A stretch of DNA of 43,784 bases from a virus (taxonomy: Duplodnaviria; Heunggongvirae; Uroviricota; Caudoviricetes). Below are positions 1-43,784 of this stretch, in pieces; the stretch's first letter is position 1, and every line of letters starts with the position of its first letter. The DNA is taken from IMG/VR virus record IMGVR_UViG_3300042946_001496. The stretch is one strand, 5' to 3'. The translations under genes were made by a program, and so were the position numbers. A model generated the notes under the pieces. The model had not been told where the DNA came from. It was given only the letters and a program-made list of their open reading frames with translations, and made no database searches.

Positions 1-35
1 AAAATGACTGAAGAACAAAAGAAAATTGTCAACAG

Positions 36-342
36 TGTTCTTTAAAAGTGCTTGGATTCTTAGGCAATCGAAAGAAATGAAAAAAATAAACCAAAAACTA
101 CTGGACTCTTTCACTAAACCAGTTTGTAAAAAGTGTAATGAAGAATTATTTGTTTCGAATCCCGCCACTATCCGTAAACTCGCTGCTATGGTCAGCAGTA
201 ATTGGCGCCGGTATCTGGTTCCAATAATGTGTATTAACGAAAAGTGTAGCAATAAGTATAGATCTGTTGAACTAGATCACAACTAATCTAGTTTTTACCA
301 TGTTCTTTAAAAGTGCCTGGATTTTTAGGCAATCGAAAGAAA
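36..342 (+). repeat. 42-bp direct repeat (36-77 and 301-342)
   Basis: TGTTCTTTAAAAGTGC(T/C)TGGATT(C/T)TTAGGCAATCGAAAGAAA, 2 mismatches, bracketing paralog 1. Confidence 0.85.
77..286 (+). CDS. Small Cys-rich (zinc-ribbon-like) protein, 'NKKLLDSF' paralog 1
   Basis: ATG at 77 inside track ORF 26..286; MKKINQKLLDSFTKPVCKKC...CINEKC; N-terminus shared with three neighbours. Confidence 0.7.
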   Translation: MKKINQKLLDSFTKPVCKKCNEELFVSNPATIRKLAAMVSSNWRRYLVPIMCINEKCSNKYRSVELDHN

Positions 343-511
343 AACAAAGTTAAAGTAAAAAGTAACACTAAGGTGGACCTAGCCCCGCCTCTATTCCGCC
401 TATAAAACTACGCAGGTAGCTTTATAGCGGCTTATGACGGGTTTTTAAATTAAATTAATCACATTACACATTGTTTTTAAAACCTACCTTTAAATCTCAA
501 TTTTAGAGCTT

Positions 512-736
512 ATGAACGATTCTAACAAAGATCTCTTAGATAGCTTCGTAAAACCTCTTTATTGTCCATGTTGTTCAACCGTTTCCTGGCTTGACTGTTC
601 ATCTTATAAACTTCATGAATTATTAATATTTAAACCTCCTTATCGTCATTACATCTGTTCTTTATGCACAACAGTGTGGTATTTTCTTGAAATGAAAGAA
701 AATTCTAAACCTTGTAGAGCTGCTACTCCTTTTTAA
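512..736 (+). CDS. Small Cys-rich protein, paralog 2
   Basis: MNDSNKDLLDSFVKPLYCPCC...CSLC. Confidence 0.7.
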   Translation: MNDSNKDLLDSFVKPLYCPCCSTVSWLDCSSYKLHELLIFKPPYRHYICSLCTTVWYFLEMKENSKPCRAATPF

Positions 737-788
737 TGACTGATCCCGGAGCGAAGAACACAAGTAAAGCCTTTTTTTAACATTCTTT

Positions 789-941
789 ATGAACGAATCT
801 AACAAAAAACTCTTAGATAGCTTTAAAAGTCCAGTTTGTGATATCTGTAAAGAACAGCTTGATCAACCTTGGTGGATTGTGGCAAGTTCTTGCTATTACT
901 ATTGCTCTAAGTGTAATCGCTGGACAAAAGGCATTAAATGA
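789..941 (+). CDS. Small Cys-rich protein, paralog 3 (50 aa, below ORF-track cutoff)
   Basis: Read by hand: MNESNKKLLDSFKSPVCDICKEQLDQPWWIVASSCYYYCSKCNRWTKGIK*. Confidence 0.7.
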   Translation: MNESNKKLLDSFKSPVCDICKEQLDQPWWIVASSCYYYCSKCNRWTKGIK

Positions 942-1077
942 ACTGGAGTGGAATATCGTCCAACAGTATTAAAATTGCACGAAGTAGGACTGAATGACCA
1001 CGGACCGTTCTACTATTGTCCTTATTGTCATGTCTATTGGTTTTCTATTTACAATCCATGGATTAAAGAACAACTAA

Positions 1078-1290
1078 ATGAAACCATCTAACAAAAAACT
1101 ACTACACAGCTTTAATACTTACTACTGTCCTAATAGCGAGAAAAATATTCCAATCTTCAACCACCCTCACCCTAAAACAACTTTAATTAAATCCGTATTT
1201 GAAAGTAAATTCGATTACGCTTGGTATGCGGGATATGAATGTCCTTATTGCCGGTGGCAGTTCTTTAAAGAGGAAGTTGAGGACAACTAA
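1078..1290 (+). CDS. Small Cys-rich protein, paralog 4
   Basis: MKPSNKKLLHSFNTYYCP...YECPYC. Confidence 0.65.
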   Translation: MKPSNKKLLHSFNTYYCPNSEKNIPIFNHPHPKTTLIKSVFESKFDYAWYAGYECPYCRWQFFKEEVEDN

Positions 1291-1860
1291 TTTTTTATAG
1301 AAAGAATACAAATTTTGTCTTGAATTTTTAGACGTGCTCATAAAAACCGTACCGAAATTTGTTTTCTTTTCTATAAGAATACAAATTTTTCCAAATTTAT
1401 CAGGAGACAACAGATCGTTCGACATGGAGATTTTTTTGAAGCACAAAATATTTTCTTTCTGTAAAAGATACAAATTCTACTCTTCTCCTGAACCTGCAGC
1501 TCTTCAAAAACAAGTCTGAAAATCTTTCTTTTCTATAAAAAATACAAATTCTGTTCCGTGTAATATTATATTAGGTGGCGTAATATAATTTTTTTGAAGC
1601 ACAAAATATTTTCTTTCTGTAAAAAATACAAATTCTACTCTTCTCCTGAACCTGCAGCTCTTCAAAAAACAAGTCTGAAAATCTTTCTTTTCTATAAAAA
1701 ATACAAATTCTTTTCCCTGACATTAATGTGTGGAACTCGATTTTATTCTCGCTGTCAGACATATTCTTTTCTATAAAAAATACAAATTCTTTTCCGTGAA
1801 ATATTATATTAGGTGGCGTAAAAAATATTTTCTTTCTATAAAAAATACAAATTCTTTTCC
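1291..1860. repeat. AT-rich interspersed repeat array, 8 copies of about 27 bp
   Basis: Consensus TTTTCT(T)TCT(A/G)TAAAAAATACAAATTCT; ATACAAATT core at 1306, 1379, 1468, 1542, 1626, 1701, 1780, 1845; some intervening segments are themselves duplicated. Confidence 0.85.
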
Positions 1861-1962
1861 GTGAAATATTGCCGGAGTGCTCGGACGTGAAATGCTATTC
1901 TTTTCCCAGCATATGATATACTCTGACAAATTCTTACAAAATTCCGTTTGGTGGTACGCTGG

Positions 1963-2090
1963 GGAGGTGAGCGACTACCTTCTTAGTTGGTCCGGTATGA
2001 CGCATGATTCAAGTTGTGCGTTGAAAGTTGGGACAAAAAGCCGATAAGTAAGGGTACACAGGGTTCCCCAAGCCCTACAGATCCCTGAAT
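1963..2090 (+). ncRNA. Candidate structured RNA (ORF-less cassette)
   Basis: Follows promoter 1955; no ORF; stems GTCC(1990)/GGAC(2031), ACGCA(2000)/TGCGT(2017), CAGGG/CCCTG. Confidence 0.35.
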
Positions 2091-2091
2091 T

Positions 2092-2474
2092 GTAAGCTAT
2101 ACAAAACCCAATTTAATTTAAACGAACTAGAGGTCAAAGTCCGGTTTTAAATGTGGTTAATGCTAGTTTCTTCACCACAAGGTCTTTAATACAACAAGGA
2201 AAAGGAATGAAACCTGGAGATAGCATTTTTGAAGACATCATTTCTCTCTTTGTAATTGTTTTCACTCTTTGTCAACCTAGCATAGCAATTTTGTGTGTTA
2301 ACACCTTGTTTGGACTCGATATTCAATATACGCCAGCTAACTACATATCAGCGGCGATTTTAATCTTCATCCCAATTGGAAATAACATGATTTACACCAC
2401 CAAACCATCACGGTTCCCAAATTGAAGCCTTAAGTAAGCTATACAAAACCCAATTTAATTTAAACGAACTAGAG
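2092..2474 (+). repeat. Perfect 41-bp direct repeat (2092-2132 and 2434-2474)
   Basis: GTAAGCTATACAAAACCCAATTTAATTTAAACGAACTAGAG twice, flanking the 2207 ORF. Confidence 0.9.
2207..2425 (+). CDS. Small hydrophobic (probable membrane) protein
   Basis: ATG 2207 preceded by AAGGAAAAGGA; two hydrophobic stretches (IISLFVIVFTLC..., YISAAILIFIPIG). Confidence 0.65.
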   Translation: MKPGDSIFEDIISLFVIVFTLCQPSIAILCVNTLFGLDIQYTPANYISAAILIFIPIGNNMIYTTKPSRFPN

Positions 2475-2483
2475 TGAAACCCG

Positions 2484-2723
2484 ATGAAATATATCATTGT
2501 TGCTGATGAAGGTTTTGAAAAAGCCATTTTGTTTGATGAACTGTTGAGTCACAAAATGGTAGCAGGTTTAACACCTGTGGTTTCTGCTGGGTTTTGTAGT
2601 CTTATTGTTGACAACTTCCAACAATCAACTGTTCAAGTATGGGGAGAAAGTGTTACCCTTAAATTGAAGTCTCGCATCACCGATGCTGCATTAATTCTTG
2701 ATGCGGTAAATTCAAGCCTTTAA
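2484..2723 (+). CDS. Hypothetical protein
   Basis: ORF track; follows second 41-bp direct repeat. Confidence 0.7.
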   Translation: MKYIIVADEGFEKAILFDELLSHKMVAGLTPVVSAGFCSLIVDNFQQSTVQVWGESVTLKLKSRITDAALILDAVNSSL

Positions 2724-2747
2724 CCTTTACAAGCAAAAGCTACAAAC

Positions 2748-2978
2748 ATGACTAAGAAAGAACTGCTTGAGCTTTTGAAGGATGTGCCGGATGATGGTTT
2801 GATTGTTGTTCATGGACATTCTGATGGTGGTGGTTATAATGATTGTTTTGATGTAGAGGAAAAAACTATTGCCCGCACTGTTCCTTCTGGACACGCTTGG
2901 AATTGGAGAGGACAATACGAAGAACCTTGGAAAGATACCAAACCAGAAGATATCATTAAGGCATATGTAATTACTTGA
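2748..2978 (+). CDS. Hypothetical protein (acidic)
   Basis: ORF track, co-oriented and closely spaced. Confidence 0.7.
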   Translation: MTKKELLELLKDVPDDGLIVVHGHSDGGGYNDCFDVEEKTIARTVPSGHAWNWRGQYEEPWKDTKPEDIIKAYVIT

Positions 2979-3112
2979 CTTCCATGCAGAGTGTGGTAGA
3001 CTAAGAAAACAAGGAGACAAACAATGACAATTAACGAATATATGAGTGTCTCTAGACTTAATTAATCTAGCCTATGCTTAAGCGGATTGATTATCCCGCC
3101 GTGCATGACACT

Positions 3113-3156
3113 AAACCCAGGACTAGACTAAAGATTCTAGTCCTGGGTTTTTTTCT
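3113..3156 (+). terminator. Intrinsic terminator
   Basis: AACCCAGGACTAGA-loop-TCTAGTCCTGGGTT followed by T-run. Confidence 0.85.
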
Positions 3157-3318
3157 GCTCTTATCCCTAAACTTAACTTATTAATGCCTGAAAATATATC
3201 TTACCTTGATAATATATTAACAATAATAATATATTGTAAGTCTTTAAGTCTAGCAGTTGGTGGTACGCTAGTAGGGTGTGACGGAATGAGTTCCAACAAA
3301 AACACGAGGGTTAAAAAC

Positions 3319-3621
3319 ATGGCTAAGGCTGCTAAGGTTGATGTTCAGGCTGGTCAGGTGGGTCGTAAGGTCGGTCAGAAGAGTGTGGACGTTGAGACGT
3401 TCATCAAGACGCTTGTCAATGTCCACCGTAAGGGTGGAACGCAGACGATGGTTGCGGAGACGCTTGGCATTACGCCAGCGGCTGTTAGTCTCCGCATCAA
3501 GTATCTTCGAGATGCGGGTGTGAAGGGTCTGCCGGAGTTCGATAATCGTGGTGGTAACACCGCTGGTAAGGTTGTTGAGCGTGCTAAGGCTGCTCTTAAG
3601 GCTATGGGCATCAAGGGTTGA
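3319..3621 (+). CDS. Winged-HTH DNA-binding protein, paralog 1 (most divergent)
   Basis: ATG 3319 after GAGGG; QTMVAETLGITPAAVSLRIKYLRDAG resembles BirA-type/HTH_11 HTH. Confidence 0.8.
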   Translation: MAKAAKVDVQAGQVGRKVGQKSVDVETFIKTLVNVHRKGGTQTMVAETLGITPAAVSLRIKYLRDAGVKGLPEFDNRGGNTAGKVVERAKAALKAMGIKG

Positions 3622-3715
3622 ACTTGAAGCCTAAACTTGCTGGGGGTAGGGTTTAATCGCCCCACCCCCAGCATTTTTTTTAACTTACCACTCCGGTCTG
3701 GTGGTACGCTGTATG

Positions 3716-4035
3716 GGTGTGAGGAAGTAAGCGACTCTGGGCAACATAAGCACCATAAAGTCAGTAGTTCGTCTTTAGTCCTCATAGGTGATGCGTACTC
3801 AATTGTAAGTCTGACGTACGGTTTCCTTTAGCCCTTGGTGGCTACTTTACTCTTCGGAGTAATGAAGTTAATGACTTACTAAAGGGCTAGTGTATTAAGA
3901 ACCTTGTGGTGAAGAAACTAGCATTAACCACATTTAAAACCATCCTTTAAGGTACGCAAATAAATTCAATAAGATAAAATAAAGATACCAGAAACGGATG
4001 AAGGGTGGGTTAGAGTAAAATCTAGCCCACCCTTT
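3716..4035 (+). ncRNA. Candidate structured RNA of about 300 nt containing the 41-nt antisense element
   Basis: Between promoter 3705 and terminator near 4000-4042; no convincing ORF; TGAGGA/TCCTCA, CGTAC/GTACG, TAGCCCTT/AAGGGCTA, TTACTC-TTCG-GAGTAA. Confidence 0.55.
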
Positions 4036-4093
4036 TGTTTTTTCTCTTGAAAAAGAAAAGTTTTAAGCTATAATAAATAAAGCTACGATTAAT

Positions 4094-4167
4094 GCCCCTA
4101 TCGTCTAACGGTTTTAGGATAACAAACTTTCACTTTGTAGATCGGAGTTCGATTCTCCGTAGGGGTA
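4094..4167 (+). tRNA. trnE: tRNA-Glu(TTC)
   Basis: Acceptor GCCCCTA/TAGGGGT, anticodon arm ACAAA-CTTTCAC-TTTGT, T arm CGGAG-TTCGATT-CTCCG; CCA not encoded; TTGAAA-N16-TATAAT at 4047-4074. Confidence 0.92.
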
Positions 4168-4249
4168 TTTTTTAGTTTTAAATCTGAGTTTTTTACACTA
4201 ATTTAAAGCATGAAGACATGTTTTAAATGTGGTGAAACAAAAGATTCCC

Positions 4250-4276
4250 AGCGTACCACCAACCAACAACAGTAAA
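4250..4276 (-). promoter_or_regulatory. Single inverted copy of the cassette promoter
   Basis: AGCGTACCACCAACC at 4250-4264 is the reverse complement of GGTTGGTGGTACGCT. Confidence 0.75.
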
Positions 4277-4395
4277 TAAAAAAAGCCTAATTAAGCAGCA
4301 CAAGTTTTAAAAAGAAACTTACTACTGTCAGTTGGTGGTACGCTGGTGGGGTGTGTGAGACGGACAACAAACAACCCCCCAGTAAGGAGTCAGTT

Positions 4396-4644
4396 ATGGC
4401 TGGTCGTTCTAGTGTCGATATGAAGACTTTCCTTGGTAAGGTCGTTGAGGCTTACCACAATGGTCACAATCAGTCGTGGATTGCGGCTGAGTTGGGTGTG
4501 AGTGCAGCCGCAGTTAGTCTGCGGATCAGCGGACTGCGTAAGAAGGGAGTTAAGCTCCCGGAGTTGGTGAGCGGTAGGGGTTCGGTTAACACCGTTGAGG
4601 ATGCAAATAACATCCTCGCTGATCTCGGTTTTGATGCTGAGTGA
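4396..4644 (+). CDS. Winged-HTH protein, paralog 2
   Basis: ATG 4396 after AAGGAG; NQSWIAAELGVSAAAVSLRISGLRKKG. Confidence 0.88.
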   Translation: MAGRSSVDMKTFLGKVVEAYHNGHNQSWIAAELGVSAAAVSLRISGLRKKGVKLPELVSGRGSVNTVEDANNILADLGFDAE

Positions 4645-4765
4645 GCTTAGCGTTAAGCCAACTGGTAAGGGGGAGGTAACACTCCCCCTTACCTTTTTTT
4701 ATACCTACTATCCTTAACTTAACTAACTAAAACTTATTTAAATTACATTGCTTTGGTGGTACGCT

Positions 4766-4794
4766 GTTAATATATTATCAGCCAATATATTAAC
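4766..4794. promoter_or_regulatory. Palindromic operator-like or mini-hairpin element, copy 1 (others at 5445-5473 and 6119-6147)
   Basis: GTTAATATATT-N7-AATATATTAAC immediately after a promoter and before a second promoter. Confidence 0.6.
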
Positions 4795-4891
4795 AACGCA
4801 AAAATATTAATGCGACTACACGTTTGGTGGTACGCTGGATAACTAGTCCCCATTTTGTCCCCATTTCACCCTTTGTTAAGGAGTGTTAATT

Positions 4892-5341
4892 ATGGATAGC
4901 CGAGATTTTGCTCGTAAGATGGGCGATTGGTACAAAAGCATCGACAAGGTTGCTTTCACCGCCACTGTTAGTTACAATAATTGGGACAATGATGATAACG
5001 AGGTTGAGGAAACCTTTACTGTTCCTTTCAAGTACACGGTTTGCAGTCTTTGCAACGGTGTTGGAACTCACGTTAATCCCAGCGTTGATAGTAACGGTTT
5101 GACTAGTGAAGATTTTGCCGAGGATGATGATTTCAGGGAAAGTTACTTTAGTGGTGCTTACGATATGCCTTGCAATAAGTGTCATGGTAAGGGACTAACA
5201 CCTGAATATGATGAAACTCGTGCTAGTCCTGAGATTAAGAAAAAGATGACATCTTACCTAAAGTATCGTAAAGATGTTGCTGAAGATATGGTTAACGATG
5301 CTTACACTCGTCGTATGGAAAATGGTGGTTATGGTTACTAA
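4892..5341 (+). CDS. Protein with DnaJ-type CxxCxGxG zinc-finger motifs
   Basis: ATG 4892 after AAGGAG; CSLCNGVG and CNKCHGKG. Confidence 0.75.
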   Translation: MDSRDFARKMGDWYKSIDKVAFTATVSYNNWDNDDNEVEETFTVPFKYTVCSLCNGVGTHVNPSVDSNGLTSEDFAEDDDFRESYFSGAYDMPCNKCHGKGLTPEYDETRASPEIKKKMTSYLKYRKDVAEDMVNDAYTRRMENGGYGY

Positions 5342-5521
5342 CCACATTAACTAAAACTAAACAGAAAGGAAGGGCTAACAACCCTTCCTTTTTTTTACAA
5401 TAATATCTTAACTTATTTAAATTACATTGCTTTGGTGGTACGCTGATAATATATTATCAGCAAATATATTAACAAACATGTATTAATTCTTAAGCGTCGG
5501 TTCTGGTGGTACGCTGGAACA

Positions 5522-5642
5522 GTGGGAGTTCAACCCCGTGGTAATCGGTCCTAACAGACCAAGCAATACCACAAACTTGAACTGTGCCTAGATCTTGTTC
5601 CTCCGTGGGACTTTAGGCGAGAAAAAACGGAGGCTAATTTTT
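5522..5642 (+). ncRNA. Candidate structured RNA with 3' H-type pseudoknot
   Basis: AGTTCAA/TTGAACT, GTGGTA/TACCAC, GGTC/GACC; interleaved GCCTAG(5586)/TTAGGC(5613) and CCTCCGT(5600)/ACGGAGG(5627); T-tract follows. Confidence 0.55.
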
Positions 5643-5723
5643 TTTTCTTAACAGTTCGGTTTGGTGGTACGCTGTGGTGGTGTAAGGCAACGAACGATAA
5701 AACCTCCAATAAGGAACGATAAC

Positions 5724-5981
5724 ATGGGTCGCCCATCTGGTAAGAATGCGGTTTCGATGAAGACTTTCCTTGGTAAGGTCGTTGAGGCTTACCACAATGG
5801 TCACAATCAGTCGTGGATTGCGGCTGAGTTGGGGGTGAGTGCAGCCGCAGTTAGTCTGCGGATCAGTTCCCTTCGTAAGAAGGGAGTTAAGCTCCCGGAG
5901 TTGGTGAGCGGTAGGGGTTCGGTTAACACCGTTGAGGATGCGAATAACATCCTCGCTGATCTCGGTTTTGACGCTGAGTGA
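5724..5981 (+). CDS. Winged-HTH protein, paralog 3
   Basis: ATG 5724 after AAGGAA; near-identical to paralog 2 from MKTFLGK onward. Confidence 0.88.
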   Translation: MGRPSGKNAVSMKTFLGKVVEAYHNGHNQSWIAAELGVSAAAVSLRISSLRKKGVKLPELVSGRGSVNTVEDANNILADLGFDAE

Positions 5982-6194
5982 GCTTAGCGTTAAGCCAACT
6001 GGTAAGGGGGAGGTAAAACTCCCCCTTACCTTTTTTTATACCTACTATCCTTAACTTAACTAAAACTTAACTAACTAAACTTAATTTATTTAACTAAAGA
6101 TTGCTTTGGTGGTACGCTGTTAATATATTATCAACCAATATATTAACACCTAAAATATATTATTGAAAATCATTTCTGGTGGTACGCTGGGAAG

Positions 6195-6362
6195 GTGTCG
6201 AGGACCGACGTCATTCATTTCTTTGAGTGCGATCGGCAAGATACAGCGGCTGGTTCGCTGGTATATTAGAAAAAGTCTATTTAATTAAAAGAACGAAGAA
6301 TAGTAGATAAAAGTAGATAAATGGGTAAGGGAGACTATAGGATGCTGTAGTCTCCCTTACTT
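6195..6362 (+). ncRNA. Candidate sRNA family A, copy 1
   Basis: ORF-less cassette; GTGTCGAG..TTGAGTG..CGGCAAGAT..CAGCGG-CTGGT-TCGCTG; long terminator TAAGGGAGACTATAG/CTGTAGTCTCCCTTA. Confidence 0.6.
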
Positions 6363-6443
6363 TTTTACTTAACACCGATCTGGTGGTACGCTGGGGGTGT
6401 GTAAGGCAACGAACAGTAAACCCCAAAATCAAGGAACATTAAC

Positions 6444-6692
6444 ATGGCTGGTCGCTCTAGTGTCGATATGAAGACTTTCCTCAGCAAGGTTGTTGAGGCT
6501 TACCACAACGGTCACAATCAATCGTGGATTGCGGCTGAGTTGGGTGTCTCCCCTGCCGCTGTTAGCCTGCGGCTTAGTGGACTGCGTAAGAAGGGTGTTA
6601 GGGTGCCGGAGTTGGTGAGCGGTAGGGGTGGAAGTAACACCGTTGAGGATGCGAATAACATCCTCGCTGATCTTGGTTTTGACGCTGAGTGA
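6444..6692 (+). CDS. Winged-HTH protein, paralog 4
   Basis: NQSWIAAELGVSPAAVSLRLSGLRKKG; AAGGAA upstream. Confidence 0.88.
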   Translation: MAGRSSVDMKTFLSKVVEAYHNGHNQSWIAAELGVSPAAVSLRLSGLRKKGVRVPELVSGRGGSNTVEDANNILADLGFDAE

Positions 6693-6901
6693 GCTTAGCG
6701 TTAAGCCAACTGGTAAGGGGGAGGTAACACTCCCCCTTACCTTTTTTTTTAACATACTAACAATTAAAATAAACATAAAATCGTACCTTGGTAGTACGCT
6801 GGACTGAAAAATAACTAACACCTATTAATTTATTAATAAAGTCCAGTTCTGGTGGTACGCTATGGGGGTGTTCTTTAATTTAGCCTCACTGGAGCCTAGT
6901 C

Positions 6902-7099
6902 ATGGCGAAGAAAGTAAGCTTGGCTGAAATGAATCGGATCATCCACGAGCGGGGATTCTTGAAGCCTGAAGAGCGGCTTTTCACAAAGCCTTGTTGTCAT
7001 TGTGGAAACTACGTGAGAGAGCGGGAGGCTCTTTGTCCAACGTGTGTCAAAGAGATCGAAAACGATCAATTCGATGATGAATTGCAAATTCAAGATTGA
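6902..7099 (+). CDS. Small zinc-ribbon protein
   Basis: CCHC...CPTC; GGAG upstream; own promoter and terminator. Confidence 0.75.
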   Translation: MAKKVSLAEMNRIIHERGFLKPEERLFTKPCCHCGNYVREREALCPTCVKEIENDQFDDELQIQD

Positions 7100-7168
7100 A
7101 CTAAGGGGGGAAGTTACTAACCCCCTTAACTTTTTTACTTAACAGCGTTTTGGTGGTACGCTGGTAGG

Positions 7169-7316
7169 GTGTCGAGCAGCAACATCTCACTTTGAGTGGG
7201 GCGGCAAGATCCAGCGGCTGGTTCGCTGGTTATATATAAGGAAAAAATTAAGTAAAAAGTAAATAGTAGATAAATGGGTAAGGGAGACTATAGGACGCTG
7301 TAGTCTCCCTTACTTT
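7169..7316 (+). ncRNA. Candidate sRNA family A, copy 2
   Basis: Same ordered motifs and same long terminator as copy 1. Confidence 0.6.
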
Positions 7317-7354
7317 TTTACTTAACACCTGTTCTGGTGGTACGCTGTGGAGCT

Positions 7355-7491
7355 GTCAACAGTAGTCGTCGCCACTGCCTGAGTTGGAATCGCTAACCAA
7401 ACGTAAGCAGCGTGGACGGCTTCCACATTACACACATTAGCGACCGTAGTGTGCGACTATAGAGCCGGATCGTAAATGGCTCGCTGTTGAC
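7355..7491 (+). ncRNA. Candidate multi-stem RNA with kissing-loop pseudoknot
   Basis: Ends pair (GTCAACAG/CTGTTGAC); TAGTCG/CGACTA; CTGC/GCAG; TTGG/CCAA; CACAC/GTGTG; GAGCC/GGCTC; loop TCGCTAA complementary to loop TTAGCGA. Confidence 0.65.
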
Positions 7492-7564
7492 TTTTTAACT
7501 AACAACAGTTTGGTGGTACGCTAGGAAGGTGTTCGATAGGCTTCTACCTTTCAAGGAGTTAAAC

Positions 7565-7690
7565 ATGGGTTTCACCATGATCATTGGATGGAATATGCCT
7601 GACGGTAGCAGCGAGGCTGCCTACATTGATGGCATTATGAAACAAATCGAGCAGCAAAGACGAAAGCGTAAAAAGCGTCGTAAAAAGTAA
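7565..7690 (+). CDS. 41-aa peptide with very basic C-terminus
   Basis: Read by hand: MGFTMIIGWNMPDGSSEAAYIDGIMKQIEQQRRKRKKRRKK*; AAGGAG upstream; fills one cassette. Confidence 0.7.
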   Translation: MGFTMIIGWNMPDGSSEAAYIDGIMKQIEQQRRKRKKRRKK

Positions 7691-7803
7691 AACTAAAGGG
7701 GGAAGTTACTAACCCCTTAACTTTTTAACTAACAACCAGTTTGGTGGTACGCTATGGTGGCGTAAGGTAACGAACAACAACCCTCCAATTAAGGAACAGC
7801 AAC

Positions 7804-8052
7804 ATGGCTGGTCGCTCTAGTGTCGATATGCGTGTTTTTCTCGCCAAGGTCGTCGAAGCCCATAAGAAGGGCATGAATCAATCGTGGATCGCCAATGAAC
7901 TTGGCGTGACTCCTGCCGCTGTTAGCCTGCGGCTTAGTGGACTGCGTAAGAAGGGTGTTAGGGTGCCGGAGTTGGTTTCTGGTCGAGGCGGTAGTAATAC
8001 CGCTGAAGACGCAAATAACATTCTGGCTGATCTCGGTTTTGACACCGAGTGA
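7804..8052 (+). CDS. Winged-HTH protein, paralog 5
   Basis: NQSWIANELGVTPAAVSLRLSGLRKKG. Confidence 0.88.
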   Translation: MAGRSSVDMRVFLAKVVEAHKKGMNQSWIANELGVTPAAVSLRLSGLRKKGVRVPELVSGRGGSNTAEDANNILADLGFDTE

Positions 8053-8141
8053 ATGCCAGATTAAAAAGTAAGTTAAGGGGGGACTAACACTCCCCCCTTA
8101 ACTCTTTTACTAACAATAAACTCTGGTGGTACGCTGATGAA

Positions 8142-8245
8142 TTGTCCGCAGCGGCTGGTCTGCTGTTAAAAGAATTATTTAAATATTTCAAAATGTATTA
8201 ATAATTCTGGACAGGTTAAAGGGGGAGGTTACTAACCCCTTAACT
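8142..8245 (+). ncRNA. Candidate sRNA family A, copy 3 (short form)
   Basis: TGTCC(8143)/GGACA(8209) enclosing CAGCGG-CTGGT-CTGCTG and AGAATTATT/AATAATTCT. Confidence 0.5.
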
Positions 8246-8336
8246 CTTTTACTAACAATAAACTCTGGTGGTACGCTGTGGTGTTGTAAGTGAACGATTG
8301 ATTAGGCTTCCCGTTCACCTTCTTTAAGGATAACAA

Positions 8337-8474
8337 ATGTATGAAATAACTAGCGTTGACACTGGTAAAACCATTGTCATGACTCGGAGCGAGGCTGAAC
8401 AAATGTTCGGCAAAAATGAGTTTAAAGAGATGCTGGCGGGAAGTTTACCGCACCTAATAGTAGTTAAACTCTGA
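8337..8474 (+). CDS. 45-aa hypothetical protein
   Basis: Read by hand: MYEITSVDTGKTIVMTRSEAEQMFGKNEFKEMLAGSLPHLIVVKL*; AAGGA upstream. Confidence 0.7.
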   Translation: MYEITSVDTGKTIVMTRSEAEQMFGKNEFKEMLAGSLPHLIVVKL

Positions 8475-8573
8475 GGTTATTAAGGGGGACTAACCGTCCC
8501 TCTTAACTCTTTAACTTAACACACGGTTTGGTGGTACGCTGTTTGTGTGCCGGACCTTAAAAAGAGGATTAAG

Positions 8574-8843
8574 ATGATTTTCACCGCACAACAAGCTAGG
8601 GATAATAGCATTCTTAAAGCCACCTTGGATAAGATTTACGAAAAGATCAAAATCGTCAGCAAAGACAAAAATGATCTTACTATTGTTTTTGGTGAAAATC
8701 CCGATTTTGAATACTGTGATGCTTATCGCAATGAAGAAGACATCAAAGAAAATCTTGAAAAGGCTGGCTATGAGGTTCGTTGGGATTACACCACTCCCCT
8801 CGGCATCCCTACACTCTATATCGATTGGCGTTTTCCTAACTAA
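8574..8843 (+). CDS. Hypothetical protein
   Basis: ATG 8574 after AGAGGA, in frame with track ORF 8547..8843. Confidence 0.75.
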   Translation: MIFTAQQARDNSILKATLDKIYEKIKIVSKDKNDLTIVFGENPDFEYCDAYRNEEDIKENLEKAGYEVRWDYTTPLGIPTLYIDWRFPN

Positions 8844-8938
8844 AGAAGGGGATTAAATATCCCTAACTTTATACTTAACGACCTGTTGGTGGTACGCTGT
8901 GGTGGTGTAAGTTAAACCCTCAAACAAGAAAGAATATC

Positions 8939-9172
8939 ATGAATAACGACTGCTGTTGGCACTCCAGCTGGAAGAAGAACCACCCGGAACCCGTTGCCGC
9001 CCCTTGCGTTTATGATCTTGATTTCATTTTCAAGGCGATGGCTAACAAAACAAAGATTACAATTCAAGGGGTCACCGGAATTATCAGTGGTATCGAAACA
9101 ACGAGTGCGGACAATGGATACAGATTGAGTTTCTGCGATAGAGCCGGTTGGGTTGTAGTCGTTGCAAAGTAA
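8939..9172 (+). CDS. Hypothetical protein, 'YDLDFIF' paralog 1
   Basis: Shares YDLDFIF(K/N)AMA...G.I(S/T)GIE with 11576..11893. Confidence 0.75.
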   Translation: MNNDCCWHSSWKKNHPEPVAAPCVYDLDFIFKAMANKTKITIQGVTGIISGIETTSADNGYRLSFCDRAGWVVVVAK

Positions 9173-9263
9173 ACAGCTAAAGGGGGAAGTTACTAACCCC
9201 TTAACTTTCTTCTTGCAACAAGTTTGGTGGTACGCTATAGTGGTGTAACCCCGGAGAAAAGAT

Positions 9264-9530
9264 ATGAATGACATTCGTAGAGGCAGGGTTGTTACTGAAG
9301 AGTATCTTCAGTACGTTGATAGCATAGTCAATCAAGACAATAGTCTTGAAGACTTGGTGTCAGAAGTTATTTGCGGCAATCCTACAGACGTTGCCGCAAA
9401 GATTATCATTCAGTCTATGCGAAGGCTAGCAGAACTGGAACGTCCACGAAACCCGCTCGGAAGAACTGCTACATTTGAACAAAATGCCAATAGGGCAATT
9501 GACGAAACTTGCGAAAAGCATTTTGGGTGA
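9264..9530 (+). CDS. Hypothetical protein
   Basis: GGAG upstream; fills one cassette. Confidence 0.75.
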   Translation: MNDIRRGRVVTEEYLQYVDSIVNQDNSLEDLVSEVICGNPTDVAAKIIIQSMRRLAELERPRNPLGRTATFEQNANRAIDETCEKHFG

Positions 9531-9603
9531 AACTAAAGGGGGAAGTTACTAACCCCTTAAGTTTTTACTAACAAATAAGTTGGTGGTACGCTGGATGACT
9601 ATC

Positions 9604-9828
9604 ATGGAAATCAAACCCATCAACGACAATAACAGTCAATTTGACTTGGTAGAGTTGCGGTCAAGTCACTATTCGGCACCACAGCAAACTCCTCACTGTA
9701 AGATTCATGGAGCTATGAACTGTGTGGCTGTTCATGCTACAGGGAAATTGTGGCGTTGCATACAGAGTAATCAATTAAAGGATTGTCGGGCTGGGTGTGA
9801 GGAGTTAATAACAACACAGAACAAATGA
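9604..9828 (+). CDS. Cys/His-rich hypothetical protein, probably near-leaderless
   Basis: ATG 9604 lies 11 nt after the -10 hexamer at 9587-9592; CKIHGAMNC...WRC...CRAGC. Confidence 0.65.
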   Translation: MEIKPINDNNSQFDLVELRSSHYSAPQQTPHCKIHGAMNCVAVHATGKLWRCIQSNQLKDCRAGCEELITTQNK

Positions 9829-9881
9829 AGGGCTAACCCCTAGTTTTTAACTAACACCAAGTTTGGTGGTACGCTGTGGGG

Positions 9882-10170
9882 GTGTTCGATAAGTGTTCCT
9901 AAACCACAAATGTTTAGGGGTGTCAAAGGCAAAACCTTTGCAGTAGAAGCGGCTTGTTAGGTCGTGGATGTAAAGAGAAAACTTTGGCTTGAACCGGTAA
10001 TTCCCTGTAAGAATGGGTTAATCACCGGCAACCCCGGAGTAAGATAGCGGGGTTTTCTAAGTAAGAAGAAGGCAAGAGTAGTCGCAAAGGCGTACTCGTA
10101 GCCGATGGCGGGCAAGATCAGCACCTTTTGCTTCAATGCGGGTGTCGTCACGTTCGATTCGTGATAATCT
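9882..10170 (+). ncRNA. Candidate structured RNA of about 290 nt ending in a T-loop hairpin
   Basis: No credible ORF; successive hairpins CCTAAAC/GTTTAGG, AAAGG/CCTTT, CCGGT/ACCGG, AACCCCG/CGGGGTT, GAGTA/TACTC, GCACC/GGTGT; TCACG-TTCGATT-CGTGA at 10148-10164. Confidence 0.6.
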
Positions 10171-10229
10171 TACTTACAATACATTTGTGGTACGCTCTGC
10201 CAGTGTAAGCCACACACAAAGGAGAAGCC

Positions 10230-10562
10230 ATGAGCTACGAAGGCGTTGAAGAGTTCATTTGTAATAAGGGTCATTACTGGACTCTGGATGCCGGTGTCCT
10301 CCATTACGACTTCCTTGATAACATGAGGATAATGGAAAAGGTTGCTTGTCCGCATTGTAAGGAAACCCCAGCCTACACTTGTAGTGTTGATGAAACCAAT
10401 GGTTACGATCCTAACCTTCCATGTACCTTTCATGGACCGAAAATTGAAATCGGTTATGAGGATATTGAGATGCAGGATCACCACGGAAATAAATACTTCG
10501 TTAAGTTGGAACGATACAAACCGGACAATTCCACAAATCGGTGGAGAAAAGAAGGGGACTAA
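10230..10562 (+). CDS. Cys/His-containing hypothetical protein
   Basis: AAGGAG upstream; CNKGH, CPHC. Confidence 0.75.
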   Translation: MSYEGVEEFICNKGHYWTLDAGVLHYDFLDNMRIMEKVACPHCKETPAYTCSVDETNGYDPNLPCTFHGPKIEIGYEDIEMQDHHGNKYFVKLERYKPDNSTNRWRKEGD

Positions 10563-10657
10563 ACATCCCCTTACTTTTTAACTTAACAACCAGTTTGGTG
10601 GTACGCTGTGGTGGCGTAAGGAACGATAAACAACAACCTCCAATAAGGAACGATAAC

Positions 10658-10948
10658 ATGGGTCGCCCCTCTGGCAAAGATGCAATTTCGATGCAGACGT
10701 TTCTTGGTAAAGTGGTGGAAGCGTATCGCAACCACCACAATCAATCGTGGATCGCACGGGAGTTGGGTATCACTCCTGCCGCTGTTAGCCTGCGGCTTAG
10801 TGGGTTGCGTAAGAAGGGCGTGAAGGTGCCGGAACTGGTTTCTGGTCGAGGTGGAAGTAACACCGTTGAGGATGCGAATAACATCCTCGCTGATCTTGGG
10901 TTCGATGGCAACGATGAAGCGGATCATTATGCTGGTCCGATCGGGTGA
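10658..10948 (+). CDS. Winged-HTH protein, paralog 6
   Basis: ATG 10658; NQSWIARELGITPAAVSLRLSGLRKKG; C-terminal extension. Confidence 0.88.
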   Translation: MGRPSGKDAISMQTFLGKVVEAYRNHHNQSWIARELGITPAAVSLRLSGLRKKGVKVPELVSGRGGSNTVEDANNILADLGFDGNDEADHYAGPIG

Positions 10949-11046
10949 GTAAAATGGGGGGAGGTTACTAACCCCCGTTTTTTACTTTGATACGCTGTTA
11001 GTGGTACGCTAGCATGGTGTGAGAACCACCTTCAAGGAGGAACGGT

Positions 11047-11133
11047 ATGCAAGTCAACATGACATTCGTGGAACAGATAGTCTGCCTTGTTGCTCTGATA
11101 GCCGGGATTGTGTTTGCTGCGTTGTTTGGTTGA
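11047..11133 (+). CDS. 28-aa hydrophobic single-helix peptide
   Basis: Read by hand: MQVNMTFVEQIVCLVALIAGIVFAALFG*; AAGGAGG upstream; fills one cassette. Confidence 0.7.
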   Translation: MQVNMTFVEQIVCLVALIAGIVFAALFG

Positions 11134-11232
11134 AAAATAGGGGGGGAGGTTACTAACCCCTTTAACTAACACTTTGAGTTGGTGGTACGCTATGGTGGCG
11201 TAAGTGACAATCAACCCTTCAAGGAGTTCAAG

Positions 11233-11472
11233 ATGAAGACTCGCAAGACTGTCAACCTTGTCAAGTTCATGCAGACCATCGTCAAGGCTGCTGCAAACGG
11301 TCACAACCAGAGCGACGTTGCTCGTTCGCTGGGGGTTACTCCCGCCGCTGTTACCTTGCGGCTTCAGAGTCTCCGCAAGAAGGGCGTTAAGGTTCCTAAC
11401 ATCAATGCCAATGCCGGTTGGGTTGATTGCAAGATGACTGCTAGTGAGCGGCTGGCTGCTGCCTACCGTTGA
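11233..11472 (+). CDS. Winged-HTH protein, paralog 7
   Basis: ATG 11233 after AAGGAG; NQSDVARSLGVTPAAVTLRLQSLRKKG. Confidence 0.85.
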   Translation: MKTRKTVNLVKFMQTIVKAAANGHNQSDVARSLGVTPAAVTLRLQSLRKKGVKVPNINANAGWVDCKMTASERLAAAYR

Positions 11473-11575
11473 GTTAAGGTTAAGGGGGGAGGTTACTAAC
11501 CCCCTGTTCATTTAACCAAGAGTGGTTTGGTGGTACGCTGTGGTGGTGTAAGCCTCCAACAACATAAGGTGTGAA

Positions 11576-11893
11576 ATGACTGACGATGCCATCGGATTTA
11601 ACGGACGTCACAGCGTTGCGGTTCCTTGCGTTACGGAGCGTGTCGGCGTAGGTCTCACCCAAGGCGACCCGTTCGATGAGGAGGAAACGAGGATCTACGA
11701 TCTTGACTTCATCTTCAACGCAATGGCTAAGTCGTTGGACGTGGTTGTTGGTATGAAAAGGGGGAACATTACAGGCATCGAAAAGTTGGGGGGCGATGAA
11801 TATCGTCTTTGCCTTCAATGGCACGATAAACGTTTTTCTTACGGTTCCGATGCTCGTGATTATGCAACCATCACCGCAAGGCAACTAAAGTGA
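11576..11893 (+). CDS. Hypothetical protein, 'YDLDFIF' paralog 2
   Basis: Similarity to 8939..9172. Confidence 0.75.
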   Translation: MTDDAIGFNGRHSVAVPCVTERVGVGLTQGDPFDEEETRIYDLDFIFNAMAKSLDVVVGMKRGNITGIEKLGGDEYRLCLQWHDKRFSYGSDARDYATITARQLK

Positions 11894-11994
11894 AGTTAAA
11901 GGGGGGACTAAAAATCCCTCCTTAACTCTTTTACTTAACAACAAGTTTGGTGGTACGCTGTGAGGGTGTAAGACCTTAAATAAAGGAGACAGCA

Positions 11995-12210
11995 ATGCGA
12001 ATGTCCTTCAAGAGTCTTGAGTCGTTCGCTCGTGAGCGTGGCTACACTGTTGAGCGGAGGGGCAGGATGATTGAGTGGTGTCGCAATGAGGATCACTCAA
12101 TGATCGGTGTAGTATACAGTGTTCACGAAGCCTACAGCGAGATCAAACAGGATTGGGATAGATGGATAGTAAGGATCCACAACCATATACTCCACGGCAC
12201 GACCGGCTAG
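11995..12210 (+). CDS. Hypothetical protein
   Basis: AAGGAG upstream; last ORF-bearing cassette. Confidence 0.72.
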   Translation: MRMSFKSLESFARERGYTVERRGRMIEWCRNEDHSMIGVVYSVHEAYSEIKQDWDRWIVRIHNHILHGTTG

Positions 12211-12629
12211 TATCCATCTATTCATAACAAAGGGGGAAGTTACTAACCCCCTGTTCATTTAACACAAGGATAGTTTGGTGGTACGCTATAGAGTTGCAAC
12301 AAAGCCTTTAACAAAAAGATTTAACAAAATTAAAAATTAAAAAAATAATGTAAAAAAACTATAAAAAAAATAGTAGTAGGGGAGGGGGTTCCACCGCCAT
12401 TACACTCTTTTTCTTTTGTTCTTTTCGTTTTTTTCTGTAGGGTTTTAGATTTTTCAAAATTAAAAGCCCAACAACTTTATAAAAATCCCCATAACCTTAA
12501 AATATTAAAAAACCATTTTAGAAAAAAATGCGGCGGAAAAAATTTTCAATATACAGTAGGGTTTTTAAATAAAAAAGACTTTGGAAAAATCCAAAGTCTT
12601 TTAAAGGAGAAAAAACAAAAGAAAAGATT

Positions 12630-13124
12630 TCAACCATCTAGTCCTCTAATCCTCATTCCCCGGTCATAAGAGTCTGCTCTTCGCCAATTACCGGTTGGCT
12701 TGTAGCTGCTTCCTGTAGATCTCCCCGCACTATACTGTTCGGTATCTTTTAATTTTCTTTCTGCGTTTATTCTTTCTGCGTCTATTCTTTCAGCTTCAGC
12801 TTCAGCTTCAGCTCGTCTTTTTGCATCTTTTGCTTTTCTTGCTGCAATATCGTGTTGTCGTTGAATCAGCAATTCAAGATGAGCTTGCTTGGCGGGATGA
12901 GCTCTTCTAAACTCATTAGATTTTTCAATTTTTTCCATTGCTTCTTTTGCTTTTGGATTATTAGGATCAGAGGCAGTTCTTAACAACTCTCTAAAAGCAT
13001 CTTCGCTATAAGAATTAAAAAATGTAAAATAAGAAAGTATATTATCAATCCAAGATATTCCAGTACCTTCATCTAAAATAAAATTAGGATGTTCATTTTC
13101 TAACCACTTACTAAATCTTTTCAT
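12630..13124 (-). CDS. Putative internal head protein with capsid-targeting-like N-terminus
   Basis: MKRFSKWLENE; charged helical middle; AAGGAG upstream. Confidence 0.65.
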   Translation of the reverse strand: MKRFSKWLENEHPNFILDEGTGISWIDNILSYFTFFNSYSEDAFRELLRTASDPNNPKAKEAMEKIEKSNEFRRAHPAKQAHLELLIQRQHDIAARKAKDAKRRAEAEAEAERIDAERINAERKLKDTEQYSAGRSTGSSYKPTGNWRRADSYDRGMRIRGLDG

Positions 13125-13191
13125 TTATTCTCCTTTTAAGATACTTTTATATATGAAAAAAATTTGATTTTCGTATTGAAAAATCTTTCAC

Positions 13192-13280
13192 GCAAGGGGT
13201 GGCAAGGGGTGGCAAGGGGTGGCAAGGGGTGGCAAGGGGTGGCAAGGGGTGGCAAGGGGTGGCAAGGGGTGGCAAGGGGG
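13192..13280. repeat. Tandem 10-bp repeat (GGCAAGGGGT), 9 copies
   Basis: Directly visible; nine GGGG runs on one strand. Confidence 0.95.
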
Positions 13281-13320
13281 TCTATCCATACTGTGAAGCA
13301 CAAAACTCAAAATTTTTTCC

Positions 13321-13349
13321 TTGACTTCCAGACCATGGTTTTATATGAT
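13321..13349 (+). promoter_or_regulatory. Sigma70-type promoter
   Basis: TTGACT-N17-TATGAT upstream of ATG 13396. Confidence 0.6.
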
Positions 13350-13395
13350 CTGTGCATCGGACGAGAAAAAGAATTTTAAAAAGAAAGGATTCTCT

Positions 13396-15126
13396 ATGGG
13401 AACAGAAATTCACAGAATAAGACAGCAGGAGTTTAATTTCCCTTTTGTCAACGACAATATAAAAGATAAAGGGGCAAAAGTTATAAGAGAGCAGACAAAA
13501 AATGCCCTAGAGCATAATGGTCGTTGTGCTTACGTCGTTCCAGCTTTAATACCCGGTGACGAAAACACCTATTTGCTGTGGGCTAGCGATGCTGATAAGT
13601 TCGATGATGTGGAAAGTCAAAAGAAAGCACATTTTCTTGGTCAAAGTTTAAGGCAAAACAATATTGCGAGTGGAGTTCAAGGATCGGGAATACCTTCATC
13701 AATGATAATGCTAGCTCGCGATAAGGGCGAGTGCATGATATGCAGTATTGATGGCAACAAAGGATTTGTTACAAAAAGCTACATACAAGAAGGTGTTGGG
13801 GCTGAAGCTGGCACATATGCTCAGCGTGTAGAAGAAGTAACATCGGTCTCTGTTCCAAATTGCAATTTTACATATCTTGAACTTTTCAAAAAGTTTATTG
13901 GAAAGCCTGACTTTAATAAAGAAGAAAACGAAATAAATGTTTTGTTTTTATATAAAGTCATCAGAACTCCAAATGACGCAATATCTCTTAGTGGCTATAA
14001 AGACAAAATTATTACTTGCGGAACAATAAATACGTTTCATGAAATTTGTGAACCTGGTCTAGGTTTAGATGAAAGATTTAAACTATATTACTCGGTCACT
14101 AATCAAGGTGTTGGAGAATATATTATAAATGAAACAGAAAATTCTCCAGAAACAGTTCAATTTGTTGCACTATCTGACCATTGGTGTCCTGGCAGGAACA
14201 CAAACAAGATTAACATTGGAATAACACAAGAAAAGTACTTTTCTGAGTTTGGTAGAGACAAAATAGACTGTAGGGATTTTGATGTTGTGTATGAATATAA
14301 AGATACTTTTGATTCAAACATCAAAATTCATTGTTCAGTTGATTTGCAAATCCAGATGTATCCAGGCTTTTTAAGAACTACAGCGAGAGGTCAAGGCATT
14401 TCTAGACTTTGCAAGCTGAAGGACGGTCATGCTTCTCACAATTCAATGGAAAGCACCGAAAGGTTATTTCTATCTTACAAATTTCTTGAGAAAACTTTTT
14501 CTGGTTCTTCTGCAGAAAGAGCTTTTAAAGATCCTGTATTATGGTTTAACAATAGCAGAATTAATTCTTTCACAAGTATTCTTGGTCTAAACTGTAATGT
14601 TAACGTTTCTAATCCTTTTAAAGATCATGAATCTTGGAAAGAAGAATATACTTGGATATACGATAAGATAGAGGAAGAGAGTATAAAAGGAAGATCTCCT
14701 TTTGTAAAGTTTTTTATTGATATCAAAGACATTATTAAAATAGAAAGAAATGGCGAAGAAATTAAAAATCAAAATATTTTTAATTTCTTGGGATCTTATG
14801 ATGCATTTTTTTCAATGACAAGTGAGGAATCAGTAAGAACTAATTCGACTTTAATAAAAGTTGTTTTGGAAGCTTTTTCAAAGCAAAAAGAATTTAGTGA
14901 TTTCGTTGAGCTTCATAAGAAATATTTCCCCTATGATAAGAGTGATGAAATAAAAGGAGATTTAATCAAGACTTCTATTTCTAAAACACGATCAAGGGTG
15001 GACGTTTGGATTGAGGAATCCCTTTCAAATGCTTCGAAGCCCGCCAAGCCCGCTCCTGGGGTTGGGGCTAGTGGTAGTAACTCTGGTGAAGTATCAAACA
15101 AAAGAAAGAAGAAAGAAAAGGTTTAA
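13396..15126 (+). CDS. Large protein with putative N-terminal GHKL (Hsp90/MORC-like) ATPase domain
   Basis: ATG 13396 after AAAGGA; REQTKNALEH (N-box-like), SGVQGSGI (G2-box-like); G1 box DxGxG not evident. Confidence 0.5.
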   Translation: MGTEIHRIRQQEFNFPFVNDNIKDKGAKVIREQTKNALEHNGRCAYVVPALIPGDENTYLLWASDADKFDDVESQKKAHFLGQSLRQNNIASGVQGSGIPSSMIMLARDKGECMICSIDGNKGFVTKSYIQEGVGAEAGTYAQRVEEVTSVSVPNCNFTYLELFKKFIGKPDFNKEENEINVLFLYKVIRTPNDAISLSGYKDKIITCGTINTFHEICEPGLGLDERFKLYYSVTNQGVGEYIINETENSPETVQFVALSDHWCPGRNTNKINIGITQEKYFSEFGRDKIDCRDFDVVYEYKDTFDSNIKIHCSVDLQIQMYPGFLRTTARGQGISRLCKLKDGHASHNSMESTERLFLSYKFLEKTFSGSSAERAFKDPVLWFNNSRINSFTSILGLNCNVNVSNPFKDHESWKEEYTWIYDKIEEESIKGRSPFVKFFIDIKDIIKIERNGEEIKNQNIFNFLGSYDAFFSMTSEESVRTNSTLIKVVLEAFSKQKEFSDFVELHKKYFPYDKSDEIKGDLIKTSISKTRSRVDVWIEESLSNASKPAKPAPGVGASGSNSGEVSNKRKKKEKV

Positions 15127-16032
15127 ATGAAAACTAAAAAACGTCATCCTGACCCAAAATCAAAAAAGATTTTGGTTAAAAAGAAGAGGATTGGAAAACA
15201 ATTAAAGCCATCCTCTTTCACTGTTTATTTATATGAGCCTAACGGCGACCCCTTAATTGATAATGGGCTTAAAAGCGAGTCAGAAAGAGTTGTGATAACC
15301 CATCAGACGATGAACAAATATGAATTAGATGTAAAAGTCTTTGCCAAAAAGGATGAAAATTCTGGTTCTTTTACCATATTAGACAAAGTAAGTGATTATA
15401 AGATCGGTCATTTTCCCCGCAGAAAGATTTTTGTAAAAAGAAGTAATGGTTTCATACAACAACTAGATGTTGAAGTTAACACTCCTGCCAAGAAGAGCGG
15501 GGTAAATAATAGCGGATATGGAGAAAAGAAAGATGAAGATGGCAAGGCTCCTCAGCTTCTAAGTTCTGTTGGTAACGATTATCAGATTTTTATAATAAAC
15601 AGAAACTCCTCAGGAATCGCAATTTCTGTTTATTTAAATAGAGATAATCCTGCTGTACGTGCTATCGGGGTATGGAAAGGTGAAGAGTCTCCTTTAAGAA
15701 ACAAATGTAGAAAATATATGCAAAATTGCATTAATCTTGCTCGTCAAAAAAATGACGATTTTTGTGTAAATCTTTCTTCTCTTGATAATTTGAAAAATGA
15801 CCATCTGTTTAAAAATATCGACGTGAACTTAGTTGATATTTATGGAACGGGAGCCGATGCTGTCAAGAATTATATGATTGATCATTTTCTTGGAGATCTT
15901 TTTTATAAGAATCAGAGAAAAGAGTACAGCCCTGATGTATCTAAACTCGTATCTGAAATCCAAAAATTTAATTCAAGAGCAGCTTTTTTATATGAAGAAG
16001 AACAGGCTAAATTAGCTGAAAACCATTCTTAA
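15127..16032 (+). CDS. Hypothetical protein, abutting the GHKL-like gene
   Basis: ATG directly after the upstream TAA; basic N-terminus. Confidence 0.75.
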   Translation: MKTKKRHPDPKSKKILVKKKRIGKQLKPSSFTVYLYEPNGDPLIDNGLKSESERVVITHQTMNKYELDVKVFAKKDENSGSFTILDKVSDYKIGHFPRRKIFVKRSNGFIQQLDVEVNTPAKKSGVNNSGYGEKKDEDGKAPQLLSSVGNDYQIFIINRNSSGIAISVYLNRDNPAVRAIGVWKGEESPLRNKCRKYMQNCINLARQKNDDFCVNLSSLDNLKNDHLFKNIDVNLVDIYGTGADAVKNYMIDHFLGDLFYKNQRKEYSPDVSKLVSEIQKFNSRAAFLYEEEQAKLAENHS

Positions 16033-16053
16033 TTAATTTGTATTGAGAAAAAT

Positions 16054-16086
16054 AAAAAGCCCCGCCGTTTGGTGTGGGCTTTTTTT
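16054..16086. terminator. Intrinsic terminator, possibly bidirectional
   Basis: AAAAAGCCC-loop-GGGCTTTTTTT. Confidence 0.8.
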
Positions 16087-16094
16087 ATTACATC

Positions 16095-16123
16095 TTGAAA
16101 CCGTATAGAGATTTTGGTAAGAT
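16095..16123 (+). promoter_or_regulatory. Sigma70-type promoter with extended -10
   Basis: TTGAAA-N17-TAAGAT, TGG before the -10. Confidence 0.55.
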
Positions 16124-16141
16124 TACACAAAAGGAGAATTT

Positions 16142-16528
16142 ATGAACAAAGCAGATTTCGCTAGGCAGTTACTGAATCTTATTCAGAACGAAGGATTAAT
16201 AGACTCTTTTGAATTAAAAGAAGAAAGTGTAACTATAAAACTTACTCAACAATATACAAACTCTAATGAAATAAATACAACAACAAATAAAACTATTGTT
16301 TTAAATTTAAATCATCCATTATCTAGTGAGTATAGTGTGATTAGAGATGCCGTTATATCAGCTCCATTTTTTTCTCCAGAAACAAATGAGATATATCACG
16401 ATGTTAGCTTAAAGCTTTATCCCCCTGTTCTAGAAAGCTTAAATTCGGGCTCTATTGATGATTATTATTTGGTTGGCAAACAATTAGTTGAAAAATATAA
16501 AGAAACACGTGGCATACAAGGAGTTTAA
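16142..16528 (+). CDS. Hypothetical protein
   Basis: AAGGAG upstream; ORF track. Confidence 0.75.
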   Translation: MNKADFARQLLNLIQNEGLIDSFELKEESVTIKLTQQYTNSNEINTTTNKTIVLNLNHPLSSEYSVIRDAVISAPFFSPETNEIYHDVSLKLYPPVLESLNSGSIDDYYLVGKQLVEKYKETRGIQGV

Positions 16529-16531
16529 AAA

Positions 16532-16795
16532 ATGAATGCAAAACTATTATTTGAAGATAAAAATGTCGATATGATTATAGATCGCCTACCAACATTACAT
16601 GTTGAAGAAAAAGAAGACGCTGTAGTCTTTAAACCAACATCTCAAAGTTGGCTTACTATAAAGACTGATAAAGTTGATCTTTGGGTTGGAAAAAAAGATG
16701 TAGTTTTAGAGCATGGTGATAAAAAGTTTCGTCTTAGTGGATGTGTTTTAAAAAACGGAAGTTTAGTTTTTAATAAAGTTCATTATGCTATTTAA
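16532..16795 (+). CDS. Hypothetical protein, paralog of 23264..23509
   Basis: KLLF...DLW.G.K.V.LE...(F/W).L..C...F...(Y/H)AI shared. Confidence 0.75.
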   Translation: MNAKLLFEDKNVDMIIDRLPTLHVEEKEDAVVFKPTSQSWLTIKTDKVDLWVGKKDVVLEHGDKKFRLSGCVLKNGSLVFNKVHYAI

Positions 16796-16806
16796 AGGAA
16801 ATTAGA

Positions 16807-17187
16807 ATGAGTTATATTATTGTTAAAGTAAATCAAGATTATGACTACGTAGAAGGCGTAGAATACATTGATAGTTTTGTTACTGAGCAAGAAGCTGATA
16901 ATTTCATTAAAGAAAAAACTGAACAAGAACGCACAGAATGGAAAGCTAGAATGTCTTATATTGACGGATATGTTGATGCGATTAATGTTCCTGATACTGA
17001 TTATAATGGTTGGCAAGCTTTTTTAAAACAATATGTTCCGTTTCAGTCTCATTGGACGCCAAAAGATTTTAAAAATGACTTGAAAATTTATTTAAGAAAT
17101 CCTTCATATTCAGTTAATCTTGCTGGATATGATCCGCCGCCCGCTCACAATAAGTGGAATAATTTGTTTATTGTAAAAGTTTCTTAA
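16807..17187 (+). CDS. Hypothetical protein
   Basis: ORF track; AAGGA upstream. Confidence 0.72.
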   Translation: MSYIIVKVNQDYDYVEGVEYIDSFVTEQEADNFIKEKTEQERTEWKARMSYIDGYVDAINVPDTDYNGWQAFLKQYVPFQSHWTPKDFKNDLKIYLRNPSYSVNLAGYDPPPAHNKWNNLFIVKVS

Positions 17188-17227
17188 CACTTTTTATGGA
17201 TTCTTTTTAGAAAGCTAAAGTGCCGTT

Positions 17228-17773
17228 ATGCAAAAACCAATTAAACCAAAAAAACCACTAAAAAATGAATCTGTGCCGTCTAAAACCATCACTGTGCGTA
17301 AATTATTGGTAAGCATTAAAAATAAGTTTTTATTAATTGATCATAAAAGTCATCCGGATGTTTTTTCTGATCCGGATGCAGTCGCCGCCGAGGTTTTCAG
17401 GCTGCGATACTTCGTTGAAACAAAAACGATTAGTCAAGATTTAACTCCTTATTGTGATTCTATGGAGGAGTTGGGCATTGATTGGTATTTTGATCGATTG
17501 AAATATAGTGATTATAAAAAGATCGCAGAAGATTGTCGTTTTACAATGCATGACCAAGGTTTATTTGTTGATTTTGAAATAGAACATGTTCGTGATAATG
17601 ATGGTTATTATAACTATTCAATTGTAAGGTATAATACTCTTGATCCTGAATATGATTCTAAAATAGAAAAGTATAGCAATAGATTTGGTGAATATAAAAA
17701 ACAATTAGAAAAATATGAAGCTGAATTAAAAAAATATGAAGAATTGAAAAAGTCTGAAAAGAAAAAAAATTAG
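17228..17773 (+). CDS. Hypothetical protein with C-terminal coiled coil
   Basis: ORF track. Confidence 0.7.
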   Translation: MQKPIKPKKPLKNESVPSKTITVRKLLVSIKNKFLLIDHKSHPDVFSDPDAVAAEVFRLRYFVETKTISQDLTPYCDSMEELGIDWYFDRLKYSDYKKIAEDCRFTMHDQGLFVDFEIEHVRDNDGYYNYSIVRYNTLDPEYDSKIEKYSNRFGEYKKQLEKYEAELKKYEELKKSEKKKN

Positions 17774-17810
17774 AACTTGAACTAGAAAAATTATCTTAGA
17801 GAAATAATTT

Positions 17811-18014
17811 ATGAACAATATATTTAATTTTAAAAAAAAATATCGTTGGGCTTTAGAAGGAACTTTTCCTAATGGTGATTTAAAGCCTATTTTTGTAAAA
17901 ATTTATTCTGATCCTGAAGTGGAAAATTATTTTACTGTGTGTATTCATGAGGATGGATGTGATCCACCAATTGCTAAAAAACTTGGACCTATGTTTGTTG
18001 TGAAAACACCTTAA
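17811..18014 (+). CDS. Truncated duplicate of the 18421 gene 5' end (possible pseudogene)
   Basis: PIFVKIYSDPEVENYFTVCIHE identical, also at DNA level, to 18421..19260. Confidence 0.55.
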   Translation: MNNIFNFKKKYRWALEGTFPNGDLKPIFVKIYSDPEVENYFTVCIHEDGCDPPIAKKLGPMFVVKTP

Positions 18015-18027
18015 AAAAGAAAACATT

Positions 18028-18234
18028 ATGTCTTTATTATGTTTTTTAAGAATTCATAAATACGGAGAAATAAAACCCGATCCTCTACAAATGGGAGTTC
18101 ATGTTTTGTTTTGGACATGGGCAAGTCAGACTGGTGAAAAGACTTGTGAGCGTTGTGGCAAAGTTCAAAAATTAAGTAGAGCAGGTTTTTATGGTGTTGG
18201 TGGAGATAATCCACCGTGGAGAAAAACCAATTGA
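18028..18234 (+). CDS. Small protein with CxxC
   Basis: KTCERCG; ORF track. Confidence 0.6.
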   Translation: MSLLCFLRIHKYGEIKPDPLQMGVHVLFWTWASQTGEKTCERCGKVQKLSRAGFYGVGGDNPPWRKTN

Positions 18235-18416
18235 TTAAAGTTAAAGCATTTTTTGACTGTGGTTGCTGTCATGTTATAATGAAATTCAAAAGTAAAAGTT
18301 CAGCTGAAAAAGCATTTAAAAAAGCTGGACTTGGTAATTCTCAGACTGTAGTTGACGACAAAAATGTTGTTCATGAAAAGATTGATACCTTCTATGGATT
18401 CTCTTTAGAAAGTTAA
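18216..18416 (+). CDS. Hypothetical protein
   Basis: ORF track (GTG start); DCGCC. Confidence 0.55.
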   Translation: MEKNQLIKVKAFFDCGCCHVIMKFKSKSSAEKAFKKAGLGNSQTVVDDKNVVHEKIDTFYGFSLES

Positions 18417-18420
18417 AATT

Positions 18421-19260
18421 ATGAAAAAAAAATATCGATGGTCTTTGGAAGGTACTTTTCCCAATAGTCTAGGACCTATTTTTGTAAAAATTTATTCTGA
18501 TCCTGAAGTGGAAAATTATTTTACTGTGTGTATTCATGAGATCGATACAGTAAAATTTAATGAGATTTCTAATCTTGTTCAAACAGGTGAGTTTAAATTA
18601 ACAAAATATGATGGTATTGGCAATATAGTAGAAGAACATATTTTAAAAGAAGCTTCTATAGAAAAAATAGACTTTTATGATTATTCCGAAGACCCAGGGA
18701 CTGATTATTTTGATGTTGTAATGAAAATTAAGTATCGTAGTTTGCATATTAATATTCACAAAGAAGAATTTTCAGACAAAATTCGTCCTTTTCTACAAAA
18801 TTTAAACAGATCAGAAGGTTTATTAAAATTTCATGATGATCATATTGATCTGATAATGTCCGCCAAAGGATCGAGTTATAATCATCAAACATGGATTGGT
18901 GGTTATCATGATCACCTTGTTCATTGCTTTGTTTTAGGGCAAAACTTATATAAGTTCTTTAAAGATAATAATGTATCTTTAGAATTTAGCTTTGAAAGCG
19001 TTGTAGTAGTTGTTTATTTTCACGATATAGAGAAAATATTTAAGTATAACAACAAGACACCGGAACCTACTGAAGTTTTACTTGAACGATATCATATAGT
19101 TCTTGATGATCAAGAGAAAAACGCTCTTAAATACGCTCATGGAGAAGGATCTGATTATTCTAAGGAAAAAAGAGTATCTTCTCAATTAGCAGGCTTTTTG
19201 CATTCAATAGACAATCTTTCAGCAAGAGTTCTTTACGACACAAAGGAATTAAATTCATGA
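18421..19260 (+). CDS. Fusion: degenerate gp19-like tail-tube domain plus HD-superfamily phosphohydrolase
   Basis: C-terminal HD motifs (GSSYNHQTWIGGYHDH, YFHDIEK, AHGEG, IDNLS); N-terminal LTKYDGIGNIVEEHILKEASIEKIDF resembles T4-like gp19 family. Confidence 0.6.
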   Translation: MKKKYRWSLEGTFPNSLGPIFVKIYSDPEVENYFTVCIHEIDTVKFNEISNLVQTGEFKLTKYDGIGNIVEEHILKEASIEKIDFYDYSEDPGTDYFDVVMKIKYRSLHINIHKEEFSDKIRPFLQNLNRSEGLLKFHDDHIDLIMSAKGSSYNHQTWIGGYHDHLVHCFVLGQNLYKFFKDNNVSLEFSFESVVVVVYFHDIEKIFKYNNKTPEPTEVLLERYHIVLDDQEKNALKYAHGEGSDYSKEKRVSSQLAGFLHSIDNLSARVLYDTKELNS

Positions 19261-19556
19261 AAAGAAAAATTGTAAAAGAAATTAATTTATTAGATTATGA
19301 GATTCTTTTTAATGGAACTATTGACGATATAATTTCTCGTCTTCAAACTAAATTAGAAGAAGGTTGGGAAGGTGTTGAGTCACATGGAGAATATGACTCA
19401 CATGAATATTATCTTTATAAGCACCGTCCTGAAAATGATGAAGAATATGCATTAAGAATGAAGAAGATTGAAAAAGAAAAACTAAAAAATAAACAAGAAA
19501 AAGAAGCTCGTCGCAAAATGTATGAAATATTAAAGAAAGAATTTGGTGATTCGTGA
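19257..19556 (+). CDS. Hypothetical protein
   Basis: ATGA overlap with the upstream gene. Confidence 0.72.
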   Translation: MKRKIVKEINLLDYEILFNGTIDDIISRLQTKLEEGWEGVESHGEYDSHEYYLYKHRPENDEEYALRMKKIEKEKLKNKQEKEARRKMYEILKKEFGDS

Positions 19557-19780
19557 CAAATAAAATAACAATTGTTTTGGAAGATTCAGAAAAAACAATT
19601 ATTTTATCACGGTTAAAAACAAATCAAAATATTGTTGTTTTTGATAAAGATCAATATGATTGCCCACACTGGAGGAAATTTCACACTCTTTGTTATTTTT
19701 CAAAAAATATCGAAAAAACATGCTGTGTAAAGATAATGGGAATTTCTGCCCCTGATGGCAATTATTATAAGGTTGTTTAA
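19553..19780 (+). CDS. Hypothetical protein
   Basis: GTGA overlap with the upstream gene. Confidence 0.6.
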   Translation: MTNKITIVLEDSEKTIILSRLKTNQNIVVFDKDQYDCPHWRKFHTLCYFSKNIEKTCCVKIMGISAPDGNYYKVV

Positions 19781-20003
19781 TTTTAAAAATTGTTTGCATA
19801 AAATCAATAGCAATAATTTTGATTAAGTTACGATGTATAAAATAGTAGTATAAAATAAAATAAAATTTGAACTCTTCATGATTTATGTATTAAAAACTGT
19901 TAACTTTTAATTTGTATTCGAGAGAGAAAAAGTTCCGCCCGAAAATCTACTAATTTTAGAAAAAATCTACTATATTAGTATTAAGTAATAGGAGGTAGTA
20001 ATT

Positions 20004-21047
20004 ATGGAAGAGAATATGTTAAGTATTAGCGAAGCAGCAAAATTATTAGGTGTTTGTGAAAATACACTAAGAGATTGGGATATAGAAGGTAAATTTTTAG
20101 CATTTAGAACAGCAGGTAATCATAGACGTTATTCATTAGAACAAATAAGAGATTATCTTTCGAAAAATCCTCCTAAGCCTGAGCCAATGTCGATGGAGCG
20201 GCTTTCCCGCTCCTGCTCTCGACCTACTAGTCCAGAAAATTATAAAGGATATGAATATTGGAAAGAATTTGTTGAAGATATAAAAGATATTGATCAAAAA
20301 AAGATTATTTCAATTCTTTTATCAAATATATATGATTATCAAAATGTTGAATCTGTTTTCTCAACAAAACAAATGCTATGGCTTACAAAAGAATCTTGGT
20401 TGAGATCAAGATTTAAACATACAGTTTCAGTTCAACCAATGACAGGTCCTGCAAGTTTGATTTATTTTTGCAATATTTCTGACAAAACGCTTACAGTTTT
20501 AAATGAAGGTATAGCCGCTAAGACATTAGAACTAAATTTTAATTTATTTTCAAAAGTAAATTTTGATCAAATGAAAGAAGTTTATGCAGATGCTATAGCA
20601 TCAGAAATTGATTCTTATATTTTTAGTAATCTGTTGAATAAAATGAGTTTTGAACCTTGGATGGATGGGCTAGCAGGTCCAATGTCTGACGAAATGTTAG
20701 AAGAAATATTAAAATCTTATGATTATATAATAGGACCTGAAGATTTAATAAATAAGATTAAGAATAAGTTATGCATAAATGATGTTCATGATAATCTTAA
20801 ATATTATAAGTATATTGAATCTTTACAAAGACAGAAGTATATTGATCTATTTGTTATTCCCCCATATTTAGATCCTGATTCTTTTACTGTTAGCATTGCT
20901 GGTGGTAAGTATCCGACTTCGAATTTAACTTTGCCAATATTTGCTCCTTATATATTATTTATTACTGCTGGTGTGTTGGGGTCATCTTTCTACTCTGTTT
21001 TATCGAGATTAGGAAGTTTTACTGATTCTGATGTTAGGAAACGCTAA
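20004..21047 (+). CDS. MerR/excisionase-type HTH fused to degenerate T4 gp23-like major capsid domain
   Basis: LSISEAAKLLGVCENTLRDWDIEG...RTAGNHRRYS (HTH); VSVQPMTGPASLIYF (gp23 signature VQPMTGPTGLIF); FAPYI near C-terminus; GGAGG upstream. Confidence 0.7.
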   Translation: MEENMLSISEAAKLLGVCENTLRDWDIEGKFLAFRTAGNHRRYSLEQIRDYLSKNPPKPEPMSMERLSRSCSRPTSPENYKGYEYWKEFVEDIKDIDQKKIISILLSNIYDYQNVESVFSTKQMLWLTKESWLRSRFKHTVSVQPMTGPASLIYFCNISDKTLTVLNEGIAAKTLELNFNLFSKVNFDQMKEVYADAIASEIDSYIFSNLLNKMSFEPWMDGLAGPMSDEMLEEILKSYDYIIGPEDLINKIKNKLCINDVHDNLKYYKYIESLQRQKYIDLFVIPPYLDPDSFTVSIAGGKYPTSNLTLPIFAPYILFITAGVLGSSFYSVLSRLGSFTDSDVRKR

Positions 21048-21086
21048 TTTTTAATTTGTATTCAAGAAGGAAAAATTTCGCCCGCC

Positions 21087-21416
21087 ATGATTTACACATA
21101 TTTTAATGACGATGAGATTAAAGCTTTTGAAAAAGTAAGCGATAATTTTGTAAATGATTTATTTCAAGAAGTTAGAAGTTTAAATGAAAAGTATTATTTA
21201 GAAGAATACATTTTTGTAGAGAAAAAACTTTTTAAAAAAATTGAAAAGAAAGTTTATACATTATACTATAAGGTTAGTGCTTGTGAATATCAAATTGTCA
21301 ACTTTGCACCTGTACTTGAAAGTAGTATAAATATCAATGTAGACAAAGTTGCAATTTGTAGTTATTTAATTGGATTTTTAAATGGAGCAAGATTTCACAA
21401 GACTATGCAAATTTAA
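21087..21416 (+). CDS. Hypothetical protein
   Basis: ORF track. Confidence 0.7.
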   Translation: MIYTYFNDDEIKAFEKVSDNFVNDLFQEVRSLNEKYYLEEYIFVEKKLFKKIEKKVYTLYYKVSACEYQIVNFAPVLESSININVDKVAICSYLIGFLNGARFHKTMQI

Positions 21417-21417
21417 C

Positions 21418-21489
21418 GCCGATGTAGCACAACGGTAGTGCAATTGATTTGTAATCAATAGGTTGAAGGTTCGATTCCTTTCATCGGCT
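21418..21489 (+). tRNA. trnT: tRNA-Thr(TGT)
   Basis: GCCGATG/CATCGGC acceptor; ATTGA-TTTGTAA-TCAAT anticodon arm; TTCGATT T loop. Confidence 0.92.
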
Positions 21490-21513
21490 TTTGGAACTTT
21501 GGCAGGTAAATTT

Positions 21514-21600
21514 AGAAGTCAGGCAGATATTGGTTTGCTGCACCGCTTTGCTAAAGCGGACCGGGTAAAACCGGTAAGGGTTCAATTCCCTTGGCTTCTG
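21514..21600 (+). tRNA. trnS: tRNA-Ser(GCT)
   Basis: AGAAGTC/GGCTTCT acceptor; CCGCT-TTGCTAA-AGCGG; long variable arm ACCGG/CCGGT; AAGGG-TTCAATT-CCCTT; G discriminator. Confidence 0.92.
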
Positions 21601-21671
21601 TTTTGTAGATCAAAAAGATATAAAAACTTTTAATTTCTACTCTTAGAGAAAAAGTTCCGTCCCTAGTATTT

Positions 21672-23213
21672 CTAAGCATTTGAATTATTCATATACATGG
21701 TTACTACATCAGAAATATACTTATTTTTATTAGAACTATAGTCTTTTAGAATATTGTTCAGTTTTTCATCACTTAAATTTTTAAGCCAAGAAACTTGTTT
21801 GTTGTGTTTTCTTTTAATTTCATTTAGTTTATTGAAAACATTTTTATTTTTATCAATCATATCTAAAATTATTTTTTTTGGAGAAAAAAGATGAATAGCA
21901 AAATACGGAATATAAACAGGATTTAATTCTTTTATATTTTTAGAAGTTTTTATTTCATGTAAAGGCACTTCTTTATTATCATTCAGCTTTTGTATAAAAT
22001 CTTCTTTGTAGTTTTCAACTCTGTTTAAAATTTCTTGAATAGTTTCTTCACTATATAGAGGCTCATCTCCATGACTTTCATATTCATTAAGATATTCCAA
22101 TGTATCTTTAACAACTTTTTTTATGTTTTTAATTAATTCAGAAGGTTTATTATATAAAAATGATATATTGTCACAAGGATTAAATCTACGATACTCACCC
22201 ATACCGGGCATTTTTGCTGGTTCGAGGAAATATTCTTCTCTTTTATGTTCTCCGCTTTTAAGATTCATGAGCAATTCTTTATGATTTTTTTTAAATTTAT
22301 TAATAGAATAAACGTAAGCTGTTGCTGGTTTAAGGTCGTTTTGCAGTAAACGTTGTAAATCATTCGGAGAACTTTCTTTAATCATATCTCTGGCGGCATT
22401 TTCATAAATCCAAACAGATTCCTTAGCTGCCAGCTCCGTGGGAAGTCCGGATGGGACGGTATGCCCTCCAGCAGAAAAAAAGTTGAATTTTTCTCTAACG
22501 TCTTTCCAAAAATCTCGTTCCAATAAGTATAAAATATGTTCTAAAGGTTCTGCATCAACGTGACCTTTTGCTGCAACACCTGAATTATCATCTTCTACAA
22601 AATTTGCTATAGGTTTTATCCAAGGATAATCTTTAATTATTCTTTCCAATGTATTGTAGTTTTTATCTCCCATATTATCTGCAAGAGTTATACTGTATCT
22701 TGATACTATATTCATCAAAGATGCGTTGTATACAAAAAGAACTATTAAGTGTCTGTTGTCATTGTGCGGCAGGTTTTCATTAAATATAAAATAAGGTGTA
22801 CCTTGTTTATCTATTCTATAGTGACCATATATGCTATCCTTACCTCTAGCACTTATGCAAAAGGTGTAACCTTCTCCATATCTTATACAGCTATTTCTAT
22901 TTTTGCCTAAGTATATTTTAATTTTATTTTGATTATATAAAAGATTAGGATCAGCAGTATTTGTATCAAGCTTACCGGCTTTTATTCTTTTGCTCCCTCC
23001 GTAGCCATCAACGGCTTCTTCAAGCTCTTTCCAACTATATGTGTTTATATCTTTGTTAGGAAGATTATTTTTAATTCTGTCAAATTTGTCAATGTAACCT
23101 GCTATAGTAGTTGAAGAAAGTCCAGGAGATTCACTTTGAAATTTTTTAGTTAAAGTTTCTATTAAATTTTGACCATATTCATTTAATATATTATAAAGCT
23201 GATAGAAGTTCAT
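21672..23213 (-). CDS. Putative internal head protein (PcfJ-related central region)
   Basis: MNFYQLYNILNE; KDINTY, CIRYGEGYTFCIS motifs recalled from large-phage virion proteins. Confidence 0.6.
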   Translation of the reverse strand: MNFYQLYNILNEYGQNLIETLTKKFQSESPGLSSTTIAGYIDKFDRIKNNLPNKDINTYSWKELEEAVDGYGGSKRIKAGKLDTNTADPNLLYNQNKIKIYLGKNRNSCIRYGEGYTFCISARGKDSIYGHYRIDKQGTPYFIFNENLPHNDNRHLIVLFVYNASLMNIVSRYSITLADNMGDKNYNTLERIIKDYPWIKPIANFVEDDNSGVAAKGHVDAEPLEHILYLLERDFWKDVREKFNFFSAGGHTVPSGLPTELAAKESVWIYENAARDMIKESSPNDLQRLLQNDLKPATAYVYSINKFKKNHKELLMNLKSGEHKREEYFLEPAKMPGMGEYRRFNPCDNISFLYNKPSELIKNIKKVVKDTLEYLNEYESHGDEPLYSEETIQEILNRVENYKEDFIQKLNDNKEVPLHEIKTSKNIKELNPVYIPYFAIHLFSPKKIILDMIDKNKNVFNKLNEIKRKHNKQVSWLKNLSDEKLNNILKDYSSNKNKYISDVVTMYMNNSNA

Positions 23214-23263
23214 ATATTATATACCAATTTGATTATTTTTTTAATTTGTTGTATAACTAGAGT

Positions 23264-23509
23264 ATGATGCGTAGTAAGTTGCTTTTTGACAACAAAGAAA
23301 TAGTTGTTAATTTAGAATCTCCTCCAAAGTTTAGTTTTGAAAAAACTAAAAATAAAGCATCTTGGATGCCACTTAAAATTGATAAAAGTGATCTTTGGGA
23401 CGGTGAAAAAAACGTATGCCTAGAATACAACGATGAACTTTGGTGTTTAAAAAACTGTTTTTGTAAAGATTATTATTTAAATTTTAGCAGTATTAAACAT
23501 GCTATTTAA
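23264..23509 (+). CDS. Hypothetical protein, paralog of 16532..16795
   Basis: Shared motifs as above. Confidence 0.72.
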   Translation: MMRSKLLFDNKEIVVNLESPPKFSFEKTKNKASWMPLKIDKSDLWDGEKNVCLEYNDELWCLKNCFCKDYYLNFSSIKHAI

Positions 23510-23687
23510 GCTCGTTAATTTCTCTAATTATTTTTCTTGCTAAGTTTGCTGTTCCAACTATTCTTCCTTCTGTGTAGTCATCTAGTCCGTATCCTAATTT
23601 ACACTCTCTTTTCTTTTGTTGTTCTATTGCGTCTTGACATAATTTTACAATTTTGCATAATTTTTCATCTGTTGAATTTTTCTTCAT
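23502..23687 (-). CDS. Hypothetical protein
   Basis: ORF track; TATAAT-like element just upstream. Confidence 0.6.
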   Translation of the reverse strand: MKKNSTDEKLCKIVKLCQDAIEQQKKRECKLGYGLDDYTEGRIVGTANLARKIIREINELK

Positions 23688-23732
23688 AATATATTATATT
23701 AAACTTTTTGAAGTTTTTTAAAAGAGATTTTT

Positions 23733-24242
23733 ATGAAGAGTGATGAAGAACTATTAACAGCCTGGGGTAGAACTAGGATGTTAGATGATTTTCGAGATGA
23801 AGATAAATTAAATTTATGCTATCTATTAGAGACTCAGCTTGCATTTAATAATTATTGCCAACATAACAACACTGTGTTTATAAGGCTTTCAATACCTATT
23901 GTTAGAAGATTAGTTGCGGTTAATAACAATTTTTTAAAAATGAAAAGCGGAAGAAGTGAAAAAATACCAATTAATAATTACTGTTTAACAGGATTGTTAG
24001 ATAATATATTTTATGATTTTGAAAAAGCAAGGCTTAGATACCAAATTATGCTTGATTATGAATGCGATATTATTTTCAATTTAATTGAAAAATCTTCAAA
24101 AAAATTAAACAGAATATTAAATCATAATAACAATGCTATTTTTATGGGACTTGATATTGCTTATATTATAAAAAACGATACAGAATTTAAAGGTAATTTA
24201 ATATTTAGATGGTGGAATAAAACTAATTATCTATTCTATTAG
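23733..24242 (+). CDS. Degenerate gp23-like major capsid N-terminal homolog
   Basis: ELLTAWGRTRMLDDF...LCYLLETQ...FIRLSIPIVRRL parallels the gp23-family W..LL.. / LLENQ / P(L/I)VRR pattern. Confidence 0.5.
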   Translation: MKSDEELLTAWGRTRMLDDFRDEDKLNLCYLLETQLAFNNYCQHNNTVFIRLSIPIVRRLVAVNNNFLKMKSGRSEKIPINNYCLTGLLDNIFYDFEKARLRYQIMLDYECDIIFNLIEKSSKKLNRILNHNNNAIFMGLDIAYIIKNDTEFKGNLIFRWWNKTNYLFY

Positions 24243-25800
24243 ATAATCTCCATTTAGCTGCATCTGATACTTGCCCATCTGAGTCGTTTTCTAAAACCCT
24301 AAGAACTTCAATTGGACATTTAGGATGATATGCAACATGCATTCTTATCGAAGGAGCTTCGTCTTTGCTCATTTTAGTTAAAATTTCTGGTGTTATGTTT
24401 TTATTATTTGTTAAATTATATCTTACTTTTCTACTTGGATCATCACTTAATTTTTCTAAAAGTTTAGTATCAGTTGCCGTCTCTGCCATTCTCCATTTTG
24501 TAGCATCATTAGTTGAATTAAAAAGTTTTTCTGCAAGTTCTTTTGGAGAACTTGGATTAGAAACAACCTCTCCTGGATAAAGTTCGCTTAATTTATTTAA
24601 AATTTCTTGTGGTGTATTAGGATTTTTTGCAAGAAGTCTGGAGGTAATAGGATTATTAATTTTATATATTTTTTTTAAAATTTCAGAACTAGAATTAGAA
24701 TTACCTGCAAAACCTTCCATTCCTATTTGTATTACTACTGTCCAATGGTCATCCTCGAAAAAGCCTGGGTTTTTAGAATGTATAAGTAAATTCCATAATT
24801 TATCTAAAATTTCTTTTGGAGTGTAAGCACTAACTGCGATATCATAGATAAAATTCGCATCAAAAGTTTTGTGACCAAAAGATAATAAACGTTCATAAAC
24901 TCTATCAGGAAGTGTTTTCTCTTTAATTACTCCTAAATAATAACTATCTTCTAATTCTGGTTTGGCTTTGAGCAATTCGTTTATTTGATCTTCACTAAGG
25001 TCACTAATATTGAAGTTAGTTTCTGGCATATAACCGCCACCGACTACTCTTTTTATTATTGGTAATTTAAGAAGTTCTATTATATATTTGTGATATTTAG
25101 GGTGAGGTTTGCTGTTGCCTCCTTGTGGACCCCTTCCTTTCATTTGAGTTAAATCTCCATTGTTTAAGATAAAAGTAAGATATGGAATATTTTTGTCATC
25201 TCTTAATGATAATATTGTATCTCCCTTTTTGGCTCCTTCATTTCCGCAATGTCCCATGCTTTTGCTTTCAATATCACAAAACCCTCTTTCAAGGTTTACC
25301 CATTCATATCCATCATTAAATTTAAGTATAGTCTTTCCAAATCTGCCGGGCATTCTAATGTTACCTTTGGATAAATTTGTATGATACTCATTATCCAACT
25401 GATTGAAGTCAGTATATTTAAATTGAGGATTGTTAAACTTGCTGATTAATTGCGGATTAAAATTACCATTATCGTCGAGAGCACTCGTTAAAAAATCCCT
25501 ATGACCATAAACCAATAAACTAATCAATCCAATTTCTGGACGTGATCCAGTTATGCGTAGTGTTTTTGTAGATTTTCGATAAACTATCCATTTTGCAAAT
25601 GCTCTTAAACTATTTTCACTTATATTAGGAAGATGTACCTTGATTCCATCTTGTGCGTATTTAAGCCAAGAATCGGTATCGATTTCACTATAGGAACCAG
25701 AATCAAATTCATCAAAAACATCTTGAATTGTTTTTATTTTTTTTAATTCTTGGCTTACTGTGTTTTCATTCAGTATATTGTAAAACTTATAAAAATTCAT
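24223..25800 (-). CDS. Putative internal head protein with PcfJ-like domain and C-terminal LRV/HEAT-like repeats
   Basis: MNFYKFYNILNE; ESKSMGHCG...ILSLRDDKNIPYLT...QMKG; repeats LAKNPNTPQEILNKL, LSDDPSRKVR. Confidence 0.7.
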   Translation of the reverse strand: MNFYKFYNILNENTVSQELKKIKTIQDVFDEFDSGSYSEIDTDSWLKYAQDGIKVHLPNISENSLRAFAKWIVYRKSTKTLRITGSRPEIGLISLLVYGHRDFLTSALDDNGNFNPQLISKFNNPQFKYTDFNQLDNEYHTNLSKGNIRMPGRFGKTILKFNDGYEWVNLERGFCDIESKSMGHCGNEGAKKGDTILSLRDDKNIPYLTFILNNGDLTQMKGRGPQGGNSKPHPKYHKYIIELLKLPIIKRVVGGGYMPETNFNISDLSEDQINELLKAKPELEDSYYLGVIKEKTLPDRVYERLLSFGHKTFDANFIYDIAVSAYTPKEILDKLWNLLIHSKNPGFFEDDHWTVVIQIGMEGFAGNSNSSSEILKKIYKINNPITSRLLAKNPNTPQEILNKLSELYPGEVVSNPSSPKELAEKLFNSTNDATKWRMAETATDTKLLEKLSDDPSRKVRYNLTNNKNITPEILTKMSKDEAPSIRMHVAYHPKCPIEVLRVLENDSDGQVSDAAKWRLSNRIDN

Positions 25801-26156
25801 ACTTTATTTTCCCATGGTCCGTGGTGTTTGTGCCGCAAACAATTCTTCATAGACTCTTCAACTGTATATTTTACAACATCTGTTGGCTTAAATAGTTCAT
25901 AAAATTCATTTTTAGGTAAACTATTTTTAACCAATGACATTTGCCAATCATATACTCTATCTTTTGTTTCCACCCATGCATGAAGGTATCTTTTAAAGTT
26001 TAAAGCATGTGGTTTTTCTACCATTCCATGACATATTCTAATATCATCTTCATTTATTATCCCGTCCTCCAATATCTCTTGAGCTAGTTTGTTGGCATAA
26101 CTAAAGCATTGTCCCATTGGGGTTTTATTTTCTAATAACCAATTTTTAAAATTCAT
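25797..26156 (-). CDS. Transglutaminase/papain-like Cys-His-Asp protein with capsid-targeting-like N-terminus
   Basis: MNFKNWLLE; GQCF, HAWVE, VYDW. Confidence 0.65.
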   Translation of the reverse strand: MNFKNWLLENKTPMGQCFSYANKLAQEILEDGIINEDDIRICHGMVEKPHALNFKRYLHAWVETKDRVYDWQMSLVKNSLPKNEFYELFKPTDVVKYTVEESMKNCLRHKHHGPWENKV

Positions 26157-26168
26157 ATTATAAAACTC

Positions 26169-26972
26169 TCAAATAGGAGGAGTCATAAGATCAGAGTTTT
26201 CTAGAATGTATGGAACCTCCATACATTCTACCAAATCACTATCCTCGTATGTATAAAATGTTTTTTTAGCTAAATCTCCAACATTAGCCCCGGCAGGATA
26301 CTTGATCTCGCTTACAATCTGTCCATTTTCATAAGCTCGTTTATAGAACCAATAAGCATCATTGCTACCACTTAGTAACCTCCAGTCAGGAGTAGGACTA
26401 AGTGGATCTAACCCTGCCGCTGATATCACATCGGCATCGACAGAATTACTTGGATTTAACAAAATAAGATAATTAGGTGCTTTTTCTTGGTTTAAAAACC
26501 TGTTTTCTATTGAATACTTTTCAAAATAGCTTGGTAGTTCTCTGACTGGAGCGTTTTTATTAAATTTTATTTTAGTTTCAGCACCAGAGTTGCTCACATA
26601 AGCTCTAAAATTTGGTCTTGATCTTGTTAATTTAATTCCAACTTTGTTTGAAACATTAAAAGCAGAAAAATATTCATTAAACACAGCATTAGAATTAAGA
26701 GCAACTACAACTTCTTGTGTTTTGGTAACAGAAGGAGTTGATCCAGATACATTCACGGCAATTGTTGAATAATTTTTAAGGTCTGGGTCGAATGCAAAGT
26801 TTATACTTAAACTATTCTCCGAGGAAAAATCATATGGACCTTCGTTACCACTTAACATATCTTCGCTTCTATTCTTATTAGCAGGGATTTTATAGGTAGA
26901 CTGATACTGTTTATCTGCTCCGAATAGACTTCCTCTAAATTCAAAATCAAAAACATTCTGAAAAAATGACAT
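26169..26972 (-). CDS. Hypothetical protein (late-strand, possibly virion)
   Basis: ORF track; GAGG upstream. Confidence 0.7.
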   Translation of the reverse strand: MSFFQNVFDFEFRGSLFGADKQYQSTYKIPANKNRSEDMLSGNEGPYDFSSENSLSINFAFDPDLKNYSTIAVNVSGSTPSVTKTQEVVVALNSNAVFNEYFSAFNVSNKVGIKLTRSRPNFRAYVSNSGAETKIKFNKNAPVRELPSYFEKYSIENRFLNQEKAPNYLILLNPSNSVDADVISAAGLDPLSPTPDWRLLSGSNDAYWFYKRAYENGQIVSEIKYPAGANVGDLAKKTFYTYEDSDLVECMEVPYILENSDLMTPPI

Positions 26973-26974
26973 TT

Positions 26975-28498
26975 TTACCTCGTTTCACTCCACTGTAGAC
27001 TTGCATAGACTAAGGCATTTACATTATTTGAGTTTCCTAAAACCGTAGCTATAATTCCATAGGCTTCGCTATTTGAAGAATCATAGTTCTGAGTTATAAA
27101 TCCTCTCTTGTTCACCACAGGATTAACAATAATACCAGAACCAGTAGTGTTTTTGCTTGCAGATGCTTCAACAAATTGACCGGAGACAGGATAACCATTA
27201 GAAAACCCAGTTGCAGTCTTGTTATATTCAACTATACTGTCTGAGCCTTTGTCCACCCATAGACCACCAGTTATAGAGCTATGGCTTTCAAATTTAACTA
27301 ACTCGAAATAAATGGGAGCATTAGTAACTAATATAGATGCTTGAAGAGATCTTACTATTCCTCTTACTAAGTCAGAGTTATATTCATTTTTTAACCTTAT
27401 TGCTAAAACACAAATTGAGTCTCCGCCATCAACTATGGTTCTTCCCGTTAAAGAGCTAGGCACTGTGTGGATAAGACCAGTTTCTAAGTATCCGCCTTCA
27501 CTCATAACAGTAGAACATATTTGTTTTAAAGTAGAAGTTCCTACTGCTGTGTCTGTATTTCTAATTTCACATCTTATTGGCAGGCTAGGTTGGGTCCAAT
27601 ATACATTTTCACCATAATTAGAATGATATATTTCGTGAGCTATTATCCACTCTCCTTCATGAACAAAGCCAATTCTTATTCTTCCAACACCGAGCCATTG
27701 AAAATCCAACATCAGCAATTGAGTTTTAGTTTGATCTAGTGTCCATGTTCCAGGATCTCCGTAATTTGGGGCATTGTCCCCATTAGGCATTACGCCCGTT
27801 CCATTTATTGTAATGTCGCAAGTATTTCTGTTCCAATCGGATTGGTTTATTATCAAATCGTTAGGACTACCTGTAACATAGTCTCTTATTACAAAACAAA
27901 GACTTCCATCTCCATTTTGTTGAACAAATATTCCATTTCTGTCGTCAAAGTAACCAACTCTTTTGACTGTGTTTTCTCTTGAATTTCCAAAAACAAAACT
28001 TGTCAATATTACCTGACTTTTTCCAGGTAGGTAATGATGATACATTCTGCTTTGATGTATTGCATAATCTGTTGAGCCTGTTCCAACTGATAGTATGTAG
28101 CTGCTTGTTTCTGCATTAGCCAATCCAGAGCCACTTCCACTAGTTTTTGTTATCATTTCTGGATTTTCTCCAGAAACATGATGATAATCTCCAAGGGTGG
28201 TTGGCATTGATACACGTAATTTACCAAAAGCATCAACACTTGCTGCAAGTGGCGTCTGAGAAACATAAAGAGGGTTGCTTTGGTCATTCTCTACAGTGAC
28301 CGATGTTCCGACATTTACATCCCCAGTAATTGTTATACTATCAGACCCTAGTGTTACTGGAAGTGGGTTTGTATTGCTGACCATCGTGGCACTGTCTGCT
28401 TCGCCAAATTCTAATTTAACTTTTAGGTGTTTTGTATCGCCTATTTCGTCGGCAGCAAATAGTTTTTCATGATCATGTATTCTTGCATTATCTGCCAT
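26975..28498 (-). CDS. Beta-rich putative virion structural protein
   Basis: DAFGKLRVS.P.TL and Y.PGKSQ motifs recalled from environmental phage proteins; AGAGG upstream. Confidence 0.6.
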   Translation of the reverse strand: MADNARIHDHEKLFAADEIGDTKHLKVKLEFGEADSATMVSNTNPLPVTLGSDSITITGDVNVGTSVTVENDQSNPLYVSQTPLAASVDAFGKLRVSMPTTLGDYHHVSGENPEMITKTSGSGSGLANAETSSYILSVGTGSTDYAIHQSRMYHHYLPGKSQVILTSFVFGNSRENTVKRVGYFDDRNGIFVQQNGDGSLCFVIRDYVTGSPNDLIINQSDWNRNTCDITINGTGVMPNGDNAPNYGDPGTWTLDQTKTQLLMLDFQWLGVGRIRIGFVHEGEWIIAHEIYHSNYGENVYWTQPSLPIRCEIRNTDTAVGTSTLKQICSTVMSEGGYLETGLIHTVPSSLTGRTIVDGGDSICVLAIRLKNEYNSDLVRGIVRSLQASILVTNAPIYFELVKFESHSSITGGLWVDKGSDSIVEYNKTATGFSNGYPVSGQFVEASASKNTTGSGIIVNPVVNKRGFITQNYDSSNSEAYGIIATVLGNSNNVNALVYASLQWSETR

Positions 28499-28750
28499 AG
28501 TTACCTCTTTTAATTATATATTAAAACATAGAATTTAATATTCATAAAAAATTACAGACAATAATTTAAGTAAACTATATTGCTTACATGGAAAACAACG
28601 ATCTTGGATTACTTAAAGACCATTCACATTTAATACTTTCTTTCGCTTTTATAGTTTATGGAATATTAATTACTTATTTATGCAAAGAGTATGATGCTTG
28701 ATTCAGGTCTACTATTTTGTTATAAAATACAACTTACCAAAGGGTCATCA

Positions 28751-28972
28751 ATGGACAGATTTGATCTAGAAAACCAAATAAACAGTTTGTTAAATATAAG
28801 TGAAGATATAGAACTTTTATATAAAAATATTTTAGAAAATAAAATATCTAATGAAGAAATTGCTAATATACTAATTGGACTTAATGGGTTGATTAAACTT
28901 AGGCAAGATCAGTTGTTTGAAACAATGAAAATTATTTTTAAATTAGATGAATATAGTAAAAGTAATTTTTAA
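28751..28972 (+). CDS. Hypothetical protein (MDRFDLE type)
   Basis: ATG 28751 in frame with track ORF 28691..28972. Confidence 0.65.
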   Translation: MDRFDLENQINSLLNISEDIELLYKNILENKISNEEIANILIGLNGLIKLRQDQLFETMKIIFKLDEYSKSNF

Positions 28973-28976
28973 AGAA

Positions 28977-29168
28977 TTATTTTCTTCTCTTTTTTCTTCT
29001 TTTTTTACCTTTGCCTTTTAATCTATTAACCTGCCAGGGCGGGGCTGTGGAGTGGCTATGTATTGCAGCGTCGGGTATTGGAGGCTTTAGACCCATTGCA
29101 GCATCCCACCTCAATCTTGTTGAAGCACTTGATTCTTTTGCTATTATCCAATCTTTAAATGATATCAT
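28977..29168 (-). CDS. Small basic protein with capsid-targeting-like N-terminus
   Basis: MISFKDWIIAKE; C-terminal KGKKRRKKRRK. Confidence 0.7.
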   Translation of the reverse strand: MISFKDWIIAKESSASTRLRWDAAMGLKPPIPDAAIHSHSTAPPWQVNRLKGKGKKRRKKRRK

Positions 29169-29215
29169 AAATATATATATTAATATATATTTAAAAATTA
29201 ACCAGTAGACAAATG

Positions 29216-29422
29216 TTAATCAGCGTTTGATTTATTTAATTTCACTTTAATTAGATCTATTGCTTCTTTAATGCCACTAAACAAATAACTAAAGCACATT
29301 ATAGATATAGCAAAAGATGGCAAAGATTGAAGTATTAAACCTGATTTTAGTTGTAATAGCCCAACATATAATACTAAGAATATAGGCTCTATAGCAATTG
29401 TGAACAACAGTATTTTAAACAT
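29216..29422 (-). CDS. Small membrane protein
   Basis: Two hydrophobic segments. Confidence 0.6.
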   Translation of the reverse strand: MFKILLFTIAIEPIFLVLYVGLLQLKSGLILQSLPSFAISIMCFSYLFSGIKEAIDLIKVKLNKSNAD

Positions 29423-29424
29423 TT

Positions 29425-29847
29425 TTACCTTTCGGAACCACTTAGCAATTCTTCTATCTTGCCGATATAGAATTTTGCAACAGCAATTTCTCTTTCTTGA
29501 TTCGTATAAGAAGGTCTAGTTGTTGAGTGTTCTGGTGCGTTTTCAACAATATTTTGAGCTAGTTCTTTTAAATTAAAAAGCTCTTCATTTGAAGCTTTGA
29601 CGGTAACCCAACTCACGCTATCTCCTCTTCGATCTAGCAATTCTTCTGCTAGCTTATATTTTGGAGAAACGTATCTTTTAAAAACAGTGTATATGTCATA
29701 ACCTAGTTTTATAGGAATAACTTTGAAAGAATCAGTCTTTGGAATAAGTTTGGATGAAGCTCTGCTAGAGTAGCTAGGCGTTTTCAACATGTCGATTAAA
29801 TCTAAATTTGCTGATATTTCGTTAATATATTGCCTAAAAGATATCAT
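29425..29847 (-). CDS. Hypothetical protein with capsid-targeting-like N-terminus
   Basis: MISFRQYINE. Confidence 0.7.
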   Translation of the reverse strand: MISFRQYINEISANLDLIDMLKTPSYSSRASSKLIPKTDSFKVIPIKLGYDIYTVFKRYVSPKYKLAEELLDRRGDSVSWVTVKASNEELFNLKELAQNIVENAPEHSTTRPSYTNQEREIAVAKFYIGKIEELLSGSER

Positions 29848-29869
29848 AATGTATATATAAAACTAAATT

Positions 29870-30067
29870 TTAAAACCATTTTTTAATTTTTCTTTTTTTC
29901 TTTTTTTCTTTATTTAAAGTTTCATCATGATTATCTACTTTTATTAAATACCCCGGTGATTGCCTGAGTGCTTTTTTTATAGGATCATCATAACCAGTGT
30001 GGGTATAAACCCCTGGCATTATATTGCCGAAAACGCTTTCTTGTTTTAAAAATTCCTTAAAATTCAT
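29870..30067 (-). CDS. Small basic protein with capsid-targeting-like N-terminus
   Basis: MNFKEFLKQE; C-terminal KKKKRKIKK. Confidence 0.7.
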   Translation of the reverse strand: MNFKEFLKQESVFGNIMPGVYTHTGYDDPIKKALRQSPGYLIKVDNHDETLNKEKKKKRKIKKWF

Positions 30068-30087
30068 AATAATATATATGTTTTAAA

Positions 30088-31011
30088 CTAAACTCTAATT
30101 TTATCTTGATTTTCTATAAACCAATCTACTGTTTTATTTAAACCTTCTTTTATATTTATGAATTTATAGTCTGGCAATATTTTTTGCAATCTTTTGTTAC
30201 TTGCAGTTTTTTTGTATTGTCCATCTGGTTTGGATAGATCAAATTTCATTTTATTTATATATTCAAATTTATTTGCTATAATTGTAGAAATATCAAGTAT
30301 ACTAATTTCTTCTTCTGGGGATACAATTATCGTATCAGAATATTCAATCTCTAACAATTTTATTATAATTTGAGCTAGGTCTAACGAATAGATAAACTGT
30401 CTTAAAGGAGTGCCAGTTCCTGCGACAACAAAGTCTTGATTTCTACTCTTCGCCAAGAAGCATTTATATATAAGAGCTGGGATTACATGGGAGTCTTCTA
30501 AATTAAAATTATCGTGTGGTCCGTAAATGTTTGTTGGTATTACACAACTATAATCGAGATCATATTGTTCTCTATATGCTCTACACTGAACCTCTAGCAT
30601 TCTTTTGGCGTATGCATAGCTATAATTAGACTCGTGAGGAGGTCCATTGAAAAGCATATTCTCATCTATTGGATAATTTGTGCTATCTGGGAAAACACAT
30701 GTTGATAAACATCCTATAAATTTTTTTATATTTAATTTATTACAAATTTTTAATATGTTTAAATTAATAAGAATATTATCTTCAAACATTTGTACTTTTT
30801 GATTTATATTTTTAAATAAACCCCCAACATTAGCCGCTAAATGAATGACGCAGTCCGGTTGAATTTCTGATATTTTATCGAAAGATTGATTATATTCCAA
30901 CAAATCACAGTCTTTTGAAGATAAAAAAATAAATTTTTCATCTGCAATCTGTTTTATTGCACTGCCAACAAGACCAGATCCACCAGTCACTAGTATTTTT
31001 TTGTATTTCAT
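30088..31011 (-). CDS. fcl: GDP-L-fucose synthase (extended SDR epimerase/reductase)
   Basis: ILVTGGSGLVG, HLAANVGG, YAYAKR, PTNIYGPHDNF, SHVIPAL, GTGTPLRQF, DGQYKK. Confidence 0.93.
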   Translation of the reverse strand: MKYKKILVTGGSGLVGSAIKQIADEKFIFLSSKDCDLLEYNQSFDKISEIQPDCVIHLAANVGGLFKNINQKVQMFEDNILINLNILKICNKLNIKKFIGCLSTCVFPDSTNYPIDENMLFNGPPHESNYSYAYAKRMLEVQCRAYREQYDLDYSCVIPTNIYGPHDNFNLEDSHVIPALIYKCFLAKSRNQDFVVAGTGTPLRQFIYSLDLAQIIIKLLEIEYSDTIIVSPEEEISILDISTIIANKFEYINKMKFDLSKPDGQYKKTASNKRLQKILPDYKFINIKEGLNKTVDWFIENQDKIRV

Positions 31012-31070
31012 ACTTTTATGATAGTATAATCACAAATGATTAGAGGTTGTCTGCGATAAACTCATTGCAA

Positions 31071-31241
31071 TTACTTTTTAAGAGGATCACAAGTACATTT
31101 TTCACAACATTTTTCTCCTGGGGTGCATCTATTTTCTTCGCATTGCAGTCTGCACTTGGGTCCACAACTTTCATTTAAACATGCACATGGAGAAGAGCAT
31201 CCAATCATTAAAATTAAGCTAATTAATAGTATTTTTTTCAT
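31071..31241 (-). CDS. 56-aa Cys-rich predicted lipoprotein (not in ORF track)
   Basis: Read by hand: [56 protein letters not shown]; GAGG upstream; ATGA overlap with upstream gene. Confidence 0.75.
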   Translation of the reverse strand: MKKILLISLILMIGCSSPCACLNESCGPKCRLQCEENRCTPGEKCCEKCTCDPLKK

Positions 31242-31897
31242 TCAAACCTCCAATTTTCATAATTTATAGTCAACTTTACCTGGTTCGTGGTGTATTTTAA
31301 ATTACTTTCAAGTTTTTTGATGTCATTTTTGTTGTTTTCAGTGACTTTTTTGTCCATAAAGTCTTTAAAAAAGAAAGGTATCTTGTTTTTTACAGTTAAT
31401 TCACTTTTAATTTCAACAAAAGTCTTATTTTCATCAGAAATTGGAGTAATTTTTATGTTTTTTTCATAAAAAATTAAATTTTTTTGAATTTCTTTTAATT
31501 TTATATCTATTTTTAAGGTGTTTCTATCAAAATTTACAGTTTGAACAAATGGAATGACCATTTTTCCAAGAAAACTATCGTTTTTTTCAATTTTAAAGTC
31601 TAAAATCCCACTAATTTTGTAATCTTTTACTCTTAAAACTCTTCTTGGAACATCAATATTGAAGTTTTCCCAAGATTTTTCAATCAAAGTAGCATCATTT
31701 TCCCTCACGATCCCTTCTAGTGAGTCTTTTTTAGACAAATTTTTAACAACGCTAAGGTATGGCTTATCAACAACAAAAGAAATTTGATCAATACTATTAG
31801 ATTCGTGATCCACAAACCCATAAGTATAGCAAAAATATAAAAAAATTGATAAAAAACCAATTAAACAAGCAATTATTAGTAAAAATTTTTTAATCAT
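31238..31897 (-). CDS. Membrane-anchored hypothetical protein
   Basis: N-terminal hydrophobic helix; C-terminus loosely START/SRPBCC-like (weak). Confidence 0.65.
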
Positions 31898-32298
31898 GTC
31901 TCAGTTGGTGTAGGTGTTGGAGTCTCTGTAGGTGTAGGTGTTGGAGTCTCTGTAGGTGTAGGTGTTGGAGTCTCTGTAGGTGTAGGTGTTGGAGTCTCTG
32001 TAGGTGTAGGTGTTGGAGTCTCTGTAGGTGTAGGTGTTGGAGTCTCTGTAGGTGTAGGTGTTGGAGTAGCGGTTAGTGTTGGAGTAGGAGTAGGTGTAGC
32101 AGTAGGCGGAGTAGGAGTGATGCCATTAATACAACAAGACATATAAAGAAGATCGTTCCATGGAGTAGTTCCATCTCCAATCTTAAACATACCTGTATCT
32201 GATTCAAATCCAGGCTCTGCGAGAGCTAAGACTGGATTTTCGTCATACCATTCTTGATAAGTTCCGTTTCTAATCTGTATTTTTGTAAATTGTGTCAT
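31894..32298 (-). CDS. Mtd-N/hyaluronidase-N-like fibre anchor domain plus Pro-Thr repeat
   Basis: IQIRNGT..EW...[26 protein letters not shown]; about seven 24-bp PTPTPTET units. Confidence 0.8.
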
Positions 32299-32299
32299 T

Positions 32300-32878
32300 T
32301 TATCTTATATCTTCTCCACCATATTCTTCAGGAGTTTTTCCTTGCATTTCTAAACTTTTATAAAACTTATTTATAAGTTCATCATTCCAATAATTCTTAG
32401 CATTACTAATCAGCCACTGTTTACCAGCACTAAGAGGTACAATTTTTCCTGTTTTTTTATTTCTAAGACTTGCTTTTGAATTTAAATATCTGTCTGCTTT
32501 CAGTATTGGTGTAAAATTATTATCTTGTAGTGTTTCTGATCCTGTGTTGTATATGTAGCCAAATTTTATAATTCCATCATTTATTATTCTGTCCCAATCC
32601 CAAGATTGATTTATAAAATTATTCACAAAAAAATTTGTTTTATAACCCCGACTTCCTTGATAATAATTATTATTATACCTATATCCATTATCACTATCAG
32701 ATTCAGGTGGTACGGTATAGTTTACTTTTTCTCCTCGACTTCTTTCTATTGCTGTTTTACCCACAGCTAAAAGTCCTAAGCCAGCGGCTCCTAATGCTCC
32801 AAGAACACCTTCTTTGATTTTAAAGTCAGGATGTTTTTCTATCAGATAATCTTTAAAGCTATTCATTTTATTCCTCAT
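32300..32878 (-). CDS. Hypothetical protein with capsid-targeting-like motif
   Basis: [10 protein letters not shown] then Gly/Ala-rich hydrophobic segment [17 protein letters not shown]. Confidence 0.68.
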
Positions 32879-32880
32879 GA

Positions 32881-33297
32881 TTATAGATTAGAAGTTATCC
32901 AATTATAAACTTCTTCAACATCATCCTTAGATGTAGCTAAATGTTCTCTCGCCCAATCATGACCATCTTCAAGCATCGCATCAATTAAATAAGGATCCAA
33001 AGACAACAAATGCTCTATTTTATCTTTAATAACTTTTAAGTTAGAAAAAAACATATAGTTTTTAATATCACAGCCTTCAGAAAATTCTTTTTTATCTAGC
33101 CATTCTGTAAATTTGCCTTTTTTGTTTTTAACTTTTTTTGGCAATCCTTTATGTTTTGTTTTTGCAAAATCTTTAGCATCCTTCTTGCTTATGCTATCGG
33201 CAATTTTTTTAATTTTAGGGCTTGAGCACTTCCCAGTTTTTTGGCATCTATGAACGGCACCAAAAAGTCTTTGTTGGCTTCGGGATTTTGATGGCAT
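32881..33297 (-). CDS. Conserved T4-like phage protein (MPSKS..QQR..G type, DUF3008-like by recall)
   Basis: MPSKSRSQQRLFG...DFAKTKHKGLP; internal FTEWLDKKE. Confidence 0.65.
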   Translation of the reverse strand: MPSKSRSQQRLFGAVHRCQKTGKCSSPKIKKIADSISKKDAKDFAKTKHKGLPKKVKNKKGKFTEWLDKKEFSEGCDIKNYMFFSNLKVIKDKIEHLLSLDPYLIDAMLEDGHDWAREHLATSKDDVEEVYNWITSNL

Positions 33298-33321
33298 TTT
33301 ATTTCCTTTTATTTTTATATA

Positions 33322-36195
33322 TTAAAAAAATTCTAAATAATCCTTAAAAGAATAACTTTCTTTCATTGCTTTGGCTGCAGCACCAGCAATTAAAGCTCTA
33401 ATTTCTTCATCTATTTCTTGCATCTTCTTTTGTGCATCAACAATTTTCTGAATTAATGATTCATCAACTTCTTTTTCTTGATATTCTTTTCTGTATTTTT
33501 GAATCATTTCTGCAAGTTTTCTTTTTCTTTGAACAACAGTAAACAACTCAGTATCTAGACCATCTGTTAATGTGTATGTTATATTAACAGGATGATTGGT
33601 GTTAATTCGATAAATTCTTCCTTCGCTTTGTTCTGCACTTTCTGGCGTCCAGTCAAAATCATTAATAATCATGTTTTGACTAGCGTTGGGGAAACTTATT
33701 CCTGTTCCACCCATTTTCATACTCATTACTAAAGCTTTTGTGTTTGGGTCATTTGTAAAAATATCCTTAACCTTTTCTCTTTCAGATTTTTTTGTCATAG
33801 AAAGATATGTCAAAACTTTAAAATTAGGGTCTATTTCTTTTAACTTACTTGAAAGTTTTTCATAAATATTTTTTCCAGGATTTGTAAAATTTGTAAAAAT
33901 TACAACCTTGCTGGCGGCATAATTATTTTCTGGTTTTTTTAAATTTTTCTTAACAATATCAACTGCTGTTTCTACTGTGTGATCTACTTTAAGATTGGCT
34001 AATATTTCTCTGCTAGCTATTAGCTCGCTTATCGCCAGATCAGGATCTTTGTAGCCTTTTAGTTTTTCTCTTAGATCTTTTTCAAATTTATCTTGATCTA
34101 TTGGGGTTGCAGATGTTCCTACGCTAAGATTTGGCATTTCTCTTAATTCGTCTTTTGTTCTTCTCACATACACACCAGAAAGATTTAGCCATTTATTCAA
34201 TTTTTCTGCTGCACGAATTCTATCTTCAAAAGTTCCTTCTGTATAGGATCCTCTATACCCACCAGGAACCATGCCTGCAAAATCTCTCTTAAATTTACTC
34301 TCAGATATTTTTCCAAGTGGATGCCCAACCATAACAAGTTGGTTTCTAACATCCATTGCTCTATTTGCACTTATTGTTGCACTTGCTCCCCACTTATAAG
34401 GGATATTATCTGTTGCATCTTCAAGATTTTGACTTCTTTTTGAAGTTGAGTGTTTTAGTTTATGCAATTCATCAAATATAACAACAGCATAGCCTGCATT
34501 TTTTGTAGTCTCTATAATTTTTTGTAAGTTTTTACCACTTGAAAAATTATCATAATAAAGAACGGTCCATTTTTTTGGGTCTAATCCATTTTCAGATATT
34601 TGAGCATTTGCTCCTATTACATTTTTTATTTCTTCAACCCATTGTTTTTGAACAGCCTTCAAAGTTAACACAAGTGTTTTTGAATTAGATCCAAGATCTT
34701 GCATCTTTAATTCAGCCGCAGCAATCGCAGTGATCGTTTTCCCGAAGCCCGTCTCGTCACCAAGTATTGCGTTGTTTCTTCCATGTAAAAATGCAATTCC
34801 ATCTTTTTGTTTATCATAAATTTCAAATTTACATTCAGGAAGTCTTTCATCAATTTTTTCTTTAAAATTTTCAGAAACCTTTCCTTCATAGTCTGTTCTG
34901 TCAAGACCACCACCGGCGAGTTTTTTAGTAACTATGGTTCTTAGGTCTTCAACGTGGTAGCCGAATTTTTTTAATATTTGTCCAAATGAAGCATATTGTT
35001 TAAAGTTGCCAGATACGATATATGCATAATTATTTCCATCCCATTCATAACCTGGGAATGAATACTGCACCAGTTCTTTTAAAAACGCTTTTTGATCTGG
35101 GGAGATCCTTGCATATGGTATATTCACTGTCATGGAGTTTTTGGTTCCATTGCTCGAATCACTAAATTTAATAATAGGTTTAGCTGAAACAACGCTCTCA
35201 GGTTTTTTCTCAAAACTTATTTCTTTTTGACTATCTGATGAGAATAGTTTGTTGTCTTCAACAAATTTATCTAAAACAGAAACATCTACTTTTCCATCAA
35301 TTAACTTTTGCTTAACAGTGTTATAAAGATCAAAACTATCTGCTGCTATTAAAAATTTAGGAGGTCTTCCAGCAACATAACCATACCCCCTAGGGACTAA
35401 GTTTGCTGCTTTCATGGAATCATAGATTGCTCTACTTTTGTCATAATCTACATTTAACTGTATAGCAATTTTTTTGCCTTGACTTGTTTCTTCAATTCCA
35501 ATAATGTTTATTTCTTGAGATGGAGCTGATTTTTGGCTTGATGATGATGAATCAGCAGTAGCAGAAGATGCTAAGGACGCACCAGAAACTCTATAGTCTA
35601 ATCTTGTCTCGTTTTTTATAAGACTTAAAACATCATCTATAACATCTTGATGAATATAATATGTATTTAATTGATTTTTATCTGTGTTAAAGTATTTAAA
35701 AACAGGATAATCCATTGCACCATAATTATTTTTAACTTTAACTAATCTCTTTTTTTCTATAATTAAATTTTTTATTTTCGTTACTATTTTTTTATCAATT
35801 CCACCTGGGACATATACTTTTATTTTTCCGTATTGTCTTGCTGCATCTGTGTGGACAACAATTTCTTTTGAATCTTCTATTTTTAATGAATCTTTTATAT
35901 CTTTTTCAACAAGTTCTTTTATTCGCTTATAATCTGTTATTTGTGTGTTTTGATATCTTGCCAAAATTGACAATATATTGTTAGCCATTACCACAGGAAT
36001 AGCTGATTCTGAATACTTTGGATCTGACGTTATTGTCAAATATGATTTATAATGAATTTTATTAAATCCAGTAAAATCATCTTGTACAGGAGCTCCTCTT
36101 TCAAACATATTTTCAAAAGTTCTTTTAAGAAGAGTTATTCCGGGACCAGAAACTAAATTTTCATTATTTTCAATGAGGAATTTTATTGATTTCAT
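33322..36195 (-). CDS. SWI2/SNF2-family helicase/ATPase with long N-terminal extension
   Basis: Likely start ATG 36195 (MKSIKFLIENNE); GDETGFGKT, VIFDELH, GASAT, RRTK, VVIFTNF, GGTGISF, EQSEGRIYRI. Confidence 0.9.
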   Translation of the reverse strand: MKSIKFLIENNENLVSGPGITLLKRTFENMFERGAPVQDDFTGFNKIHYKSYLTITSDPKYSESAIPVVMANNILSILARYQNTQITDYKRIKELVEKDIKDSLKIEDSKEIVVHTDAARQYGKIKVYVPGGIDKKIVTKIKNLIIEKKRLVKVKNNYGAMDYPVFKYFNTDKNQLNTYYIHQDVIDDVLSLIKNETRLDYRVSGASLASSATADSSSSSQKSAPSQEINIIGIEETSQGKKIAIQLNVDYDKSRAIYDSMKAANLVPRGYGYVAGRPPKFLIAADSFDLYNTVKQKLIDGKVDVSVLDKFVEDNKLFSSDSQKEISFEKKPESVVSAKPIIKFSDSSNGTKNSMTVNIPYARISPDQKAFLKELVQYSFPGYEWDGNNYAYIVSGNFKQYASFGQILKKFGYHVEDLRTIVTKKLAGGGLDRTDYEGKVSENFKEKIDERLPECKFEIYDKQKDGIAFLHGRNNAILGDETGFGKTITAIAAAELKMQDLGSNSKTLVLTLKAVQKQWVEEIKNVIGANAQISENGLDPKKWTVLYYDNFSSGKNLQKIIETTKNAGYAVVIFDELHKLKHSTSKRSQNLEDATDNIPYKWGASATISANRAMDVRNQLVMVGHPLGKISESKFKRDFAGMVPGGYRGSYTEGTFEDRIRAAEKLNKWLNLSGVYVRRTKDELREMPNLSVGTSATPIDQDKFEKDLREKLKGYKDPDLAISELIASREILANLKVDHTVETAVDIVKKNLKKPENNYAASKVVIFTNFTNPGKNIYEKLSSKLKEIDPNFKVLTYLSMTKKSEREKVKDIFTNDPNTKALVMSMKMGGTGISFPNASQNMIINDFDWTPESAEQSEGRIYRINTNHPVNITYTLTDGLDTELFTVVQRKRKLAEMIQKYRKEYQEKEVDESLIQKIVDAQKKMQEIDEEIRALIAGAAAKAMKESYSFKDYLEFF

Positions 36196-36242
36196 AATTT
36201 TATCTAGTTGATTTAGTTTTATTTTTAAGCTAAAATTTAGCC

Positions 36243-36812
36243 ATGAATTTAAAAGACGTAAAAATAGAAAAAACATTTTTTGATGGCAAAATTAAAAATA
36301 TATACCATGTAACCATACAACCGGATGAGTATGAAATATGCTTGGTTGCTGCTAATAATATGTGGTGTAGCCAAAATAAAGGTCATATTAATTCTGAGTT
36401 TGATAAAAAAAAAGCAGAAAGAATTGGTCGAATAGGAGAGATGGCATTTGGAAAAATGTTCAATTTGCCAATTGACATCGAATATCATGAATACGGTGAT
36501 ACTATGGACTTTAATTATAAAAATAATAAAATAAACATGAAGTGTGCGACCAGATACCCAAAATATGAAGCAGGTTTAATTAAAGTTCGTAATAATAAAG
36601 ATGAAGAAATAAAATTAAAACAAGATTTATATGTATTTGGCTATTTAAAAAATGAAAACAGACAAAATAAAACAGCGTGTGCGGTTTTAATTGGATATCA
36701 ACATAGAGACTTTATTCTCGCTAATAATAATGAAAAATTTGCAAAACTTGGAAATCATTATAATTATGAAATAAATTATTCTGATCTAATTGATATAAAA
36801 GAAATCTATTAA
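36243..36812 (+). CDS. PD-(D/E)XK-like nuclease-fold protein, possibly inactive
   Basis: GRIGEMAF...DTMDF...INMK. Confidence 0.5.
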   Translation: MNLKDVKIEKTFFDGKIKNIYHVTIQPDEYEICLVAANNMWCSQNKGHINSEFDKKKAERIGRIGEMAFGKMFNLPIDIEYHEYGDTMDFNYKNNKINMKCATRYPKYEAGLIKVRNNKDEEIKLKQDLYVFGYLKNENRQNKTACAVLIGYQHRDFILANNNEKFAKLGNHYNYEINYSDLIDIKEIY

Positions 36813-37525
36813 CTTACTTCTATCATATAAAGATTTATATCATATACGCCTGTTTCTGAAATTGATATTACTTTTTCAGTTATATAAAAACCAGATTGTT
36901 GTAGTTTTATTTTAAAAGAAAAAGGAAGTTCGTTAGTTTGTTGTATTTGTGGATCTAGAGCCAAATTTAAAGAATTGTTTATTATTCCATAAGTCGAATC
37001 TCCGGTTGTAAAACTTATCAAAGATTTTGAATATGAAGTGCTTCCCCAAAGTTCATCTGTTATTGTTACAGTCGGAGTTAGCTCTATTGGGCTTGGATAA
37101 GGATTTATTATTTTAAAAATAAAAAATGTATTAAATAAATCATTATATTTATTTAAATATAATTTGGGATATACATTTATTTTTTCGTCATTTCCAATTG
37201 TTACTGGGCTTTCAAATTTATCGAACCAAAGGACTTCTTCATTTAAATTTTTAACAAAATGTCCTTCTACAACTATTGGTTCTGCTCCATTATTGGTCCA
37301 AAAGACTTCTTGGTTATAAGTTTTTGTGGAATAATCCTCTTCTTGAATCGATGTTCCCCAACTACCTGAATCTAGTAAAAATGGCGAATATCCATTAAAT
37401 GAAGGCTCACTAAAAGAAGGATTGTCTTCATTCAATTCAATAGAATTAGTAAAAAGACAAGCATAAGTGTCAAAACTTGATATTTCATCTAAGAGCAGTG
37501 GTTTGTTTACAATTCTGATTGACAT
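36809..37525 (-). CDS. Hypothetical protein (possibly virion)
   Basis: ORF track; ATATAT element upstream. Confidence 0.65.
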   Translation of the reverse strand: MSIRIVNKPLLLDEISSFDTYACLFTNSIELNEDNPSFSEPSFNGYSPFLLDSGSWGTSIQEEDYSTKTYNQEVFWTNNGAEPIVVEGHFVKNLNEEVLWFDKFESPVTIGNDEKINVYPKLYLNKYNDLFNTFFIFKIINPYPSPIELTPTVTITDELWGSTSYSKSLISFTTGDSTYGIINNSLNLALDPQIQQTNELPFSFKIKLQQSGFYITEKVISISETGVYDINLYMIEVS

Positions 37526-37587
37526 ATAAAAATATATATTGAATCTATATTCAAAAAAGGTTAATATTAAATATTAGGAGATTAAAA

Positions 37588-38046
37588 ATGAAAGATCAAA
37601 TTAATTATTCCTGGGAAGATTTTAACAAAGATGTATTTCTTATAAACTCAAAACTGTATAAAGAAAATTGGTTGCCTGATTGTGTGGTAGGCATAAAAAG
37701 AGGTGGATTAACTCCTGCTGTTGTTTTGAGTCACTTTTTTAAAAAGCCAATGTATACAATTACTACTCATCAAAACAAAAACGGATCAAAAATTTTTGAT
37801 TCATATGATATAGAAAAAAATTTAAGTGGTTGTGATCTCACAAAAATACTAATAGTTGATGATATTTGTGACACAGGAGAAACTTTTAGACAAATATCAG
37901 AAATGAACTTTTATAGTAGTTTTAGAAATATAAAATTTTGTTCAATGTTTTATAATATAAGACAAAATTTTATTGTAGATTTTTATGCTAGAAAAATAGA
38001 TAGATATAACGACAAAAGTTGGATTGTTTTTCCTTGGGAGGCATAA
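37588..38046 (+). CDS. Type I phosphoribosyltransferase (Gpt-like)
   Basis: VGIKRGG..PA, PRPP-binding loop ILIVDDICDTGET, WIVFPWE. Confidence 0.88.
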   Translation: MKDQINYSWEDFNKDVFLINSKLYKENWLPDCVVGIKRGGLTPAVVLSHFFKKPMYTITTHQNKNGSKIFDSYDIEKNLSGCDLTKILIVDDICDTGETFRQISEMNFYSSFRNIKFCSMFYNIRQNFIVDFYARKIDRYNDKSWIVFPWEA

Positions 38047-38226
38047 ATGTTAGGTCTTTTATTATTAATTGTAACAATAATCTCCGGTCTGTATTGGTTA
38101 CATCTTCAGAGACAGAAAAAATCATTGATAGTTATTAGCGGAGTTTTACTTACAATAGTATCTTTGATATTTTTAACTTCAGCAATATGCACTATATTTA
38201 ATTTTATATTCAGGTATATAATTTAG
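38047..38226 (+). CDS. 59-aa two-helix membrane protein (not in ORF track)
   Basis: Read by hand: MLGLLLLIVTIISGLYWLHLQRQKKSLIVISGVLLTIVSLIFLTSAICTIFNFIFRYII*. Confidence 0.55.
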   Translation: MLGLLLLIVTIISGLYWLHLQRQKKSLIVISGVLLTIVSLIFLTSAICTIFNFIFRYII

Positions 38227-38485
38227 TTATTTTTACTACCAAGTTTCCATCGCCTTTTATAACTCTGTGAAAAGTTTCTTTAGGAATAAAAACTTTTCCC
38301 TCTAATTTTTTAGGCAATTGATTATCAATTTGTAAAAACCAATTTTTATTATTTAAAACTTCAACAATTCTATCTTCTTTATCTCGATGCCAAATAAGCT
38401 CTGCTGGGTCGATGTTTTCATCAAACTCTCGGATAGAAACGTTTTTTTCTAAGTGATCTTCTTTAAAGGGAAATTCCATCACCAA
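38210..38485 (-). CDS. Cupin-like small protein
   Basis: WHRD...IPKETFHRVIKG. Confidence 0.6.
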   Translation of the reverse strand: MVMEFPFKEDHLEKNVSIREFDENIDPAELIWHRDKEDRIVEVLNNKNWFLQIDNQLPKKLEGKVFIPKETFHRVIKGDGNLVVKITKLYT

Positions 38486-39066
38486 TACTTTCCTTTGTCA
38501 CGAGTGCCAAGAGACTTCATTCTGTGTGACCTGCAACTCCAATAACCAGGGGTTGTTCGATCTTTCTTTTGAGCACATTTGTGTCTAGCAGCAAAGCTTT
38601 TTCTTCTTGCTGGATTGCTGGCTCTTATCTTCATGTTTGGATCACCAAAACGAACTTTTTTAATTTTGCCTGAGCCGGATCTGACATAGACAGCGAACTT
38701 TTTCTTTTCTCCTGGAGTTCTGAATGGTCTTCCAATTGTTACCTTTTTACCTTGATACTCAGCTTCGTTTATTTCTTCTTCTTCTTCTAAAAAAGGAGCA
38801 TCTAAATAAACAATTTGACCTTCGTATTCTGCAGTTTCTCCTAAATCGCTTTCAAGTAAATCTGCGTCTTCATCGCAAACCTCTAAAAGATTGTTTTTAT
38901 AAAGATTTTTAGCTTCTTTGATTAAAGAAAAATAAGAATCGCTATAAATTCTAAATACATTTTCAGATAGTTTAATATTATTGTCTATGTGATATTTTAA
39001 GTTTTCACTAATTTTTTGATTAGATAATAATACTAAATTAGCTTCGTAATAATTTTTAAAGTTCAT
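38479..39066 (-). CDS. Conserved large-phage protein with capsid-targeting-like N-terminus and basic C-terminal domain
   Basis: MNFKNYYEA; KKFAVYV...KVRFGD...SFAARHKC...YWSC; exact TATAAATA upstream (39073-39080, minus strand). Confidence 0.75.
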   Translation of the reverse strand: MNFKNYYEANLVLLSNQKISENLKYHIDNNIKLSENVFRIYSDSYFSLIKEAKNLYKNNLLEVCDEDADLLESDLGETAEYEGQIVYLDAPFLEEEEEINEAEYQGKKVTIGRPFRTPGEKKKFAVYVRSGSGKIKKVRFGDPNMKIRASNPARRKSFAARHKCAQKKDRTTPGYWSCRSHRMKSLGTRDKGKYW

Positions 39067-39098
39067 GATAATTATTTATACACACAGTATATAAAAAT

Positions 39099-39941
39099 AT
39101 GGATAATTTTAAGAAATTTATACTAAACGAAATGCCCATATCTAAATTTCAATTATTAGGACAATGGGGTCCAGAAGCAAAAAGAAAATATGGATATAGC
39201 CATCAAGATATAAGAATATTAGAAAATCCAAAAGCAATAGAAAAAATATATAGACATTGGGGAAATAGCAAGCATAGTTTTGATTTATATTTTTTAAGAA
39301 GCTCCTCTGGCATGAGGCATGTGGAAGTTGGAGAAGTTTCACCAAAATGGGTTGAAGATAATTTAAAAATAAAAATAGATCCAAAAGAAGATTCAATAAC
39401 AGTTATTTTTACTAACAACACAGGAACAGAAAAAGTTCCTTTAACTGCATGGGGTATGGCTCACAGATTAGGGCATGTTATAAAAAATGACAGTACATTT
39501 GAAAAATATTTTTCAAGAGAAATAGAAAAAGATTTTTTTGAAATATTAAGATATGTTTATGGAATCGATCCCTCGTCATATTCTAGCAATTATAATCGTG
39601 TTGGCTTTATGGAAACAAACAGAGCATTAAAATATTTATTTTCGTCTGTTGGGAGAATGAAAAGTGCCAGAGAAAATAAATTAGTCAGTAGGTATGAATT
39701 TGTGTATGAACTCGTTGCCCAATACATAGTTACAGGAAAAATAACTTTCAATGATCTTCCTAGATCTTTGATCATGTCTAAAAGGCATGCTTGGGGCAAA
39801 CCAAATTATTTAACAAAGAACATTACAGACGAAATAGCTTATAGAGAATATAACGAGCTTTTACATAACTATGCTTCAAAATATGAACTTCATCTTAATT
39901 CTGTTTTTAATGGATTAGAAGGTAAAATGTTTGTAATGTAA
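39099..39941 (+). CDS. Hypothetical protein with capsid-targeting-like N-terminus
   Basis: MDNFKKFILNE; AHRLGH and YELVAQY could form a zincin-like site (weak). Confidence 0.7.
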   Translation: MDNFKKFILNEMPISKFQLLGQWGPEAKRKYGYSHQDIRILENPKAIEKIYRHWGNSKHSFDLYFLRSSSGMRHVEVGEVSPKWVEDNLKIKIDPKEDSITVIFTNNTGTEKVPLTAWGMAHRLGHVIKNDSTFEKYFSREIEKDFFEILRYVYGIDPSSYSSNYNRVGFMETNRALKYLFSSVGRMKSARENKLVSRYEFVYELVAQYIVTGKITFNDLPRSLIMSKRHAWGKPNYLTKNITDEIAYREYNELLHNYASKYELHLNSVFNGLEGKMFVM

Positions 39942-39944
39942 GAT

Positions 39945-40373
39945 TTAGTATTTGTATCCTCTTACAATTTCTTCTTTTGTGATATTTGCTTTTTTAAAGA
40001 ACTTTAAACTTGACTTTGTATGTGGACAAACTTTAATTCCTTTGTATTTATATCTTTTTTTGGCAACCTCTTTTGCTTTTTGCAAAATCCTTGTTCCATA
40101 ACCTTTTCTTCTATATTTTGTTTTAACATATATATATGTTCTTACATTTTTGCTATGTTTAGAAAGAAAAATATCTAACATAGCCCAACCAATTAAATCT
40201 TTACTTATATTTTCAAATAATGCAACTGCAATATAACTTTTTATTTTTCTTTTTCTGCAGAGCTTTACGCCTTCTCTCATGTAGTCATCACCCAAAGGAG
40301 TCGATGCAACAAAAGTTCTATAGAGATGTGCAATTTTAGTTTTTTTAAGATCGGACACTAACCAAACACTCAT
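39945..40373 (-). CDS. GNAT-family acetyltransferase
   Basis: Motif A YVKTKYRRKGYGTRIL. Confidence 0.78.
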   Translation of the reverse strand: MSVWLVSDLKKTKIAHLYRTFVASTPLGDDYMREGVKLCRKRKIKSYIAVALFENISKDLIGWAMLDIFLSKHSKNVRTYIYVKTKYRRKGYGTRILQKAKEVAKKRYKYKGIKVCPHTKSSLKFFKKANITKEEIVRGYKY

Positions 40374-40786
40374 TTTTTTCTTTTCTCCAAATGTCTTTTA
40401 ATTTTTATTCTATCTTTTTTTTCTAACATATCTCTGTCTAGTTCCCAGTGATGATTTTTACAAAGAGCAACAAGATTGCTCAAATTGTTTATTTCACTAA
40501 TTAAATCTTCTTCTGAAAAAGAACAAACATCTTTTATGTGACAAACATCAAAATGTTTAAAATATTTGCAAACAACGCACTCTCTGGATAGTCCACTTGC
40601 TAAATATCTTCGTCTAGCGTCTTCTCTGATTCTATTTCCTCTGCTTTCTGATCTTTTTTTATTTTGAGTTGCTTCTTTTTTTTGTTTTATTCTAAAGCAT
40701 ATTTTGCAATATGTGTATTTTGACGCTATGGGTTCTTCGCAATTTTTACAAATCTTTTTATTTTTTAATTTAGCTTTCATGAACAT
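40370..40786 (-). CDS. HNH endonuclease-family protein
   Basis: CVVC...CHIK...NNLSNLVALCKNHHWELD; N-terminal CxxC...CxxC. Confidence 0.85.
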   Translation of the reverse strand: MFMKAKLKNKKICKNCEEPIASKYTYCKICFRIKQKKEATQNKKRSESRGNRIREDARRRYLASGLSRECVVCKYFKHFDVCHIKDVCSFSEEDLISEINNLSNLVALCKNHHWELDRDMLEKKDRIKIKRHLEKRKK

Positions 40787-40848
40787 TTATCTTATCTCAA
40801 AACAAACACCAGTTCAATATATAATTTATCGACTGATTGGAATCTAAA

Positions 40849-41400
40849 ATGCCAACACCCACACCCACACCCACACCTCAAGCAGTAACAATAATATTAA
40901 AAAATTATACAGAGTTAGAGTGGAAAAATCTTAATCCTATTTTATCTGTTGGTGAGTTTGGATATGAGAATGATACTGGATTTTTAAAAATAGGTGATGG
41001 TTTAACAAGATGGAATTTATTAGATTATTCTTGCAATCGGATAGTAAGTTGTCCTACACCTACACCCACACAAACACTTGAAGTTAACACTTTATTTGTT
41101 CTTTGGGAAGATTGTTATGATTCTTCAGAATTAACACCTAACCAATTTGGTTGTTTTGATATTTGTGGAAGTGAATCTGTTTGCAAAAGTGCAAATTATT
41201 ATTTTCAAAATTCATTTTCAGAACAAAATGATACATCACCAGATTTTGTTCCATACAATGAAAATTATAATTTTATCTGTGATGTCGTGGATGGAAACAC
41301 CACAATAGTTTTAAGACTTGAAAAAGGAAATGGCTTAAAACTAGATTTTAATAAGTGTGAAAATACTTGTTATTGCACTCCAACCCCGACACCTAGTTAA
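40849..41400 (+). CDS. Second Mtd-N-like fibre anchor protein with PT repeats and Cys-rich C-terminus
   Basis: EW..LNPIL..GEFGYENDTG.LKIGDG..RWN.L; paralog of 31894..32298. Confidence 0.75.
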   Translation: MPTPTPTPTPQAVTIILKNYTELEWKNLNPILSVGEFGYENDTGFLKIGDGLTRWNLLDYSCNRIVSCPTPTPTQTLEVNTLFVLWEDCYDSSELTPNQFGCFDICGSESVCKSANYYFQNSFSEQNDTSPDFVPYNENYNFICDVVDGNTTIVLRLEKGNGLKLDFNKCENTCYCTPTPTPS

Positions 41401-41445
41401 TTTAAAATTATAATGATTAATTTTTTATAAAATTATATATACTGT

Positions 41446-43784
41446 ATGTCTAATTCCTATGTAGAAAATGCATCTGTTTTTGGTTTAAATTTCAAAAAAA
41501 GCGTAAAACTGGCTACGACAGAGAATGTAGTTCTCAACGGTGCTGGTTATGCTTTTGACGGTGTCGTTGCAAATGTAGGAACAAGAATTCTTGTTAAAGA
41601 CCAAGATGATCCAAAAGAAAATGGAATATATGTCGTAAGATCTGGTTTATGGACTAGGAGTGATGACGCCAACTCCTCTTTAAGATTAGTGCCCTCTACT
41701 ATTGTTTTAGTTGAAGAAGGAGATATTAATCATAATACTACTTGGAGACTAGTTACTCCTAGTCCGATAGTCGTTGGTGTTACAGAATTAAGCTTTGTTG
41801 AAATGCTTGGGGCACAAGGAACACAAGGAACACAAGGAACACAAGGAACACAAGGAACACAAGGAACACAAGGAACACAAGGAACACAAGGAACACAAGG
41901 CACTCAGGGAACCCAAGGAACACAAGGCACACAAGGAACACAAGGAACTCAAGGAACACAAGGAGCTCAAGGAACTCAGGGCATACAAGGTATTCAGGGA
42001 ACTCAAGGCACACAAGGCACACAAGGAACCCAAGGAACACAAGGAACTCAAGGAACACAAGGAGCTCAAGGAACTCAAGGTATACAAGGTATTCAGGGTG
42101 TCCAAGGCACACAAGGAACACAAGGCACTCAAGGAACACAAGGCACACAAGGAACACAAGGCACACAAGGCACACAAGGAACTCAGGGAACACAAGGAAC
42201 TCAGGGAACACAAGGAACACAAGGAACTCAAGGCATACAAGGTATTCAGGGTGTCCAAGGAACACAAGGAACTCAGGGAACACAAGGAACACAAGGCACC
42301 CAAGGAACACAAGGCACCCAAGGAACACAAGGAACTCAAGGAGCACAAGGAACACAAGGTATACAAGGCATTCAGGGTGTCCAAGGCACACAAGGAACAC
42401 AAGGCATACAAGGCATTCAGGGTGTCCAAGGAACACAAGGAACACAAGGAACACAAGGAACACAAGGAACACAAGGAACACAAGGAACACAAGGAACACA
42501 AGGAACCCAAGGAACTCAAGGAACTCAAGGCATACAAGGTATTCAGGGAACCCAAGGAACACAAGGAACACAAGGAACACAAGGAACACAAGGAACACAA
42601 GGAACACAAGGAACACAAGGAACCCAAGGAACTCAAGGAACACAAGGAACCCAAGGAACTCAAGGTATACAAGGTATTCAGGGTGTCCAAGGAACACAAG
42701 GAACACAAGGAACACAAGGAACTCAAGGAACTCAAGGAACTCAAGGAACTCAAGGAACTCAAGGAACTCAGGGGATACAAGGTATTCAGGGAACTCAAGG
42801 CACACAAGGCACACAAGGCACACAAGGAACCCAAGGAACACAAGGCACACAAGGAACTCAGGGAACACAAGGAACTCAAGGTATACAAGGTATTCAGGGT
42901 GTCCAAGGCACACAAGGAACTCAAGGAACACAAGGCACACAAGGAACTCAAGGAACTCAAGGAACTCAAGGAGCCCAAGGAACCCAAGGAACCCAAGGAA
43001 CCCAAGGAGCACAAGGAACCCAAGGAACTCAAGGTATACAAGGTATTCAGGGTGTCCAAGGAACACAAGGAACACAAGGAACACAAGGAACTCAAGGAAC
43101 TCAGGGCATACAAGGTATTCAGGGAACCCAAGGAACACAAGGAACACAAGGAACTCAAGGAACTCAAGGAACTCAAGGAACTCAAGGAACTCAGGGCATA
43201 CAAGGTATTCAGGGAACTCAAGGCACACAAGGCACACAAGGCACACAAGGCACACAAGGCACACAAGGCACACAAGGCACACAAGGAACACAAGGAACAC
43301 AAGGCACACAAGGAACACAAGGAACTCAGGGAACTCAAGGAACTCAAGGAACTCAAGGAACTCAAGGTATACAAGGTATACAGGGTGTCCAAGGAACACA
43401 AGGAACCCAAGGAACCCAAGGAACACAAGGAACACAAGGAACCCAAGGAACCCAAGGAACTCAAGGAACTCAGGGAACTCAAGGAACTCAGGGAACTCAA
43501 GGAACTCAAGGAACTCAAGGAACTCAAGGTATACAAGGTATTCAGGGTGTCCAAGGAACACAAGGAACTCAGGGAACTCAAGGAACTCAGGGAACTCAAG
43601 GAACTCAAGGCACACAAGGCACACAAGGCACACAAGGAACACAAGGAACCCAAGGAACACAAGGAACCCAAGGAACCCAAGGAAATCAAGGAACTCAGGG
43701 AACTCAAGGAACTCAAGGAACTCAAGGCATACAAGGCATTCAGGGTGTCCAAGGAACACAAGGAACCCAAGGAACCCAAGGAAC
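41446..43784 (+). CDS. Collagen-like fibre/decoration protein (partial; no stop within window)
   Basis: ATG 41446; N-terminal KSVKLATTENV...DGV...RILVKDQ...ENGIYV...WTR.DD domain typical of phage fibre/decoration proteins; then Gly-X-Gln triplets from 41809 to the window end. Confidence 0.9.
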   Translation, partial: MSNSYVENASVFGLNFKKSVKLATTENVVLNGAGYAFDGVVANVGTRILVKDQDDPKENGIYVVRSGLWTRSDDANSSLRLVPSTIVLVEEGDINHNTTWRLVTPSPIVVGVTELSFVEMLGAQGTQGTQGTQGTQGTQGTQGTQGTQGTQGTQGTQGTQGTQGTQGTQGTQGAQGTQGIQGIQGTQGTQGTQGTQGTQGTQGTQGAQGTQGIQGIQGVQGTQGTQGTQGTQGTQGTQGTQGTQGTQGTQGTQGTQGTQGTQGIQGIQGVQGTQGTQGTQGTQGTQGTQGTQGTQGTQGAQGTQGIQGIQGVQGTQGTQGIQGIQGVQGTQGTQGTQGTQGTQGTQGTQGTQGTQGTQGTQGIQGIQGTQGTQGTQGTQGTQGTQGTQGTQGTQGTQGTQGTQGTQGIQGIQGVQGTQGTQGTQGTQGTQGTQGTQGTQGTQGIQGIQGTQGTQGTQGTQGTQGTQGTQGTQGTQGTQGIQGIQGVQGTQGTQGTQGTQGTQGTQGTQGAQGTQGTQGTQGAQGTQGTQGIQGIQGVQGTQGTQGTQGTQGTQGIQGIQGTQGTQGTQGTQGTQGTQGTQGTQGIQGIQGTQGTQGTQGTQGTQGTQGTQGTQGTQGTQGTQGTQGTQGTQGTQGTQGTQGIQGIQGVQGTQGTQGTQGTQGTQGTQGTQGTQGTQGTQGTQGTQGTQGTQGTQGIQGIQGVQGTQGTQGTQGTQGTQGTQGTQGTQGTQGTQGTQGTQGTQGTQGNQGTQGTQGTQGTQGIQGIQGVQGTQGTQGTQG
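41809..43784 (+). repeat. 9-bp-period collagen-coding repeat (about 219 triplets)
   Basis: GGA ACA CAA and variants; X = T, I, V, A, rarely N. Confidence 0.95.

Follow-up and report, generated by a model that had tools for sequence, protein, structure and literature searches.

What is the function of a short sequence that recurs 32 times on one strand within a single island of a phage genome, and what would read it? In the window (the whole 43.8-kb stretch of DNA analysed), a scan of both strands for TGGTGGTACGCT at up to one mismatch gives 33 matches, 32 on the plus and one on the minus strand, against an expectation of 0.03 in shuffled sequence. All are confined to 1949-12287: neither TGGTGGTACGCT nor the shorter core TGGTACRYT occurs in the remaining 31 kb of the window. 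The plus-strand array of about 10.3 kb noticed in a preliminary description is thus real, and the window-wide motif scan proposed there places every copy inside it. Twenty-nine of the plus-strand copies are exact (variants at 6789, 10185 and 10999), leaving just 3 mismatches over 384 positions of the 12-mer; because the cassettes of the window and of the relative L008 differ by about 22%, this argues for selection on the 12-mer itself. The array also stands apart in composition, with a GC content of 0.445 vs. 0.32 elsewhere in the window and a GC3 of 0.49 in cassette ORFs vs. 0.21 in other genes.

The reading that we favor, with a probability of about 70%, is that the array is a dense island of some 28 self-contained transcription units in an uncultured freshwater giant phage, analogous to the PeSL cassettes of T4-type phages and read by a sigma-70-type bacterial polymerase. 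The figure of about 32 cassettes given previously holds for motif copies but not for transcription units, since four copies (4825, 5504, 6177, 6850) are second members of tandem pairs, 61-71 nt downstream of the first.

Anatomy of the repeat unit

A composite element some 70 nt long appears to open each unit. Its hairpin, with a G/C stem and a T-rich tail, would terminate the preceding unit; next come a weak -35-like TTTACT or TTAACT, an invariant TGG-TACGCT that can be taken as an extended -10 element (TGnTAnnnT), and, about 6 nt past the -10, a conserved GGTGT as the probable transcription start. Promoter and terminator denote such predicted elements throughout.

Within the 70 nt upstream, 24/32 copies have a stable hairpin (dG <= -8 kcal/mol), compared with 20/100 control sites, and terminator-like sites number 32 vs. 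12.7 in shuffles. The earlier statement that a hairpin precedes most copies is therefore correct for any stable hairpin but generous for the GGGG/CCC type, found at 16/32. The -35-like element was likewise found, but TTTACT or TTAACT stands 16-18 nt upstream of TACGCT in only 15/32 copies; at least four of six matches to TTGACA occur in 21/32 (background about 13%), and T is present at -35 in 29/32. Positions -18 to -7 are near-invariant across the array. Downstream, RTGGTGGYGTAAG had been described as following many copies; it does so exactly after six and with at most two mismatches after nine, while a shorter GTGT is present at a fixed distance in 16 of the 32. Protein-coding units mostly have a Shine-Dalgarno-led ORF beginning 17-60 nt after the motif.

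Contents of the array

As previously proposed, the composite of hairpin and promoter flanks single genes or ORF-less segments. All units are on the plus strand; seven encode paralogous HTH proteins, about 13 encode mini-proteins, and eight lack an ORF, one of these with a tRNA-Glu. All cassette proteins are orphans, and the immediate-early takeover or anti-defence role suggested earlier is for them a candidate role only. The cargo would comprise orphan mini-proteins, an HTH regulator family, the tRNA and several small structured RNAs.

The HTH family, already counted as seven-membered, is confirmed (the most divergent copy shares 37-42% identity with the others). Paralog 1 (3286-3621, 111 aa) follows the promoter of unit 2 (3258-3698), with AATATATT half-sites immediately upstream at 3208-3221. 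Promoter, paralog and terminator succeed one another in units 4 (4333-4753; paralog 2, 4396-4644; terminator 4664-4693), 9 (5662-6106; paralog 3, 5724-5981; terminator 6001-6030), 12 (6381-6788; paralog 4, 6444-6692; terminator 6712-6741) and 18 (7742-8123; paralog 5, 7804-8052; terminator 8071-8103); paralogs 6 (10658-10948) and 7 (11233-11472) lie within units 26-31. Three tandem promoter pairs surround AATATATT palindromes: those of unit 5/6 (4754-5432; promoters 4754 and 4825, palindromes 4766-4794), unit 7/8 (5433-5661; 5433 and 5504, palindromes 5445-5473) and unit 10/11 (6107-6380; 6107 and 6177, palindromes 6119-6147). In a fourth, unit 13/14 (6789-7150), a variant promoter at 6789 (TGGTAGTACGCT) and a promoter at 6850 surround a different, non-AATATATT inverted repeat. 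The predicted link is that the seven HTH regulators bind the AATATATT palindromes between tandem promoters, probably as operators.

Unit 1 (1949-3257) has its promoter at 1949-1960, then a long leader, ORFs at 2207-2425 (72 aa, hydrophobic), 2484-2723 and 2748-2978, and a terminator hairpin at 3113-3150; a perfect 39-nt direct repeat (2094-2132 and 2436-2474) flanks the first ORF. Two CxxCxGxG zinc-finger motifs are present in the ORF of unit 5/6 (4883-5341, 152 aa), and a zinc-ribbon-like CxxC pair in that of unit 13/14 (6902-7099, 65 aa). A promoter and a mini-ORF (7565-7690, 41 aa, with a lysine/arginine-rich tail) make up unit 17 (7511-7741). Units 20-24 (8266-9863) are five cassettes with one gene each: 8337-8474 (45 aa), 8571-8843 (90 aa), 8939-9172 (77 aa), 9264-9530 (88 aa) and 9595-9828 (77 aa). 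The start codon of the last nearly coincides with the predicted transcription start. Among the six ORFs of units 26-31 (10185-12275), those other than HTH paralogs are at 10230-10562 (110 aa), 11047-11133 (28 aa, hydrophobic), 11576-11893 (105 aa) and 11995-12210 (71 aa).

Roughly one cassette in four had been suggested to encode an RNA, and a similar fraction of the units, 8/28, are indeed ORF-less, starting at 3699, 5433/5504, 6107/6177, 7151, 7335, 8124, 9864 and 12276, and most are 80-90% conserved in relatives. Unit 3 (3699-4332) combines a promoter, a predicted RNA about 330 nt long that has no ORF, and a terminator (4000-4035) with a second part, in which a sigma-70-consensus promoter, TTGAAA-16-TATAAT (4047-4074), precedes tRNA-Glu(UUC) (4093-4168). 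The lone minus-strand motif copy (4250-4261, exact) is directed at this tRNA, has its own T-rich element upstream, and is kept in L008 and L030. The RNA of unit 7/8 (c8, 5516 to about 5650) is 82-85% conserved in L008 and L014, with no shared reading frame because of a 1-nt indel in this comparison. Unit 10/11 carries c11 (6189-6367; hairpin CAGCGGCTGGTTCGCTG at 6244-6260, terminator 6323-6362), and its paralog c15, in unit 15 (7151-7334), has the same hairpin (7212-7228) and a terminator at 7276-7315. A related hairpin, CAGCGGCTGGTCTGCTG (8149-8165), occurs in the RNA of unit 19 (8124-8265; c19, about 130 nt), found outside the window only in the near-identical strain L058. For c16 (unit 16, 7335-7510), 82-84% conserved in L008 and L014, substitutions keep the fold (P ~0.03-0.05); so do those in c25 (unit 25, 9864-10184, about 300 nt; P = 0.003), whose 5' 170 nt have 80% identity in the L011 lineage, where the promoter variant differs. 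The final promoter, of unit 32 (12276-12610), leads into an AT-rich ORF-less stretch, with a bidirectional terminator at 12573-12602; conserved blocks (about 12390-12410 and 12440-12570) also follow the array in L008, L010, L161 and L004.

Related lineages and the reader of the motif

Lake metagenomes yield at least six related lineages that have GC-enriched, one-strand arrays of about 10 kb with HTH paralogs. Arrays of 16-32 copies in about 10 kb are present in L008/L014, L011/L012, L010, L160/L161 and L004 (identical to G001), and the lineage motifs are TGGTGGTACGCT, CCGGTGGTACGTT, CGGGTGGTACACTATAG, CTGTTCGTGGTACG(C/A)T and TTTTnGGGGTACGGy. In G001, a 181-kb record, 18/20 exact copies fall in one 11-kb stretch and 20/20 are on the same strand. 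Each lineage has its own variant, in which a block of about 25 nt is fixed. This length far exceeds what sigma-70 contacts require.

TGGTAC-R-N-T and GGTGT are common to all lineages except the G001 line, and the distance from GGTGT to the -10 is constant across lineages. Outside G001 (which has no T at -15, and T at -7 in only about half of its copies), every lineage retains TG at -15/-14, T at -12, A at -11 and T at -7, with variation at -9 and -8, as sigma-70-type recognition would predict. Judged from sequence, an extended -10 promoter (TGnTAnnnT) describes the motif better than a T7-type one.

The reader would then be a bacterial-type RNA polymerase with a sigma-70-family factor, be it the primary sigma of the host or one encoded by the phage, or else a holoenzyme that the phage has modified. 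TACGCT agrees with TATAAT at only 3/6 positions, so that a generic sigma-70 scanner misses the array sites. Canonical TTGAAA-N16/17-TATAAT promoters coexist with the motif inside the arrays of three lineages, ahead of tRNA-Glu, so that the motif may belong to a different class, one that needs another factor. These two features, the lineage-fixed block of about 25 nt, and the sigma-70-family factor (with regions 2 and 4) encoded by G001 make the host polymerase doubtful as sole reader.

Another possibility, which we consider unlikely though the best of the alternatives, is that a phage-encoded RNA polymerase working without sigma (single-subunit like those of T7/SP6, or of another phage type, and possibly virion-delivered) uses the motif as its promoter, with each lineage's variant the cognate specificity of its own enzyme, as in T7, T3 and SP6. 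The blocks fixed within and different between lineages, the GC-rich motif restricted to one island of a 30% GC genome, and the second promoter class implied by the canonical sigma-70 promoter would all suit it; long near-identical promoters with lineage-specific variants are common to the T7/T3/SP6 families and the arrays, and the L010 variant ends in ACACTATAG, shared with the SP6 promoter and matching the -8 to +1 segment of SP6/T7 promoters. However, the other lineages lack the TATA melting segment (TGTG instead), the positions kept across lineages are exactly the TG, T-12, A-11 and T-7 of an extended -10, fitting sigma-70 contacts, and a T-rich -35-like element stands at 16-18 nt. PF00940 and PF00623 (T7-type/multisubunit polymerase) had no match in G001, the relative searched for a single-subunit polymerase gene; this counts only weakly against a phage enzyme, the record being 78% complete, the PF00940 control having matched nowhere, and divergent polymerases being liable to escape.

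Could the units instead be made at the RNA level, by a phage or host endoribonuclease cutting one or a few long transcripts at the motif while hairpins shield the 3' ends, on the model of the RNase III sites in T7 early RNA? One-strand copies, hairpins beside a single-stranded-looking conserved sequence, and the lack of a clear U-tract in the hairpins of some lineages (L010, L161), which also tells against the favored reading, would be accommodated, but we think this very improbable: the conserved positions follow DNA promoter geometry (T-rich -35, TG, TAnnnT), tandem copies border palindromic operator-like sites, the single minus-strand copy has a T-rich element upstream, and no long upstream promoter is evident.

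Cassette turnover between relatives

Shuffling of the PeSL kind had been proposed, with identical cassette order in diverged relatives as the contrary outcome. Order is not identical: among L008, L014 and L058, whole cassettes are gained, lost or replaced, and in one case transposed. The backbone runs collinear with that of L008 (about 78% nucleotide identity), which nevertheless lacks units 12, 19, 23-26 and 30, has seven units absent from the window, and carries units 14 and 16 in other positions; further gains and losses separate L014 from L008. Even L058, with 99-100% identity to the window, is without unit 21, and its unit 22 is an 87% version. Homology blocks end inside a repeat unit in 14/17 cases vs. 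31% expected (P = 2e-5), a statistic inflated because alignments run into any conserved repeat.

The same 70 nt recur at intervals of 150-600 nt on one strand, so that homologous recombination between units would delete, insert, replace or move single cassettes. That the repeats are primarily recombination sites (integron-attC-like, serving a site-specific recombinase) or a spreading MITE-like element, their promoter likeness incidental, is scarcely credible: same-strand orphan cassettes split by lineage-specific, conserved, hairpin-forming repeats and exchanged whole among relatives would fit, but the larger ORFs of the window contain no integrase or recombinase domain, the repeat sits at promoter distance upstream of ORFs with a -35, TG and -10 pattern, and homologous recombination suffices for the exchanges.

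Comparison with known systems

PeSL cassettes occur in hyperplastic regions of the T4-type phages RB49/phi1, T4/PST and KVP40/nt-1 (PMC2839356, PMC4122927), and are characterized by a stem-loop just upstream of a promoter, a consensus particular to each lineage, concentration in those regions, and indels that fall at the elements (PMC4122927). The array is alike in each respect: the stem-loop abuts the promoter, with a Shine-Dalgarno sequence and small orphan ORF following; the consensus varies by phage lineage; the elements are concentrated where gene content is most variable; and where close relatives differ by an insertion, deletion, replacement or displacement, the breakpoints lie at the elements. 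It differs in its -10, TACGCT after an invariant TGG rather than near-consensus TATAAT; in fixing about 25 nt, downstream GGTGT included; in forming one contiguous 10-kb island of 32 copies with a distinct GC3; in carrying RNAs instead of ORFs in a quarter of its units; and in its built-in paralogous HTH family with predicted palindromic operators. T4-likeness of the phage itself is not demonstrable from a Gp23 search in the relative G001, where neither Gp23 nor its control, which matched nowhere, was found.

The terminal redundancy of the Bacillus phage SPO1 holds a host-takeover module with many strong promoters and terminators. Like the array it is a cluster of about 10 kb of small early genes (a timing that we infer for the array) of unknown or host-shutoff function; its promoters are consensus host sigma-A, unlike the array motif, and its units mostly multi-gene operons, whereas those of the array are mostly single-cargo. 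We know of no RNA cassettes in the SPO1 module. A further comparison is with the extended -10 (TGn) promoter class, such as the middle/late promoters of Thermus phage P23-45, with TG one base upstream of TAnnnT, as in the array, and a weak or dispensable -35 in both. The array differs from this class in being GC-rich and, within a lineage, invariant at -10 to -8, with an invariant upstream spacer and start region.

If cassettes do recombine through their shared repeats, cargo would turn over fast on a persistent scaffold. What is new here is that the lineages share the array layout and the HTH paralogs, yet each has its own fixed variant of the motif.

A regular island of putative promoter-hairpin cassettes

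The array on the forward strand of the window (1949-12287) is an unusually regular, RNA-rich variant of the promoter-terminator cassettes of promoter-early stem-loop (PeSL) type known from T4-type phages, and forms a conserved island in an uncultured freshwater phage family. With at most one mismatch allowed, its motif, TGGTGGTACGCT, has 33 matches in the 43,784-base window, 32 on the forward strand (29 exact) and one, exact, on the reverse strand (4250-4261); all of them lie within 1949-12287, against 0.03 expected from dinucleotide-preserving shuffles. The 32 forward recurrences in about 10 kb noted in the preliminary description are thus confirmed, and the scan of the full 43.8 kb confines the motif to the array: its core, TGGTACRYT, has no copy in the other 31 kb. 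The number of units, previously put at the same figure, is closer to 28, because four copies stand second in tandem pairs whose members are 61-71 nt apart. Two AATATATT palindromes lie inside each of three pairs; with its AAC extension and one mismatch allowed, this palindrome has 18 matches in the window versus 2.7 expected, mostly inside the array. A literature search with the motif strings returned only unrelated primer sequences.

When the hexamer TACGCT is numbered -12 to -7, positions -18 to -7 are essentially invariant among the 32 forward copies, T occupies -35 in 29, and G, T, G and T occur at the positions numbered +1 to +4 in 22-28. The longer downstream motif RTGGTGGYGTAAG, which had been described as following many copies, is exact in only six. 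Most copies do follow a hairpin: a stable one is found within 70 nt upstream of 24 of 32, compared with 20 of 100 control sites. The GGGGG/CCCCC type first proposed is less general (GGGG/CCC-type stems at 16 copies only), as is the -35-like TTTACT/TTAACT said to be formed by the T-tract, present at a distance of 16-18 nt in 15 of 32 copies. Stem-loop and putative promoter together form one composite element of about 70 nt, with predicted promoter and terminator activity. The 12-mer has only three mismatches in 384 positions despite about 22% divergence of the cassettes, arguing that it is under selection and not merely homogenised. GC content is raised in the array (0.445 versus 0.32), as is GC3 in the cassette ORFs (0.49 versus 0.21 in the other genes of the window).

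Related arrays and occurrence

Relatives carrying arrays were reached through matches to a helix-turn-helix (HTH) family encoded in the cassettes; an exact-pattern scan of IMG/VR gave single chance matches only, and of the 48 loci from a pattern scan of metagenomes, six were real array fragments. The motif is fixed within a lineage and differs from one lineage to the next: TGGTGGTACGCT in the lake-metagenome loci L008/L009, L014 and small fragments (the longer of these have about 20-28 copies); CCGGTGGTACGTT, then GTGGGGGTGT, in L011/L012; CGGGTGGTACACTATAG, then one variable base and GGTGT, in L010; CTGTTCGTGGTACG(C/A)T in L160/L161; and TTTTnGGGGTACGGy in L004, part of the 181-kb IMG/VR record G001, where the 20 exact copies share one strand and 18 of them fall within a single stretch of 11 kb. 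A search of this record for Gp23 (PF07068), as a sign of a T4-like myovirus, gave no match, the control also matching in no genome. The arrays of all lineages are about 10 kb long, lie 2-12 GC points above their flanks and encode several HTH paralogs each.

Transfer RNA genes, mostly for A/U-ending codons (Glu-UUC, Lys-UUU, Leu-UAA, Ile-UAU), are found inside the arrays of the window/L008, L011, L161, L010 and L004 lines (L008 7350-7423; L011 8601-8677; L161 7165-7237; L010 6654-6726 and 8297-8381; L004 3639-3710 and 3929-4002). The arrays of the window, L008, L010, L161 and L004 are closed by a conserved AT-rich non-coding element, kept while the cassette cargo turned over, which in the window directly follows the last array promoter (about 12390-12410 and 12440-12570) and in L004 is duplicated at 14155-14437. 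It contains GCCATTAC and a run ending in AAAAAATGCGGCGG, then a TATA-like box; possible roles are a packaging signal, an origin or a promoter of a second class.

Array DNA is present in lake and freshwater metagenome runs from 22 studies; no RNA runs containing it were listed, and two wastewater cDNA runs share only 6-10% of words. No close relative was found by megablast among 50,697 phage records of isolates. The window, a fragment of an uncultured phage genome, also encodes a virion protein (phrog_1645), an SNF2-type helicase, tail-fibre-like proteins with the major tropism determinant N-terminal (Mtd_N) domain, and tRNAs; one virion protein resembles a T4-like cyanophage structural protein (33-38% identity). 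The Mtd_N domain occurs in two proteins (31894-32298 and 40837-41400). At window positions 41800-43784, a tail-fibre-like protein contains 660 or more residues of a collagen-like (Gly-Thr/Ile/Val-Gln)n repeat, and the end of the window inside it is probably an assembly break.

Cassette turnover

The shuffling of cassettes at the repeats that had been proposed holds in the close relatives L008, L014 and L058, which differ by gain, loss, replacement and displacement of whole cassettes. Between the window and L008 the backbone is collinear, with about 78% nucleotide identity in shared parts; units 12, 19, 23-26 and 30 (numbered by motif copy) and one of the c11/c15 pair of ORF-less cassettes are absent from L008, which in turn has seven units without a counterpart in the window. 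Cassette order is not identical either: units 14 and 16 lie on the opposite side of units 17-18 in L008. Units 14, 22 and 28 match there at the protein level only (31-68% identity). L014 and L008 are closer, at 83-100% identity per cassette, and are separated by one replacement, one extra cassette and one loss; L058 and the window share 99-100% identity in units 16-19 and 24, but L058 lacks unit 21 and has an 87% identical version of unit 22. Homology blocks end inside a repeat unit in 14 of 17 cases, the repeat unit making up 31% of the array (P = 2e-5, a value inflated because alignments extend into any conserved repeat). Beyond these three loci almost no cargo is shared: apart from the HTH genes, only unit 21, the c25 RNA, a portion of the unit-3 RNA and the terminal element of unit 32 were found.

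Protein cargo and a putative second promoter class

Seven units encode HTH paralogs, as first described, of 80-110 aa with a three-helix core. The AlphaFold model (pLDDT about 84 in the core) matches generic HTH repressor domains alone, at E > 0.05, and does not allow assignment to a specific family; no relative was found in bacterial and archaeal genomes, and in metagenomes the family comprises at least 201 clusters, none with a specific name. The palindromes of the tandem pairs may be linked to these proteins. About 13 units encode orphan proteins of 28-152 aa, including two zinc-finger/zinc-ribbon proteins and two hydrophobic mini-proteins, and none of the non-HTH cassette proteins has a significant Pfam or PHROG assignment.

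One ORF-less unit, starting at 3699, would give an RNA of about 330 nt ending at a predicted terminator (4000-4035). Between this terminator and tRNA-Glu(UUC) is a near-consensus sigma-70 promoter, TTGAAA-16-TATAAT (4047-4074). The canonical TTGAAA-N16/17-TATAAT is conserved upstream of tRNA-Glu in the window, L008 (about 7300-7330) and L011 (about 8565-8595); L161 has a TTGAAA-16-TATATT variant (about 7097-7125), which is followed by an array promoter and, directly after that, by the tRNA. Since this canonical promoter sits ahead of tRNA-Glu, two promoter classes coexist in the island. In the strain fragment L030 (about 60-560, aligned to window 3990-4345) a longer, different insert replaces tRNA-Glu between the same flanks; it has tRNA-like ends, is not called by ARAGORN, and could be an intron-containing tRNA.

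ORF-less cassettes

The cassette architecture with interspersed ORF-less RNAs also holds: eight of about 28 units lack an ORF of at least 20 codons with a ribosome-binding site, and several of these are conserved in relatives. Cassettes c8 and c16 (named by unit) have 82-85% conserved counterparts in L008 and L014, the c11/c15 family is also found in L008, L058 and L159, and the first 170 nt of c25 retain 80% identity in the L011 lineage, despite its different promoter variant. Shared reading frames are ruled out by indels of 1, 2, 14 and 15 nt. In a fold test in which the window copy was folded alone, and the substitutions of a relative were compared with randomly placed ones for the number of pairs broken, fewer were broken in c25 (P = 0.003) and c16 (P = 0.03-0.05), and c8 gave no significant signal; with two or three sequences, preservation of the folds of c25 and c16 is suggestive only. 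A 17-nt hairpin, CAGCGGCTGGTYNGCTG, is common to c11, c15 and c19 (6244-6260, 7212-7228 and 8149-8165; 0 expected by chance) and is present in L008, L058 and L159 too. Searches of Rfam at E <= 1 found tRNA only, other matches being far under gathering scores, and searching the other lineages with a covariance model of c25 brought up no additional homologs.

Of the ORF-less RNAs, only that of unit 3 has a long antisense complement within the window: 58 nt (3891-3948) are 91% complementary to the leader of the first gene of unit 1 (2136-2193), both on the forward strand. The antisense segment is kept in L008, where other sequence stands in place of its target; the pairing may therefore be of recent origin. 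A 14-nt core of the pair recurs at 4220-4233. A perfect 39-nt direct repeat (2094-2132 and 2436-2474) brackets the target and a 72-aa hydrophobic ORF (2207-2425), and resembles a scar left when DNA was inserted or duplicated independently of the promoter repeats.

Which polymerase reads the motif?

Extended -10 promoters read by sigma-70-family factors are contacted at TG, T-12, A-11 and T-7 (sigma regions 2.4 and 3.0). In the window, TG at -15/-14, a TAnnnT hexamer, A-11 and T-7 are invariant in all 32 copies; TG, T-12, A-11 and T-7 recur in the L008/L014, L011/L012, L010 and L160/L161 lines, G001 being the exception, while positions -9/-8 vary between lineages (GC, GT, AC, GA/GC) and GGTGT stays at a constant distance from the hexamer. 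This pattern corresponds to the contacts expected of a sigma-70-family factor; from such a promoter, transcription would start 6-8 nt after the hexamer. That the motif copies are promoters of a bacterial-type enzyme has a probability of about 0.7-0.75. Two other promoter readings were tried: a sigma-54-like one (TGGCAC-N5-TTGC) was rejected, the downstream element being mismatched and the spacing off by 3 nt, and an ECF-type one (AAC-N16-CGT) was set aside, as the most conserved bases would fall in the spacer.

Given a bacterial-type enzyme, the factor may be a phage sigma or a phage-modified holoenzyme, a reading that is plausible though short of an even chance, or the host primary sigma, which is somewhat less probable. 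Simple use of the latter is argued against by the hexamer, TACGCT, which matches TATAAT at three of six positions (a consensus scan does not call the array sites), by the roughly 25 nt fixed within each lineage, by the G001 variant, which lacks T-15 and often T-7, and by the coexisting canonical promoter. G001 encodes a 300-aa protein of the sigma-70 family that contains regions 2 and 4 (L007 1132-2034; about 23.3-24.2 kb of G001), of which no homolog was found in the window or the other fetched loci.

A sigma-independent phage polymerase is an unlikely reader. The L010 motif does have a T7/SP6-like look (ACACTATAG), but a TATA melting segment is found in that variant only, the window, L008 and L011 having TGTG at the aligned positions, and the AT-rich TATA at -4 to -1 before a +1 G typical of T7-type promoters is thus not shared across lineages. 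Neither a T7-type (PF00940) nor a multisubunit polymerase was matched in G001, which is 78% complete, although the PF00940 control matched nowhere. Least probable is that the motif copies are not promoters at all.

A more far-reaching model, which we consider rather unlikely, is that the array is an orthogonal early-expression island, in which some 30 promoters would be read only by a lineage-specific phage factor, and dedicated structured small RNAs and tRNAs for A/U-ending codons would prepare the cell for AT-rich later genes. The factor, possibly carried inside the capsid, would be a phage sigma, a polymerase or a protein appropriating the host polymerase, and its specificity would have co-diverged with all promoter copies, giving at least five natural variants.

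Relation to known systems and significance

Integron arrays lie next to a gene for a tyrosine-recombinase integrase and consist of promoterless cassettes, each ending in an attC site. Such an array was rejected here: the larger ORFs of the window contain no recombinase domain, and the repeat, with promoter geometry, lies upstream of each ORF. With PeSL cassettes the array shares the roughly 70-nt composite of a stem-loop immediately upstream of a predicted promoter, the setting in a hyperplastic region with many small orphan genes, and indels, replacements and displacements between close relatives (L008, L014, L058) with breakpoints at the elements, and its cassette turnover matches the published PeSL picture (PMC4122927). 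The PeSL promoter is sigma-70-like and close to TTGACA-N17-TATAAT; in the array, the -35-like element is present in 15 of 32 copies, and the -10 has TG at -15/-14 and keeps T-12, A-11 and T-7, three of the six positions of TATAAT. PeSL features also include early transcription by the host polymerase and the formation of mini-circles; early timing and a takeover or anti-defence role, as first proposed, and a location in a terminal repeat would be conceivable for the array.

PeSL-type modular shuffling would not be confined to T4-like coliphages and vibriophages: its architecture recurs, denser and more regular, in a widespread uncultured freshwater phage group. Between them, the lineages provide a natural set of promoter variants, related to one another yet distinct, which, if read by a phage factor, would be ready-made orthogonal promoter-factor pairs. 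To our knowledge few phage small RNAs are known, and ORF-less cassettes with their own predicted promoter and terminator are good candidates. Because island codons are GC-rich while island tRNAs serve A/U-ending codons, composition suggests that the island may be translated with the host tRNA pool and supply tRNAs for AT-rich later genes; the codon contrast and the array tRNAs together offer a testable picture of translation staging in an AT-rich phage.

Follow-up and report, generated by a model that had tools for sequence, protein, structure and literature searches.

Seven paralogous genes (h1 to h7), carried by the 43,784 nucleotides of virus DNA analysed here (the window), encode small proteins, absent from curated libraries, that sequence and structure modelling indicate to be a DNA-binding family specific to phages. 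The copies comprise at least three old subtypes, with the same predicted DNA-reading helix and different ends. We propose, with a probability of about 45%, that they are early regulators acting on a repeated palindrome, AATATATT, through the shared helix 3, with ends that differ between subtypes.

A family of single-module helix-turn-helix proteins

A preliminary description of this DNA had placed seven helix-turn-helix (HTH) paralogs here, and all were recovered on the plus strand at the starts it gave. They encode proteins of 79–100 amino acids that align over their full length with 19 invariant columns, and a family HMM run against the 43.8-kb window found h1–h7 and no others. The copies are h1 (3319..3621, 100 aa, subtype B), h2 (4396..4644, 82 aa), h3 (5724..5981, 85 aa), h4 (6444..6692, 82 aa) and h5 (7804..8052, 82 aa), the last four of subtype A1, h6 (10658..10948, 96 aa, subtype A2, with a short additional tail) and h7 (11233..11472, 79 aa, subtype C, with a divergent C-terminus ending in AYR). 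The alignment was complemented by the HMM, AlphaFold and orthologs for h1, by dN/dS and the tree for h2, by DNA repeats and the tree for h3, by AlphaFold for h4 and by the tree for h5, h6 and h7. For h1, an ATG at 3286 is also possible and gives a longer reading; the start at 3319 was preferred because of the orthologs and a better Shine-Dalgarno sequence. The shared HTH motif was confirmed, mean pairwise identity being 0.74 in the core (h1 residues 42–72) and 0.53 outside it. Most differences do lie, roughly, towards the two ends, with helix 1 variable as well.

AlphaFold predicted a single HTH module in h4, with helices at residues 9–22, 26–33 and 37–49 (pLDDT ~88), and the h1 model agrees with it. 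In the predicted plan a disordered basic N-terminal arm leads into a three-helix HTH modelled with confidence; next come a conserved K-G-V-x-V-P-E segment and a loose linker, and finally a C-terminal helix. The HTH fold is thus supported by the two models and by HTH-type structural neighbours, while its earlier classification as winged, BirA-type or HTH_11 was not established: the window copies score 13–15 bits against HTH_11 (PF08279), below the Pfam gathering cut-off of 25 bits, and a dozen other HTH families do at least as well. Among 84 family members, 15 match HTH_11 at E ≤ 0.01, and HTH_1, HTH_24 and HTH_28 match more. Neither the h4 nor the h1 model contains a beta strand after helix 3, and confidence drops past residue 55, which leaves room for a short wing.

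Profile matches in the PDB (LrpA and ZitR/AdcR) cover helices 2–3, and the structural neighbours (IdeR, GcrA, BirA, LysR, Lrp, resolvase, Mos1 and Cbp2; Z 4.7–5.9) are all HTH DNA-binding domains. The best Z of the VIA wide structure search, 5.9, lies under the safe level for a shared fold in small helical domains. Foldseek against PDB and BFVD gave no match at E ≤ 0.001, an ESM Atlas search returned unnamed viral clusters only, the Pfam, PHROGs, NCBIfam and PADLOC searches yielded sub-threshold matches alone, to generic HTH, and a literature search found no such HTH family. With the generic HTH domains in question (Lrp/AsnC, MarR (ZitR/AdcR), LysR, BirA and DtxR/IdeR, and the tri-helical resolvase/Hin, Pax and Mos1 types) the family shares the three-helix core and L-G-(V/I)-S-x-x-x-V-S-x-R in helices 2–3. 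In contrast to them, h1–h7 have no predicted wing strands and no ligand-binding or dimerisation domain, and the K-G-V-x-V-P-E segment and the subtype-specific C-terminal helix are peculiar to the window family.

The N-terminal arm, disordered in both models, contains GRP in h3 and h6, GR in h1, h2, h4 and h5, and neither in h7; across the family, GR is present in 81 of 118 members, often as GRPxGK. The GRP arm presumably resembles the minor-groove arm of Hin and AT-hooks.

Subtypes, age and selection

The tree separates the old subtypes B (h1), C (h7) and A2 (h6), which have orthologs in other phage contigs, from h2–h5, which look like a younger lineage-specific cluster with 79–91% identity. 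Orthologs of h1 occur in L088, L089, L094, L097 and L102, those of h6 are L083_4276 and L085_402, and that of h7 is L083_4823. The h1 protein has a long basic N-arm (..GRKVGQK..) and a basic C-terminal helix with an MGIKG end; this helix is basic in subtype B, acidic in subtypes A (as in h2) and D, and different again in C. Within the young cluster h3 is a mosaic, with an N-terminus, MGRPSGK, as in h6 and a 3' part 97% identical to h2 at the DNA level, and gene conversion appears to have taken place between h2 and h3.

Between copies dN/dS is 0.09–0.44, with dS rising above 1 and saturated for several pairs, and 13 of the 14 invariant core residues are encoded by more than one codon. The recognition helix is kept by purifying selection, as would be expected if the copies share one target or have similar ones. 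The preliminary description had read the family as dosage amplification against a single target, such that all copies do one job and copy number merely raises the amount. The near-invariance of helices 2–3, the grouping of h2–h5 in a single cluster and the h2/h3 conversion agree with such a reading. However, the protein is still kept between several copies whose dS is saturated, the B, C and A2 orthologs elsewhere have their own conserved termini, with C-terminal helices of opposite charge, and B-type genes stand in a different promoter context, next to the boxes described below. We therefore retain from this claim the conserved helix 3 and the youth of h2–h5, and regard dosage as the whole explanation as quite improbable. 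The old copies and the subtype termini, shared with orthologs elsewhere, point to a putative division of labour among subtypes that differ at both ends.

Promoter cassettes and palindromic boxes

As had been described, each HTH gene has its own promoter motif, TGGTGGTACGCT, which ends 41–51 nt 5' of the ATG (3258..3269 for h1; at 4333, 5662, 6381, 7742, 10596 and 11180 for h2–h7; all on the plus strand). Every gene also has a Shine-Dalgarno-like GGAG, AGGA or GAGG and, downstream, a G+C hairpin followed by a T run, located by a hairpin scan on the plus strand at 3633–3678 (h1), 4664..4693 (h2), 6001–6030 (h3), 6712–6741 (h4), 8071–8103 (h5), ~10956–10976 (h6) and ~11484–11504 (h7). The window contains 33 copies of the promoter-like 12-mer, with 0.03 expected, and 30 of them are exact. 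The array to which the genes belong comprises about 32 units in 10 kb, with 30 terminator-like hairpins against 9 expected, and in the cassette consensus (32 units) the stem-loop terminator directly precedes the promoter. The predicted promoter reads TTTACT/TTAACT-N17-TACGCT with a TG upstream of the -10, and it is missed by a standard sigma-70 scan because TACGCT shares no more than 3 of 6 positions with TATAAT.

With its promoters and terminators as predicted, the array is made of cassettes like the promoter-early stem-loops (PeSL) of T4-type phages, whose promoters in PST/T4 read TTTACW-N17-TAYWAT (PMC2839356, PMC4122927). The likeness lies in a terminator stem-loop right ahead of a conserved promoter, a unit that recurs many times in a hyperplastic region rich in small ORFan genes, in a predicted promoter of similar -35-like element, 17-nt spacer and TAnnnT -10, and in signs of inter-cassette recombination (the h2/h3/h6 mosaic). 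On the other hand, the -10 of the window is an invariant, G+C-containing TACGCT after TGG, and in the descriptions of published arrays no single amplified HTH family predominates.

This cassette design suggests early timing of the HTH genes. An alternative reading is host take-over, with the proteins binding host DNA or promoters (nucleoid or transcription shut-off) and the many copies providing a fast, high early dosage. The units are monocistronic, with strong-looking Shine-Dalgarno sequences in an early-type cassette array, the HTH genes are the most frequent family in it (7 of about 32 units), and their GC3 of 0.49–0.61, against 0.18–0.27 in the backbone, could suit host codon use for immediate expression. 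We nevertheless consider this reading unlikely, as it leaves unexplained the conserved subtypes with different termini and the conserved box arrays beside the genes.

ORF-less units of the array had been noted beside the HTH cassettes, and indeed such a unit follows six of the seven. This adjacency does not go beyond chance (p ~0.06), because about half of the 32 units are ORF-less, and an Rfam search of positions 1–14000 returned the tRNA and nothing else. An HTH-like fold that contacts these neighbouring RNAs, or host RNA polymerase, a sigma factor or a defence protein, would be in keeping with the adjacency and with a weak likeness to sigma-70 region 4 and the GcrA DNA-binding domain. Against such a protein-binding or decoy role, the strongest conservation lies in the classical DNA-reading helix 3, with its Arg and Lys, next to a basic N-arm, and PADLOC gave three sub-threshold CARF-type matches for h4 and h7 (E 0.0009–0.009) and none for h1 and h6. 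We judge this role to be very improbable.

Long relative contigs from lake metagenomes carry 4–9 HTH copies each, on one strand, all in PeSL-like promoter/terminator cassettes and each behind a GGTACG-type promoter; copy order and number differ among L083, L088 and L089. The phage of the window, which is uncultured, itself occurs in many lake metagenomes. Among cultured phages, megablast found nothing that matches the 9-kb region, and tblastn with h4 gave a single chance-level match. The exact promoter 15-mer occurs in 77 IMG/VR contigs, once in 76 of them and twice in one; because no contig has many repeats, we take these matches to be due to chance, with no close relative in IMG/VR.

The accompaniment of the HTH family by the GGTACG core in all clades, together with the exactness of 30 of the 33 12-mers, beyond the need of sigma recognition alone, could mean that the proteins bind at TGGTGGTACGCT or in its flanks, as a global early-to-middle switch that either silences or strengthens the entire array. 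Yet TGGTGGTACGCT is not palindromic, helix 3 is unchanged where the motif differs (TACGCT, TACGAT, TACACT) and the GGTAC core is unchanged where helix 3 differs. Across clades, helix 3 and the promoter motif therefore do not co-vary, and we attach little probability to this alternative.

Among the targets proposed for the family, it is the AATATATT palindromes that gain support from conservation in relatives. They are specific to the array, with nine copies there against 0.43 expected and seven in the remaining 31 kb against about 7 expected. A palindrome scan placed one pair 5' of the h1 promoter (3211..3235), a second between the tandem promoters 4754/4825, just 3' of the h2 cassette (4769..4791), a third between the tandem promoters 5433/5504, 5' of the h3 cassette (5448..5470), and three boxes between the tandem promoters 6107/6177, just 3' of the h3 cassette (6122..6161). 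Over the window and its relatives there are 30 distinct clusters of at least two boxes, in which 49 of 56 spacings are 15–18 bp. The palindrome YAATATATTR forms arrays of 2–5, mostly 37–43 nt 5' of the -10, at a subset of promoters. Boxes stand upstream of all four B-type genes with upstream sequence (the window, L088, L089 and L094) and of both mapped D-type genes of relatives, and L102 likewise has boxes 5' of its partial B gene. In the distant clade L078–L080, where helix 3 differs, no such boxes were found, and a search for an alternative repeated box in L078 of that clade found terminator and 5' UTR palindromes only.

We infer that these palindromes are the best candidate operator of the HTH family, a putative link drawn from co-occurrence and position, with one phylogenetic contrast. 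Against this role, 8–10 bp is little for a palindrome read by a classical HTH dimer, and a spacing of 15–18 bp sets adjacent boxes on different helix faces. There is, besides, a likeness between the boxes and sigma-70 -10 and UP elements (TATATT, flanked by TTAACA/TTGTTA), and the boxes may simply be parts of promoters. Comparison of -35 strength between box-bearing and other promoters revealed a slight, unconvincing weakening.

A possible delayed-early switch

In the regulatory scheme that we favour, the common helix 3 would let all subtypes recognise one DNA element, or elements much alike, the N-arm perhaps being placed in an A/T-rich minor groove, and the differing protein ends would determine which partner is chosen or whether regulation is positive or negative. 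Plain cassette promoters would yield A- and C-type copies immediately. Monomers or dimers, several of them, would then load next to each other on the box arrays and switch the box-bearing subset of promoters on or off, among them the promoters of the B-type gene (h1) and, in relatives, of D-type genes. The outcome would be a delayed-early step plus feedback inside the HTH family.

The several single-module genes would in this scheme be a split version of HTH chains with many modules. Chain relatives reach 12–13 HTH modules in P0121 and P0142, and P0130 is a natural fusion of an A-like and a B-like module. The family numbers about 180 metagenome proteins in a word-index search and about 1,270 in an exhaustive search that counts chain proteins; its members are currently without a name or bear automatic ones such as 'biotin operon repressor'. 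Chain proteins were sought in genome and viral contigs and none was found, and tblastn with them returned distant (24–26%) multi-HTH proteins of Bacillus plasmids, mycobacteriophage DS6A and Caulobacter jumbo phages. The fullest form of the idea, a 'split poly-HTH' switch in which the paralogs assemble on AATATATT boxes spaced by 16 bp and, as a delayed-early timer, switch PeSL-type promoters including their own B and D ones, seems to us rather doubtful.

Linked HTH modules are known from Cbp1/Cbp2, archaeal proteins that bind CRISPR DNA repeats (PMC3597662; PDB 2lvs). The family would share with these the arrangement of small HTH modules side by side on regularly spaced repeats, whereas in the window the modules are separate genes and proteins with one module each. 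The structural neighbours include Cbp2 (2lvs), with Z 4.7; the NCBIfam Cbp1 model NF040595 (cut-off 140 bits) did not match h4, h1 or h7, and P0121 scored 119.9.

A functional parallel is offered by T4 MotA, a protein of 211 aa with a double-wing DNA-binding domain that needs AsiA and acts at middle promoters. The parallel is that some of the promoters would respond to an early phage protein, through a short box lying 5' of their TAnnnT -10. However, h1–h7 have no sequence or fold relation to MotA, and the boxes of the window are palindrome arrays about 40 nt 5' of the -10, while MotA acts at -30. If true, the 'split poly-HTH' switch would be an unrelated device, made of several genes, for a task like that of MotA.

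Only in a few model phages has the timing of early genes been worked out in detail. With a conserved candidate operator beside an HTH family, a simple binding test could uncover a new regulatory circuit. The family also offers a possible reading of the widespread, unstudied HTH-chain proteins, the same module being present here as separate small proteins. Should h1–h7 be an ordinary repressor family, they would still be of use in annotating about 180 metagenome proteins, or about 1,270 with the chains.

Seven helix-turn-helix genes in a promoter cassette array

The window comes from a large lake phage that has not been cultured. It encodes a virion protein with 33-38% identity to T4-like cyanophage proteins, and no fewer than 14 metagenome runs from lakes or fresh water contain near-identical array DNA. 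The promoter-like 12-mer TGGTGGTACGCT occurs 33 times between positions 1949 and 12287, compared with 0.03 expected copies, and 32 of the 33 lie on the plus strand. Alignment of the 32 plus-strand units yielded a cassette consensus that starts with a G-run/C-run hairpin and a T-rich stretch, followed by a promoter-like part (TTTACT/TTAACT, 17 nt, TACGCT preceded by TGG) and then GTGGTGGTGTAAG. The cassettes thus share their architecture with the PeSL cassettes of T4-type phages, in which a terminator stem-loop is joined to an early promoter and which are found in hyperplastic regions (PMC2839356, PMC4122927).

Seven plus-strand ORFs of 79-100 aa, starting at 3319, 4396, 5724, 6444, 7804, 10658 and 11233 (h1 to h7), can be aligned end to end with 19 invariant columns, and a family HMM found no additional copy in the window. 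Every one of them has a promoter 12-mer whose end is 41-51 nt ahead of the ATG, a Shine-Dalgarno-like element upstream of that codon and, past the stop codon, a hairpin and T run. Together, the full-length alignment and these per-gene signals confirm the preliminary description of seven paralogs, each under its own promoter.

Several other elements were observed in and around the array. The lone minus-strand 12-mer (4250-4261) lies directly past a tRNA-Glu(UUC) gene (4093-4168) and is oriented back towards it. The promoter of this tRNA (4047-4074) is near-consensus sigma-70 (TTGAAA-16-TATAAT, 11/12 match) and lacks the TGGTGGTACGCT motif; the phage therefore relies on two or more types of promoter here. 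The cassette ORFs at 8939-9172 and 11576-11893 have a Y-D-L-D-F-I-F-x-A-M-A motif in common and thus represent a second small paralog family. Two ORF-less cassettes (6177-6367 and 7151-7320), which are probably small RNAs, are likewise paralogs, with bodies that are 74% identical and contain CAGCGGCTGGTTCGCTGG and terminators that are 97% identical. A 41-nt direct repeat without mismatches (2092-2132 and 2434-2474, 342 nt apart) precedes the array proper; at the right edge, the 10-mer GCAAGGGGTG is repeated head to tail about ten times (13182-13291), as a possible origin or binding array, directly ahead of a 601-aa ORF that has no PHROG match. The array as a whole (1949-12300) is a composition island relative to the backbone (13300-36300): GC3 is 0.36-0.62 in array ORFs overall and 0.49-0.61 in h1-h7 (52-55% G+C), compared with 0.18-0.27 in backbone genes. 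Mobile cassettes could account for the island, as could early genes adapted to host codons before phage tRNAs act.

Fold of the encoded proteins

An AlphaFold model of h4, built with 84 homologs, comprises three helices (residues 9-22, 26-33 and 37-49; pLDDT about 88), after which a linker of low confidence leads to a weak helix at the C-terminus (68-77); the model of h1 follows the same plan after a 24-residue disordered basic arm. Foldseek returned no significant match, and searches of Pfam, NCBIfam, PHROG and PADLOC gave no model at or above cut-off. The best VIA-align matches (IdeR, GcrA, Tn3 resolvase, BirA, Mos1 and Cbp2; Z 4.7-5.9) were all HTH DNA-binding domains, and a profile search of PDB sequences retrieved LrpA (E 0.003) and ZitR/AdcR, covering helices 2-3. 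The family very probably consists of DNA-binding HTH proteins. The earlier reading is partly supported, namely for an HTH with a conserved reading helix; a winged, BirA-type assignment is not established, and no beta strand was predicted in the h4 model. A Gly-Arg pair, often within GRPAGK, is present in the N-arm of 81 of 118 family members, and this arm is reminiscent of minor-groove arms such as those of the AT-hook and Hin.

Divergence and exchange among the copies

Within h2-h6, dN/dS ranges from 0.09 to 0.44 and dS from 0.19 (h2/h3) to above 1, and dS of the other copies relative to h1 and h7 is saturated. Since 13 of the 14 invariant HTH-core residues are encoded by two or more codons, the helix is kept by selection at the protein level and not by recent copying. 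The copies also exchange sequence: the 3' parts and terminators of h2 and h3 are 97% identical in DNA, and h3 shares its N-terminus with h6.

A word-index search identified 179 related metagenome proteins, many of them on common contigs, and we compared 30 metagenome loci and three IMG/VR loci. Multiple copies are the rule on loci with sufficient DNA (nine in 18 kb on L078, four in 5.9 kb on L083, and five each on L088, L089 and L092). All copies in these relatives lie on one strand, and every copy with upstream DNA on its locus is preceded, at 40-55 nt from its ATG, by a promoter motif of the GGTACG type. A maximum-likelihood tree and the alignment resolved subtypes A1 (h2-h5 and L081_650), A2 (h6, L083_4276 and L085_402), B (h1 and five orthologs, with a long basic arm and a basic C-helix ending in MGIKG), C (h7 and L083_4823) and D (relatives only, with an acidic tail). 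The amplification thus combines an old, differentiated part with a young one, which does not fit the pure dosage amplification suggested in the preliminary description.

Two features of the relatives were noted besides. In a second clade (L088, L089, L091, L096 and L100), A-type HTH transcripts would carry a conserved hairpin, GTGAGCGAATGAGACTCAC, at their 5' end directly after the promoter; this hairpin may be a stability or autoregulation element. Upstream of one HTH cassette on L078, positions 10324-10411 contain A-tracts phased at 10-11 bp in the form of AAAAAGCCT/AAAAACACT repeats, and this DNA is probably intrinsically bent.

Box palindromes as a candidate target

The palindromic box AATATATT is found nine times in the array (0.43 expected) and seven times in the remaining 31 kb of the window (about seven expected), and it is the top enriched 8-mer palindrome in close relatives. 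One cluster (3211-3235) lies upstream of the h1 promoter, and three others (4769-4791, 5448-5470 and 6122-6161) each occupy the interval between two tandem promoters with a spacing of 70-71 bp (4754/4825, 5433/5504 and 6107/6177, respectively). These three sites are copies of a module of about 100 nt with two promoter 12-mers and a box pair between them, in which the first promoter has palindromes in place of the usual GTGGTGGTGTAAG start region. Across the window and relatives there are 30 distinct clusters with at least two boxes, spaced by 15-18 bp in 49 of 56 cases and with flanks that weakly extend the box to YAATATATTR. Seventeen distinct promoters have a box no more than 70 nt upstream, and for 10 of these the distance from the centre of the closest box to the -10 element is 37-43 nt. 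We infer that the boxes are operators; they could instead be parts of promoters, as the TATATT with adjoining TTAACA would suggest.

Box arrays precede all four B-type genes for which upstream DNA is available (window, L088, L089 and L094) and both mapped D-type genes, and boxes also lie upstream of the partial B gene on L102. They are absent from the distant clade L078-L080, where helix 3 reads SAANVSNRAKK or PAAVSVKAKK in place of PAAVSLR; this makes one phylogenetic contrast. Between the promoter motif and helix 3 there is no co-variation. That the box arrays are the target of the HTH proteins is a tentative, rather doubtful proposal.

An exhaustive profile search returned 1267 proteins at E<=0.001, and the top-ranked ones contained 5-13 matched stretches each. 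P0121 (740 aa) consists of 12 chained units, all of which match h4 residues 14-56 at 33-45% identity and contain the G-V-x-(V/I)-P-E segment, and P0130 combines an A-like with a B-like unit in a natural fusion. The existence of this chain and fusion supports the notion that HTH modules like those of h1-h7 work next to one another on DNA; Cbp1/Cbp2 are known examples of linked-HTH proteins with spaced repeats as their binding sites (PMC3597662). Chains of 10-13 tandem modules of about 50 aa with the same G-V-x-V/I-P-E ending were seen in the unnamed proteins P0121, P0122, P0128 and P0142, with distant relatives on Bacillus plasmids, in mycobacteriophage DS6A (gp64) and in Caulobacter jumbo phages. 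The likeliest function of the seven proteins, to which we assign a probability of roughly 45%, would be to serve as early DNA-binding regulators of the phage at the AATATATT arrays in their own cassette array.

Follow-up and report, generated by a model that had tools for sequence, protein, structure and literature searches.

Three candidate small RNA cassettes with a common, promoter-like hairpin in the early array of an uncultured freshwater phage

Cassettes A, B and C of the early array

We analysed a 43,784-nt stretch of DNA (the window) from an uncultured phage of lake or freshwater origin, which is best explained as a T4-like giant phage. The window is preceded by more than 80 kb of further phage genome. 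The early region holds an array of 32 cassettes that extends over 10.3 kb, uses one repeated promoter and more than 30 terminators, and has a GC content of 42–48% versus ∼30% in the remainder of the window. The array encodes seven winged helix-turn-helix (wHTH) paralogs, and its tandem-promoter modules carry A/T-rich palindromes, a style that is kept even in distant relatives. The promoter core, GGTGGTACGCT, is present in 34 copies at ≤1 mismatch where 0.1 would be expected, and its conservation is position-specific, as seen in a promoter matrix built from the array copies, on which the 32 array promoters score 16.5–29.9. This core can be read as an extended −10 element (TGG + TACGCT), with TACGCT and TACGAT as the variants found in relatives, and the array transcripts all begin with a conserved GGTGT leader. 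Reading the repeat as a Chi site was rejected, with the exact GCTGGTGG occurring only twice in the window and TGGTGG missing in distant relatives.

Three cassettes of this early region, A, B and C, each have a predicted transcript start 16–17 nt downstream of a copy of the array promoter (Table 1). A search for Shine-Dalgarno-led ORFs found none in A, B or C. Since the three are independent, non-coding and run from promoter to terminator, they very probably produce small RNAs, whose sizes can be estimated from the sequence at ∼173, ∼154 and ∼109 nt. Beside B, direct reading of the sequence identifies a gene for a 44-aa protein with an Arg/Lys-rich tail (7556–7690); this basic protein is present also in L046, a relative in which the hairpins described below are missing. 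A zinc-ribbon protein is encoded at 6902–7099. A Pfam search of ten small proteins neighbouring the cassettes found no RNA-binding family and picked out no partner protein.

Table 1. Positions of promoter, RNA and structural features of cassettes A, B and C in the window (RNA extents are estimates)
Feature	Position	Strand	Remarks
Promoter core of A	6178..6188	+	GGTGGTACGCT; second promoter of a tandem module, the first being at 6108
sRNA A, ∼173 nt	6194..6366	+	Start estimated from −10 spacing, end from terminator
SL1 of A	6196..6238	+	Closing helix UGUCG (6196–6200) / CGGCA (6234–6238), variable interior; consensus fold
SL2 of A	6244..6260	+	6-bp stem, CUGGU loop
A/U-rich single-stranded linker of A	6263..6320	+	Unpaired in fold; two-copy AGTAGATAAA tandem repeat
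Intrinsic terminator of A	6323..6368	+	18-bp stem, 4-nt loop, T tract
Promoter core of B	7152..7162	+	CAGCG 4 nt upstream, so that the promoter reads CAGCG-N11-CGCTG
sRNA B, ∼154 nt	7168..7321	+	Paralog of A by alignments and fold
SL2 of B	7211..7229	+	7-bp stem, CUGGU loop
Intrinsic terminator of B	7276..7321	+	One loop base different from that of A
Promoter core of C	8125..8135	+	Array promoter copy
sRNA C, ∼109 nt	8142..8250	+	Closing stem 8142–8147 / 8209–8214, SL2, A/U hairpin 8171–8208, array-type terminator ∼8215–8250
SL2 of C	8148..8166	+	5′ arm and loop as in A/B; 3′ arm CU, not UC

The two paralogs, A and B, are conserved in a mosaic manner. Identity between them is 9/9 at the 5′-end, 96% from CGGCAAGAT to SL2 and 98% in the terminator, versus 67% in the SL1 interior and 57% in the linker, which is not the pattern expected of uniform drift; the high identity in SL2 and the terminator could reflect recent gene conversion instead of selection. 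The sequence blocks on which the initial annotation paired these cassettes are present where it had placed them (GTGTCGAG at 6196 and 7170, TTGAGTG in both, and CGGCAAGAT at 6234 and 7202), but GTGTCGAG, though common to A and B, is in part the GGTGT start of every array transcript. The initial annotation's observation that the first hairpins differ in sequence with pairing kept does not amount to covariation: all 15 pairs of the A/B consensus fold lie in invariant columns, with zero compensatory changes, and the apical stems use the common TTGAGTG in different registers. The 5′ domains of A and B fold no better than shuffled sequences (z = −1.2 and −0.9).

The terminator had correctly been described as the same in both cassettes; we find one loop difference between them and a stem of 18 bp rather than 15 bp. 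This terminator type is private to the pair and is the strongest in the array. Following the hairpins, A and B share a tail of 43–58 nt of unpaired A/U-rich linker, the 18-bp terminator and a T6 tract, and in this they have a feature of Hfq-dependent sRNAs, a U-tailed terminator after an A/U-rich single strand, that is necessary but not sufficient for such a role. An origin of A and B from decayed wHTH genes was rejected, as SL2 matched against the gene start ATGGCTGGTCGCT gives a lower score than shuffled controls do. More generally, A and B have no similarity to any coding cassette and are therefore not decayed genes.

Cassette C does fold as the three-way junction that was first proposed, with a closing stem and two hairpins (z = −4.3), and across comparisons with shuffles this Y-shaped RNA, structured around SL2, reaches z = −3.5 to −4.3. 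A variant of C in run X15 (8171 A>C) lies at an unpaired junction. Compared with A and B, the SL2 hairpin is the sole common module: the flanks are not conserved and C is without CGGCAAGAT. A local alignment of A/B against C scores 25, which is borderline at about the 95th percentile of shuffled controls, and a covariance model of A and B finds SL2 of C at 12.1 bits with an E value of 0.73. What makes the match between A/B and C convincing is solely that it coincides exactly with the A/B block of highest conservation and that both differences keep pairing. To call these cassettes a three-member family is accordingly an overstatement, in that A and B are real paralogs but C is an unrelated RNA with one borrowed hairpin.

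The common hairpin and its likeness to the promoter core

The only element found in all of A, B and C is the hairpin with the CTGGT loop, in accordance with its earlier description as the common unit. The hairpin, CAGCGG-CTGGT-YYGCTG, occurs at 6244–6260, 7212–7228 and 8149–8165, and the 17-mer CAGCGGCTGGTYYGCTG has exactly three occurrences in the window and none in 100 shuffles. Both of the changes specific to SL2 of C keep pairing, a G-U becoming G-C and a G-C becoming G-U such that the two swap places. Each hairpin contains a single G-U wobble, which on the opposite strand would read as a C-A mismatch and which would be mismatched in duplex DNA too, and this fits a hairpin formed in RNA of the + strand. 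A second sequence, GGCAAGATCAGC, had been noted in another RNA, the 9865 RNA; it is indeed present there, but with a 1-nt indel relative to A/B and in a different fold, and a copy with one mismatch lies inside an unrelated late gene at 28902. The link of the 9865 RNA to A and B through GGCAAGATCAGC is near chance.

What is new in this analysis is the likeness of SL2 to the array's own promoter core. The loop of SL2, together with its 3′ arm, nearly repeats the core (G-TGGT--GCTG), and their alignment with the promoters is gap-free. SL2 of A and of B score 11.2 bits on the promoter matrix, a level at which 0.16 sites would be expected per 10.3-kb array, and SL2 of A has the second best non-promoter score on the + strand. 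A working array promoter combines the GGTGGTACGCT core and its −11 A with a T-rich or terminator segment before it and the GGTGT leader behind it; SL2 falls short of this, scoring 11.2 or 4.8 with the −11 A replaced. Since its loop and 3′ arm are among the best non-promoter matches to the promoter core in the window, the hairpin probably derives from a promoter copy.

Such an origin would also be expected of a recombination scar, in which SL2 is a decayed promoter copy left behind when cassettes were shuffled through their promoters and terminators, and the three cassettes would be filler or decayed units, perhaps transcribed, without a function of their own. The place of SL2 among the best non-promoter matrix matches and the loss of the −11 A (TTCGCT and TCTGCT), as in a dead copy, both agree with this, as do the cassette order, which differs between the window and L046, a rearranged joint (7311/7129) in one run, the lack of the family in relatives and the lack of covariation. 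We nevertheless consider a scar rather unlikely. A dead promoter has no cause to keep a complementary 5′ arm three times or to undergo a G-U/G-C swap that saves pairing, and the mosaic conservation of A and B, their private and unusually strong terminator, their dissimilarity to any coding cassette and the strong structure of C around SL2 (z = −4.3) also argue against it.

The hairpin could instead act in duplex DNA, either as an imperfect palindrome (CAGCG-N7-CGCTG) or through its −10-like non-template strand, and serve as a wHTH operator or a sigma-dependent pause site. Its palindromic form, its position at +13 to +65 from the promoters, its resemblance to an extended −10 and the seven wHTH paralogs in the array would all suit this role, which is still improbable given that every copy contains a single G/T mismatch, which only RNA would tolerate, and that the A/T-rich palindromes of the tandem-promoter modules are the obvious operator candidates. 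Moreover, the −11 A, which is essential to sigma-70 type −10 recognition, is missing from SL2.

We give a still smaller probability to SL2 being a deliberate mimic of the phage's early promoter core, such that the three abundant early RNAs (or their DNA) titrate or redirect whatever factor recognises GGTGGTACGCT. If this were true, the factor would be the host sigma/holoenzyme or a phage specificity factor, for example one of the seven wHTH paralogs, and the 32-promoter array would in this way time its own shut-off, a small-scale phage version of 6S-RNA logic. 6S RNA is a promoter mimic that binds RNA polymerase holoenzyme, and SL2, in copying the extended −10 core, likewise places a resemblance to promoter DNA in an RNA. 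However, 6S RNA, at ∼180 nt, opens into a large central bubble, and SL2 by contrast is a closed 6–7-bp hairpin without the −11 A, and the Rfam 6S models gave no match on A, B or C at E ≤ 10.

Distribution among strains, relatives and databases

The stretch is present in 22 freshwater DNA runs from 2016–2024, and contigs from other lake runs contain A, B and C with little or no change. There were no RNA runs among the sequencing-run matches to the stretch; two wastewater runs labelled 'RNA-Seq' contain only short, unlike pieces and are probably DNA. In a metagenome scan by way of the wHTH protein, which gave 11 loci, B and C were found only in L045, a near-identical strain in which C is identical and B is identical apart from a single additional linker repeat. 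L046 (83% protein identity) lacks A, B and C, even though it spans the syntenic positions of all three. Two neighbouring array ncRNAs are kept in L046 with compensatory changes, which makes ncRNA cassettes a true characteristic of this phage group. The three cassettes are missing also from five more distant relatives, and the family is not present in L049–L054 or in the 130-kb relative G001.

Searches for further members gave similar results. The covariance model built from A and B (R1) found no further member, and its match in L049/L050 (E = 2.1) is coding sequence. Rfam returned nothing on A, B or C at gathering score or at E ≤ 10, and megablast and tblastn against a phage collection returned no match. 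Scanning IMG/VR with the 17-mer gave 42 single matches, about the chance number and none with the array promoter, while the promoter plus leader found one relative, G001, without A, B or C, and no IMG/VR loci were found by the wHTH protein. The family is limited to one phage species, with no diverged homologs found, and A, B and C are best explained as strain-level accessory elements rather than as a core of the early programme.

Candidate roles and comparison with known RNAs

The initial annotation had offered an imitation of the tRNA D loop by the CUGGU loop, which would decoy an anticodon nuclease or another tRNA-directed defence. YUGGU is found in many tRNA D loops, and phage early regions often carry counter-defence functions. 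Yet neither ARAGORN nor the Rfam tRNA model (RF00005) has a match on 6194–8250 even at E ≤ 10, and ARAGORN finds only the phage's three true tRNAs (tRNA-Glu, -Thr and -Ser), none of which has a CUGGU D loop and whose D arms are unlike SL2. A D arm has a 3–4-bp stem and a 7–11-nt loop with A14, G18-G19 and A21, whereas SL2 has a 6–7-bp stem and a 5-nt loop without A14 or A21, and both cloverleaf and T arm are absent. In addition, anticodon nucleases recognise the anticodon loop, not the D loop, with which D-loop mimicry is at odds. This decoy reading of A, B and C is unsupported, and we regard it as extremely unlikely.

The CsrB/RsmZ sponges, to which the decoy was likened, resemble A, B and C in the idea of an RNA that shows a loop motif to titrate a protein. 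They differ in having many GGA loops per RNA, while the loops of A, B and C are CUGGU, UUUCUU and CUU, and a search of the three found neither repeated binding sites per RNA nor GGA motifs. With one CUGGU loop per RNA, multiplicity would come solely from the three separate genes.

A lambda nut site is similar in having, shortly downstream of an early promoter, a conserved linear block with a small pentaloop hairpin beside it, and by analogy with nut/boxB the hairpin and a boxA-like CGGCAAGAT could load a factor on RNA polymerase such that downstream terminators are read through. Antitermination of this kind would suit an array with more than 30 terminators and the gene for the Arg/Lys-rich-tailed 44-aa protein adjoining B, but is very improbable here: the CUGGU loop is not GNRA-like, the boxA consensus is absent, C is without CGGCAAGAT, the basic protein is kept in L046 where the hairpins are not, and the strongest terminators of the array stand directly after A and B.

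RNA anti-CRISPRs and pseudo-ToxI are further phage RNAs that imitate host or defence RNA. Racr RNAs are solitary repeat units in which a separately promoted hairpin leads into A-rich sequence, and a similar layout in our cassettes would let the hairpin and its A/U-rich 3′ flank imitate a host class 1 repeat. There is hardly any probability in this, as the Rfam CRISPR-DR families have no match on A, B or C, the flanks differ between A/B and C, and exact matching over 185,579 species genomes (one genome each) revealed the hairpin nowhere as a tandem array but only as single matches, at about the chance number and scattered over unrelated GC-rich genomes. For a type III antitoxin or pseudo-ToxI, the pseudoknot-forming tandem repeats of 34–36 nt are absent from 6000–8400, which contains only 5–15-nt micro-repeats.

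Closer in organization are two stable RNAs from the tRNA region of phage T4, species 1 and 2 (bands C and D). Four ncRNAs are likewise annotated in jumbo phage PA5oct (PMC7318152). Like these, A, B and C lack ORFs, are short, run from promoter to terminator and lie in the early or tRNA-bearing part of a large phage of myovirus type. They have no sequence or Rfam relation to the T4 and PA5oct RNAs, however, belong to an array in which one promoter recurs across 32 cassettes, and include two paralogs.

The explanation that we favour, to which we give about an even chance, is that A and B are duplicated ORF-less early units, that C is an unrelated compact RNA with the same module, and that SL2 is a docking site for a putative partner. 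Each unit would be fired by the array's extended −10 type promoter and stopped by its intrinsic terminator, giving RNAs of the estimated sizes with base-paired 5′ ends. SL2 most likely arose when a promoter copy paired with a CAGCG lying upstream of it and so formed a hairpin; B's promoter still shows this arrangement, and the module may then have reached C via the cassette recombination that shuffles the array. The RNAs would be abundant and early and would display SL2 to one putative protein partner of host or phage, and in A and B the A/U-rich linker and strong terminator may serve as a stabilising, Hfq-type 3′ module. Predicted antisense duplexes with the first 110 nt of every array transcript were no better than those of shuffled sRNAs.

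Since the family is limited to one phage species and is without diverged homologs, its value is that of a lead within the more remarkable 32-cassette array, and it should not be taken to show a new counter-defence mechanism. Few studies have addressed phage-encoded small RNAs, however, and this lake phage devotes several strongly promoted early cassettes to what are very probably such RNAs. Should SL2 prove to bind A, B and C to one partner, they would be a case of modular RNA evolution that is easy to test, in which a promoter-derived hairpin has been moved between scaffolds.

The promoter array

The array in which the three putative sRNA cassettes A, B and C lie comprises 32 miniature transcription units and has a GC content of 42–48%, against ∼30% in the remainder of the window. 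The GGTGGTACGCT core of this array is present in 34 copies at ≤1 mismatch where 0.1 would be expected, 32 of them on the + strand within the array. Conserved blocks follow one another in the order T-rich segment (the tail of the preceding terminator), TTTGGTGGTACGCTG and GGTGT leader, and the repeat reads as a putative extended −10 promoter, TGG + TACGCT, which would fit a TAnnnT −10 element since both TACGCT and TACGAT versions are present in distant relatives.

In three distantly related metagenome loci (L049, L052 and L053) the promoter comes in two classes, ...GTGGTACGCT and ...GTGGTACGAT, and an invariant CTGTTC stands ahead of it where the array has TTTG. G001 (L043), a large relative on an IMG/VR contig of 130,685 bp, has only two GTGGTACGCT copies; one of them forms a complete terminator–promoter–GGTGTAAG composite of exactly the style seen in the array units, showing that single cassettes exist outside arrays. 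The promoters of each tandem module of the window are 61–71 bp apart and flank A/T-rich palindromes (TTAATATATT...AATATATTAA type), which are multiplied in the related locus L046 and recur in the same style in distant relatives such as L049; these are likely operators for the seven winged helix-turn-helix (wHTH) paralogs encoded in the array. One promoter continues into a perfect copy of the E. coli Chi octamer, GCTGGTGG, of which the window has only two exact copies, not above chance.

Coordinates of the cassettes and neighbouring features (window positions unless a locus is named)
Feature	Promoter	Extent	SL2 hairpin
RNA A	6178	6194-6366 (+)	6244-6260
RNA B	7152	7168-7321 (+)	7212-7228
RNA C	8125	8142-8250 (+)	8149-8165
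Promoter array		1950-12290	
Tandem-promoter modules		4755-4836, 5434-5515, 6108-6188, 6790-6861	
A/T-rich palindromes		L046 694-820; L049 2125-2330	
Chi octamer	4334	4342-4349	
5505 RNA, ORF-less		5505-5660; L046 112-270	
7336 RNA, ORF-less		7336-7511; L046 1471-1640	
65-aa zinc-ribbon protein		6902-7099	
44-aa protein		7556-7690	
Coding CTGGT-loop hairpin		10835-10853; L044 818	
ORF-less cassette of L053		L053 5322-5600	

Architecture of the putative RNAs

We infer transcription of A, B and C from promoter and terminator architecture only. No ORF with a Shine-Dalgarno site ahead of it was found in any of the three, nor a reading frame common to A and B from the same start. A and B are alignable with each other over their whole length, while C aligns with them over the promoter, the 5′ TGTC and one hairpin only, and its terminator is of the array type. 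The initial annotation had proposed a three-member family; every sequence block it quoted is found in the window, and A and B do share an intrinsic terminator with one loop difference, though the stem is 18 bp rather than 15 bp. The three are most honestly described as two paralogs plus a third candidate RNA with one hairpin in common.

This hairpin, SL2, contains the 17-mer CAGCGGCTGGTYYGCTG, which occurs exactly three times in the window and in none of 100 shuffles. The local alignment of A/B with C scores 25, which places it near the 95th percentile when shuffled queries are aligned to all cassettes, but the match is credible because it coincides with the best-conserved A/B block and both differences keep pairing: in the 3′ arm of C, UC becomes CU, with G-U and G-C swapped. 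A fourth CTGGT-loop hairpin, of seven pairs, falls within the coding sequence of a wHTH paralog (PELVSG codons); the stem sequence is unrelated, and such hairpins arise by chance in the GC-rich array.

In the predicted fold of A and B, a 5′ stem–loop (SL1) is followed by SL2 (6–7 bp with a CUGGU loop), then by a linker that is A/U-rich and unpaired, and finally by the terminator; their 5′ domains are no more stable than shuffled sequences (z −1.2 and −0.9). C folds into SL2 and an A/U hairpin joined by a closing stem of six pairs, with a stability far beyond that of shuffled sequences (z −3.5 to −4.3). The helix UGUCG/CGGCA, formed by both of the ‘conserved blocks’ pairing with each other, closes the best SL1 common to A and B, and part of the block GTGTCGAG is the leader common to every array transcript. 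Pairing in A and B had been described as kept despite different sequence, yet all 15 pairs of the consensus fold are invariant columns with no compensatory changes, and since the shared TTGAGTG pairs in a different register in the apical stem of each, this is not covariation. The link drawn to the 9865 RNA through GGCAAGATCAGC is also near chance: the copy there differs by an indel, lies in a different fold and has a one-mismatch twin in an unrelated late gene.

Likeness of SL2 to the array promoter

A promoter weight matrix was built from 32 promoters and scanned over both strands of the window. The promoters ranked first and a site at 32703 next, followed by the SL2 copies in A and B, both with 11.2 bits; SL2 of C scored 4.8 bits. 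Under a first-order Markov model of the array, 0.16 sites per 10.3 kb are expected to reach 11.2 bits or more. The alignment of SL2 with the promoter is gap-free, with G-TGGT--GCTG invariant in 6/6 sequences, and CAGCG precedes the B promoter, which therefore already reads CAGCG-N11-CGCTG. SL2 has lost the −11 A of the −10 element to another base (TTCGCT, TCTGCT), so it should be inactive as a promoter. Most simply, SL2 would have arisen from a promoter copy turned hairpin. Its likeness to the promoter is a new point beyond the initial annotation; no similar promoter-like hairpins were found in ncRNA cassettes of relatives.

Signs of constraint are seen when A and B are compared: they agree at 9/9 positions of the 5′ end and share 96% identity over CGGCAAGAT–SL2 and 98% over the terminator, but only 67% over the interior of SL1 and 57% over the linker. 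In L045, a near-identical strain, the linker also differs in length from that of the window by one AGTAGATAAA unit. Each SL2 has exactly one G-U; in duplex DNA this would be mismatched and on the minus strand it would become C-A, so the element is best understood as + strand RNA. The main rival to our preferred reading, namely that SL2 is a recombination scar within functionless cassettes, we consider less likely. In contigs from other lake runs A, B and C are unchanged except for 8171 A>C in the unpaired junction of C, which adds little because these phages are too close overall.

Possible roles and distribution

None of the tRNA tests run supports the proposed tRNA mimicry by the CTGGT loop. 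Features of a CsrB-type sponge, a ToxI-type repeat, a nut site and 6S RNA were each sought in A, B and C and did not match, and a search of the Rfam CRISPR-repeat families and, for exact copies of the hairpin, of 185,579 species genomes gave no support to a CRISPR-repeat mimic. The A/U-rich linker and strong terminator of A and B fit the 3′ module of Hfq-type sRNAs; target pairing within the array was never better than shuffled controls. No RNA-binding family is recognisable in neighbouring proteins. The 65-aa protein directly upstream of B (CC-x-C ... C-x2-C) has a weak double-zinc-ribbon match below cut-off. The gene for the 44-aa protein is flanked by the 7336 RNA and a wHTH gene; the protein, which is conserved in both L045 and L046, has no Pfam family and ends in an Arg/Lys-rich tail, QQRRKRKKRRKK, that could be an RNA-binding arginine-rich motif.

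The phage collection gave no match to the window, and 11 metagenome loci were retrieved by way of the neighbouring wHTH protein. L045 carries B and C. L046 (83% protein identity, same promoter) covers the syntenic region, including the 5505 RNA and extending past the gene at 8530, although none of A, B and C is there; the 5505 and 7336 RNAs are kept, with two and one compensatory pairs, respectively, all double-sided. The family is also absent from five more distant relatives and the 130-kb IMG/VR relative. R1, a covariance model of the kind the initial annotation had advised and built from A and B, recovered A, B, the L045 copy and, weakly, the C hairpin, and nothing further. Matches to the 17-mer in IMG/VR and 185,579 species genomes were at chance level and never in arrays, and no diverged homologs that could show loop or stem conservation were found among the loci and databases searched. 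Given these absences and chance-level matches, the family is confined to one phage species and is accessory.

Cassette order is fluid in natural populations, as seen over 5400–10300 of the window against sequencing runs X9, X15 and X18, where one contig joins 7311 back to 7129 and another skips 7513–7695; short run contigs break at promoter/terminator repeats, and the order in L046 differs from that of the window. Between two promoters of L053 lies a GC-rich cassette of ∼250 nt, unrelated in sequence to A, B and C, which indicates that ncRNA cassettes are a general habit of this phage group.

Judged from sequence, the candidate family is a real and previously undescribed finding of narrow distribution, and our best reading, to which we give about even odds as a whole, is that A, B and C are real early sRNAs that offer a putative partner a promoter-derived hairpin to dock on.

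Follow-up and report, generated by a model that had tools for sequence, protein, structure and literature searches.

A conserved four-way-junction RNA of about 140 nucleotides fills a promoter cassette of a freshwater phage and belongs to an uncatalogued phage RNA family

The DNA analysed here (the window; all 43,784 nucleotides of IMG/VR record IMGVR_UViG_3300042946_001496) comes from a freshwater phage of about 141 kb, the longest contig with the neighbouring gene being 141,547 bases, and its sequence is present in many lake-water metagenome runs. The window encodes three tRNA genes, a SNF2-type helicase and a virion protein assigned to PHROG 1645. One virion protein shares 33-38% identity with proteins from T4-like cyanophages, and no T4 core family was found among 10 large open reading frames (ORFs) of the window. 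A collagen triple-helix-repeat ORF (41446-43782, + strand; Pfam Collagen, E 3.7e-105) remains open where the window ends. In an array of small genes, the promoter word TGGTGGTACGCT is present in 33 copies between 1.9 and 12.3 kb (32 on the + strand), with 0.03 copies expected by chance. Aligned copies of the repeated unit comprise a G-rich stem-loop, a T-run leading into TTTACT, an extended -10 element (TGgTACGCT) and a block of the type GTGGTGGTGT; in most of the 33 units, a GGGGG/CCCCC hairpin with a T-run comes before the promoter word. The G+C content of the promoter-cassette array (4-12 kb) is 43-45%, compared with 28-35%, or around 30%, elsewhere in the window.

One cassette of this array, at 7355-7491 on the + strand, contains no gene, as stop codons occur in all three + frames and its sole ATG opens 4 codons. 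The original prediction had described these 137 nucleotides as an ORF-less RNA that fills one cassette exactly, and the flanks agree, with the promoter word at 7335-7346 on one side and the next T-run and promoter starting at 7492 on the other. Judging from these signals, the transcript would start at about 7352-7355 and end at the U-run of 7492-7496 (Table 1). Its closing helix, P1, together with the U-run occupies the slot taken in other units by the usual GGGGG/CCCCC stem-loop. Two more cassettes, 7163-7320 and 6189-6380, are also ORF-less; they have sequence in common and share the same long terminator hairpin (GGGTAAGGGAGACTATAGG...), and appear to be a second small RNA family.

The array resembles the PeSLs of T4-type phages, composite cassettes of a terminator stem-loop and a promoter (Arbiol et al. 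2010, PMC2839356; Comeau et al. 2014, PMC4122927). These papers give TTTACW-N17-TAYWAT for PeSL promoters in the T4/PST pair (PMC4122927), a motif type that the window promoter matches, and describe PeSLs as flanking ORFans (PMC2839356, PMC4122927), and a term search of the two papers found no ORF-less RNA cassette. As in PeSLs, a terminator stem-loop, a T-run and a sigma-70-like promoter (TTTACT ... TACGCT) recur, here 33 times around small genes, and cassette order varies between close relatives. However, a PeSL is the frame and not the content of a cassette, and here the RNA's own closing helix stands in for the stem-loop. The cassette array of a related contig also contains, on the opposite strand (L028:2670-3374, - strand), a gene for an HNH endonuclease of 235 aa (PHROG 10822, E 2.6e-45), and the same gene is found in the cassette arrays of L030 and L031.

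Table 1. Features of the RNA cassette and its flanking promoters in the window. Structural elements are those of the predicted fold; MFE, minimum free energy.
Feature	Position	Strand	Details
Cassette promoter	7314-7356	+	T-run; -35-like TTTACT, 7317-7322; extended -10 TGgTACGCT, 7338-7346; block GTGGAGCTGT, 7347-7356
P1, 5′ strand GUCAACAGU	7355-7363	+	pairs with 7483-7491; pairing probability 0.94-1.0
P2, 5′ strand AGUCGUC	7364-7370	+	partner GACGGCU, 7415-7421; pairing probability 0.78-0.92
P3, variable arm inside P2	7373-7412	+	MFE; C7373-G7412, CUGC/GCAG (7375-7378 / 7407-7410)
P3 distal stem (holds TTGG/CCAA)	~7383-7402	+	loop AAUCGCUAA, 7388-7396
P3 loop word UCGCUAA	7390-7396	+	complementary to 7437-7443; retained as UCGCUA in L014
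Junction word CGUGG (7411-7415), continuing into P2 3′ strand (7415-7421)	7411-7421	+	family-invariant
P4 hairpin CACAUUAC/GUAGUGUG	7424-7431 / 7446-7453	+	pairing probability 0.9
P4 outer pairs U7422-G7456, U7423-C7455	7422-7456	+	MFE extension
P4 loop, 14 nt, contains UUAGCGA (7437-7443)	7432-7445	+	MFE
J4/5 CUAUA, then G	7457-7461	+	family consensus uAUAG
P5 hairpin GAGCCG (7462-7467) / UGGCUC (7477-7482)	7462-7482	+	loop GAUCGUAAA; pairing probability 0.85-1.0
P1, 3′ strand GCUGUUGAC (7483-7491), then UUUUU (7492-7496)	7483-7497	+	putative intrinsic terminator, read from the sequence
Promoter of the next cassette	7497-7522	+	serves the 41-aa ORF cassette; ORF 7565-7690

The 137-nt element has an MFE of -48.6 kcal/mol (z = -3.0), and one of 200 shuffled sequences folded equally well. 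The words on which the original prediction had built its secondary structure are all in place: GTCAACAG (7355-7362) and CTGTTGAC (7484-7491) at the closing ends, the loop words TCGCTAA (7390-7396) and TTAGCGA (7437-7443), and the inner pairs TAGTCG (7363) and CGACTA (7454), CTGC (7375) and GCAG (7407), TTGG (7384) and CCAA (7397), CACAC (7431) and GTGTG (7449), and GAGCC (7462) and GGCTC (7478). Four of the six stems proposed from these words were retained, but TAGTCG/CGACTA and CACAC/GTGTG have pairing probabilities below 0.01. As drawn, that stem set reaches -32 kcal/mol, or -38.9 kcal/mol with a GUGGA/UCCAC hairpin added, compared with -48.6 kcal/mol for the MFE structure, and homologues favour other partners, namely AGTCGTC/GACGGCT and CACATTAC/GTAGTGTG. 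Thermodynamics and covariation together show a modelled fold that is a four-way junction of P1, P2 leading into P3, P4, and P5 (Table 1), in which P5 directly abuts the 3′ strand of P1 with zero linker.

Close relatives were found in two ways. An exact look-up of the flanking small proteins yielded six contigs from different samples that carry a 100%-identical RNA while their flanks differ by 0.3-12%, and of the sequencing runs X3, X6, X12 and X17 the first two cover the RNA and contain no variant within it. No RNA runs are listed among the sequencing runs that contain the window sequence. When metagenomes were scanned for pairs of promoter words spaced 150-180 nt apart, a copy with 84% identity was found on contig L014, a sequence type present in four contigs (L014, L023, L026 and L027). 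The L014 copy folds independently into the same architecture (z = -4.9), and its differences from the window copy are concentrated in distal P3 and the P4-P5 junction. Several of the differences preserve pairing: in P2 the U7369-A7416 pair becomes C-G by a double change, in P4 a G.U pair becomes G-C, and the distal stem of P3 is swapped for GUUGU/ACAAC around the same UCGCU loop.

The surroundings of the RNA are less constant. On L014 (3840-5100) the cassette follows a wHTH gene and precedes an 85-aa gene, whereas in the window it precedes the 41-aa gene. L014 does encode a homologue of the neighbouring 41-aa protein of the window, and a search of a protein index returned no diverged homologue of that protein. 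In one lake run, position 7513 is joined to 7695, so that the 41-aa cassette is absent. Since the neighbouring cassettes differ in L014 and in this run, the RNA moves as a module, and the varying cassette order among close relatives points to recombination between the repeated units.

Beyond these relatives, the RNA is shown to be a member of an uncatalogued family spread among dozens of uncultured freshwater phages. We built a covariance model (R1) from the window copy and the 84%-identical L014 type as seeds, and gathered copies with two IMG/VR motif scans, which returned 16 and 41 contigs, and then with the model itself. Model R1 recognizes 48 copies, 39 of them distinct, in metagenome and IMG/VR phage contigs, and 44 IMG/VR contigs carry a model-supported copy. 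A 49th hit is a spurious reverse-strand match in the window. The window copy, as a seed, scores 184 bits, and independent members score 28-61 bits (E 1e-4 to 5e-13). Carriers among the IMG/VR contigs are 11-244 kb long, include phages of 150-240 kb judged complete, and lack the promoter word of the window; among the carriers are phages without detectable kinship to the window phage. Two large proteins of the window had no match in the five IMG/VR host phages searched, and a Pfam search for Gp23 returned nothing in five such phages, empty answers that count as weak evidence.

The family consensus reads CAGUAACCGyy, P3, CGUGGgCGGUUUCCA, P4, gGnuuAUAG, P5 with loop GGNNCGUAAA, and CGCUGG. The window copy is a full-length match to R1 with P1, P2, P4 and P5, and contains all of the conserved words: CAGUA..CG, CGUGG(G/A)CGG(Y)U(U)CCA, uAUAG, the P5 loop GGNNCGUAAA and CGCUG. 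The prediction of a discrete, compact, structured non-coding RNA is supported by the same fold in independent homologues and by covariation in the 39-sequence family. In a 14-row alignment, 94% of the cells in modelled pairs can pair, compared with 77.5% in shuffles, with double changes at 22 of 33 pairs; in a 49-row alignment (40 distinct rows, one of them the spurious reverse-strand match) the figure is 92.0%, compared with 77.6% in shuffles and 28-46% in slid controls, with double changes at 23 of 33 pairs, and because the alignments (A4, A5) were fitted to model R1 these counts flatter the structure, with invariant flanking words anchoring the helices. Distant members fold into the same four arms by MFE alone.

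Variation is unevenly distributed over the structure. The outer, distal pairs of P1 show double changes across the family, and the junction-side pairs are invariant, including a U.G pair that is conserved in 39 of 40 rows and therefore identifies the + strand as the RNA strand. P2 cells are 99.6% paired across the family, with AU/GC and GC/UA exchanges, and P4 has double changes at all six modelled pairs. In P3, CUGC/GCAG is replaced by CUGG/CCAG in L026 and L028. The P5 stem covaries (AU/GC, CG/UA/AU) around a near-invariant CGUAAA in the loop. The distant copies in related arrays (L026 5833-6016, L028 491-670, and L031 544-703 and 993-1147) keep a hairpin with the loop GGAUCGUAAAU on the covarying stems GAGCC/GGCUC, GAACC/GGUUC and GGGAC/GUCCC. 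The word CGUGG(G/A)CGG(C/U)U is near-invariant among the 39 distinct sequences. Conservation in the family thus centres on the P5 loop GGNNCGUAAA and on three words of the junction, CGUGG, UUCCA and uAUAG; the P3 and P4 arms are specific to individual lineages.

None of the catalogues searched contains this family. With Rfam 15 at the gathering threshold, the whole window matched 2 tRNAs only, and lowering the cutoff to E up to 10 over window 7000-7800 gave noise only, none of it on the element. The Infernal search proposed at the outset therefore assigns the element to no Rfam family, and the early statement that it has no hammerhead, HDV-like or pistol core agrees with the lack of an Rfam match on the element at any threshold tried. 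Ten IMG/VR loci searched at the gathering threshold gave tRNAs, one Pistol ribozyme and one abiF RNA, none on the RNA family, and four typical members had no match at E up to 1. BLAST against 50,697 phage records found no match for window 6000-9000, for window 6800-8100 or for a typical member, and a pattern scan of viral contigs with TTAGCGACCG...CGGATCGTAAAT found none either. A pattern scan of genome contigs gave a single match, in a Terriglobales MAG, which we discarded as chance. We also considered group II intron domain 5, the SAM-I and lysine riboswitches, Y RNA, 6S RNA and RNase P RNA, and dropped them on the misfit of the conserved words and the lack of an Rfam match.

Family members lie near tRNA genes. 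The fetched DNA contains tRNA genes at 29 of the 48 loci, and all of these genes (123 of 123) are on the strand of the RNA. In five loci the nearest tRNA gene is 3-83 nt away; in the window it is a tRNA-Glu gene (4093-4168) on the same strand, 3.2 kb off. On L051, which has two tandem copies, the RNA starts 8 nt past a tRNA-like 3′ end, identified by eye from a T-arm-like word. On L043 and L037, it ends a series of closed-end units with NAAUACAA between them, where an ACAAUACAA spacer is seen. Upstream of the family member on these two contigs (L043:6260-6671, - strand, and L037:3528-3870) are two more closed-end, ORF-less units of about 73 and 147 nt, each preceded by NAAUACAA; the first follows a TTGACA-N18-TAATAC promoter, and both have the look of further small RNA genes in a string. 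The Pistol ribozyme (RF02679; L043:3402-3464, - strand; 53.7 bits, gathering 34.5) lies among the tRNA genes of a 153-kb carrier, and the abiF RNA (RF03085; L045:6897-6933, + strand; 41.7 bits, gathering 37) lies in another.

The order of signals in the IMG/VR phages matches that of the window: a promoter, the RNA, P1 with a U-run, and the next promoter. Several members have TATAAT-ACAA-CCAG upstream, and many have a T-run and then TTGACA downstream. In several members an ORF begins 5-30 nt past the RNA, which leaves room for a role in cis. The conserved neighbours in these phages are small proteins, and their Pfam and PHROGs matches are to families of unknown function only.

A further claim of the original prediction was a 7-bp pairing between two loops. 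The complement exists, and also lies between hairpin loops of the corrected fold (UCGCUAA/UUAGCGA, 7 nt; duplex -7.5 kcal/mol), and 7 of 300 shuffles reach 7 bp, but it is not a family-wide feature and has no covariation. The nearest homologue retains 6 bp of it, and in the other members complementarity between the P3 and P4 loops is no higher than in shuffles. We rejected P3-P4 loop complementarity as a family trait, as only the window copy stands out. Because the pairing is confined to the window lineage and its nearest relative, without covariation, it is not the defining tertiary contact of the RNA. We regard it as a lineage trait, possibly a clamp or a dimer contact.

T4 RNA C and RNA D are small stable RNAs of the T4 tRNA cluster, and such RNAs have been known since the 1970s. 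To our knowledge, no small stable RNA beside phage tRNA genes has a known function. T4 rnaC (species 1 RNA, NC_000866 70908-71046) is 139 nt long and lies beside tRNA-Arg; in its fold, a closing stem is followed by a long arm, then a hairpin, and last a T arm directly against the 3′ strand. The window RNA shares with it a length of about 140 nt, paired ends, a four-way-junction layout with the third hairpin abutting the 3′ strand of the closing stem, and a position near phage tRNA genes on their strand. The loops of arms 1 and 2 are complementary in both, over 6 nt in T4 (UUGACG/CGUCAA) and 7 nt in the window; because 86 of 500 shuffles reach 6 nt somewhere in the arms, the T4 complement alone is weak evidence. 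The two RNAs differ in that T4 has a canonical T arm, GGUUCGAAUCC, in place of the P5 loop GGAUCGUAAAU of the window and the 9-11-nt loop GGNNCGUAAA of the family, and in that the window copy has its own promoter and U-run and does not lie inside a tRNA precursor. The T4 RNAs are classed as late (PMC9697503), whereas the window copy bears the promoter word repeated through the small-gene array. Model R1 with filters off gave no match on rnaC or rnaD in the T4 tRNA region, the best hit being elsewhere (7.4 bits, E 0.27), and the two RNAs are therefore alike in layout only. What T4 RNA C does is not known (PMC3014915, PMC9697503), so that the analogy carries no mechanism.

The RNA resembles a tRNA in the order of its helices around the junction, in the lack of a linker between P5 and the 3′ strand of P1, and in its association with tRNA genes. 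The missing linker makes a coaxial P1-P5 minihelix possible. Unlike a tRNA, the window RNA is twice as long, has no P1-P2 linker, and lacks an anticodon loop, the T-loop consensus and CCA; the tRNA models of ARAGORN and Rfam (RF00005) do not match the element. The phi29-type pRNA offers another parallel: a phage RNA of about 120-170 nt, early and promoter-driven, in which several helices meet at a junction and two loops are complementary to each other. The pRNA loops covary across their family and pair between molecules, whereas the complement here is confined to one lineage; the phage group and the genome context also differ, and Rfam gives no match.

The gene-free stretch of 137 bases is a genuine folded RNA gene, conserved and set in its own cassette, and its context speaks for a stable RNA acting in trans rather than for a ribozyme or a riboswitch. 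We propose, with a probability of roughly 0.5, that 7355-7491 (+ strand) is a stand-alone, self-terminating gene whose product, a stable RNA about 140 nt long, binds a protein in trans and serves as a decoy, sponge or scaffold, in the manner of T4 RNA C. The RNA would be transcribed from its own copy of the repeated sigma-70-like promoter and would probably be terminated by the closing helix P1 and the U-run, giving a molecule with paired ends that is presumably stable. Its strands follow tRNA topology, with P1 in the place of the acceptor stem, P2-P3 as a long variable arm, P4 as a variable hairpin, and P5 abutting the 3′ strand of P1 as the T arm does. The conservation pattern points to a defined binding surface, and the conserved junction and P5 loop would form a working surface for a protein of the host or the phage, most probably a protein that acts on tRNA-shaped RNA. 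In the window lineage, the UCGCUAA-UUAGCGA pairing could clamp the P3 and P4 arms together or join two molecules. The mode of action would be that of T4 RNA C, without detectable homology between the two. On L026 (5974-6122), directly after the full member at 5833-6016, the 3′ module occurs three times in perfect tandem with a period of 49, each repeat with the P5 hairpin and its loop GGAUCGUAAAU followed by GCUGG and a tail. This triplication fits a protein-binding hairpin, a hint that proves nothing.

Several other readings account for parts of the same evidence. The RNA could be a cis-acting, riboswitch-like regulator, in which a ligand or factor bound at the junction stabilizes P1, so that transcription stops at P1 and the U-run, ahead of the downstream gene. 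Conserved junction nucleotides between variable arms are aptamer-like, the U-run follows P1 immediately, several IMG/VR members have a Shine-Dalgarno sequence and an ATG within 5-30 nt, and the conserved CGUGGGCGGUUUCCAC, as read from the sequence, could form a local hairpin that excludes P2 and P4. We nevertheless consider this reading unlikely, as a full promoter (the TGGTGGTACGCT unit or a TTGACA word) intervenes before the next gene in the window and many IMG/VR members, the genes immediately downstream come from different families with no one consistent family among them, some copies are in tandem or directly after a tRNA gene, and there is no separate expression platform. About as unlikely is an RNA that base-pairs or self-associates, with the P3 and P4 loops pairing with a target RNA or with a second molecule to form dimers or rings, as phi29 pRNA does. 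Two 7-nt complementary words of this stability, matched by 7 of 300 shuffles, would suit such a role in the window copy, and both words are unchanged in the 84%-identical homologue although the stem of one has been replaced; being invariant, they also provide no covariation. However, the complement is absent from other family members, family-wide conservation lies in the junction and P5 and not in these loops, and antisense targets of the P4 and P5 loops in the 43.8-kb window do not exceed chance.

Catalysis is less probable still. A self-cleaving ribozyme or a processing signal within polycistronic tRNA and small-RNA precursors would explain a four-way junction with invariant unpaired nucleotides, the repeated NAAUACAA word that separates units in IMG/VR phages, and the Pistol ribozyme in the same tRNA region of the host phage L043. 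Against this, Rfam has no match to hammerhead, HDV-like, pistol, twister, twister-sister, hatchet or hairpin ribozymes in window 7000-7800 at E<=10 or in four members at E<=1, and the window unit needs no processing because it has its own promoter and U-run. The least probable reading, and one already disfavoured, is that the element has no function and is a spacer, a decayed cassette or an oversized terminator of the promoter-terminator array. The element does take the place of the stem-loop in a promoter-terminator unit, and other cassettes of the array are likewise ORF-less, but the RNA is conserved with compensatory changes in 39 distinct copies, including those in phages without the array promoter word, and it is identical in six contigs despite the flank divergence of 0.3-12%.

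Returning to a trans-acting RNA that binds a protein, we offer one more specific version as a tentative and rather doubtful speculation. The family might be a new class of non-decoding RNAs with tRNA topology that are expressed by large lake phages, in the window phage from the promoter repeated along its small-gene array. Their invariant junction and P5 loop would imitate the surface of a host RNA and titrate a host factor directed at tRNA or rRNA, such as an anticodon nuclease or some other defence enzyme that targets RNA. If so, it would represent RNA-based counter-defence and the first testable function for molecules of the T4 RNA C type. The family is new to Rfam and combines 39 distinct sequences, strong covariation, invariant junction and loop words and a T4 RNA C-like layout, and a partner or phenotype for any of its members would bear on the long-open role of such phage RNAs. 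As a movable one-gene cassette with its own promoter, the RNA would be easy to delete, express or pull down.

The P5 loop has one further resemblance. The loop and the sequence after it (window 7466-7491; CGGAUCGUAAA..GCUC.CUGUUG) resemble the 3′ strand of helix 16 of Firmicutes 16S rRNA, and the variant loop GGGCGUAAA is identical to a universal word of 16S rRNA at around position 570. When the loop word of P5 was searched in the literature, the hits were 16S rRNA sequences only. The structural context differs, and the resemblance is probably a coincidence.

Follow-up and report, generated by a model that had tools for sequence, protein, structure and literature searches.

A phage protein that joins a MerR-like helix-turn-helix to a gp23/gp24-family HK97 fold, with a predicted operator over its own promoter

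Within the 43,784-nucleotide stretch of phage DNA analysed here, referred to throughout as the window, one gene encodes a protein in which an N-terminal helix-turn-helix (HTH) of the MerR-like type is followed by a compact domain that, on profile and model evidence, belongs to the capsid proteins of the T4 gp23/gp24 family. Proteins with the HK97 fold are known as the shells of viruses and as encapsulin compartments, and a full-text search of the published literature found no description of this fold joined to a sequence-specific DNA-binding domain. Each of the two domains is of a known kind, but their fusion, together with a dedicated predicted operator, appears to be undescribed. We favour, at a probability of roughly 0.4, the view that the protein is a cytoplasmic accessory factor, derived from a capsid protein and bound to DNA away from the virion, rather than a building block of the head. 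If the protein is indeed a regulator, then a capsid fold would have been recruited for gene control; if it is instead a head subunit, it would represent a shell protein with an inward-facing DNA-binding domain and a feedback loop of its own. Because of the predicted operator, E. coli could serve for a direct test, with no need to culture the phage.

The gene and the layout of its protein

The coding sequence of the fusion protein (P0001) runs from position 20004 to 21047 on the + strand as an intact open reading frame with an ATG start, and encodes 347 amino acids. It is preceded by a ribosome-binding site, AGGAGG (19990 to 19995, + strand), that ends 8 nt 5' of the start codon and is kept in two related loci, L001 and L003. 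The DNA-binding domain, a MerR-like HTH_17 domain of the type found in BldC and in the N-domain of IS607 TnpA, occupies residues 5-55 (20016 to 20168, + strand). It is separated by a flexible, unconserved linker (residues 57-80; 20172 to 20243, + strand), marked by both low identity and low pLDDT, from the compact gp23/gp24-family HK97-fold domain, which takes up residues ~81-347 (20244 to 21044, + strand). This last domain is composed of N-arm helices, an E-loop hairpin (residues 150-171), a spine helix (residues 187-209), an A-domain and the strands of a P-domain.

A preliminary description of the window had reported a MerR/excisionase-type HTH at the N-terminus of this protein, a VQPMTGP motif and a C-terminal PY, and all three are present. 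The VQPMTGP motif covers residues 143-149 (20430 to 20450, + strand) and aligns to VQPMNSP of gp23, with P149 close to invariant across 147 sequences, while the PY (residues 315-316; 20946 to 20951, + strand) lies within the motif IFAPYILF, which aligns to YAPYV of gp23.

The three parts of the protein differ in their conservation. Identity in the linker is 12-37 %, against 37-96 % in the flanking domains, and when the window protein is compared with the relatives P0009 and P0010 the HTH is 75-80 % identical, the capsid domain 37 % and the linker 12 %. Judged by these alignments, the HTH is the most conserved domain of the fusion protein, which argues for the off-virion regulator.

A complete capsid fold

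Searched directly, residues 60-347 gave no match in Pfam, PHROGs, the PDB sequences or a PDB profile, and the window protein itself falls under the Pfam threshold, with no match between PF07068 (Gp23) and P0001 at E <= 1. Three fused relatives, in each of which the HTH is also present, do exceed the PF07068 cut-off of 24.4 bits, namely P0095 (46.4 bits), P0120 (42.7) and P0135 (41.4). A profile of 249 positions (A2) was built from C-terminal domains only, the exclusion of the HTH being checked by hmmbuild. Run on 1.84 billion representatives, this profile yielded 147 clusters (at 50 % identity) at E <= 1e-3, with 79 of these at E <= 1e-30. An alignment of 147 proteins (A4), nearly all of them drawn from the matches to this profile, was scanned with Pfam; Gp23 PF07068 was recognised in 52 of the 147 (best E 1.9e-64) and a MerR/HTH_17 domain in 70. 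When the A2 profile was compared by hhalign with an alignment of 17 canonical Gp23/gp24 proteins (A8), the two matched at 99.6 % and E 1e-23 over 239 columns, in an alignment that spans the N-arm, VQPM, the E-loop AKT.K, the spine helix and the A-domain, and continues to APY and R.G. The 17-sequence alignment was needed for this comparison, as hhalign against T4 gp23 or gp24 alone returned only short local matches of 1-2 % probability. At the level of profiles, then, the capsid resemblance is true gp23/gp24-family homology, well beyond a chance motif, and the kinship with gp23 that had been read from the motif alone proved sound.

Two gaps separate the fusion protein from T4 gp23. The first lies where the propeptide of gp23 ends and its mature chain begins, and the second corresponds to the insertion domain of ~110 residues (gp23 residues ~140-250). 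The domain is shorter than a full gp23, as had been remarked, because the propeptide and the insertion domain are missing.

AlphaFold supplied with the 147-sequence alignment returned a model with a pLDDT of 90.8 and a pTM of 0.88; run on the single sequence it was of no use (pLDDT 35). The only weak stretches of the model are the linker at residues 61-80 (block means 55-60, with values under 50 for residues 70-76) and a loop at residues ~261-280 (55-70). The top matches of a Foldseek search against the PDB are all HK97-fold capsid proteins, encapsulins or cages built from encapsulin or capsid proteins, and the ESM Atlas gave nothing above noise. The structural comparison proposed in the preliminary description thus extends the HK97 fold well beyond the short motif. 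As modelled, the fold is complete, compact and gp24-like, and is without only the propeptide and the insertion domain of T4. The same description had called the capsid protein degenerate, a term that does not hold, since the predicted fold is complete and the fold elements and core motifs of the family are all kept and strongly conserved.

The completeness of the fold also lends itself to a different account, in which the protein is an autoregulated minor head subunit that co-assembles with the gp23-type capsid protein, its HTH facing inwards. Such a subunit would most likely be a gp24-like penton at the vertices; when unassembled, its HTH would repress the gene and so keep the subunit scarce in comparison to the thousands of copies of the capsid protein, and, once in the head, it may make contact with the packaged DNA. 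We regard this account as tenable, if on the unlikely side. The best structural matches are vertex proteins, represented by T4 gp24 and the head vertex protein of Vibrio phage nt-1, the latter being a 297-aa protein that is the second-best match in a viral model library (Foldseek; BFVD R9TJ44, E 6.8e-7). The E-loop, the spine helix and the P-domain motifs are conserved, and in the model the HTH helix at residues 19-28 overlays the lumenal N-helix of encapsulins. The vertex matches count against the off-virion regulator, as does the size of the domain: an HK97 fold of 270 residues, with its E-loop and family motifs conserved, exceeds the needs of an oligomerisation module, and a complete fold that retains the E-loop and all family motifs points to real contacts in a capsid lattice. 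Two features of the sequence speak against the head subunit. The linker shows no excess of T4-type (L/I)xE protease sites (32/76 observed against 32.8 expected), and the HTH is better conserved than the capsid domain, which is unexpected for an appendage that resembles a propeptide.

The DNA-binding domain

The HTH matches Pfam HTH_17 over residues 5-55 with an E of 1.8e-9 (38.2 bits; cut-off 27), and P0001 also matches MerR_1 (E 3.3e-7, 30.8 bits; cut-off 21.6). Of the solved structures, the BldC chains 6ama and 6amk come nearest to it in sequence, and superposition reveals a BldC-like fold, with an rmsd of 1.2-2.4 A and 31-34 % identity. Among phage sequences, IS607-type transposases come nearest, with N-terminal HTHs that are 45-63 % identical.

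BldC of Streptomyces is a MerR-like protein of 68 residues which, like the HTH of the fusion protein, is without the MerR coiled coil. It binds direct repeats as head-to-tail multimers (PMC5859096), and the fused gene has direct repeats upstream. BldC, however, is a stand-alone protein, whereas the HTH of the fusion protein is tethered to a capsid fold of 270 residues.

Two further assignments were considered and rejected. The protein is not a classical MerR activator, as it has neither a coiled-coil dimerisation helix nor an effector domain, the Pfam matches ending at residue 55 and the capsid fold lying in residues 57-347. Nor is it an IS607 TnpA serine transposase, for there is no match to Resolvase and the YARVSS..QK motif is missing in P0001, whereas true TnpA genes that share the same HTH do have this motif; no transposon ends and no tnpB were seen. 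The IS607-family TnpA proteins are the nearest relatives of the HTH in sequence, but they carry a catalytic serine-recombinase domain where the fusion protein carries a capsid fold.

A predicted operator upstream of the fused gene

Two direct repeats of TCTACTA are found upstream of the gene. The first (19946 to 19952, + strand) starts 58 nt upstream of the ATG, roughly where a -35 element would lie, and the second (19966 to 19972, + strand) starts 38 nt upstream of it and overlaps a -10-like TATATT at 19971-19976; a transcription start is predicted near 19983. The repeat spacing equals two helical turns, over the gene's own -35/-10 region.

The pair is present in all six loci that were compared (the window, L001, L002, L003, L006 and L007), which cover four lineages and protein identities down to 39 %. 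The consensus of the six is TCTACYA for the upstream repeat and [T/C][C/A]TACTA for the downstream repeat, with starts 19-21 bp apart; the upstream repeat is found 57-59 nt and the downstream repeat 37-38 nt from the ATG, always on the strand of the gene. The 75 nt 5' of the gene are ~80-85 % identical among the window, L001 and L003, and the sequence farther upstream diverges. Each locus has the pair once, and it is found nowhere else on either strand in the window or the loci. A single copy of the pair is likewise found in each of G002 (a complete genome of 572 kb) and G001 (299 kb), in both cases before the fused gene, and G003, where there is no HTH fusion, lacks the pair. A second fused gene in G002 has the same half-site upstream, arranged as an inverted pair. 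Only the pair is distinctive, as the 10-mer AAATCTACTA, with one mismatch allowed, shows no excess in the window (9 occurrences, 7 expected). No T4 late-promoter TATAAATA was found upstream of the fused gene.

The simplest reading is that the pair is a predicted operator, through which the fusion protein would bind its own promoter, and the off-virion regulator is supported by a pair that is unique, that spans this promoter and that keeps a constant distance from the ATG. Against it, the repeats may instead make up the core of an unusual promoter, a simple sigma-70 scan calls no promoter at the repeats, and a single site per genome leaves the gene itself as the sole candidate target.

In the mechanism that we propose, a paralogue of the capsid protein would have gained an N-terminal, sequence-specific DNA-binding domain. 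The HK97 domain would form capsomer-like pentamers or hexamers, and these oligomers would hold several HTHs on one face, from which they may bind the two repeats head to tail, as the HTHs of BldC and of the excisionase type do. With HTHs on both repeats the promoter would be shut off, and the fusion protein would in this way keep its own level low and fixed. A bolder version, which we think rather improbable, would tie this capsid-fold transcription factor to the assembly of the head: free protein would sit on the operator and leave the DNA when drawn into gp23 lattices or capsomer-like rings, such that the phage would read its state of assembly, or would show host sensors a capsid look-alike.

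One paired site per genome, adjoining the gene, would also be in keeping with a site-specific DNA anchor or packaging-recognition factor, in which the HTH would read the unique site by its own gene, as the small terminase reads pac or cos, and the capsid-fold body would link that site to the head. There are weak HTH-level matches to small-terminase families, both in PHROGs (phrog_57, E 0.017; phrog_141, E 0.32) and, in one member of the family, to PF10668. Nevertheless, the terminase oligomerisation core that would follow the HTH is absent, the C-terminal part being an HK97 fold, and the gene is missing from complete relatives that must still package their DNA. Furthermore, every locus has the site precisely as far from the start codon as a promoter would be, so that autoregulation is the simpler explanation. 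The chances of a DNA anchor appear very slight.

Occurrence of the fusion

The fusion is not an artefact of sequencing, a concern that the preliminary description had raised. The HTH and capsid-domain architecture is found in ~70 clusters at 50 % identity, in phages ranging from ~140 kb to 572 kb, and the family is hence not rare. Contigs from four other lake-water sequencing runs span the junction between the HTH and the capsid domain. Contig X4, of 991 nt, corresponds to positions 19936-20926 with zero differences to the window, and contigs X7 (19797-20320) and X8 (20067-20402) also span the junction.

A protein collection clustered at 90 % contains ten relatives, with a lowest identity of 39 %. 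Eight of these are full-length with both domains, and the remaining two (P0007 and P0011) are shorter and without the HTH. The source name of one relative is 'excisionase family DNA binding protein'. The fusion was not found in cultured phages, where tblastn with P0001, P0095 and P0142 returned HTH-only matches or one uncultured 595-kb record, and a pattern scan of 185,579 prokaryotic species genomes gave no relatives.

A FastTree phylogeny of 130 capsid domains, in which many forks are open, assigns the window protein to a clade that has support and comprises 79 rows, of which 66 have the HTH. In this tree the clade is separate from that which holds T4 gp23 and the megaphage capsid proteins, and a second, small clade of fused proteins is placed elsewhere.

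Canonical capsid proteins and other paralogues

Within the 43.8-kb window there is no other gp23-like gene. The window, the source of which is a lake-water phage, makes up less than one third of a contig of ~141 kb, and the true capsid gene of this phage can therefore lie outside it. In IMG/VR, fused genes are found on the megaphage genomes G001 and G002, each of which also encodes a canonical Gp23 of 484-492 aa (E about 1e-84) beside a T4-type S77 prohead protease. The search for a true gp23, as proposed in the preliminary description, accordingly had an answer in these two genomes and none in the window. In those related whole genomes in which the fusion occurs, it is by its sequence a paralogue, the capsid protein being encoded separately. 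That the fusion itself serves as the major capsid protein, its HTH standing where a propeptide would be, is hardly credible: the capsid domain is sized like a minimal HK97 capsid protein and has no gp23-like companion in the window, but every whole or large genome with a fused gene also has the canonical Gp23 beside the protease, and the window is too small a part of its contig for the missing gene to tell.

The gp23 family is represented in different ways among the related genomes. Besides that of the capsid protein, the only gp23-family genes found in G002 are two HTH-fused ones, the second of which is a more degenerate paralogue 6 kb from the capsid gene, and a separate gp24-type gene was not found there. 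G003, a related and complete genome, is without the fusion but encodes a compact, HTH-less paralogue of 312 aa, whose C-terminal ~210 residues share 51 % identity with the capsid protein of that genome. In L002 the fused gene and a compact, HTH-less gp23-like gene are 1.2 kb apart. Neither the fusion nor the compact paralogue was found in 11 further records with capsid proteins that are ~80 % identical, and these include the complete 533-kb G008. The fusion gene is accessory, and is patchy among close relatives.

This distribution bears on the head subunit from both sides. In its favour, G002 is without any HTH-less gp24-type gene that could be found, and G003, a close relative, has the compact HTH-less paralogue instead of the fusion. 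Against it, the complete G008 has neither, from which it follows that the protein is not needed for building this type of head. The patchiness is not fatal to a vertex role, however, as T4 gp24 was judged by Rao and Black to be a recent and easily bypassed addition (PMC3012670). For the off-virion regulator, the patchy distribution is a point in support, whereas the positions of the fused gene in L002, so close to the compact gp23-like gene, and of the second copy in G002, so close to the capsid gene, are points against.

Genomic neighbourhood

In the window, the fused gene closes a + strand block. This block comes after 29 copies, arrayed on the + strand at 1.9-12.3 kb, of an early-type promoter-like unit, and none of these units is found at the fused gene. 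Other genes of the window include those for a virion structural protein (phrog_1645; 26975-28498, - strand), an SNF2 helicase (33322-36276, - strand) and a collagen-like tail fibre (41446 to the end of the window). The neighbours of the fused gene in G002 are two DNA methyltransferases and a DNA polymerase, and those in L003 are an epimerase, a primase-like protein, a ligase and a helicase; in L002, a homing-endonuclease gene is directly 5' of the fused gene. Outside the window, then, the neighbours are mostly genes of DNA metabolism, and they are non-structural. Such neighbourhoods favour the off-virion regulator and disfavour the head subunit, as the gene is usually outside the head module and has its own promoter. 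Taken with the repeats, the conservation of the HTH and the patchy distribution, they make the oligomerising DNA-binding regulator the best fit among the three roles that the preliminary description had offered, at the modest probability stated at the outset.

The same setting could also be that of a capsid mimic employed in conflict, which would be made early and would soak up or mislead defences that sense gp23, or would poison the head assembly of rival, related phages, with the HTH setting no more than the dose. The early or non-structural neighbourhoods, the patchy and accessory occurrence among close relatives and the homing-endonuclease gene directly upstream in L002 are all consistent with such a role. 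So too is the strong conservation of the stretch aligned to gp23 VQPMNSP, which is the most conserved; we take the corresponding region of gp23 to be part of the Gol segment that activates Lit. A copy of the triggering segment, though, would be expected to set off a Lit-like sensor and not to block it, and a mimic leaves the top conservation of the HTH unexplained. We consider this role decidedly improbable.

Comparison with known systems

The fusion protein shares the HK97 fold with T4 gp23 and gp24 (PF07068), and profile-level homology extends over the whole of the capsid domain. Unlike these proteins, it has an N-terminal HTH and has neither the insertion domain nor a gp23-type propeptide, and its gene is not a core gene and lies outside the head gene cluster. 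The vertex protein of Vibrio phage nt-1 is similar to the capsid domain of the fusion protein in size and fold, but is without an HTH and has no BLAST-level similarity to it. The encapsulins differ in that the signature of the fusion protein is gp23-type and the protein is phage-encoded, with no cargo gene and no cellular operon.

Capsid proteins, and proteins associated with capsids, are known to double as regulators, examples being the coat protein of MS2, which is a translational repressor, Psu of P4 and the autoregulated scaffold of P22. These share with the fusion protein the idea of a capsid-related protein that controls expression. However, they use their own capsid surface, or act on RNA or Rho, whereas the fusion protein adds a separate DNA-binding domain.

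Probable origin and relatives of the fused protein

The HTH subtype found in the fused gene (..TLR.WD...GGHRRY) also forms the N-terminus of serine transposases of the IS607 type, which are about 200 aa long, and transposases with this HTH are encoded on many IMG/VR phage contigs (L008, L010-L019, and L021). The HTH of the capsid fusion was probably acquired from an IS607-type serine transposase gene with this HTH.

A second HTH-capsid-fold paralogue, of 331 aa, is encoded at about 463 kb in G002, a complete phage genome of 572 kb that carries the fused gene (L148:2995-3990). This paralogue has lost the VQPM motif of the gp23 family, and the capsid gene of G002 lies 6 kb away from it. Upstream of the paralogue the TCTACYA-type half-site is arranged as an inverted pair, CTTACTA N7 TAGTAGG.

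Compact gp23 paralogues that harbor neither the HTH nor the insertion domain are encoded in G003, a related complete genome without the fusion (L025:1099-2037), and at L002:3827-4612, a locus that also carries a fused gene. Over its C-terminal ~210 residues, the G003 paralogue is 51% identical to the capsid protein of the same genome. It is possible that these two proteins represent gp24-like vertex proteins of megaphages.

Sequence downstream of the fused gene

The fused gene is followed by an ORF of 109-110 aa in the window (21087-21416, + strand) and in L001 (2073-2405). No such ORF follows the fused gene at three further loci, L003, L006, and L007, and a family search with the window copy gave no match. 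Directly 3' of it are found the genes for tRNA-Thr (TGT; 21418-21489) and tRNA-Ser (GCT; 21513-21601); the third tRNA gene of the window, for tRNA-Glu (TTC), is located at 4093-4168. At the Rfam gathering threshold only tRNA-Glu and tRNA-Thr are recovered from among the three. The tRNA-Thr is ~90% identical to a tRNA-Thr from rV5-like coliphages.

A repeat array in the window

The region 1900-12300 harbors 30 exact copies of TGGTGGTACGCT, all but one of them on the + strand. Each copy is embedded in a unit of 55-70 nt, which runs from a GGGGGAAGTTACTAACCCC hairpin through CTTAACTTTTTACTTAACA and a spacer to TTTGGTGGTACGCTG. The units are spaced 140-1900 nt apart and are followed by small ORFs. 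The GC content of the region is 0.40-0.48, as against about 0.30 in the rest of the window, and its ORF density is half that found elsewhere. An Rfam search with the array gave no match. The region resembles a series of small transcription units of early type with a common promoter and terminator. Within it, a pair of paralogous small proteins (3184-3621 and 10541-10948, both on the + strand) have the segment GITPAAVSLR..LR..GVK in common, and a 300-nt unit is copied at 4420, 5757, 6468, 7828, and 10691.

Other repeated sequences

The 10-mer GCAAGGGGTG forms a perfect tandem repeat of 8.8 copies (13192-13279) that immediately precedes a 601-aa ORF (13321-15126), for which a family search gave no match. 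Two further ORFs on the + strand, of 67 aa (17811-18014) and 279 aa (18421-19260), have a near-identical N-terminal module, KKKYRW.LEGTFPN...PIFVKIYSDPEVENYFTVCIHE, which is a local duplication; neither ORF had a match in the family search. Finally, a collagen-like tail-fibre gene occupies 41446-43784 and continues past the window end. All six frames are open across 41780-43783 because the Gly-X-Y repeat of this gene keeps them open.
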